From contig JAEWLJ010000017.1 in NCBI GenBank assembly GCA_023393455.1, positions 96,693 through 120,692 of the forward strand: DNA of 24,000 bases. The letters are read 5' to 3'. Shown piece by piece: positions 1 through 24,000 of the stretch. Within the stretch, counting starts at the first letter, position 1. Each line of letters starts with the position of its first letter. The stretch comes from Methanobacteriota archaeon (GTDB lineage Archaea; Halobacteriota; Methanomicrobia; Methanomicrobiales; Methanoculleaceae). Position numbers and translations under genes: made by a program. Under the pieces are notes generated by a model, which made no database searches, was not told the origin of the DNA, and saw nothing but the letters and a program-made list of their open reading frames with translations.

Positions 1-40
1 TGGAGGAACCCGGCCGGCCCGGCCGGCGGCCCCGTCCCTC

Positions 41-910
41 TCACCCGTCGATCGGGCTTCCTTCCTTCTGGGTGACGGTCTTGAAGGCCGCCATCAGCTG
101 CCGGGTGACGGGACCGGGCTTGCCATTCCCGATGACTCTGCCGTCGATCTCGCGGATCGGGCCGACTTCCGCCGCGGTTCCCGTGACGAAGACCTCGTCG
201 GCGGTGTAGAGGTCGAAGTAGCCGAGGTTCCGCTCGAGGAGGGTGATGCCCATCGACTCCGCGATCTCGAGGACGACCGCCCGGGTGATGCCGCGCAGGT
301 TGTTTAAGGTCGGCGGGGTGATGATGGCGCCGTCCTTGACGACGAAGATGTTGTCCCCCGAGCCCTCCGCGATGTAGCCCTTGGTGTCGAAGAAGATCGC
401 CTCGTCGACGCCGCGGTAGTTCGCCTCGATCTTCGCGAGGATGTTGTTTAAATAGTTCAGGCTCTTGACGTTCGGTGGCATCGACTCCGGCGGGGTGCGG
501 CGGACCGAGACGCAGACCGCCCGGAGGCCCTTCTCGTAGAGGTCGCCGTACATCGCGCCCCAGGTGACGGCGATGACGATGACGGTCGGCTTTTCGCACT
601 TCCGGGGGTCGAGACCGAGGTCGCCCTTGCCCCTCGTCACGATCGGGCGGATGTAGGCGTCCCGCAGGTTGTTCTTCCGGAGCGTCTCCTTGATCGCCTC
701 GGCCATCTCCTCCCTCGTGATCGGGACGGCGAGGTCGATCGCCTTCGCCGAGTCGTAGAGCCGTGCGATGTGCTCGTCGAGACGGAAGACCCTGCCGTTG
801 TAGGCCCGTATCCCCTCGAAAACACCGTCGCCGTAGAGAAGCCCGTGGTCGAAGACCGAGACCTTCGCCTCCTCTTCGGGGACGTATTTGCCGTCAAGGT
901 AAATGATCAT
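41..910 (-). CDS. ilvE: Branched-chain amino acid aminotransferase (class IV)
   Basis: The 41..1654(-) ORF is trimmed to the ATG at 910 ([17 protein letters not shown]...). Class IV aminotransferase signature stretches are visible: [48 protein letters not shown]. The part of the ORF upstream of 910 is Arg/Pro-rich junk that overlaps cfbB. Confidence 0.9.
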
Positions 911-1005
911 GGAATCAGTGTAGTATCGGTAAGTTAGTATGTTTTGTGCTTCGTGCTCCCGGCAGGAAGGCGGGAAGACCGGTGAAAATAGACCCCGGGG
1001 CCGCT

Positions 1006-2367
1006 TCAGCCCCGGCAGCAGTCCACGAAGTGCGCGAGCATCCCTCTGCTCGTCACCGGGTGGAGGTGCGTGTAACTCGCGATCGTCCGGTCGCGGACTG
1101 CACCGTCGAACCCGTCCCGGATCCCGCTCCCCCGGCTCAGCCGGTAGGCGTAGCGGGTCTCCGGCGCGAGGTCGACGCTGCTGTAATGAAACTCGTGCCC
1201 CTTGAACCCCGCCTCGCCCACGGGGCTCTCTGCCGCGCTCGTCCCGACGACGTAGCCGAGCATCCGGCGTGCGGGCATACGGGTCTCGCCGGCAAAGACT
1301 CCGGCGAGTTCGTAAACCTCCTCTCCCGCACCCGCGAAACCCGGGGCGAGCGCCATCCGGTCGGTGAGGTAGATGAGCCCCCCGCACTCCGCGTAGATCG
1401 GCGTGCCGTTCCGCGAGACCTCGCGGAATCCCTCCCGCATCGCGGTGTTCGCCTCGAGTTCCGCGCCGAAGAGTTCCGGGTAGCCGCCGCCGAGGATGTA
1501 GCCGTCGGCCTCCGGCAGCCGGTCGTGGACCGGGGAGAACGGGACGACCTTCGCGCCGCAGGACGCGAGGACGTCGAAGAGGTCCGCGTAGTAGAAGTTG
1601 AAGGCCTCGTCGAGCGCGACACCTACCCGGACGTCCAGATCGGGAGCCGCACATATGGTATCCTCCGCCGGCGGCTCCCCCTCCCGGGCGAGTGAGAGCA
1701 GCGCCTCCAGATCGACGTGTCCGGCGATCATCCGCTTCACGACCTCGATCCGGTCGAGGAACTCCCCGTGCCCCTGACCTTCCCGGTAGGGGACGAGGCC
1801 GAGGTGACGCATCGCAAGTTCCATCTCCTCCGTCCGGGGGATGACCCCCACGACCGGGATGCCGCAGTAGTGCTCGATCGCACGGACGGCCTTCTCCCGG
1901 TGGCGGGTCCCGGTGACGTTGTTCAATATCACCCCCCGGATATCGACGTCCGGGTCGAAGGCCTGGAATCCCTTCACGAGCGCCGCCGCGCTCCGGGTGA
2001 TGCTCCGGGCGTTGACGACGAGAATGACCGGCAGGTCGAGTTGTTTCGCGATCGCGGCCGTGCTCCCGAGGTCGGTGAGCGCCTCCGCACCCTCGAAGAG
2101 CCCCCGCACCCCCTCAACGACGGCGACATCCGCTCCCCGGCAGCCATGAGCATAGACCGCCCGGACCTCCTCCGGGCTCATCACGTAGCCGTCCAGGTTC
2201 CGGCAGGGCCGGCCCGTCACGCCCGTGAGGTAGGAGGGGTCGATGTAGTCCATCCCCACCTTGAAGGTCTGGACGGTCCGATCGGTCGAGAGGAGGGCCG
2301 AGAGCGCCAGGGTGACGCTCGTCTTCCCGCTCCCGGAGCGGTCGCCGGCGATGAGGAAGGACTTCAT
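1006..2367 (-). CDS. cfbB: Ni-sirohydrochlorin a,c-diamide synthase (CbiA/CobB-family amidotransferase)
   Basis: 453 aa. It has an N-terminal nucleotide loop [10 protein letters not shown] and a CobB/CbiA-like body. The C-terminal glutamine amidotransferase part carries the nucleophile motif [10 protein letters not shown]. The start overlaps the cfbD stop by ATGA, and the gene sits in an operon with CbiX-, NflD- and Mur-ligase-like genes. Confidence 0.85.
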
Positions 2368-3428
2368 CGCATGCTCCGCAGGACCGCCCCGAACTCGCTT
2401 GCGACGATATCCCGGACCCCGAGGGTCTTCGGGTGCAGGTCGATCTCGACCATGACGTGCCGGTGCCCTATCTCCCGGAGCGGCGCAACCTGCCGGGGCC
2501 CGTTCGTGACCGAGAAGACCTCGATGCCTTCGGTGTACTCCGGCGGGACGGCGTGCGGAACCCCGACGATGAGGACGAAGTCGGGGTTGATCTCCCGGAG
2601 CCGCTCCCCGATCGCGGGACCGTTCGCCCCGTACTCATCGAGCGCCCCGAGGAGTTCGGGGTCGACCGCGTGCTCCCGCATCCCCGCGAGGATCCGGTCG
2701 GCGTCCGCCCGGACCTTCGGGAGGCCCCGGTCTTCGAGGTTTGCGATGTAAGTGATGGCGGTATCCGGGCAGGCGTCATGGAGGCCGATCAGTTCGTCGG
2801 CGAACATATACGCGGTCTCCTTCTTCGCGTTCATGACCGCGACTCCCGTAGCACCCGAGTCGGCGAGTTCGACGAGGCGCTCTGCCGCGACGTGCTTGAG
2901 GTCGCCGCGGGAGGGCTCGATGTAGGCCCGGGAGGCCGCTCCCCGGAGCCTCTCCACCTCGTTTGCCTTCGCTAAAAGGTAGCGCTGCCGCTCCAGTTCG
3001 TCGGCGCTGATCCAGCCCGCGGCAGCGGCGGGCTCGAGCGTCGCGAGTACCCCGTCGATGTTCTCCCGGAACCCGGCATGGATATCCACGGCGATCGCCG
3101 GCGTCTCGACCTCCGCATCGTGGATCGCGGACTGAAGGTCTTCCCCGATGATCATCGAGACGCACGTCCCGACGACCGCTATCCGCCGGGGTGCAAACTC
3201 CTTCTCCGCGTGGCGGAGCACCCGCATCAGGGGGTCGTGCCCGCCGAATATGAACTCGTTGTCGGCAAGCGATGTCGTCAGCACTCGCATGCCGTCCTCT
3301 TCTAGGAGACGGGCGTGCTTGAACGAGCAGCCCGACGGGCCGTGGAGGATCGCCACGTCCACCCCCAGGTCGCGGGCGGTATACAGCGCCGCGACGATAG
3401 AACTCGGTCTTGGTTGAATGTAGTCCAT
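2364..3428 (-). CDS. cfbD: Ni-sirohydrochlorin a,c-diamide reductive cyclase, nitrogenase NifD/K-like component (NflD, methanogenesis marker 13)
   Basis: Nitrogenase component-1-like sequence is visible: ILHGPSGCSF, VVGTCVSMIIGEDL. I prefer the ATG at 3428, preceded by GGAGAT 7 nt upstream, over the GTG at 3440 used by the ORF track. The gene lies 2 nt after the cfbE stop. Confidence 0.8.
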   Translation of the reverse strand: MDYIQPRPSSIVAALYTARDLGVDVAILHGPSGCSFKHARLLEEDGMRVLTTSLADNEFIFGGHDPLMRVLRHAEKEFAPRRIAVVGTCVSMIIGEDLQSAIHDAEVETPAIAVDIHAGFRENIDGVLATLEPAAAAGWISADELERQRYLLAKANEVERLRGAASRAYIEPSRGDLKHVAAERLVELADSGATGVAVMNAKKETAYMFADELIGLHDACPDTAITYIANLEDRGLPKVRADADRILAGMREHAVDPELLGALDEYGANGPAIGERLREINPDFVLIVGVPHAVPPEYTEGIEVFSVTNGPRQVAPLREIGHRHVMVEIDLHPKTLGVRDIVASEFGAVLRSMR

Positions 3429-3430
3429 AG

Positions 3431-4585
3431 TTATCTCCACATCTTTACCGCGAGGACGATCGCGCCCGCCGGGGTGATCCTCCGGGCGGCGTCGAGCCCC
3501 GCCTCAAGCGTCGCCGCGGGATACCCCTCCCCGACGTAGACCGTCGCGGTCGGCCTGACGGTCGATACCGTCCGCAGGATCTCGTTCCTGGAGAACCCCT
3601 CGCAGACCGCCCTCGCCTCTTCGCCGATGACGAGGGTCAGCGGTGCGTCGCCTGAGAGTTCCCTCGCGTAGCGGGCGGCTTCAACGGTGGTCATCATGTT
3701 CGTCCCGCTGTTTGCGTTGTCGACGATCAGGATCCCCCCCTCCCGTCGCGCTGCCATCCGGCCGGGCAGGGCGGCAAACCCCCCAAGAGGGGATGGGTCG
3801 ATCCCGAGGATGCAGGCGGTCGCGGCCGCGAGCGCGAGCGGTGTCCGATAGCCCGGAAGGGTGCAGAGCGGGTTCTCAAACGACCCGGCGATCCCGTTCC
3901 CCGAGTAGCGACAGGCTGTCCCCTCGAAGGATACCATACTGTCGGCCGCGAACGCTCCGGGGAGGTTGATCTCCGGCGGGAGCACGACCGTCCGCGCCCG
4001 GGAGAGCAGCCGGCACTTCTCCACGATCGCGCTCTTCTTCCCCGCCGCGACCGGATAATCCTCCGGTGAGGTCAGCACCGCCACGTCTCCGGCGGCGGTG
4101 ACCCCGAGCGACTCCTCGGCGACCAGCCAGCCCCCGATCCGCTCCGCCTCGCGAACCGCCGGGATCAGGGAGGCGGGCGTGATGCTCCTCCTCCAGAGCC
4201 GCTCCCGTTCGGGGTAGCGGCAGGTCCCGGTCGAGGTGTGCAGGATGCCCGGGCCCGGCAGCAACGCCGCGATGGCGTGGGCGGTCGTGGTCTTCCCTCG
4301 TGCCCCGGTGATCTCGATGAACGGGTGAGGGAGCCGGTTGCCGAGAACCTGCTGCACCATCTCGTGGTGCGAGACTGCGGGGCCGTGGCGCCGCAGAAGC
4401 GGGTGATCGGGATCGAGGTGGACCGGTGCGGTGACGAGATCGTAGGTCCGGCCGAGCGCCTCCTCGACAGAGATGCCGGCCTGCCCCCGGTAGACGTCCA
4501 CCTCGTCTGCCTCGTGGCCGGCATCCCGGAGTGCTCCGGCGAGGTCCGCCCCGCCGTGGATGGTATCCAGCACCAGGATTCGCAT
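3431..4585 (-). CDS. cfbE: Coenzyme F430 synthetase (Mur-ligase-like)
   Basis: 384 aa with the Mur ligase central-domain P-loop ITGARGKTTTAHAIAALL. It lies between cfbA (5-nt gap) and cfbD, which is the diagnostic operon context. Confidence 0.8.
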   Translation of the reverse strand: MRILVLDTIHGGADLAGALRDAGHEADEVDVYRGQAGISVEEALGRTYDLVTAPVHLDPDHPLLRRHGPAVSHHEMVQQVLGNRLPHPFIEITGARGKTTTAHAIAALLPGPGILHTSTGTCRYPERERLWRRSITPASLIPAVREAERIGGWLVAEESLGVTAAGDVAVLTSPEDYPVAAGKKSAIVEKCRLLSRARTVVLPPEINLPGAFAADSMVSFEGTACRYSGNGIAGSFENPLCTLPGYRTPLALAAATACILGIDPSPLGGFAALPGRMAARREGGILIVDNANSGTNMMTTVEAARYARELSGDAPLTLVIGEEARAVCEGFSRNEILRTVSTVRPTATVYVGEGYPAATLEAGLDAARRITPAGAIVLAVKMWR

Positions 4586-4590
4586 ATTGT

Positions 4591-4998
4591 TCAGGGTTTC
4601 AGTTCGGCGATCGCGTCGGACGCGTTCTTCAGCATCAGTTCGGCGAGGAGCGGGTCGCTGCCGATCGGGTTTGCGTAGACAAGGGGCACCGTCTTCCCGT
4701 TCATCTGGAACTCGCCCTTCCGCTCTCCTTTCAGGAGGCCGATAATCTCGGGGATGTCCTGTTCGATGTGGACGCCTCGTGCGAGGAAGAGCGGGACGAC
4801 GACGAGCATATCGATATCCTCGCTCCGGAACGCCTCGAGCTGTTCCCCCACCGTCGGAGTGTTGAGGCTCATGAAACCGGGTTTGATGATGTAATCGTCC
4901 GACCTCTCGGCGATGAACTTCGCGGTGGTCTCGATGAGTTCCTTATTGTAGGGGAGCTTGCTCCCGTGGCCGACCAGTAACATACCTTTCATAGCCAT
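4591..4998 (-). CDS. cfbA: Sirohydrochlorin nickelochelatase/cobaltochelatase, small CbiX type
   Basis: 135 aa. Short CbiX hallmarks are present: LLVGHGSKLPYNKE and VVPLFLARGVHIEQDIPE. It is the first gene of the cfb operon. Confidence 0.85.
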   Translation of the reverse strand: MAMKGMLLVGHGSKLPYNKELIETTAKFIAERSDDYIIKPGFMSLNTPTVGEQLEAFRSEDIDMLVVVPLFLARGVHIEQDIPEIIGLLKGERKGEFQMNGKTVPLVYANPIGSDPLLAELMLKNASDAIAELKP

Positions 4999-5021
4999 AT
5001 GTTACAAGGTAATACGATATG

Positions 5022-5033
5022 ATATTAAAATAA
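5022..5033 (-). promoter_or_regulatory. Archaeal TATA box for the cfbAEDB operon
   Basis: The minus strand reads TTATTTTAATAT, centred about 30 nt upstream of the cfbA ATG (4998). It sits in the only AT-rich patch of the region (4999-5045). Confidence 0.55.
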
Positions 5034-5444
5034 TTACCGATTGGGTCTAAGGGCTCCGGCTCAAGATCCATCTGGTGGCTGAATTCGAACGGGGGATCGC
5101 CCACTACATCAGCCAGGTACTCACCCACCGACGGATCCACGGGTCCGCCTGGCGGCTCAAGCTGAGCAGGTTTAATACCCCGTGCATCGATGCCTTCCAT
5201 TGAGTACACACCGACAGGGACACCGTCCACCCGATCGATGCCATCTCCGCATTCATCCGGAAGACCGGCCGCTGGAATCTCCCTGTCGTAAAGTTCCAGT
5301 TTGATGCGGGGCTACCAGGGGAGTGCCCGGGCCAGGTAAGAAACGGTCTCCGGCCCTGCTGTGCATCTGAGCCATCCGGCGTGGAGTACGACCTGCCGGG
5401 ACCCGACACAAATATCCTCTCTCACCGCCAACTGATGGAGAAGT

Positions 5445-6584
5445 ATGATGGAAGCATATGATCGTTTTGAGCTCCTCATAAACGATCGGATCGTGAAAAC
5501 ACCGGTAGCGATCGCATCCATGGCCGGGATCGTGGATGCGGCGTACGTCCTCGAGCGGGCGGATCACGTCGGGGCGGCTTTCATCGGTGGCTACTCCATC
5601 GACGCCCCCACCATCGAGGCAAGCCGGCGGATGGCCGGGGAGGGTCGCAAAGAGTTTTTGTACGACGACCCACTCGAAGCGCTCGGCCGCGAGATCGACG
5701 CCCTGAAAGGGAGCGACGTCGTCGCAGGCATCAACCTCCGCGGGAGCACGCCCGCCTCCTATGCCGGGGTCGCCCGGGCGTTCGAGGACGCGGTGGTCTA
5801 CGAGATCGACGCCCACTGCAGGCAGCCGGCGATGCTTGAGGCCGGGTGCGGCGAGTATCTTCTCCAGCACCCGGGGCGACTCGCCGAGATCATCCGGGCG
5901 CTGAAGGCCGAAGACGTGACCGTCTCGGTGAAGATCCGGGCGGGTGTCGCCGCCGATGACGCCGCTCTCGCCCGCACCGTCTGGAAGGCGGGGGCGGATA
6001 TCCTTCACGTCGACCTGATGGACTTCGGGCACAACAAAGTCCGCCAGATCAGGAACGCCTCCCCCCTGACGCTGATCGCGAACAACTCCATCACCACCTT
6101 CGACAAAGCGATGGACGCCTTCTCCCACGGGGCCGACCTCATCTCGCTCGCCCGGAAGTCCGACCCCTGGACGCTTGCCGGCCTCGATGCCGCCATCACC
6201 CGGTCGGCCGAGGAGGGGGGCTGGTACAACGCCCCGAAACAACTCTGCCGCGGCGGCGATATCAGGGCGCTCGCCTTCTGCTGCATGCCGGTGAAGGCCT
6301 GTCCGCTCCTCCCGGCCCTCGAGAGGGTCGGGCTCTCCCGGGACAACTACCTGAAGTTCAAGCAGGAGGCGGCGAAGGGGACCCCGCTCGAAGACGGGAA
6401 GAGCACCTGTTTTGGGAGCCTCGCCTGGTGCTGCAAGATCAGTTCTCCCTGCATGTTCCGCAACATGACGCTTGAGAAGAAGGGTCTCTCTGCACGGGAG
6501 TACATGCGGTGCAAGCACCACCTCGCAGAAAAGATCATGCACAGGATATTCGATGAAGAAGAGTCCGTCGATGAATCGAGCTGA
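5445..6584 (+). CDS. DUS/DHODH-like TIM-barrel (putative flavin) protein with Cys-rich C-terminal extension
   Basis: 379 aa. Dihydrouridine-synthase-like motifs appear in order: VAIASMAGIVDAAY, YEIDAHCRQP, VSVKIRAGV. A ~130-aa tail carries 9 Cys (QLCRGG, FCCMPVKAC, STCFGSLAWCCKISSPC, RCKHH). GGAG lies 6-9 nt upstream of the ATG. Confidence 0.75.
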   Translation: MMEAYDRFELLINDRIVKTPVAIASMAGIVDAAYVLERADHVGAAFIGGYSIDAPTIEASRRMAGEGRKEFLYDDPLEALGREIDALKGSDVVAGINLRGSTPASYAGVARAFEDAVVYEIDAHCRQPAMLEAGCGEYLLQHPGRLAEIIRALKAEDVTVSVKIRAGVAADDAALARTVWKAGADILHVDLMDFGHNKVRQIRNASPLTLIANNSITTFDKAMDAFSHGADLISLARKSDPWTLAGLDAAITRSAEEGGWYNAPKQLCRGGDIRALAFCCMPVKACPLLPALERVGLSRDNYLKFKQEAAKGTPLEDGKSTCFGSLAWCCKISSPCMFRNMTLEKKGLSAREYMRCKHHLAEKIMHRIFDEEESVDESS

Positions 6585-7377
6585 ACGTGCGCAGATGGCG
6601 ATGATGCTCGAGGTCTCCGCCTACCCAAAACCCGGGAACGTAGACCGGTGCCACGACTATCCGGATACCCGTCTCGAGCACTTCCTCGCGTCGACGATCC
6701 TCGCTCGCCCGGTCTTTGACAAAGCCGAGAAGACCGGCGGCAGGGTAGGGAGCCTCATCAGGGAGGCAGTCAGCGTGACGAACGGGCATTCCGGGGGGAA
6801 TACCCATTTCGGGGCGTTCATCCTCCTCATCCCCCTCGTCGTCGGGGGCGAGATCGAGGGGGCGCGGCGGATCGTCGCTGCAACCGACGTCGAGGACGCG
6901 GTCGAGTTCTACGCGGCGTTCGGCCTCACGAGCGTCCGGATGGCGGAGAGCGACGATCTGGACGTGAACGACCCTGCCTCGGTCGCCGCCATCCAGGAGC
7001 GCGGGATGACCCTGGCCGACGTCATGGCCTACTCGGCGCCCCGGGACATGGTCGCCCGCGAGTGGACGAACGGATTTCGCCTGACCCGGCGGTGCGCCGA
7101 CCTGCTCCACGCGCACGGGTGCGGCAGGGAGTCGATCGTCGCGGCGTTCCTCGATCTCCTGGCCACAGAGCCGGACACCTTCATCGCGAAGAAGCACGGA
7201 GAGGCCGTGGCGGAGAAGACGATGCGGGCCGCGGAGGAGGTGCTCGACGGGAGGCGGGATCTCGCCGCATTCGATGCGGAGTGTGTCGCCGCCGGGATCA
7301 ACCCGGGATCGATAGCCGACATAACCATCGCCGGGATATACGTGGCGCTCGGGGAGGGGTGGCAGTGGGACTGCTGA
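6553..7377 (+). CDS. Triphosphoribosyl-dephospho-CoA synthase (CitG/MdcB)-like protein
   Basis: CitG-family N-terminus AQMAMMLEVSAYPKPGNVDR, plus GGNTHFGAFILL. The start is either ATG 6553 or ATG 6571, and both overlap the end of the upstream gene (6584). Confidence 0.8.
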   Translation: MKKSPSMNRAERAQMAMMLEVSAYPKPGNVDRCHDYPDTRLEHFLASTILARPVFDKAEKTGGRVGSLIREAVSVTNGHSGGNTHFGAFILLIPLVVGGEIEGARRIVAATDVEDAVEFYAAFGLTSVRMAESDDLDVNDPASVAAIQERGMTLADVMAYSAPRDMVAREWTNGFRLTRRCADLLHAHGCGRESIVAAFLDLLATEPDTFIAKKHGEAVAEKTMRAAEEVLDGRRDLAAFDAECVAAGINPGSIADITIAGIYVALGEGWQWDC

Positions 7378-7934
7378 CCGAAGGGATCAACGAGGTGATC
7401 GCGACCACCGACCACAACGCCGCTCCGATGGGGATCATCAACCGAAACGGCTCGCTCCATATGGTCCTCTTCCGGGGCAGTCACACCGCCCGGAACATCG
7501 CCCGCGACCGGTGGGTGGTGGCGAACTTCGTCTTCGACCCGGTGATCTACGTCAGAACCGCGTTCGAGGACCTCCCGCTGGATGCATTCGTCTCCGAGGA
7601 GATCGACGGGATGACCGTCTCCCGCCTCCGTGACGTGGAGGCATGGGCTGCGTTTGCCGCCGACGTGGAGCGGTCGAGCGGCGAGGCGTTTGTCGTGCGG
7701 CTCAGCCCCTTGAAAGAGGAGGTGCTCGGTCTCCGGCTGCGCCCGGTGAACCGGGGGTTTGCAAGCATCGTGGACGCGACAGTCCATGCCACCCGTTACG
7801 TCGAGAACCGCGATCCATGGCTCGGGCAGCTTATCGAGCACCACAGCGCCCTTGTCCGGAAGTGCGGCGGCGCCCGGGAGTGGGAGGCGCTCGAACTCCT
7901 CGAAGGATATATCGCCGATCCGACACGCGAGTGA
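7365..7934 (+). CDS. DUF447-family protein (FMN-binding split-barrel-like)
   Basis: DUF447-like N-terminus (V)GLLTEGINEVIATTDHNAAPMGII. The in-frame GTG at 7365 overlaps the CitG-like stop (7375-7377). An alternative ATG lies about 60 nt downstream. Confidence 0.7.
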   Translation: MGLLTEGINEVIATTDHNAAPMGIINRNGSLHMVLFRGSHTARNIARDRWVVANFVFDPVIYVRTAFEDLPLDAFVSEEIDGMTVSRLRDVEAWAAFAADVERSSGEAFVVRLSPLKEEVLGLRLRPVNRGFASIVDATVHATRYVENRDPWLGQLIEHHSALVRKCGGAREWEALELLEGYIADPTRE

Positions 7935-7988
7935 GAGGCGACCCTCTTCCCGGAGGTGCGTATCCTCACCGGGTTCAATATTTCACGA

Positions 7989-8010
7989 CATATAATAATA
8001 TCTATATATG
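7989..8010 (+). promoter_or_regulatory. TATA-box region for FAS1 gene 1
   Basis: CATATAATAATATCTATATATG lies 40-60 nt upstream of ATG 8050. GGGAGG (8035-8040) serves as the ribosome-binding site. Confidence 0.5.
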
Positions 8011-8049
8011 AGAGCCGACCACGAACCGCCCGCAGGGAGGTACCTGGTA

Positions 8050-8496
8050 ATGGCGAAGATCTTTGATACGTTACAGAATGATAGCAGGTTCGGCCGGCTG
8101 GTCGAGATCATCCAGACCCTCGGTGAGGAGAAGACGCTGCAGGGCGAAGGGCCGATGACGTTTTTTGCCCCGGTCGACTCGGCGTGGGACGCAATCCCCG
8201 AACCGAACCAGTCGATGATCATGAACGACAAACAGATGCTCTCGCACCTGATCGACTTCTTCACGATCGGCAATCACAAGTGCACGCTTGAGGCGCTCCT
8301 GAAAAAGAACGTCGTGCAGACTGTCGAAGGAAACAACATCATGGTCAGGAAGACCGACCGGGGTACGCAGGTGGACACGGCCGTCGTGATCGAGGGAGAC
8401 ATCGAGGTGGAGAACGGGATCATCCATGTCCTGGACGGTGTTCCCTTTGCGACGCTTGCGCAGGCCGAACAGGCCTACCTGTCGACGAACGTTTGA
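8050..8496 (+). CDS. Fasciclin (FAS1) single-domain protein, no signal peptide (paralog 1)
   Basis: The start is set at MAKIFDTLQNDSRF, the ATG at 8050 with GGGAGG 9 nt upstream. FAS1 motifs are present: TFFAPVDSAW, NGIIHVLDGV. The FAS1 fold begins at residue ~3. Confidence 0.85.
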   Translation: MAKIFDTLQNDSRFGRLVEIIQTLGEEKTLQGEGPMTFFAPVDSAWDAIPEPNQSMIMNDKQMLSHLIDFFTIGNHKCTLEALLKKNVVQTVEGNNIMVRKTDRGTQVDTAVVIEGDIEVENGIIHVLDGVPFATLAQAEQAYLSTNV

Positions 8497-8497
8497 A

Positions 8498-8538
8498 CCC
8501 GGGCCGGAGAGCATCGTCCGGCCGGGAACCTATTTTTT
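8498..8538 (+). terminator. Hairpin plus T6 run after FAS1 gene 1
   Basis: CCCGGGCCGGA-GAGCATCG-TCCGGCCGGG forms a ~10-bp stem with one bulge. It is followed by TATTTTTTCT, with the T6 run at 8533-8538. Confidence 0.55.
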
Positions 8539-8593
8539 CTTCCCGCCAGGATACAGCGCTCCTCTCACCGGGCCGGCATCACCATGCCAGTAA

Positions 8594-8603
8594 TTTTATA
8601 TAT
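8594..8603 (+). promoter_or_regulatory. TATA box for FAS1 gene 2
   Basis: TTTTATATAT is centred about 33 nt upstream of ATG 8631. Confidence 0.55.
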
Positions 8604-8630
8604 CCAGTAAAATGATCCCGGGGGTTACCC

Positions 8631-9056
8631 ATGAAGAGTATCATTGAGACAGCCCGGGAAGATGACCGGTTGAGCACCTCCGTTGCGATGCTGCAGGCCG
8701 GAGGGAAGGTGGAGATGCTCCAGGGAGGGGAGTATACCGCGTTGTTCCCAACGAACGAGGCATATTCCAATTTCTCCCGGGAGGCGATTGAGAGCATCAC
8801 GGCCGATCGGGAGCGGCTTTCCGGTATGATCCTGTACCATGTGATCCAGGGCAAGCTCACCACGCACGAACTCGCGCAGATGGAGGCGATCAGGACACTG
8901 CAGGGCGACCACCTGGACCTTACGGGGCCTCCTCGTGCGCTACGGGTGAACGATGCCACCGTCATCCAGCCCGACGTCGAGTGCACGAACGGCATCTATC
9001 ATGTCATCGACAGGGTGCTCCTGCCGCAGGTGGTCGAGGCGCGGGTGAAGCGATAG
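8631..9056 (+). CDS. Fasciclin (FAS1) single-domain protein, no signal peptide (paralog 2)
   Basis: 141 aa, MKSIIETAREDDRL... FAS1 motifs are present: ALFPTNEAYS, YHVIQGK, CTNGIYHVIDRVLLP. Confidence 0.88.
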   Translation: MKSIIETAREDDRLSTSVAMLQAGGKVEMLQGGEYTALFPTNEAYSNFSREAIESITADRERLSGMILYHVIQGKLTTHELAQMEAIRTLQGDHLDLTGPPRALRVNDATVIQPDVECTNGIYHVIDRVLLPQVVEARVKR

Positions 9057-9124
9057 GTTCCCGGCCGGAGAGCGTCCGGCGGCGTGGATCGGCCGGCTCA
9101 TCGGGCCGTGCGGGCCTGCCCGTA

Positions 9125-9136
9125 GTTATATATATC
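9125..9136 (+). promoter_or_regulatory. TATA box for FAS1 gene 3
   Basis: GTTATATATATC lies about 40 nt upstream of ATG 9170. GGGAG sits at 9156-9160. Confidence 0.5.
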
Positions 9137-9169
9137 GTGCCCCCGCAACTCCCGCGGGAGTTAGTTCGC

Positions 9170-9604
9170 ATGAAGAGTATCCTCGCGACCCTGCGTGACT
9201 CGGGATCGTTTGACGTCTTTCTTGACCTTGTACGGGCGGCCGGCATGGAGAAGCGGTTCGAGATCGACGGGCCTTATACGCTCTTCGTCCCGGACGACGA
9301 TGTCTTCCGGGAGGTTCCCCGGCCCAGACTCGAGGCCATCCTCCGGGACGCCGACCGGCTCGGCGATACCCTGAACTACCATACCGTCCCCGGCGTGCAC
9401 TCCATGATCGATCTCCTCGGCATAGGGACGCTCCGGTCGCTCCAGGGCGATGACCTGACCGTGGAGGTTGCGCCGGGGGGGGTGCTGGTCAACGGTGCGG
9501 CGGTCGTGGAGTCCGATGCTTGGTGCACCAACGGGATCTGCCACGCGGTCTCCACGCTGCTCCTGCCGCCGCCCGTTGCAAGAACGGCCGCCGTACGCGG
9601 GTAG
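9170..9604 (+). CDS. Fasciclin (FAS1) single-domain protein, no signal peptide (paralog 3)
   Basis: The start is trimmed to ATG 9170 (MKSILATLRDSGSF...). Motifs present: LFVPDDDVF, YHTVPG, WCTNGICHAVSTLLLP. The upstream part of ORF 8981..9604 is Arg/Gly-rich and spans the TATA box. Confidence 0.85.
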   Translation: MKSILATLRDSGSFDVFLDLVRAAGMEKRFEIDGPYTLFVPDDDVFREVPRPRLEAILRDADRLGDTLNYHTVPGVHSMIDLLGIGTLRSLQGDDLTVEVAPGGVLVNGAAVVESDAWCTNGICHAVSTLLLPPPVARTAAVRG

Positions 9605-9610
9605 CCGGAA

Positions 9611-9623
9611 CGTATAAATAATC
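9611..9623 (+). promoter_or_regulatory. TATA box for FAS1 gene 4
   Basis: CGTATAAATAATC lies about 38 nt upstream of ATG 9656. GGAG sits at 9644-9647. Confidence 0.5.
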
Positions 9624-9655
9624 AGGTACGGTTAGGTGCGCGTGGAGAGAGCAAC

Positions 9656-10081
9656 ATGAAGAACATCATCGAAACCCTGGAGGACTCCGAGAACCTCGCC
9701 GTTTTTCTCGATCTGGTCAGGATAGCGGGGATGGAACCGATGCTCCGTGAGAGGGGGCCGTTCACGGTCTTCGTCCCGACGGACGAGGCGTTCTCGCGGG
9801 TCCAGAAGGAGCGGATGGATGAGATACGGCAGGATGCGGATAAACTCCTCCTCATCGTGAGTTACCACGTCGTGCCGGGGCGGTTGGCCTCGGAGGATCT
9901 CCGGAGCATCGCCGCCGTCCGGTCGAGCCTCGGGACGGATCTCGTCATACGGTCCTCCGACCGGGGAATCACCGTCAACAGTGTCCCACTCGTCGATACC
10001 GACGCGTTCTGCACCAACGGGATCTGCCACGCGATAGCGTCGGCGCTCGTCCCGCCGACACTGGAGATCGTCACCCCCTGA
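9656..10081 (+). CDS. Fasciclin (FAS1) single-domain protein, no signal peptide (paralog 4)
   Basis: 141 aa, MKNIIETLEDSENL... Motifs present: VFVPTDEAFS, YHVVPG, FCTNGICHAIASALVP. Confidence 0.88.
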   Translation: MKNIIETLEDSENLAVFLDLVRIAGMEPMLRERGPFTVFVPTDEAFSRVQKERMDEIRQDADKLLLIVSYHVVPGRLASEDLRSIAAVRSSLGTDLVIRSSDRGITVNSVPLVDTDAFCTNGICHAIASALVPPTLEIVTP

Positions 10082-10086
10082 TCGGG

Positions 10087-10991
10087 CTACCGCTCTCGCG
10101 GCAGGCGGAACCGCCCGTCCCGCCGGGCGATCCCGACGGCGGCAAGGGCACTCTTCTCCTTATCCTTGATCTCGAGCATGATGTCCATATCCGCCGGTGC
10201 GGTCGCGGCGAGGAACCGCTCGAAGTCGGCAGCATCAAGGCTCTCCGCGTGCCGGCCCTTTCGCCCGCCGGGCATCGGGGTGCTGTAATCGACCATCGGG
10301 ATGCCGTCGCGGGGTCGCCAGGTCGCGCCGGAGAGTTCGACCGCTTCGGCTACCGTTACGCCGGAGGGATTGACCTGGTGGTGGAAGGCGTCGAAGAGCA
10401 CCGGGATGCCGGTCTCCTCGTGGATGCGGAGGCAGTCGGCCAGGGTGTACCGCGAGTCATCGTTCTCGACGACCAGCCGACGGATGACGCACTCGTCGAG
10501 CCCTGAATAGACGTTCGTGAACCGCATCATGACGGATTCGGGGTCGCCGTAGACCCCGCCGATGTGGATCTGGATCTTCGCGGTCCCATCGAGGTGCATG
10601 GCGTCGAGAAGGGCGGCGTGGTAGCGGAGTTCCGCGACGCTCCGCTCAACGATACCGGGGTCTTTCGCGTTGATGACGACGAACTGGTCGGGGTGCATGG
10701 AGATCCGCATATCGTGCTCGCGAACGAACCGGCCGATCTCGCGAAACCTCTCCGCGAAGGCCCCCTGCCAGTCGGCGGTGCAGACCGGGTGCGATGCGAA
10801 CGGCACGAGGCCGGAGCCGATCCGGAAGAAGAGGAGCACTCTTTGAGATTGAAGTGGAGGATCTCCCCAAGGCACCTGAGATTCTCCCGGACGGTCTCCT
10901 CCAGCCGTTCGCCGGAGTAGGAGGAGAGCCGGAACGTGCGGCCCGAAGAGCAGCCGATGCTCCGGTTGATGCACGGGTAGCCGATCTTCAT
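10087..10991 (-). pseudogene. uvdE: UV damage endonuclease UvdE, split by a 1-nt frameshift near 10839 (or a sequencing error)
   Basis: The N-terminal UvdE homology ([14 protein letters not shown]...FRLSSYS...[15 protein letters not shown]) is in the frame starting at 10991. The rest ([18 protein letters not shown]...IQIHIGG...VVENDD...LFDAFHH...MLEIKDKE) is in the frame ending at 10087. The two frames share a single G at 10839. Confidence 0.75.
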
Positions 10992-11025
10992 GGCTCTCCC
11001 GGGTGATCCCGGACAGGCATCAACC

Positions 11026-11910
11026 TTACCTACAGGTATATGTGCCCTCGCTCTCGGCGACGAACCCCTCGCGGGCGAGGTCGCCGAGGATCCGCTTCAC
11101 CCGCCCCGGCTCTTCGCAGAGCCGGAGGATCATCTCCTTCTCCGTGACCGTCCCTTCATCGAGGACGAGCGCGAGGATTCGCCCCCTGATCTGGCGGTCG
11201 GAACCCTCGAACCGGCTCTGCCGGGAGTAGGACGCGCTCCTCCGGTTCGGGTTCGCCGTCCGCTTCTTCAAGACCGTACCGTAGTCCATCATCGCGCTGT
11301 ACCACTCCCGCGGGTTCTCGCGGTAGAGGGCCAGTTCGACGAGCGGGAGGATCTCGTCGTCCCGGACGCCTTCCCGGTCCTGGAAGAAGAAGTGGATGAA
11401 GATCCGCCGGATGTTCGTCTCGATGTAGACGACCGGCATGTTGAACGCATACGCAACAATCGCCGCCGCGGTCGCCTTCCCGATCCCGGGGAAGGTCGCG
11501 AGCGTCTCGACGTCGGCGGGGAGCCTGCCGCCGTACTCCTCCGTCACGCGCCGCGCGGTCTCCTGGAGCGCGATTGCCCGGCGATTGTAGCCCATCCCCT
11601 GCCAGGCGAGGAGCACCTCACTTCTGGGGGCACGGGCAAGGCTCCCGAAGCCCGGGAACTGCTCGATGAACTCCTGGTACTTCACGGCGACCCGCTCGAC
11701 CTGCGTCTGCTGGAGCATGATCTCGGAGACCAGGATCCGGTAGGGATCGGTGGTGTGCCGCCAGGGGAGGTCGCGGCCGTGGACCCGGAAGTAGGAGAGG
11801 ATGAGGTCGCGGAAGAGAGCGATGGTCTCTGGCGTGGGCCCGTGCGCCCGGGTCTCTTCGAGGATCCGCTGTTCGAGGTCGTTCTGGTCGGGGTCGAGGC
11901 TACCGATCAC
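11026..11910 (-). CDS. HhH-GPD DNA glycosylase, MutY-like catalytic core without Fe-S cluster loop, C-terminal winged-helix
   Basis: MutY-like stretches are visible: [34 protein letters not shown], Hh[13 protein letters not shown]. The start is proposed at GTG 11910, because 11911-12210 of the ORF is AT-rich and not protein-like. The tail ...[21 protein letters not shown]...[12 protein letters not shown] looks like a wHTH. Confidence 0.8.
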
Positions 11911-12259
11911 GGTATATCGTTTGTCTGACAGGGGCAAATAGGTTGGGCCGGGGGGTGGAGGAGTATCCCACGCGTATGAATGTAAATAGGTTCGCTGAAC
12001 CAGAACAAGAATGATGTAGTTACAGCCTTCTCTGGAAAACGGGCTTGAATATTCGCCGTTCTGTTTTCGCATGCCCGTGAACGGCTTTCCAGTTGGTATC
12101 CCCACGGTCCAGTGTATCGGGGCCGCCGGGGTAGATCGCAATTCAGGTAATCTTCTTACAAACTGCAGAGTTTTAATCCCTACAGATGTGATAAGAGGTC
12201 TTTTGGGCACGGAGGCCGCTCCAATAACCCGTTCTCACAGCGCGCCCCGACGAGCCTCT

Positions 12260-15200
12260 TCACTCCATCCGCGCCCGCATCACCGTGAGCCGGACGCCCG
12301 ACTCGCCTTCGATCTCGAATGTCCGCGTATCGCCGTGCACCCGGCAGAACTCCTGCAGGTCGAGCATATGCCGGAACCCCGCCGCCGCCTTCTCGTTCTG
12401 CACCAGTTCAAGCGGCGGCTCTAAGAGCGGCCGGGGCAGGAAGACCACGCACTTCGCCCGGCTCCGGGTCAGGGATACGTTCAGGCGGTTTCTGCTGTAG
12501 ATGAACTCGGCCTCGCGAAGGGCGGTCTCGACGTCGCTCACGCCGTAACTGATGATCGCGCTCTCTGCCTCCTGTCCCTGCATCTTGTCGACGGTGTCCA
12601 CGAACGGCGGATACTTCCAGATCTGCACCCCGGCGAGACCGGTCTTGATGGCGCCGATCTGGGCGTGGTGCGGGCTGACGATGAAGAGCCCGTGCCGCCA
12701 GAACCGGTAATCTCCGTCCTCCGTCGCCGGATACCGTTCTCCCGAACCGGGATCGACGAGCCGCTCCCGGAGCGCTCCGGCGAGCCGGGCGACCAGCGCC
12801 GCCTCGACCGGGTTCTCCACTGTCGTCCGGACGCCCTCGAGGACGCAGAGCACGAGCGGGTATGCCGGATCGATGGCCCACTCCACCCACTCCTCCAGCG
12901 GCGGAGCCGGCGCGAGGGCGATCCGCTGCCCCGAGATCGCGTCGGTTGCGGGAGCGTAGCCGGTGCCGTAGAGCGTCTCCGCCGGGAACCCCGAGAGGGT
13001 GCGGTTCATCCGCCAGTTCTCCTGGAGCTGGCAGGTGTAGACCGGGCGGGCGGGGTCGTCGCGGTGCCGGAGGTAGGCGAAGACGGAGTCCTCGAGCCCG
13101 GGGAGGCCGTCAGCCGGTGCGGGATACGCCCCCTGGACAACCGGCGGAAGCTGGAGGTCGTCCCCCGCGAGGACGAGCCGGCCGGCCGGCCCGAGCATCG
13201 GGAGCACCATCGCGAGCTCCGCCGCCCGCATCTGCGACGCTTCGTCGACGATCAAGATATCGAGGGACGGGAGTGACTTCTCGAGTTTTGCGAACCCGTG
13301 CACCGTCCCGCCGAGGAGGAGGCCAGGGTAGCCGACGACGGTCTCCGCCCGGTCGTGAGCCAGCACCTCGAGGCTCCGCTCCCCGCCGGGCGTCCGGATA
13401 TCCCCCAGTTTGTAGATCGGCAGACCGGCAGCAAGGCCGAACTCGTCGACCGAGGCCTGCACCTTGACGAGCAGGTTCTCGACGGCCGCGTGAGTGAACG
13501 CCGCGACTCCCACACGGATCCGCTCCCCGTGCGCCCGCCGGGCTTTGACGAGCGAGAGGATGGTCGTCGCGAGGAAGTGCGTCTTCCCGGTTCCGGGCGG
13601 CCCCCAGACCAGGGTCAGGCGGTTCTCCGTCACGTGGGAGAACGCCGTATTCTGGCTTCTCGTGAACCCTGCCTCGCGGGCGAACCGCCCGGCGTCGGCG
13701 GCGACCCCTCGGGGCTCACCGGTCGGCGCGGCGAACCCCCGCGGGTCACAGAGGAGACGAATGAAGTCGTTCTCCGGCTGCTCGTCGAGAGCGAGGAGGC
13801 GGTCGACGTAGCGCGGCGCGATGAAGTCCGTGAACCGGGGGTGCAGCACCGCGAGATCGCCCTCGTCAAACGGCGGGTGATCCCGGGAGTAGGCCACCTC
13901 CAGCACGAGCCCCCTGACCTCCCCGGCCGTCCGGTCGACGATGGTGTCGCGGACCCTCGCGAAACAGACCCCGCTGTTCCTGGGGTTCGGGCTGCTCCGG
14001 TAGCGGAGGTCGTCGAACGCCTGCTCCGCCTCCTCGCCCGCCTCGCCTTCCGGCACGAGGAGGTAACTGAACGCCCGTGACTGCTCGAAGAGTGCGAGAT
14101 CCAGGGGGCCGAGCACCTTCCAGAAGTTCCCCTCGCTCTTCATGAGGGGGATGCTAACACCGTCCCGGACCCTTGCCGCCCGCGGCCCGCTCCGCAGTTC
14201 CTGCACCTGCCGGGCACCCATCGTCGACTCGTACTCTGCGATGAAGAGGAGGCGGGATATCTCGGGCGTCGCAGCGTCCCAGGAACCCGGGAACCGGAAC
14301 TTCTCCGCCCACCGCACGAGTTTCTCCTTCGTCCGTTCGCGGAGCCCGTCGAGGACGCTCCCCGCGGCGAGCAGGCGGCGCGAGACCTCCTGCCGGACCC
14401 AGTCGAGAGCCTCCGGCCGGTTCCCGTGCCATGCCATGATGATGGCGTCGCTCTTCATGGCGTTACCGTGCTCGCCCCAGAAGAGGGAGCTCGCATCAAG
14501 CCGGTACGCGAACCGGGAGGAGGGGATCGCCGCGAGGACCTCGGGCAGGCGGAGGGTGAACGGGACGGGAAGCGCGAGCAGCCGCCGGATCTCCCTTGTC
14601 AGGGCGACGATCGGGAAGGAAACGGACGTACTTGGGTGGCTTGACCCAAGAGCGATGCCGGGATCCTGGTAGTAGAACCGCAGCCTGAGAGCGTCCGCGG
14701 CCGTTACGGGGTCGTCGAGCGCCTCTTCGAGCAGGCGAGTGAAGAGTTCCTCCTCGTAGGTGTCGTAGACGTAGGTCTGCACCGACTCCTGTTCAGCCCA
14801 GTCGCGGCCCCGGTTGTAGTCGTCGACGGTCGTGAGTTCCGCGGCGAGAGCCCGGAAGAACTCCCGGCGCACCCGGGCACAGTCGCCGGGGTCTTTTGCG
14901 ACATAGATCGCTTCGTGCGACGGCGTCCCATAGACGGCCTTGCCCCTGCTCCGCCGGAACCCGAGGGCGTATACCCGGCCGGAGACGGGATCCTTCTGGA
15001 GCGTCAGGGTGACGGCGATATCCTCGTAGACGGGGAGTGCAAGCGAGGTCGCGGCGAGCGGAATGACCTCTCCCGTGGTGAGCGCCCGGACGGTCGCCCG
15101 CAGGCGGTCGCCCTGGCCGGCGAGCGACCCGCAGTTGTCGAGGCAGCCATCGCTCTCCGGATCGCGGAGGAGGTCGGCGAGGTCGGAGAGCGCGTTGATC

Positions 15201-16039
15201 GGGAGCCCGCCGTCCCACGGGGCTTCTCGAAGGTAACGTCGCCCGCCGGACGAGAGACCCGGGATCTGCGATACCGAGGAGGAGGCCTCCGCCTCAGCGC
15301 GGCAGTGGGCGTAGAACTCGCAGGACTCGCATCGCGACGTGAGGTGCCAGGGCACGTCCTCCGGAGGGGCGGCAAGGATACCCGGGAGGCGGTGGCGGAG
15401 GAACTCCTCGATCACCCGTCTGTTGAGGGAGAGGTCAAAGGGTTCCGGTTCGTCCTCCCCGTAGAGCCAGATCCCCGCGCGGTTCCGGTCGACCGGGAGA
15501 TCGAGCCCGAGCAGGTCCAGGGCGTGATCGAGGATCAGGACGTACAGCGTCGCCTGGATTCGGTGGCTGACGCTGAGTTCTTCGCTTGCCTTGATATCGA
15601 TGATCCGGAGAGACCCTTCTTTATCGGCCCTGATGAGATCGGGGCGGCAGGGGGAGAACCGGTGCATCCCGGGGTCGAGGCCGTAGTCCTGCAGGAAGTG
15701 GATCGAGGCCGGGATGGTCGTCTGGTAGATCGCCTCGCCCGGGGAGAGGAGAGGGAGGAGGTTGAAACTCTCCTCGATGGAGAACGACCTCTCGGAGATT
15801 GGCCCCGTCCCGTCCGGGATTCGTACCCTGCCCATGAGTTTCGTCCGGATCACCTCCTCCTCCCACCGGATGCCGGCATCGAGGAGGGCTCGCGTCACCG
15901 GGCTCGTATCGATCGCGGCCGCCGGGATACCGGCTCTGGCACGCTCCTGCTCCGGGGTCGCGTGGTAGCGGAGATGGCGTTCGCAGTCGTGGTAGAAGAA
16001 CCGGCCGATGAGCGACGGGCTGAGGTTGAAGCGTGGCAT
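12260..16039 (-). CDS. Cas4/AddB-type Fe-S PD-(D/E)XK nuclease + HhH/RNase-H-like module + Upf1/Dna2-type SF1B helicase fusion (1259 aa)
   Basis: Nuclease: C19, D134 (PDLIR), IIDIKAS (D148/K150), QATLY, and CESCEFYAHC (CX2CX5C, nt 15302-15331). HhH: IPGLSSGGRRYL. Helicase: Walker A GPPGTGKT (nt 13580-13603), ILIVDEASQM, LAGDDLQLPPV, QENWRM, VDTVDKMQGQEAE, RLNVSLTRSRAK. Confidence 0.9.
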   Translation of the reverse strand: MPRFNLSPSLIGRFFYHDCERHLRYHATPEQERARAGIPAAAIDTSPVTRALLDAGIRWEEEVIRTKLMGRVRIPDGTGPISERSFSIEESFNLLPLLSPGEAIYQTTIPASIHFLQDYGLDPGMHRFSPCRPDLIRADKEGSLRIIDIKASEELSVSHRIQATLYVLILDHALDLLGLDLPVDRNRAGIWLYGEDEPEPFDLSLNRRVIEEFLRHRLPGILAAPPEDVPWHLTSRCESCEFYAHCRAEAEASSSVSQIPGLSSGGRRYLREAPWDGGLPINALSDLADLLRDPESDGCLDNCGSLAGQGDRLRATVRALTTGEVIPLAATSLALPVYEDIAVTLTLQKDPVSGRVYALGFRRSRGKAVYGTPSHEAIYVAKDPGDCARVRREFFRALAAELTTVDDYNRGRDWAEQESVQTYVYDTYEEELFTRLLEEALDDPVTAADALRLRFYYQDPGIALGSSHPSTSVSFPIVALTREIRRLLALPVPFTLRLPEVLAAIPSSRFAYRLDASSLFWGEHGNAMKSDAIIMAWHGNRPEALDWVRQEVSRRLLAAGSVLDGLRERTKEKLVRWAEKFRFPGSWDAATPEISRLLFIAEYESTMGARQVQELRSGPRAARVRDGVSIPLMKSEGNFWKVLGPLDLALFEQSRAFSYLLVPEGEAGEEAEQAFDDLRYRSSPNPRNSGVCFARVRDTIVDRTAGEVRGLVLEVAYSRDHPPFDEGDLAVLHPRFTDFIAPRYVDRLLALDEQPENDFIRLLCDPRGFAAPTGEPRGVAADAGRFAREAGFTRSQNTAFSHVTENRLTLVWGPPGTGKTHFLATTILSLVKARRAHGERIRVGVAAFTHAAVENLLVKVQASVDEFGLAAGLPIYKLGDIRTPGGERSLEVLAHDRAETVVGYPGLLLGGTVHGFAKLEKSLPSLDILIVDEASQMRAAELAMVLPMLGPAGRLVLAGDDLQLPPVVQGAYPAPADGLPGLEDSVFAYLRHRDDPARPVYTCQLQENWRMNRTLSGFPAETLYGTGYAPATDAISGQRIALAPAPPLEEWVEWAIDPAYPLVLCVLEGVRTTVENPVEAALVARLAGALRERLVDPGSGERYPATEDGDYRFWRHGLFIVSPHHAQIGAIKTGLAGVQIWKYPPFVDTVDKMQGQEAESAIISYGVSDVETALREAEFIYSRNRLNVSLTRSRAKCVVFLPRPLLEPPLELVQNEKAAAGFRHMLDLQEFCRVHGDTRTFEIEGESGVRLTVMRARME

Positions 16040-16152
16040 GGACGGACCCGGGGGAAGCCCCCGTTATGACTCATCTGTTTGTGCCGCCGCGGGAAAATGG
16101 TTGGTATTCGGGTTTTCTCGTGAGATCGAGGTTGTCCTAAAACCTCTTTTCC

Positions 16153-16173
16153 GGGAGGGGGACACCCCCTCCC
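16153..16173 (-). other. Perfect 9-bp G/C hairpin (possible terminator element)
   Basis: GGGAGGGGG-ACA-CCCCCTCCC. On the minus strand a TTTT follows about 10 nt later. It lies about 170 nt downstream of the HTH-NTase stop, so its role is uncertain. Confidence 0.3.
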
Positions 16174-16344
16174 GATCCCTCCCCCGAGTGGCGATATCCA
16201 ACGGAAAGCCGTTGCATTCATCTGGCTCAGGATGTGGCTCAGATGACAGATTCCTGAGAATTATTGGCTCCGATAAGGGTATGCCGGAGGTTCGGAGAGC
16301 TTTTTGGGATGACCACCCGGATAAACCCTTGCTGCTTCAGGTCT

Positions 16345-16956
16345 TCAACCTTCGCCAATCAGCATCACCCCTGGTTCGTTGAGCACGTTCATGACGAACG
16401 GATCGCCCTCGGCGATCCTCTGATCCATCTCCTCTCTCGGGAAGAGAACATAGTTTATCTCTCTTCCAAGTGCTGCTTCTGTCTCCCGGACGACGGGCAT
16501 CCGGAGGTCTTCATCAACATCCCCGACGATGAAGAGGTCGATGTCGCTTGTCGCACCAGCCTTTCCACTGGCGAAGGAGCCGAAGATGAAGACGGTATCG
16601 ACGCCGCCGACGCCGGCGAGGCCTTCTCGTACGACCTTGGCCACTTCTTCGGTCTTGAGGATGATAGCAGTCAACTCGGGGTAGATCGGAAAATTCTTGT
16701 TTACCACGTAGTACCGCGCATTGCCGCGGCGGGTACTCGTCGGGAGGCCAATCTCCTCGAGGTTTGCGAGTTCCCGCCGGACAGCGTTGAGGTTCTCTCC
16801 GGTCATCCGCTGAACCTCTCGGAGATAGATCTCGCGCTCCGGGTTCAGGAGGAAGAGGATTCGGAGTTTCACCCGGGTCTTCGAGGGAATGAGCCGTTCG
16901 AGCACGAATACATATTGTATACGATACTCCGGTGCAGGGGCCGGACCGCCCCTCAC
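16345..16956 (-). CDS. Winged-helix (ArsR-like) + minimal nucleotidyltransferase (MNT-type) fusion protein
   Basis: wHTH: KTRVKLRILFLLNPEREIYLREVQRMTGENLNAVRRELANLEEIGL. NTase: FIFGSFASGKAGATSDIDLFIV (GS...DxD). The start is either GTG 16956, in a GTGA overlap with the upstream stop, or GTG 16905. Confidence 0.8.
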   Translation of the reverse strand: MRGGPAPAPEYRIQYVFVLERLIPSKTRVKLRILFLLNPEREIYLREVQRMTGENLNAVRRELANLEEIGLPTSTRRGNARYYVVNKNFPIYPELTAIILKTEEVAKVVREGLAGVGGVDTVFIFGSFASGKAGATSDIDLFIVGDVDEDLRMPVVRETEAALGREINYVLFPREEMDQRIAEGDPFVMNVLNEPGVMLIGEG

Positions 16957-17573
16957 CCGGTCACGTTCTCCGTCACATTCACAGCAGTCTCATTCTCCGT
17001 CGCGTTCACGGCGACTTCGTCTGCCGGCAATAGGATCACGTCTGGCGGGATCATGACCGCATCGATGGCATGGATGACGCCGTTCGCGGCAGGGATATCT
17101 CTCCGGACTATCCGTGCGCCGTTCACCGTCACGCTCTCGTCGGCGAAATCGACGGCGATCGGACTGCCCTGGACGGTTGGAACGGTATCGTTTGCAGCAA
17201 TCCCGACTGCCGTATACCTCCCCGGAGCCATGTGGTAGAGCAGGGTCTCGGCGAGGATGCCCTTCGGGTCGTCGAAGAGTTCTGCCATCGCGGTCTCCGG
17301 GACCCGGCTGAACGCCTCGTCCGTCGGCGCGAAGACGGTGTAGGGCCCCGGTCCGGCGAGCGTCCCCCCGAGTCCGGCGGTATCGAGCGCCCGGGCGAAC
17401 GCCGAGAAGTTGCCGTCCTGGGCCAGCACCTCGCCGACCGTCAGGTTCTCGCCGACCGGCGTCTCGTTCGTCCGGTTCAGGCCGCCGTCTCCCTGCGGGC
17501 CCGTGCAGCCGCAGATGAGAACCGCCGCCCCGATAGCCAGAACGGATATGAACAGCGTGTAGTTCGTTCGCAT
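16953..17573 (-). CDS. Secreted/lipid-anchored fasciclin (FAS1) protein with N-glycosylation sequon-rich tail (paralog 5)
   Basis: Signal peptide MRTNYTLFISVLAIGAAVLICGC is present. FAS1 motifs: VFAPTDEAFS, YHMAPG, NGVIHAIDAVMIP. There are nine N-X-S/T sequons, including the tail NATENETAVNVTENVTG. Confidence 0.88.
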   Translation of the reverse strand: MRTNYTLFISVLAIGAAVLICGCTGPQGDGGLNRTNETPVGENLTVGEVLAQDGNFSAFARALDTAGLGGTLAGPGPYTVFAPTDEAFSRVPETAMAELFDDPKGILAETLLYHMAPGRYTAVGIAANDTVPTVQGSPIAVDFADESVTVNGARIVRRDIPAANGVIHAIDAVMIPPDVILLPADEVAVNATENETAVNVTENVTG

Positions 17574-17636
17574 GGCTCACCCTGAAGACTCTATGCTCCG
17601 TCCCTCCTCTCTCCCCCTACATAAAGTATCGGTCGC

Positions 17637-19094
17637 CTACTTCCAGAGCGTCAGGGTCGAGACGACGTGCCGGACGGGATCATAGACCCTGATGGTATCG
17701 TTGCCGGTATCGGCGATGTACCAGAGTCCCCCGAGATCGGCGAGACCGCCCGGCTCGTTCAGCCTCGCGTCTCCCGAGAGCCCGTCCCGGAAGCCGCGGT
17801 CGCCCTCTCCTGCCTGGGTGAGGACCCACCCGGTCGCAAGATCGAACTGCTTGATCTTGTTGTTGCCGGCATCGGCGATGTAGAGCGACCCGTCGCTGTA
17901 GGCGATGCCCGTCGGGTGATCGATGCGCGCCATCCGGGCGATGGTGTCGAGATCGCCGAAGTCGTCGGGGGAGTGGCCGATGCGGGTCTCGACCATCCCC
18001 CGCTTGATGCGGCGGATCGCGGAAGTCCCGCTGTCGGCGATGTAGAGCGCCTCGCCGTCGGTGGCGATCCCGGCAGGCCCGATGAAGGCGGCCTCTCCAG
18101 TTGGGCCGTCGACCAGCCCCTTCCGGCCCGACCCGGCATACGGCTCCACCTCGTGGGTGGCGAGATCCATCCGCCAGATCTGGTCTGCTCCCGCCATCGC
18201 GATGTAGAGATGGCCGCCGAGCAGTGCGAGATCCCGCGGCGCGTTCAGCGCGGTCCCGGTTCCCGGCCCGCCGGACGAAAGGGCGGCAAGCCCCGTCCCG
18301 GCGATCGTCGCGACCTCCCGCTCCGTCCATGAGACCCGGCGGATCGTGTGGTTCCCGGTATCCGCAACATAGAGGATACCCGCCTCTTCGTCGAATGCGA
18401 GGCCTTCCGGGAGGTAGAAGGCAGCCTCGTTGAACGATCCGTCGGCGTTTCCGGCAGCCCCGGTCCCGATCGTCTCCAGGATCTTTCCTTTGGGATCGGC
18501 GACGACGATCCGGTTGTGGCCGGTGTCGCTGATGAAGAGGCGCATCCCGGGGTTGTCCGCCGCTACCTTGACGGGGCGATACAGGCTCGTCTCCCGTGTC
18601 GTCTCCGGAGCGGTTCCCGACGGCAACCGCTCTCTTTCAAGCAGGCCCTGCTCTCCGAACTCCGCCGTAATCTGCTCGATCATCGGGCTAAGCCTCCCGT
18701 AAAGCCCTTCGGCGGCGGTCTTCCCGACAACGTTTCCCACCGGGTCGATGAGGACGAAGGTCGGCCAGTCCCGGATCCCGAAGGCTTCCCAGAGCCGTCG
18801 GTCGCGGTCGATGGCGACGGGATGCTCCAGCCCGGCGCGGTGCACGGCCTCCCGGAAGTTCCCGCCGACCGCGGCGGATTCAAACCCGGGATAATGAACC
18901 TCGACGATCACCAGCCCGGGATGCCGCTCCTCGAGCCGCCGGAGATCCGGTGTCAGTCGCATACAGTTCGAACAGGTGAACGTCATAAAGGAGAGCAGCA
19001 CCACCCTGCCGGCGAGATCGCGGAGAGAGAGAGGGCGGTCGACGTTGTGCCACTCGATACCGGGGGTGAGATCAGGGGCGGCCATCGGTCTCAT
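17637..19094 (-). CDS. Thioredoxin-like (redoxin, CSNC) domain fused to NHL-repeat beta-propeller (NHLRC2-like)
   Basis: N-terminal redoxin region: VVLLSFMTFTCSNCMRLTPDL...WPTFVLIDP. It is followed by repeated NHL blades with the patterns YIADTGN / YVADTGNHTIRR / YIADSGTSAIRR / YIADAGNNKIK. No signal peptide is present. Confidence 0.85.
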   Translation of the reverse strand: MRPMAAPDLTPGIEWHNVDRPLSLRDLAGRVVLLSFMTFTCSNCMRLTPDLRRLEERHPGLVIVEVHYPGFESAAVGGNFREAVHRAGLEHPVAIDRDRRLWEAFGIRDWPTFVLIDPVGNVVGKTAAEGLYGRLSPMIEQITAEFGEQGLLERERLPSGTAPETTRETSLYRPVKVAADNPGMRLFISDTGHNRIVVADPKGKILETIGTGAAGNADGSFNEAAFYLPEGLAFDEEAGILYVADTGNHTIRRVSWTEREVATIAGTGLAALSSGGPGTGTALNAPRDLALLGGHLYIAMAGADQIWRMDLATHEVEPYAGSGRKGLVDGPTGEAAFIGPAGIATDGEALYIADSGTSAIRRIKRGMVETRIGHSPDDFGDLDTIARMARIDHPTGIAYSDGSLYIADAGNNKIKQFDLATGWVLTQAGEGDRGFRDGLSGDARLNEPGGLADLGGLWYIADTGNDTIRVYDPVRHVVSTLTLWK

Positions 19095-19139
19095 GCGACA
19101 CCCTGTAGCGCTTCAGAGTAATGAATGTTGGCGGGGACC

Positions 19140-20048
19140 TCACGTCGGCGGCCCCGCGTACACCGCCCGCGGCGCGGCGAGCATCTCCTCGCAGAAGGCA
19201 ATCGCCCCCGGGACCCTGCTCTTCTGGTAGACCACGGGTTTGATGCGGGGTGTCTTCACGCCGCCGATCGTCTCGAAGACCTGCGGCCAGGGCAGACTGT
19301 CGGCAACCGATGGAGGGCGGAGATCGTTATGGATATGAAACGCCTGCAGGGCTTCGAGCGGAACCTCGCCGAGCGATCCGGGGAACTCCTCTTTCGCGGC
19401 GGCGTGGAGGTGCCAGGGGTCGAGCACTATCCCGGCCAGCCCGGCGATCTCAGGATGGAGATCGTTGAGAGTCGCCCAGAACATCCGTATCTGACTTGCC
19501 GTGGAGATGCCCTGGTCTTTATGATGTTCGAGCAGCACCAGCGGTTCCGCCCCGAAAGCGTTCCAGTGGGTGACGATCAGGGCGTGCATCGCCGCGATGA
19601 TATCAGCGTGAGTGTTTTTCCGGTCGCCGGGGTGTATCTCGATGATCTCCGGAGGGATACCCATAAGGTCCTCGATCTCAAGGAGCATATCGCCGAAAGC
19701 GGCCACCCAGCCGGGATCGCGCCACCGCAGGCTTGCCGTCGCCTGCCGGCCGTGCGGGGTTCTCCGGGGGATGGCCGGTTCGGTGTGCAGGAGATACCTG
19801 AGGTCGCCCGGAAGGGTTGTATCCCGGTCGTAGAGGAGTTCGACGGACGACCGATTGAGCATCGACCCGATATCCTGCCCCGTCCGCTCCACCTCCGTCT
19901 GGTTCTTGATGAAGTCGGCGGGGATCTCGATGTATCTACACCCAAGCGGCTCGGCGAGGCGCCAGCGCTCAAGGAGCCCGCCCCGCTGGGCTGCTTCCGT
20001 GACGTTCGGGTAGATGTATTCTGTACCCGGCATGATGGTTTCCGTCAT
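19140..20048 (-). CDS. Hypothetical protein, possibly xylose-isomerase-like / AP-endonuclease-2-type TIM barrel
   Basis: 302-aa ORF with genome-typical codon bias, 45 nt upstream of the Trx-NHL gene. Strand-end metal-ligand-like motifs in series (LHTEP, IEIHPGD, LLEHHKD, FHIHND) resemble that superfamily. The functional call is weak. Confidence 0.6.
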   Translation of the reverse strand: MTETIMPGTEYIYPNVTEAAQRGGLLERWRLAEPLGCRYIEIPADFIKNQTEVERTGQDIGSMLNRSSVELLYDRDTTLPGDLRYLLHTEPAIPRRTPHGRQATASLRWRDPGWVAAFGDMLLEIEDLMGIPPEIIEIHPGDRKNTHADIIAAMHALIVTHWNAFGAEPLVLLEHHKDQGISTASQIRMFWATLNDLHPEIAGLAGIVLDPWHLHAAAKEEFPGSLGEVPLEALQAFHIHNDLRPPSVADSLPWPQVFETIGGVKTPRIKPVVYQKSRVPGAIAFCEEMLAAPRAVYAGPPT

Positions 20049-20163
20049 GGCGGGCGGCCTACAAAAACGTTGGGGATCCGATCCTGCGTCGTCTCCTTTT
20101 GCGGCGCGTCGGCGAGGGCGGGCGATCCGCCGGAGTTATTGCCGGACGAACGGCGTAACCTCA

Positions 20164-20430
20164 CTATGCAGGCCCCGGCCTTCTGCGCCTGTCGAGAACC
20201 TGCGGGCAGACGAACAGTACGTCCACGGGAGCCTGGATGTAGGTGCAGTAGACGCATCCGGGGTCATAGTATGTGCACGAAGGGCAACCCCATCGTTGCG
20301 GCTTCATCTCATCCTGTGGCAGCCGCCCCTCTGCGCTATCGTGCAACGTAGGCACCCCCCGCTCCTGTGCCTCGGGGTATTGAGCATCGGGGTTACTCTT
20401 CAGCGGATCGCTGTCACCAGGTGATCTCAT
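20164..20430 (-). CDS. Small hypothetical Cys-rich protein (CX2C-X7-CX2C zinc-ribbon/knuckle-like)
   Basis: 88-aa ORF in an otherwise empty 455-bp gap, containing GCPSCTYYDPGCVYC. AAGGT lies about 6 nt upstream of the ATG. Third-position GC is moderately elevated. The upstream region carries the same motif as the UbiA promoter. Confidence 0.4.
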   Translation of the reverse strand: MRSPGDSDPLKSNPDAQYPEAQERGVPTLHDSAEGRLPQDEMKPQRWGCPSCTYYDPGCVYCTYIQAPVDVLFVCPQVLDRRRRPGPA

Positions 20431-20475
20431 GTCGTACCTTAAGATGCTCTCCGGTTACCAGACATTTGTTGCGTC

Positions 20476-20506
20476 GATGAATCTTCACCCCTTCAATGAA
20501 TCTTCT
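20476..20506. repeat. Two direct copies of the ATGAATCTTC motif
   Basis: GATGAATCTTCA (20476-20487) and AATGAATCTTCT (20495-20506), spaced 19 nt start to start. Confidence 0.7.
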
Positions 20507-21422
20507 ATGTTGTTATCGGGAGATGCGTGACCACAAGGGTGAGGAGGTAGAGGATGATGGCCAGCAGGATGAACTCTCCGTCGGTAAAGAGCTCGAAGGA
20601 GAGTTTTTCCGTCCCGAACCGCCGGAAACAGAGAAGATATCCCAGGGTATAGACCATCCCCACACCCATTACCTGCATTGCGTAAGAACCAGGCAACGTC
20701 CCACCGGCGAGTACCAGTGCTGTTCCGATGACGGCGTTCATCCCCGTGAGGAGAAGGAGCGTCCTTCCGGAACCGAAGATCGTCGGGATCGTCCTGATAC
20801 CGGACGCAACATCCCCCTCCAAGTCACGGATATCGTAGACCACCGTGTTCGTGAAGGTCTGTACGAGGAAGAAGACACCGACGATGCCGGTGGCGGCGCC
20901 TGCGGAGAGGCCGGCGTGGCAGATCGGCAGGAACGTCGCAGGGAGCGTCCAGGAGATCGCCACAATCAGGCTTTTCATGAACGGCACCTCCTTCAGCCGC
21001 CGGAACCCGAACCTGGCGGGGAAGAGCGGAACGCTGTAGATGACTCCGGCGGCCAGGGGTATGGTTGTGATGAGCAGGCTACCGACCCCCTGGAGGGCGG
21101 AGAGGCAGAACGCGAGGATGAAGGCCATGATTGCAGAACGGAAGAGGATGGTCTCGTACTTCTTCGTGAACGAGTAGCGTTCCGTGTGATTGACCACGTC
21201 TTCTTCCTCGTCGGTCTTGCGGTTGAGGTTGTAGACGGCAAACACGACGAGCGCCAGGATCGCCGCGGCGGCCAGGTCGAAGGGAAGACCCTGCAGGAGG
21301 CACGAGAGGTACACCATCGCTGCCATCATGGCAGCGGTATACAGGGAACTGTATACGACCAGGTGGGCGACGAATCGGGAGATCGGTTGAACAGGGTTGG
21401 GACATTTGGCGTATCCGAACAT
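20505..21422 (-). CDS. UbiA-family prenyltransferase (integral membrane)
   Basis: 305 aa and multi-pass hydrophobic. The two Asp-rich UbiA motifs are present: NLNRKTDEEEDVVN (NxxxDxxxD-type) and YDIRDLEGD (DxxDxxxD). Confidence 0.85.
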   Translation of the reverse strand: MFGYAKCPNPVQPISRFVAHLVVYSSLYTAAMMAAMVYLSCLLQGLPFDLAAAAILALVVFAVYNLNRKTDEEEDVVNHTERYSFTKKYETILFRSAIMAFILAFCLSALQGVGSLLITTIPLAAGVIYSVPLFPARFGFRRLKEVPFMKSLIVAISWTLPATFLPICHAGLSAGAATGIVGVFFLVQTFTNTVVYDIRDLEGDVASGIRTIPTIFGSGRTLLLLTGMNAVIGTALVLAGGTLPGSYAMQVMGVGMVYTLGYLLCFRRFGTEKLSFELFTDGEFILLAIILYLLTLVVTHLPITT

Positions 21423-21446
21423 GGAGTGATTTTCAGAAATGCGACG

Positions 21447-21458
21447 AATATTTATTAC
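21447..21458 (-). promoter_or_regulatory. TATA box for the UbiA-family gene
   Basis: The minus strand reads GTAATAAATATT, centred about 30 nt upstream of ATG 21422. Confidence 0.55.
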
Positions 21459-21461
21459 TCC

Positions 21462-21490
21462 GATGAAGATTCATCACTCTGATGAATCCT
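21462..21490. repeat. Palindromic copy plus partial copy of the ATGAATCTTC motif
   Basis: GATGAAGATTCATC (21462-21475) contains the reverse complement of ATGAATCTTC. GATGAATCCT (21481-21490) matches the motif at 9 of 10 positions. Confidence 0.65.
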
Positions 21491-21675
21491 GCTATTTGAG
21501 CGCGTCATTTTGGCAGAAGAGTGAGCAATCGGGAGCGCTTCATTCGCTCTGCCCTCCGGATCACTCGGTGAACATAGATAGGGTATCGTCTGAACTCTGA
21601 GTGATCGTATATCCCCCGGATCCCGGAACGACAATTATGCCACGGGTGCCGGGGGACTGGCATCCGGGAAAAGGA

Positions 21676-22503
21676 CTAGTGAGATATCTCCAGTACTTGA
21701 GCGCCCGCTTTGTAGTGCTGGAAGAGTCGCTCGCCCCAGGAGACCGCCGCCGCATCGGTACCGACGAGATCCGTGGCGGCGTCATACTTGCCTGTATCGC
21801 GTCTGTACAGCCCTAGTGACAGGTACCCGTCGGTCACCGTCAATCCCAGGCGAATCGGCGAAGAAGAGGTATACATCTTGAAGTTTTCATGCCCGCTCAG
21901 GGGTTCCAGCATGGTCCTGTACGGCTCATCGCCCAGTCCCCGGGCGAGCTCACCGGTGACGACGAGTTCCACGGGCCTGCCCTCCATAACTATACCCTTA
22001 ACCGCATCCGCAAGGAGTGGGCTCATGATCGATGATACGCTGTAGATCCACGCTGCTTCTCTGGCTATGGCATGAAACGCTGCATACACGGCGAAGACAT
22101 CCCCTTCGTTGTTCTTCACCACTTCCATATGATACAGGTGCTCAATCTCATTCAGGAATTCAGCGGGTATGCCCTCGATCTCGTGTTCGGCCCAGAAATC
22201 CCCGTGATGCTGGAGCACTCCCATCGCCATGACCACCCGCTCGATCTCCGGTTCGACAAGCCTCCCCATAGGGGTGAGTACATAGTTGCCTCGTACCGAT
22301 TCGACGTAATGCAGGGCCTCGAGCTGCCGGATCTTCGGGATGAGCGCCTGCGACGAACTTCCCGTGATCTCGCGAAGGGTCGAGAGCGGTTTGCTCCCGC
22401 TGCCGAGGCCAAGCATCACCTGCGTCAGCAGCCTCGACCGGAAGATGGCCTGGATGTCGTCGTGAAACTCGTTATAGATCTCAAGGGGTGATACTTTTTT
22501 CAT
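21676..22503 (-). CDS. Transcriptional regulator, N-terminal wHTH + DUF1724 (FilR1-like, methanogen-type)
   Basis: The start is trimmed to ATG 22503 (MKKVSPLEIYNEF...). wHTH: SRLLTQVMLGLGSGSKPLSTLREITGSSSQALIPKIRQLEALHYV. A long C-terminal domain typical of the archaeal DUF1724 family follows. Confidence 0.75.
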   Translation of the reverse strand: MKKVSPLEIYNEFHDDIQAIFRSRLLTQVMLGLGSGSKPLSTLREITGSSSQALIPKIRQLEALHYVESVRGNYVLTPMGRLVEPEIERVVMAMGVLQHHGDFWAEHEIEGIPAEFLNEIEHLYHMEVVKNNEGDVFAVYAAFHAIAREAAWIYSVSSIMSPLLADAVKGIVMEGRPVELVVTGELARGLGDEPYRTMLEPLSGHENFKMYTSSSPIRLGLTVTDGYLSLGLYRRDTGKYDAATDLVGTDAAAVSWGERLFQHYKAGAQVLEISH

Positions 22504-22686
22504 CGTCCTTACTGTTAAGCGGTGACGGTCGGCGCATATCATCCTTTCTATTCCTGCACGCTTCCACTATCCCCCATTCCCTCTATTCCGCCGACAGATC
22601 GGATGGAATTCTTACAACGCCGGGTACGGCGCCGATGCCTGACCTCAGCAAACTTATAGCCCGGCATCCTCTATTTGTGTAGAACA

Positions 22687-23955
22687 ATGTCGTCCACACC
22701 TGCACGATACCTGATCTGCATCGCACTTGCTGCATGCACCTTCGCCTGCATCATCACCGCAGGCTGCTCCGCCGTCCCCGGGCAACCGGAGATCGGCTCC
22801 GATCTCTCCGGCGATCTCATCGTCCACTTCCTCGACGTCGGTCAGGGGGACTCGATTCTCCTCGAGTTCCGCGGTAAGACAATGCTCATCGACGCCAGTG
22901 AGCGCGGGATGGCGGACCGGATCATCGCCTACTTAGGCGACCAGAACGTTGAACGGCTCGACGTGGTCGTGGCGACCCATGCGCACACCGATCACATCGG
23001 CGGCCTCCGCGATATCATCTCCGCCTACCCGGTCGGCGAGTTCGTCGACGCTGCGCAGCCGCACTCGACCGCGACCTACGAGAACCTGCTCGCCCTGATC
23101 GAAGAGAAGGGGATAGCATATACAGCGGCGGAGCGCGGGCAGACGATAGCCCTCGACCCCGAACTCGAGATCCTGATCCTGAACCCGGCCGCGGAACCGA
23201 TCGGCGAGGTCAACCAGGACTCGGTCGTCCTGAAGGTCACCTACAACGAGATCTCCTACCTCTTCGTGGGCGACGCCGAGAAGCCCGCGGAAGAGAGCAT
23301 GATGGAGGCCGGGCTCGACCTCGATGCCGATGTCCTGAAGGTCGGCCACCACGCGAGCCGGTATGGATCTTCGGCAGAGTTCCTCTCCGCAGTCAGCCCT
23401 GCGATCAGTGTCATCCAGGTCGGTGCCGGCAACAGCTACGGCCACCCTCACGAAGAAGCGGTCGAACGCCTTGAGGCGACCGGCTCGCGCATCTACCGGA
23501 CCGACCTCGACGGGAACGTCGTCATCGCCACCGATGGCCAGGCGCTCTCCGTCACCGCCGGCGGGGCGCCGTCCGCCACCGTGACGGCCCTGCCGGCGAC
23601 GACCGCAACCCAGACCCCGACAGTGACCACGACCCCGGCGCCGACTTCCCTCCCCACCGGTGTGCACATCACCGGCCTCGACCTCCAGGAGGAGTGGGTC
23701 TCCGTCGCGAACGGAGAACCGGCAGCGGCCAACCTCACCGGCTGGACGATCACCGACGAGGGAGCCCGGAACACCTACACCTTCCCGGCCTTCACCCTTG
23801 ATTCGGGCGCCGACGTCACCGTCCACTCCGGCGCGGGGAACGATACCGCGACCGACCTCTACTGGGGCCGGTCGAGCCCGGTCTGGAACAACGACGGCGA
23901 CATCGCCACGCTCGCCGACACGAGCGGGGCGGTTGTCAGCACCCTGGAGGGGTGA
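22687..23955 (+). CDS. Secreted lipoprotein: ComEC-type metallo-beta-lactamase domain + Pro/Thr linker + lamin-tail domain (LTD)
   Basis: I use ATG 22687; the ORF track starts at TTG 22675. Signal peptide and lipobox: ...ACIITAGCS. MBL motifs: HFLDVGQGDS, THAHTDHIGG (nt 22978-22995), VGHHAS. PT linker at about nt 23560-23658. LTD: EEWVSVANGEPAAANLTGWTITDE...YTFPAFTLDSGADVTVHSG. Confidence 0.88.
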   Translation: MSSTPARYLICIALAACTFACIITAGCSAVPGQPEIGSDLSGDLIVHFLDVGQGDSILLEFRGKTMLIDASERGMADRIIAYLGDQNVERLDVVVATHAHTDHIGGLRDIISAYPVGEFVDAAQPHSTATYENLLALIEEKGIAYTAAERGQTIALDPELEILILNPAAEPIGEVNQDSVVLKVTYNEISYLFVGDAEKPAEESMMEAGLDLDADVLKVGHHASRYGSSAEFLSAVSPAISVIQVGAGNSYGHPHEEAVERLEATGSRIYRTDLDGNVVIATDGQALSVTAGGAPSATVTALPATTATQTPTVTTTPAPTSLPTGVHITGLDLQEEWVSVANGEPAAANLTGWTITDEGARNTYTFPAFTLDSGADVTVHSGAGNDTATDLYWGRSSPVWNNDGDIATLADTSGAVVSTLEG

Positions 23956-23957
23956 GG

Positions 23958-24000
23958 ATGGAGTCGACCTTCCGTGTCAGCCTTGACCGGGTCGAGGAGG
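23958..24000 (+). CDS. 5' fragment of a downstream ORF (MESTFRVSLDRVEE...), truncated by the window edge
   Basis: The ATG lies 2 nt after the preceding stop, with GGAGGGGTGAGG immediately upstream. Only 14 codons are visible. Confidence 0.3.
   Translation, partial: MESTFRVSLDRVEE

Follow-up and report, generated by a model that had tools for sequence, protein, structure and literature searches.

A Methanoculleus tandem array of single-domain fasciclin genes without export signals and its possible role in the cytoplasm

Four consecutive genes of a methanogen each encode one complete fasciclin (FAS1) domain that begins at Met1 and is preceded by no detectable export signal, and the proteins are probably located in the cytoplasm. 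We tentatively read the array as a set of independently transcribed, cytoplasmic single-FAS1 adaptors that bind other proteins, a reading that may well be correct but falls somewhat short of probable. Reviews and automatic annotation alike place FAS1 among the adhesion domains of the cell surface. Here, a whole archaeal FAS1 subfamily that lacks an export signal has been maintained by selection for the lifetime of the genus, in two to nine copies. The maintenance of this subfamily, together with the many bacterial leaderless FAS1 genes, argues that the intracellular role of FAS1, documented up to now for CupS and phycobilisome linkers, is far commoner than the literature suggests. A literature search found no functional study of archaeal or methanogen fasciclins, and no paper assigning a function to such methanogen arrays, as the preliminary description of this DNA had supposed.

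The array and the absence of export signals

The sequence analysed was a 24 kb window, that is, the whole stretch of DNA taken from contig JAEWLJ010000017.1 of assembly GCA_023393455.1. The FAS1 array lies at window positions 8050-10081 on the plus strand and consists of four separate leaderless single-FAS1 genes: g1 (8050-8496, 148 aa, starting MAKIFDTL), g2 (8631-9056, 141 aa, MKSIIETA), g3 (9170-9604, 144 aa, MKSILATL) and g4 (9656-10081, 141 aa, MKNIIETL), the last of which is convergent with uvdE. The preliminary description had reported four consecutive plus-strand ORFs with one FAS1 domain each, and all four matched the Pfam profile PF02469 (Fasciclin) at 80-98 bits against a gathering score of 22 bits. 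The E-values were 2.6e-22, 8.4e-28, 1.1e-25 and 3.6e-27 for g1 to g4, and the matches covered profile positions 2-120 of 123, nearly the whole profile. The FAS1 motifs TxFAP(T/D)D, YH and NG(I/V)xH are present in g2-g4, and g3 and g4 in addition carry the motif C-T-N-G-I-C-H. The most divergent paralog is g1, which retains the FAS1 H1 and H2 motifs, has FF in place of the YH dyad, is without the Cys motif and ends in a C-terminal helix. AlphaFold predicted g4 with a pLDDT of 94 and a pTM of 0.89, and g1 with a pLDDT of 85 as a complete FAS1 fold plus a helix at residues 136-146. A search of NCBIfam for a more specific family name for the array proteins gave no match. The automatic public annotation of these genes is 'uncharacterized surface protein' with fasciclin repeats.

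To judge whether the proteins carry a leader, Kyte-Doolittle hydropathy and the positions of in-frame stop codons were used, and only these. By these two measures no Sec, Tat, lipobox or transmembrane signal was found in g1-g4, in agreement with the earlier claim, and no signal peptide, lipobox, transmembrane segment or C-terminal anchor was found in more than 30 homologues. The highest 19-residue hydropathy mean was 0.7-1.3 in g1-g4 compared to 2.31 in the signal-bearing paralog g5, and N-x-S/T sequons numbered 0-2 per protein compared to 10 in g5. The Sec or lipoprotein signal or anchor of the classical secreted and surface FAS1 proteins (Fdp, MPB70/83, COG2335) is thus absent from g1-g4. 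Since g1-g4 have no export signal, they are probably cytoplasmic.

The leaderless appearance could in principle result from a wrongly chosen start codon, or the genes could be decaying remnants of secreted FAS1 genes, but we regard this as highly improbable. Three of the genes have an in-frame stop 5-17 codons before the start, which leaves 17, 5 and 17 open codons ahead of g1, g2 and g4, respectively. An in-frame ATG at 8008 upstream of g1 and 126 open codons upstream of g3, reaching back to a GTG at 8981, would allow longer products. However, the ATG at 8008 falls within the TATA tract of g1 and is missing in the orthologues, and the g3 extension is hydrophilic, overlaps g2 out of frame and is unconserved in both length and sequence in the related loci L081, L002 and L087; the g1 extension is likewise hydrophilic. 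Hidden upstream starts encoding signal peptides, which the preliminary description had named as a refutation, were found in none of more than 30 orthologous and paralogous ORFs in 10 related loci. Decay is further opposed by the intact predicted folds of g4 and g1, by protein lengths of 141-148 aa maintained across the genus and by dN/dS values of 0.16-0.45.

The paralog g5 lies on the minus strand (16953-17573), which the preliminary description left unstated. It encodes a secreted or lipoprotein-type FAS1 protein of 206 aa (Pfam E 1.5e-34), and its hydrophobic N-terminus, MRTNYTLFISVLAIGAAVLICGC, ends in LICGC, a lipobox-like sequence that recalls the LAGC of MPB83. The signal peptide and sequons attributed to it earlier are borne out by this N-terminus and the 10 sequons. 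It groups with bacterial FAS1 proteins, apart from the leaderless clade.

Orthologues, promoters and gene neighbourhood

To compare the array across genomes, variants were gathered by exact-protein look-ups, and a scan of a genome collection listed at least two Methanomicrobiales loci. In most Methanoculleus-type loci examined the array forms one locus between DUF447 and uvdE, with 2, 4, 5 or 9 copies. Array genes fall into four orthogroups across Methanoculleus, and the array paralogs are only 22-45% identical in pairwise comparison. Because the paralogs are this divergent and the four orthogroups span the genus, the duplication is judged to be ancient. The proposal of local expansion held, in that g2, g3, g4 and the extra copies of the nine-gene array form one cluster, apart from the secreted paralog. 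The dN/dS values given above indicate that the array genes are under purifying selection that is moderately relaxed. Such selection, and the variation in copy number, are equally compatible with surface or adhesion families.

For g1, all orthologues recovered came from Methanoculleus or Methanomicrobiales records. Full-length close relatives of g4 (at least 50% identity) are nearly all 141 aa long, with a few of 136-142 aa. The nearest relatives of g2 outside Methanoculleus are leaderless bacterial FAS1 proteins of 135 aa that are 37-41% identical to it. Every g3 and g4 orthologue conserves the C-T-N-G-I-C-H motif, as do the single-copy relatives L001 and L086; g1 and the secreted g5 lack it, and g2 has only one of its two Cys.

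Each gene was earlier said to have its own TATA box 33-45 nt upstream. An AT-rich, TATA/BRE-like promoter tract precedes g1 (7989-8009, plus strand, with 10/10 A/T windows at 7990-8001), and TATA elements on the same strand precede g2 (TAATTTTATATAT, 8591-8603, 28-40 nt before the ATG), g3 (TTATATATAT, 9126-9135) and g4 (GTATAAATAAT, 9611-9622), each with a 10/10 A/T window. Only six sites in the 24 kb have such windows, four of them immediately upstream of g1-g4, and 17 overlapping matches were observed compared to 0.57 expected from shuffling. A g1-type AT tract is also found upstream of the g1 orthologues in L081, L002, L083, L085 and L087. The g2 element sits in the context CCGTAAtTTTATATA, which g3 also has and which recurs in L081 and L002; ACGTATAA(A/G)TAAT at g4 is likewise conserved in these two loci. 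The separate elements thus stand, their position being conserved in other Methanoculleus, but the range was too narrow: the distance from the 10-nt A/T windows to the array ATGs is 28-58 nt, and the g1 tract reaches about -61. A sigma-70 promoter and terminator scan, which is unsuited to archaeal promoters, added nothing.

A G+C-rich hairpin, CCCGGGCCGGA...TCCGGCCGGG followed by TATTTTTTCTT, lies after g1 (8498-8541, plus strand), and the hairpin with its T-run looks like a terminator. A second hairpin region, CCCGGCCGGAGAGCGTCCGGC..., follows g2 (9053-9100, plus strand). The repetition of the hairpin after g1 and g2 was upheld, with 76% identity over 29 nt between 8499-8527 and 9060-9088. The accompanying idea that the duplication unit included this flanking DNA was not, given that the paralogs are old and the orthologous hairpins differ: L081 and L002 have a hairpin and T-run after g1, and L083 and L085 have one after g2, with different sequences. 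Because the orthologous hairpins differ in sequence and the duplication appears ancient, the similarity within the window looks like shared terminator and promoter function, or recent local conversion, rather than a relic of duplication. The first 17 nt of 9053-9100 match the reverse complement of 8517-8533 exactly. This perfect inverted repeat around g2 is unconserved in L081, L002 and L087, and it was therefore rejected as a mobile-element or recombination signature. An Rfam search of the array intergenic regions gave no match.

Gene context was also considered as a guide to function and was dropped. DUF447 upstream and uvdE downstream are conserved neighbours within Methanoculleus, and it is only in that genus that the array occurs together with the F430 (cfb) cluster, the Dus-like/CitG-like/DUF447 genes and uvdE. 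Single-copy relatives sit at other loci with different neighbours, and no neighbour is shared among the 14 bacterial leaderless FAS1 loci. Multi-PAS proteins are inserted in the arrays of L083 and L085, PAS/GAF proteins adjoin the single FAS1 genes of L086 and L089, and an AHSA1/SRPBCC ligand-binding protein is encoded after the array in L087.

Relation to known FAS1 proteins

FAS1 is a large family: a phmmer search returned 19,816 representatives at E <= 0.001, the best 150 of which were mostly multi-domain FAS1 proteins. To place the array proteins among solved structures, the predicted g4 and g1 folds were searched with Foldseek. They matched FAS1-4 of TGFBIp, CupS and the phycobilisome protein LRC6 with a probability of 1.0 and TM-scores of 0.78-0.89, in keeping with the FAS1 fold, whose N-terminal helical part packs against a wedge of beta-sheet. 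CupS (6tjv_Q) gave a TM-score of 0.87 (rmsd 1.2) with g4 and 0.80 with g1, and was also the best single-domain PDB sequence match of g1 (E 8e-16, residues 1-139 aligned to 1-137).

CupS (Tll0220/Sll1735) belongs to the cyanobacterial NDH-1MS CO2-uptake complex (PDB 2MXA, 6TJV), where it was solved on the cytoplasmic side, and it provides a precedent for a leaderless intracellular FAS1 protein. Like the array proteins it is a single FAS1 of ~150 aa without a leader; its domain begins between residues 1 and 4, and the sequences align collinearly from the first residue on (E 4e-14 and 8e-16). On NDH-1MS, CupS contacts two lobes of CupA and serves as an intracellular protein-binding cap (PMC6981117). 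However, similarity at the level of orthologues was not found: at E-values of 4e-14 to 8e-16, g1-g4 are 27-33% identical to CupS and no closer to it than to secreted FAS1 proteins (TGFBIp FAS1-4, Fdp). Since secreted FAS1 domains are equally similar, the analogy to CupS is one of architecture, not of orthology. The hosts also differ, a cyanobacterium in one case and a methanogen in the other, and cupS has ndhF3, ndhD3 and cupA as linked genes, whereas a scan of 20 window ORFs and the gene tables of the related loci showed no cupA (ChpX/Y), ndhF3 or ndhD3 domains. The cupS gene is a single gene and is not known to form tandem arrays.

A second intracellular case is LRC6, the red-algal phycobilisome rod-core linker (5Y6P, 6KGX), a FAS1 structural adaptor of the plastid stroma that matches the g4 fold with TM-scores of 0.83-0.84 at 28-30% identity. 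It differs in its ~70-residue N-terminal extension and its eukaryotic, plastid setting, and methanogens have no phycobilisomes. Bacteria also contain leaderless FAS1 proteins (133-137 aa) in Nostoc, Calothrix and other cyanobacteria, Armatimonadota and Gaiellaceae, which are annotated and uncharacterised. These are domain-only, with Met at profile position 1 and stops 0-10 codons upstream; they are 32-41% identical to g2 and g4, and their N-terminus, MKNIIE(T/V)A, is nearly identical to that of g2. They differ in lacking the C-x4-C motif of g3 and g4 and in being single genes in the loci examined, except at L030, where one is paired with a leader-bearing FAS1 gene. Leaderless proteins made up 14 of the 83 bacterial FAS1 ORFs in the best 80 genome loci; among 62 bacterial g2 relatives, 54 were leaderless. 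Uncharacterised as they are, they do not help to assign a function to the array.

The secreted prokaryotic single-FAS1 proteins, Rhodobacter Fdp (1W7D) and mycobacterial MPB70/MPB83 (1NYO), are also similar in sequence (g4 E-values of 9e-17 to Fdp and 1e-8 to MPT70), but they have signal peptides and act extracellularly, whereas g1-g4 have no signal. AstaP (8C18), a single FAS1 that carries a hydrophobic ligand, indicates that the fold is capable of more than adhesion. It is secreted and glycosylated with disordered flanks and is 15-23% identical to the array proteins; no signal peptide or disordered N- or C-terminal flank of this type was found in g1-g4, which are domain-only. With CupS, the red-algal linkers and many bacterial genes of 133-135 aa at hand, the anomaly of leaderless FAS1 proteins had been overstated. 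The kind of protein is already known from CupS, the phycobilisome linker and the bacterial leaderless FAS1, and the array is neither a new mechanism nor the answer to a long-standing question. The gains are modest, namely a corrected annotation of localisation and four soluble paralogs that could serve as probes for cytoplasmic partners of FAS1.

Possible functions of the array proteins

Under the adaptor reading, the four genes would be transcribed independently and yield small, acidic, soluble proteins that are kept in the Methanoculleus cytoplasm. They would be old tandem duplicates that diverged into four orthologous lines, at a locus still gaining and losing copies (2 to 9). Each protein would act as a non-enzymatic protein-binding module, a cap or adaptor docking onto another protein or a complex, and the divergence of the paralogs may have given them different partner specificities. 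This reading is preferred because the solved intracellular FAS1 proteins, CupS on CupA and the phycobilisome linkers, bind proteins. The docking mechanism itself, drawn from these analogies, we put forward as a possibility that is rather less than an even bet.

Export by a non-classical route (vesicles, lysis or another), with a soluble or surface role in extracellular adhesion or matrix formation and perhaps in syntrophic aggregation, would fit the view of FAS1 as mainly an extracellular adhesion domain (reviewed in PMC6032426). The copy numbers of 2-9 and the dN/dS of up to 0.45 resemble those of surface families, and the FAS1 protein All3797 is present in the Anabaena exoproteome, beside many cytoplasmic proteins. 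A Methanoculleus fasciclin-domain gene, left unnamed in the paper, was reportedly upregulated on agitation or floc disruption (PMC12008871). We nevertheless consider export unlikely: none of the more than 30 homologues has a signal peptide, lipobox, transmembrane segment or C-terminal anchor, g1-g4 are nearly free of sequons in comparison with secreted g5, no dedicated secretion genes were found near the array, and signal-bearing FAS1 in this organism already covers a surface role. It is similarly doubtful that the proteins carry a hydrophobic small molecule within the cytoplasm, for instance a cofactor or an isoprenoid lipid intermediate, held in the hydrophobic tunnel between helical lid and beta-sheet by analogy to AstaP and its carotenoids. 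Identity to AstaP is just 15-23%, and carotenoid binding occurs only in a subset of AstaP homologues, the Synechocystis homologue being negative under the same conditions (PMC10147662), although AstaP is itself a single FAS1 that binds a long hydrophobic ligand (PMC10147662) and its structure (8c18) matches the g4 fold with a TM-score of 0.79. The ligand-binding AHSA1/SRPBCC protein after the L087 array and the position of the Methanoculleus array beside the F430 and Dus-like/CitG-like/DUF447 clusters point towards a carrier; the link to cofactor genes, however, is lost in single-copy relatives and therefore looks like genus-level synteny.

The g3/g4 lineage could instead be a redox sensor or metal binder that uses C-x4-C-H in the NG beta-hairpin and signals to partners such as PAS proteins, which we judge to be quite improbable. 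This would account for the presence of the motif in all g3 and g4 orthologues, L001 and L086 and its absence from g1 and g5, and for the multi-PAS and PAS/GAF genes in the L083 and L085 arrays and beside the L086 and L089 single genes. The motif cannot account for the whole array, because g1 lacks it and g2 has one Cys only. PAS adjacency is weak evidence, since PAS proteins also occur in unrelated contexts at several of the Methanomicrobiales loci examined and are expected to be numerous in these genomes. A more specific form of the adaptor reading, and a decidedly speculative one, is that the array proteins are exchangeable cytoplasmic FAS1 caps that dock, in the manner of CupS, on an energy-converting complex in the methanogen's membrane, for which the complex-I-related hydrogenases of the Ech/Eha/Mbh type are candidates, with C-x4-C-H of g3 and g4 adding redox or metal sensing. 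If this were true, complex-I-like machines in the two domains, Bacteria and Archaea, would share FAS1 as an intracellular accessory module of ancient origin.

Four single-domain FAS1 genes and their N-termini

Between positions 8050 and 10081 of the window we found four consecutive plus-strand ORFs, g1 (8050-8496, 148 aa), g2 (8631-9056, 141 aa), g3 (9170-9604, 144 aa) and g4 (9656-10081, 141 aa). Each matched nearly all of PF02469, the Pfam profile for Fasciclin (positions 2 to 120-123 of 123; E 2.6e-22 to 8.4e-28; 80-98 bits, the gathering score being 22 bits), and pairwise identity among the paralogs was 22-45%. AlphaFold models built from family alignments displayed complete FAS1 topology from residue 4 on for both g4 (pLDDT 94, pTM 0.89) and g1 (pLDDT 85, pTM 0.81). 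By profile, fold and motifs the four proteins belong to the FAS1 domain family, g1 lacking the YH dyad. This confirms the array of single-FAS1 ORFs reported in the preliminary description.

The four genes had also been described as leaderless, and hydropathy and stop-codon positions bore this out. Only 17, 5 and 17 open codons separate the preceding in-frame stop from the start in g1, g2 and g4, respectively. The open stretch preceding g3, 126 codons long, shares its DNA with the end of g2 (in a different frame) and with the TATA element of g3 itself, and is strongly hydrophilic. The in-frame ATG upstream of g1 (8008) falls within the promoter tract and has no Met counterpart in orthologues. 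The peak 19-residue hydropathy mean was 0.7-1.3 for g1-g4 compared to 2.31 for g5 (residues 7-25), the secreted-type FAS1 paralog. In more than 30 FAS1 ORFs from 10 related loci, Met stood at profile position 1 in all, and the sequence in front was in some cases only 4-22 codons long and in the others unconserved and not hydrophobic; upstream starts encoding signal peptides in orthologues, whose detection would have refuted the preliminary description, were not found there. Mis-called starts or pseudogenes were likewise tested as an explanation for g1-g4 and rejected as highly improbable.

The fifth paralog is real (PF02469 E 1.5e-34), though g5 is on the minus strand (16953-17573). It carries 10 N-x-S/T sequons, compared to 2, 1, 0 and 0 in g1, g2, g3 and g4, a contrast that fits different compartments. 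Since they have no signal peptide, g1-g4 are not in the classical secreted or surface class of FAS1 proteins. The g5 signal peptide ends in a lipobox-like LICGC. The gene shares 4 nt with a nucleotidyltransferase-domain ORF (16345-16956, minus strand) that is missing from the orthologous locus L081, and its upstream neighbour (17637-19094, minus strand) encodes a thioredoxin-like protein with NHL repeats.

Intracellular FAS1 precedents and a possible role

Sequence searches of the PDB with g4 matched extracellular FAS1 proteins (TGFBIp, periostin, Fdp and MPT70) and two intracellular ones, the CupS subunit of cyanobacterial NDH-1MS (Tll0220; E 4e-14) and the red-algal phycobilisome linker LRC6 (E 5e-16). 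For g1, CupS was the top single-domain match (E 8e-16), collinear from residue 1. Superposition on CupS chain 6tjv_Q gave a TM-score of 0.87 and an rmsd of 1.2 Å for g4, and a TM-score of 0.80 for g1. FAS1-like folds were also matched in a Toxoplasma mitoribosome protein and the ASFV core-shell protein p15. In the NDH-1MS structure CupA is capped by CupS, which binds two CupA helical lobes; a stabilising effect of CupS on the contact between CupA and NdhF3 has been proposed (PMC6981117). A FAS1 domain that lacks a leader, resides in the cell and binds protein is therefore already established biology. Although CupS shares the leaderless single-FAS1 architecture, g1-g4 have no cupA/ndhF3/ndhD3 linkage and resemble it only at the generic FAS1 level; they are not CupS orthologues.

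In the main review of the family (PMC6032426), FAS1 is regarded as an extracellular domain, and leaderless forms from prokaryotes are not discussed. NCBIfam has no specific model for the g1-g4 proteins. The 80 genome loci that best matched the query alignment contained 83 bacterial FAS1 ORFs, of which 14, mostly cyanobacterial or Armatimonadota, left no room for a leader. Outside Methanoculleus, g2 is closest to a large group of 135-aa proteins starting MPHNIVETAREAG, from Gaiellaceae and others (54 of 62 relatives are at most 137 aa). The architecture is common among uncharacterised bacterial genes. The core of the preliminary interpretation holds, but the surprise it attached to leaderless FAS1 proteins is lessened by CupS, the phycobilisome linkers and these many homologues.

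We suggest that g1-g4 would work in the cytoplasm as binding modules that have no enzymatic activity and dock on other proteins, with divergence among the paralogs conferring different specificities. This reading was chosen because architecture and precedent support it best; gene context identified no partner or pathway. A cytoplasmic location is probable from the N-termini, and the adaptor mechanism, drawn by analogy, is proposed tentatively. Export by an unconventional route followed by adhesion seems unlikely. Carriage of a hydrophobic ligand, as by the carotenoid-binding AstaP, a further PDB match of g4, is likewise improbable. Across the conserved NG hairpin of g3 (residues ~120-126; DNA about 9527-9547) and g4 (residues 119-125; about 10010-10030) runs the motif C-T-N-G-I-C-H, which is kept in all g3/g4 orthologues and single-copy relatives. 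A redox or metal role for it is quite doubtful and would leave g1 and g2 unexplained: g2 has only the first Cys, and g1, like secreted g5, has neither.

Conservation and copy number of the array

The g4 protein was 100% identical to one on NCBI, ENA and Logan contigs and shared 84-94% identity with proteins from named Methanoculleus species. Among the records found, g1 orthologues came only from Methanoculleus or Methanomicrobiales. Loci L081 and L082 each have four genes (148/142/143/141 aa) between DUF447 and uvdE, and a FAS1-profile ORF scan found four in L002. Five genes are present in L083 (M. taiwanensis) and four in L085, with a multi-PAS and a PAS protein inserted, respectively, and two in L088, which has uvdE downstream and no DUF447 upstream. 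At the same locus, L087 (JGI metagenome 3300057055) has nine consecutive leaderless single-FAS1 genes of 138-148 aa (4305-8983), followed by AHSA1/SRPBCC, MarR and Lon genes and then uvdE. L001, L086 and L089 have single FAS1 genes in unrelated contexts.

A neighbour-joining tree resolved four orthogroups, with g3 and g4 as sisters and the extra L087 copies within the leaderless clade, in agreement with the proposed tandem expansion of a leaderless subfamily; secreted g5 clustered with bacterial FAS1 proteins. Pairwise dN/dS between orthologues was 0.16-0.45. Together, these results indicate that the duplications are older than the genus radiation, that each copy is under purifying selection and that the locus is still dynamic. 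What is notable locally is that separate genes of one domain each are arranged in a conserved tandem array, with a copy number that varies from 2 to 9. The PAS inserts of the M. taiwanensis lineage (L083 7818-9422; L085 6504-7457) lie inside the array; the multi-PAS protein has a C-terminal region like a histidine-kinase dimerisation region and no ATPase domain. The single-copy genes of L086 and L089 are flanked by PAS/GAF proteins.

Transcription signals and neighbouring genes

Runs of ten A/T bases occur at six places in the 24 kb, whose G+C content is 64% (17 overlapping matches, where shuffled sequence would give 0.57). Of these places, four lie directly upstream of g1, g2, g3 and g4, giving each gene its own TATA element. 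Equivalent elements at equivalent distances were present in other Methanoculleus-type loci, except for two of the nine L087 genes, whose gap to the preceding gene is only 21-27 nt. A G+C-rich hairpin followed by TATTTTTTCTT lies 3' of g1; in orthologous loci a hairpin and T-run occupy this position too, though their sequence differs. From these signals it is very probable that each of g1-g4 has a promoter of its own and that the array contains one or more internal terminators.

The hairpins after g1 and g2 are 76% alike over 29 nt, which had been taken to mean that the duplication unit included flanking DNA. The similarity is real, but because the duplication is old and orthologous hairpins differ in sequence, this was not supported; shared function or local conversion explains the likeness better than retention since duplication. 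A 17-nt perfect inverted repeat (8517-8533, TCCGGCCGGGAACCTAT; 9053-9069, ATAGGTTCCCGGCCGGA) brackets g2 and its promoter. A perfect repeat of such length is very unlikely to arise by chance within 2.3 kb, yet it has no conserved counterpart in L081, L002 or L087. Rfam identified no RNA element in the array region.

The minus strand at 41-4998 carries an F430 biosynthesis-type cluster comprising a small CfbA-like CbiX (4591-4998), a CfbE-like ORF (3431-4585; Pfam CfbE_C in the orthologous L081 gene), a nitrogenase-like component (2364-3440), a CobB/CobQ-type amidotransferase (1006-2367) and, at its end, a class IV aminotransferase. Directly upstream of the array, consecutive plus-strand genes (5445-7934) encode a Dus-like flavoprotein, a CitG-like triphosphoribosyl transferase and a DUF447 protein. 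This trio stays with the array in most Methanoculleus-type loci examined, L088 excepted, and is not beside FAS1 in single-FAS1-gene relatives. Converging on g4 is a minus-strand DNA-repair run (10087-16039) of UvdE, an HhH-GPD glycosylase and a 1259-aa protein with a PD-(D/E)XK nuclease and an SF1 helicase (AAA_11/AAA_12). The cfb genes, the trio and the repair run accompany the array only inside Methanoculleus, and bacterial leaderless FAS1 loci had no common neighbour. Further downstream, a FilR1-family methanogenesis regulator (21676-22542, minus strand) adjoins a plus-strand gene (22675-23955) for a metallo-beta-lactamase-fold protein with a C-terminal lamin-tail domain.

Follow-up and report, generated by a model that had tools for sequence, protein, structure and literature searches.

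A probable Methanoculleus ortholog of Bad, the prokaryotic DNA2-like nuclease-helicase, and the predicted make-up of its central region

What is the large single-polypeptide nuclease-helicase encoded in the genome of a Methanoculleaceae archaeon, and does it serve DNA repair or defence? The window, i.e. the whole 24-kb stretch of DNA that was analysed, contains on its minus strand an ORF of 1259 aa with an ATG start. The gene and the parts of its product, in order from the N-terminus, are as follows.

12260..16039, minus strand: whole gene, probable Bad-family (DNA2-like) nuclease-helicase, 1259 aa (ORF and translation; 90% identity to WP_011844558.1)
15290..16039, minus strand: Fe-S ('iron-staple') RecB-family PD-(D/E)XK nuclease, aa 1-250 (motifs and Pfam PDDEXK_1)
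15065..15277, minus strand: predicted helical HhH-like segment, aa 255-325, with IPGLSSGGRRYL at 259-270 (AF2 model, four short helices)
14570..15037, minus strand: predicted RNase H-like fold domain, aa 335-490, with T346/Q348 in place of D-x-E (two models, Foldseek)
14165..14452, minus strand: long paired helices, aa 530-625, read as a putative Upf1/Dna2-type helicase stalk (AF2 model and Foldseek)
13835..14152, minus strand: six-stranded β-barrel, aa 630-735, read as a putative 1B/OB-like barrel of Upf1/Dna2-type helicases (AF2 model)
12410..13672, minus strand: SF1B helicase core, aa 790-1210, with Walker A K819, DEAS at 932 and motifs III-VI (Pfam AAA_11 and AAA_12)

The protein is already known rather than new, since 1133 of its 1259 residues (90%) are identical, in a gap-free alignment over all 1259 residues, to those of WP_011844558.1 from Methanoculleus marisnigri, which appears in the list of Bad (bacterial DNA2-like) proteins of Wilkinson et al. 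(2020, Nucleic Acids Res; PMC7430649). Both proteins fall into the same 90% cluster. The paper also lists M. bourgensis WP_014866635.1 and one protein from Candidatus Competibacter as Bad, with the same three-part architecture (PMC7430649), and the window protein shares 50% identity over the full length with a homolog from Competibacteraceae. This exact architecture therefore already has a family name and description, and a member of the family has been characterised biochemically. A total of 108 homologs match most or all of the length at E <= 1e-190, which places the observation far beyond chance. A profile of the Bad central domain finds 614 cluster representatives, and among the 150 best of these matches the full-length proteins (~1250 aa) carry the domain at about residues 255-800. 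Archaeal and bacterial members share ~50% identity and are sporadically distributed; more distant relatives, 26-33% identical, are plasmid-borne. Identity and enzymology taken jointly, the window gene is very probably the Methanoculleus ortholog of Bad, a judgement that covers these two and excludes the cellular role.

The N-terminal nuclease carries C19, C237, C240 and C246 together with D134, D148-x-K150 and Q162xxxY166, so that the complete PD-(D/E)XK set with a four-cysteine arrangement described in an earlier note on this DNA lies exactly at the positions claimed. Pfam PDDEXK_1 matches residues 132-247 with 27.5 bits (cut-off 22). That note had held that orthologs devoid of the four cysteines or of the catalytic D/K would argue against an active nuclease; the cysteines, the D/D/K/Q/Y set and the helicase motifs are all invariant in 30 homologs, down to 36% identity. 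At the other end of the protein, Pfam AAA_11 and AAA_12 cover residues 793-1199, and the full Upf1/Dna2-type SF1B motif set is found at every residue given for it: GPPGTGKT at 813, DEAS at 932, GDDLQLPP at 959, QENWRM at 1006, TVDKMQGQE at 1149 and NVSLTRSR at 1187. The closest solved relative of the helicase is mouse Dna2, with a profile E of 2.6e-39 over residues 789-1199.

In view of these two modules, a named single-protein defence system, either Nhi or type II Mokosh, was weighed as an alternative identity, as was a nuclease of CRISPR adaptation of the Cas4 type. Both Nhi and type II Mokosh join a nuclease and a Upf1-like SF1 helicase in a single polypeptide, and the PADLOC models MkoA (1e-30) and MkoC (1e-15) match the helicase core. 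However, the Mokosh models cover the helicase motifs only, and neither a PLD nor the MkoA N-terminal region is found; the 20 PADLOC families in the list, at E up to 1, include no Nhi model. The nuclease modules of these systems differ from that of Bad, and the central domain is not common to them. As for Cas4, faint matches occur at 131-203, but Pfam Cas_Cas4 reaches 14 bits against a cut-off of 22.7 and no cas genes are among the annotated neighbours; of the previous label 'Cas4-type', the four-cysteine PD-(D/E)XK nuclease stands and the name is loose. With the defining features that were tested missing, an identity of this kind is most improbable.

Is the protein then a true ortholog of eukaryotic Dna2, acting in Okazaki-fragment maturation and replication-fork processing? 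Dna2 (mouse structures 5EAN, 5EAW and 5EAX) likewise has an Fe-S PD-(D/E)XK nuclease ahead of an SF1B 5'-3' motor, it is the best solved match of the helicase, and in some sources relatives carry the label 'DNA replication ATP-dependent helicase Dna2'. The likeness would extend to a predicted stalk and β-barrel between nuclease and helicase, and in Bad biochemistry it includes the preference for 5' flaps and an inhibition of unwinding by the nuclease activity. In contrast, an insert of ~250 residues (about aa 255-490), comprising the HhH-like segment and the RNase H-like fold, is absent from Dna2, the sequence match is limited to the helicase, and no replication genes adjoin. Furthermore, Dna2 occurs in all eukaryotes and is essential there, whereas Bad is scattered sporadically; Bad also has no need of RPA and extrudes loops of ssDNA. 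Architecture and distribution largely refute orthology to Dna2, which we regard as very unlikely.

The central domain of Bad was termed "completely unknown" by Wilkinson et al. (PMC7430649), and Pfam gives no match to the window protein at about 250-790. The earlier expectation that novelty was most likely at aa 270-800 was reasonable in that this region had no literature assignment, although the protein itself had been described. An AF2 (AlphaFold) model of the region has a pLDDT of 89.3 and a pTM of 0.84, and according to it the central 540 residues are several parts, not a single unknown domain, an assignment that is new here. An HhH/RNase H-like module following the nuclease, as previously proposed, is supported by two structure models and by fold matches. 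The HhH-like segment has no match to Pfam HHH, and TIGR03491 (TM0106 family) covers aa 145-329 weakly; the segment aligns with VPGLSHEGKRAL..GVRTVGDLA of a split, DpdJ-linked relative and with AGITRGQRR..GVxT of proteins that we call class-2. The next domain has the order β-β-β-α-β-α...β-α in both models, with pLDDT mostly >90. All its leading Foldseek matches are RNase H folds (human RNase H1 with a probability of 0.91 and E 2.8e-3, HIV RT RNase H, PIWI, EndoV and ExoI), and these matches are weak, with none at E 1e-3 or better and TM-scores of ~0.3. T346 is present in 61 of 62 aligned sequences and Q348 in 57 of the 62; with these residues standing for D-x-E, the domain is probably inactive as a DEDD exonuclease. 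Acidic residues are still conserved at E339, D/E350 and E429, and may form a non-canonical active site. The stalk candidate consists of helices at model residues 290-319 and 338-362, and the barrel strands lie at model residues 376-481. Foldseek relates both to Sen1, SETX and IGHMBP2, with probabilities of 0.92-0.93 over 205-227 columns for which the aligned query residues are not reported. Since a stalk and an OB/barrel are typical of the UPF1/DNA2-like family (PMC11090510), we infer from these fold matches that aa 530-735 correspond to them.

The class-2 proteins, DNA2-like or TM0106-family fusions of a RecB-like nuclease and an SF1B helicase (P0109-P0114, with many plasmid copies), have the same domain order as Bad, namely an Fe-S-type nuclease, HhH, an RNase H-fold domain and an SF1B helicase. 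They keep the canonical exonuclease motif FFDIEG and match Pfam RNase_H_2 (1e-12 to 1e-15), whereas the Bad clade has T-x-Q and the window protein lacks that match. Only the helicase aligns well between the two groups (~30% identity); the profile comparison of the central part fails, with hhalign giving no link between the RNase H-like part and PF13482-bearing relatives (E 0.25).

Bad of Geobacillus stearothermophilus, which shares the three-part architecture of iron-staple RecB nuclease, central domain and SF1B helicase, is a monomer with an Fe-S cluster and acts both as an ssDNA endonuclease and as a 5'-3' translocase/helicase; it prefers 5' flaps and overhangs as Dna2 does, cuts 13 nt from the junction and shows ssDNA looping (PMC7430649). 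Its catalytic residues lie within 2-4 positions of those in the window protein: D148 corresponds to D150, mutated in the nuclease-dead D150A, and K819 to K815, mutated in K815A. By analogy with this characterised enzyme, and with the key residues checked by position, the archaeal protein would be a 4Fe-4S-stapled RecB-type endonuclease in front of an SF1B motor. Loading would take place at a free 5' end, on a single-stranded tail or flap, with threading as the probable mode; the motor would then move 5'->3' with ATP and unwind duplex DNA, and the single strand would be cut ahead of the motor. It is also conceivable, purely as an inference, that the HhH-like segment and the dead RNase H-like domain form a second DNA-binding site holding the ss/ds junction or the displaced strand, which would explain the junction-measured cleavage and the ssDNA looping of Bad.

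Which process this activity serves must be judged from the genomic context. The neighbours named in the earlier note, namely uvdE and a glycosylase gene on the same strand and an MNT gene directly upstream, are all present, and all on the minus strand.

11026..12210, minus strand: HhH-GPD DNA glycosylase, downstream neighbour (Pfam HhH-GPD 5.4e-14)
10087..10974, minus strand: UvdE UV-damage endonuclease, second downstream neighbour (Pfam UvdE 5.6e-53)
16345..16956, minus strand: MNT-type nucleotidyltransferase, toxin-antitoxin-like, upstream neighbour (Pfam NTP_transf_2 1.4e-9)

The longest ORF of the glycosylase gene encodes 394 aa; the gene caller gives 348 aa, with a start at ~12072. The MNT gene is a variable insertion and no part of the enzyme: it is paired with a HEPN gene in Methanoculleus loci L060 and L061 and absent in L062, and the 24-kb window has no HEPN homolog. 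In L059-L062, all of them Methanoculleus loci, 188-521 bp separate Bad from the adjoining HhH-GPD gene, on account of which co-transcription of the two is not indicated, and UvdE lies 3' of the glycosylase gene in all four (34 bp in L060-L062, ~186 bp in L059).

This arrangement would suit a role in genome maintenance. Once UvdE has made its nick 5' of a UV lesion, or base excision has been initiated by the HhH-GPD glycosylase, strand displacement yields a 5' flap, which Bad would thread onto and cut. In the S. pombe UVDE pathway the 5' flap is cut by Rad2/FEN1, and Dna2 does likewise for long flaps. The window and Methanoculleus lineages with 75-76% identity to it share the order Bad / HhH-GPD / UvdE on one strand, the flap preference of Bad would suit the task, and the ~52% identity between Methanoculleus and Methanosarcina copies is judged to fit old vertical inheritance in these methanogens. 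In a 69%-identical relative that bears the label Methanoculleus sp., Bad lies 1.3 kb from RuvB, RuvA and RuvC, and a relative on a Caulobacter plasmid is beside ImuA, DinB, an SOS-response peptidase and a 3'-5' exonuclease. However, the fixed synteny next to repair genes, whose presence throughout would have spoken against defence, is limited to a single clade within Methanoculleus: the 69% relative lacks it, and neither HhH-GPD nor UvdE was found beside Bad in any non-Methanoculleus lineage examined. Synteny at such divergence can be inherited without a functional link; moreover, nicks and gaps are unproductive loading sites for Bad in vitro, and in its rarity and sporadic occurrence the family differs from a core repair enzyme. 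It is a serious possibility, held at somewhat under an even chance, that Bad of Methanoculleus, inherited vertically, acts on 5' flaps or ends during excision or recombinational repair.

Outside the Methanoculleus core clade the surroundings are of another kind. In M. mazei, Bad is located ~100 bp upstream, on the same strand, of a BREX type 4 system (BrxP 2.7e-226, BrxC, PglZ and BrxL), and two further Methanosarcina-type loci contain type I R-M and toxin-antitoxin genes. A spirochaete Bad gene is 23 bp away from a type III REase (4.8e-196), with a type III MTase (1.2e-211) just beyond and a NERD-UvrD gene also adjoining. In Syntrophorhabdaceae, a UvrD-PDDEXK gene overlaps the start of Bad and is followed by NERD+UvrD (PADLOC C3a187, 1e-79), RecQ and WYL genes, while the Competibacteraceae locus has BrxC_BrxD, a BrxHI-like helicase, IS elements, an adjoining WYL regulator and ICE genes. 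Geobacillus bad itself adjoins a type III-like methyltransferase gene (PMC7430649), whereas the window gene, in an archaeal host, has no methyltransferase neighbour.

These contexts would suit Bad as an effector or accessory of anti-phage and anti-plasmid immunity, a motor-nuclease that would destroy linear or unmodified invading DNA from 5' ends, often in the company of UvrD-type helicases and of systems based on modification. As a stand-alone gene, the copy in Methanoculleus would act likewise. The sporadic distribution, the plasmid-borne distant relatives and the variable MNT (with or without HEPN) insertion fit such a role. Against it, known defence genes are absent from the window and from the syntenic Methanoculleus loci save for the MNT/HEPN pair, and one chromosomal position is kept across species 73-90% identical, a pattern commoner for housekeeping genes. 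Two bacterial Bad loci have purely housekeeping surroundings, the sample comprises ~10 contexts with no background rate computed, and the literature searched yielded no experiment in which a Bad protein was challenged with phage. We consider it an even bet that the degradation of foreign or unmodified DNA alongside modification-based defence systems is the usual job of the family. The earlier note had named the right pair of competing roles.

A split relative bears on defence as well. A protein of 771 aa, encoded directly 5' of a full-length DpdJ, aligns with Bad aa 6-588 (E 3e-25) and shares with it the nuclease, the cysteine set, HhH, the RNase H-like part and the start of the long helices. 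Its partner in these Dpd-like cassettes, the long DpdJ (PADLOC PDLC02895), is 33% identical over its first 460 aa to Bad aa 757-1218 (E 5e-51), and the PADLOC model of this N-terminal module matches the window helicase at 1.8e-55. The break between the two genes lies near the boundary of central domain and helicase in the single Bad gene. DpdJ continues for another 1650 aa, which comprise among other things a YprA-type SF2 helicase, and DpdH follows in five loci; one locus (Skermanella) adjoins dpdA and dpdB together with queE and a 6-carboxytetrahydropterin synthase gene. The window contains neither the SF2 part nor DpdH, nor dpdA/dpdB.

In RecBCD, AddAB and AdnAB, too, nucleases of the RecB family (of the iron-staple kind in AddB) are coupled to SF1 motors. 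Compared with these, the window gene stands alone, the 24 kb containing no UvrD partner for it, whereas elsewhere UvrD-PDDEXK genes neighbour Bad and a UvrD-type SF1A helicase is fused at either end of relatives, giving an SF1A and SF1B pairing like that of RecB and RecD.

The 1259-codon open reading frame that the earlier note had placed at 12260-16039 was confirmed, and it lies on the minus strand, which that note had left out. UvdE, an HhH-GPD glycosylase and an MNT nucleotidyltransferase, named there as neighbours, are all encoded on the same strand as this gene, here called bad. The features of this part of the window are as follows:

8008-10081, plus strand, four fasciclin-domain genes in tandem, just beyond uvdE
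10087-10974, minus strand, UvdE
11026-12210, minus strand, HhH-GPD glycosylase
12260-16039, minus strand, Bad gene (1259-codon open reading frame)
16345-16956, minus strand, MNT-type nucleotidyltransferase
16953-17573, minus strand, fifth fasciclin-domain gene, on the other side of Bad

All of the motifs described for the protein were found at their residues in the translation. The cysteines are C19, C237, C240 and C246, the nuclease residues are D134, D148-x-K150 and Q162xxxY166, and an HhH-like motif, IPGLSSGGRRYL, is located at residue 259. The helicase motifs comprise Walker A (residue 813), DEAS (932), GDDLQLPP (959), QENWRM (1006), TVDKMQGQE (1149) and NVSLTRSR (1187). In an alignment of 30 homologs with identities down to 36%, the helicase motifs are invariant, and so are the four cysteines and the nuclease residues, the loss of which in orthologs had been expected to argue against an active Fe-S nuclease. 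Pfam assigned PDDEXK_1 to residues 132-247 (27.5 bits, above the cut-off of 22) and AAA_11 together with AAA_12 to residues 793-1199, and gave no match between residues ~250 and ~790. In a profile search of solved structures, the best match of the helicase was mouse Dna2 (E 2.6e-39), and residues 1-790 had no sequence match in the PDB. The earlier description was accurate, and its pair of alternatives, a role in repair or in defence, is in our judgement the right two hypotheses.

A first homology search returned 108 homologs that matched over most or all of their length, labelled by NCBI as 'bifunctional RecB family nuclease/DEAD/DEAH box helicase'. Identity to the window protein is 67-90% in Methanoculleus, ~52% in Methanosarcina and 45-50% in Desulfobacterales, Spirochaetes, Competibacteraceae and Myxococcales; a Syntrophorhabdaceae relative, taken from a genome scan, is 50% identical. 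Bad (bacterial DNA2-like) was described by Wilkinson et al. in 2020 as an iron-staple RecB nuclease followed by a conserved central domain and an SF1B helicase (PMC7430649). [quoted passage not shown] The sequence list in Supplementary Figure 1 of that paper includes Methanoculleus marisnigri WP_011844558.1 and M. bourgensis WP_014866635.1 among the Bad proteins, along with members from Methanofollis, Methanospirillum, Methanosphaerula, Methanohalobium and Candidatus Competibacter (PMC7430649). The author-named WP_011844558.1 is 90% identical to the window protein and falls in the same 90% cluster, with 1133 of 1259 residues identical and zero gaps, and the residues altered in the Geobacillus Bad mutants D150A and K815A have D148 and K819 as their counterparts in the window protein. 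Given this clustering, identity and residue correspondence, the window protein is established, as far as its sequence can tell, as a member of the Bad family. It is therefore a protein already known, for the family received its name and its biochemical characterisation in 2020, with a near-identical ortholog in the list of the describing paper. New in our analysis are a structural interpretation of the central domain and the associations with BREX, type III R-M, Dpd and UvrD; these sharpen the experiments and leave the category of the protein unchanged. A protein search with the central-domain alignment gave 11 proteins, mostly fragments, with the Geobacillus sequence not among them. In Methanoculleus sp. 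MH98A (NZ_JMIO01000095.1), RefSeq splits the Bad ortholog into proteins of 802 aa and 457 aa. The tblastn match there spans the whole 1258 residues at 92% identity despite the two-protein annotation, which suggests that the gene is frameshifted or a pseudogene, or that the sequence contains an error.

The 2020 paper called the central domain 'completely unknown' in both structure and function (PMC7430649). An AlphaFold2 model of residues 255-795, built with 62 homologs in the alignment, was confident, with a pLDDT of 89.3 and a pTM of 0.84. In this model, residues 255-325 form short helices that carry the HhH-like motif, a segment closer to the standard HhH in relatives than in the window protein. 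Residues 335-490 follow the RNase H-like order: three strands and a long helix come first, then a fourth strand, and lastly helices with a short fifth strand. A pair of long helices (residues 530-625) follows, and then a six-stranded barrel (residues 630-735) with helices leading into helicase domain 1A. A Foldseek search of the PDB with this model gave no strong match; its matches to RNase H-fold proteins were weak but consistent (P-element transposase, the exonuclease domains of Pol alpha and phi29, PIWI, EndoV and NurA), and further weak matches were to Sen1, SETX and IGHMBP2 with probabilities of 0.92-0.93. A separate model of residues 324-516 (pLDDT 84) matched human RNase H1 (probability 0.91, E 2.8e-3), and also HIV RNase H, PIWI, EndoV, ExoI and Orn. 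A stalk plus an OB fold or barrel is a hallmark of UPF1/DNA2-like helicases (PMC11090510). We read the central region, from these models and from fold matches with weak scores, as a probable HhH-like segment, a degenerate RNase H-like domain and an Upf1/Dna2-type stalk and barrel.

The RNase H-like domain was compared with the DEDD/RNase_H_2 (PF13482) 3'-5' exonucleases and lacks their hallmarks: there is no PF13482 match, and the D-x-E carboxylates of Exo I are replaced on the first strand by T346 (61 of 62 sequences) and Q348 (57 of 62). Acidic residues still conserved in the domain are E339, D/E350 and E429. In contrast to the T346/Q348 of Bad, the relatives P0109-P0114 (termed class 2 here) keep FFDIEG and match Pfam RNase_H_2, and hhalign of the Bad central domain against class-2 proteins aligned the HhH stretch only (E 0.25) and did not link the two RNase H-like versions by sequence. 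Since their sequences look actinobacterial, the class-2 proteins may be the 'second class' from Mycobacteria of the 2020 paper (PMC7430649). A central-domain profile (residues 255-795) found 614 cluster representatives at E ≤1e-3 and 182 at E ≤1e-30, and in the full-length proteins among the best 150 of the 614 the domain is located at about residues 255-800 of ~1250. Judged by this exhaustive profile search, the central domain is confined to the Bad family.

The Bad protein of Geobacillus is a golden-yellow monomer with ~3 Fe per protein, and it is an ATPase dependent on ssDNA, a 5'-3' translocase and a helicase (PMC7430649). As an endonuclease on ssDNA it favours 5' overhangs, with its cuts placed 13 nt from the ss/ds junction; its own nuclease inhibits unwinding, an ssDNA loop is extruded, and loading at nicks and gaps is poor (PMC7430649). 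By analogy, and with the catalytic residues conserved, the archaeal protein would be an Fe-S-containing ssDNA endonuclease with 5'-3' translocase and helicase activity. Cutting at a distance measured from the junction, together with loop extrusion, implies a second DNA-binding site, which we infer to be formed by the HhH-like and RNase H-like pair. The predicted structure of the central domain is a concrete and testable answer to what this domain is, and it suggests where the second site needed for ssDNA looping would be located.

Several other memberships were weighed. Orthology to eukaryotic Dna2 was rejected because the sequence homology lies in the helicase only and an HhH-like segment and an RNase H-like fold are inserted; the describing authors likewise reject it (PMC7430649). 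The distribution of the Bad family is sporadic overall. We hold true Dna2 orthology to be very improbable. Cas4 scored 14 bits with Pfam Cas_Cas4 against a cut-off of 22.7 and E 0.012-0.02 with the PADLOC models, and no cas gene was found among the annotated neighbours of Bad in the window and in the four Methanoculleus loci that share its gene order (L059-L062). No Nhi model appears among the 20 PADLOC families listed at E ≤1. The models for Mokosh type II (MkoC) and type I MkoA match residues 782-1198 only, namely the helicase core, and a Pfam PLD domain is absent. We would be most surprised if the protein belonged to Nhi, Mokosh or Cas4. DpdJ was also rejected, as the window protein matches positions 5-458 of the 2112 of that model only, and the C-terminal part of DpdJ, DpdH, DpdA and DpdB were not found in the window. 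For the TM0106 family (TIGR03491), the score was 31.2 bits against an NCBIfam cut-off of 97.45, with a match at 145-329 only.

One gene order is common to the Methanoculleus lineages in which Bad has 75-100% identity to the window protein. It runs Trx-NHL, fasciclin, a variable MNT (accompanied by HEPN or not), Bad, HhH-GPD and UvdE, and continues with four genes for fasciclin proteins, DUF447, CitG, Dus, CbiX and CfbE. The fasciclin arrangement of four plus one is kept in all Methanoculleus loci seen. The glycosylase-uvdE spacing is 34 bp in three of four loci and ~186 bp in L059. A tight operon of Bad, glycosylase and uvdE was rejected, given the intergenic gaps of 188-521 bp after Bad. The upstream MNT was likewise rejected as a partner of Bad, because it is present, absent or HEPN-paired in sister lineages: the window has the MNT gene and no HEPN homolog, L060 and L061 have both, and L062 has neither. 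A non-coding gap of 305 bp (16040-16344) separates MNT and Bad in the window.

The earlier note had let universal single-copy conservation with fixed synteny beside replication or repair genes speak against defence. Such synteny holds in Methanoculleus with Bad 75-100% identical to the window protein, and it breaks down in a 69%-identical relative (L070, labelled Methanoculleus sp., GCA_030019085.1), in which formate dehydrogenase genes lie upstream of Bad and an MFS transporter gene lies downstream, followed by ruvB, ruvA and ruvC. As this different context shows, the link to UvdE is restricted to one Methanoculleus clade. A repair role in Methanoculleus is a serious possibility that we put somewhat below an even chance. 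It draws on the stable chromosomal position by two excision-repair genes, on ruvABC nearby in a sister lineage and on the flap-cutting enzymology, which by analogy would suit the completion of repair initiated by UvdE or the glycosylase; however, the adjacency in Methanoculleus may be mere inherited gene order. The Methanoculleus locus offers a repair hypothesis that is the opposite of defence and equally testable.

Three further observations concern these loci. The ruvC-ruvA-ruvB set of L070 (13638-17099) is of bacterial type and lies 1.3 kb from the Bad homolog on an archaeon-assigned contig; either RuvABC occurs in these methanogens or the contig was binned wrongly. L060 has an Hjc-like gene between Dus and CbiX, which window positions 5066-5413 (plus strand) match at only 33% identity over 156 residues; in the window this gene has either diverged much further than those around it or been replaced. 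At 19140-20048 (minus strand), the window encodes a protein with 73% identity to an L060 gene product that is weakly AP_endonuc_2-like (xylose isomerase-like TIM barrel); the true strand is minus, and the longer plus-strand open reading frame at 19125-20351 is not the gene. Located ~3 kb from Bad, it may be another repair-type gene.

Outside this clade the contexts are of another kind. In Methanosarcina mazei (CP042908.1; locus L053, 10001-23822), Bad precedes, on its own strand and by ~100 bp, all of the BREX type 4 genes, namely BrxP (2.7e-226), BrxC, PglZ and BrxL, and toxin-antitoxin genes lie upstream of Bad. Two other Methanosarcina-type loci (L065 and L069) have toxin-antitoxin neighbours (MNT/HepT, PemK) in common with M. 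mazei, but type I R-M genes next to Bad in place of BREX. With BREX type 4 at one locus and type I R-M at the others, the Methanosarcina site beside Bad looks like a defence hot spot. Among the bacteria, the Competibacteraceae context contains BrxC_BrxD, a BrxHI-like helicase, IS elements, an adjacent WYL regulator and ICE genes. In Syntrophorhabdaceae, a UvrD-PDDEXK gene overlaps the start of Bad, followed by NERD+UvrD, RecQ and WYL genes. The spirochaete Bad has a divergent NERD-UvrD gene and an RNase T gene on one side, and a type III REase with its MTase and a UvrD-PDDEXK gene on the other. Two bacterial loci have housekeeping genes only. In Geobacilli, a type III-like methyltransferase adjoins bad in all cases examined (PMC7430649).

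More distant relatives are plasmid-borne. A tblastn search of plasmids found relatives with 28-30% identity in which Bad is split into two genes. The first encodes a 771-aa protein that aligns to residues 6-588 of Bad (E 3e-25), a stretch that takes in the Cys set as well as the HhH and the RNase H-like strand. The next gene, with a 4-bp overlap, encodes a full-length long DpdJ (2113 aa; PADLOC PDLC02895, E 0), the first 460 residues of which are a Bad-like SF1B module with 33% identity to Bad residues 757-1218 (E 5e-51); a 232-aa gene and then DpdH follow. This four-gene Dpd-like cassette is present in five loci (L004, L005, L066, L067 and L068), and on Skermanella rosea pSR-1 (L068, 8989-21650) it adjoins dpdA, dpdB, queE and a 6-carboxytetrahydropterin synthase gene. 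No PADLOC model covers the 771-aa protein, which the annotation calls hypothetical; it seems to be a component of this Dpd variant that has gone unlisted.

We give a defence role for Bad an even chance. Of the nine non-redundant contexts from outside the Methanoculleus core clade, six have defence genes within 10 kb, although this is a raw count without a background rate from a small sample of contexts. The split relative within Dpd-like cassettes, the plasmid-borne distant relatives and the sporadic distribution, with archaeal and bacterial members ~50% identical, point in the same direction.

Fused relatives occur as well. Among proteins matching the central-domain profile, the Bad relatives P0105 and P0188 carry an N-terminal UvrD-type SF1A helicase, P0147 carries one at its C-terminus, and P0126 has an N-terminal RNase T domain; the UvrD fusions at either end look like two separate fusion events. 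Separate UvrD-PDDEXK genes of ~910 aa are found near Bad-like genes in L063, L064 and L007. These fusions and recurring neighbours suggest that the 5'-3' motor of Bad may partner a 3'-5' SF1A motor or a 3'-5' exonuclease in a RecBCD-like manner; no UvrD or exonuclease partner of this type was found in the window. Bad would then supply the 5'-strand half of a two-motor, RecBCD-like machine for the destruction of DNA ends. Its partners would be UvrD-type 3'-5' helicases or helicase-nucleases, or else 3'-5' exonucleases, to which it is fused in some lineages. In immunity based on modification (BREX type 4, type III R-M and Dpd/BRIGADE) it would do the degrading, the inactivated RNase H-like fold and the HhH segment would clamp the junction, and the solitary copy in Methanoculleus would be a restriction factor acting alone or a version domesticated for repair. 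Taken as a whole, with all these parts, the scheme is speculative and we consider it rather unlikely.

The describing authors guessed that Bad is a 'novel restriction enzyme' (PMC7430649). The BREX type 4, type III and type I R-M and NERD-UvrD neighbours, the Dpd-like split relative and the UvrD fusions turn this guess into specific experiments. Methanosarcina, where Bad abuts BREX type 4, would be a good place to decide between defence and repair, and it is genetically tractable.

A tblastn search of phage genomes with residues 1-795 gave a sole, weak match in the unannotated record of an uncultured human faecal phage (MT835580.1, 38340-39827), with 27% identity over residues 6-505 and E 9e-14; this relative covers the nuclease, the HhH and the RNase H-like part of Bad.
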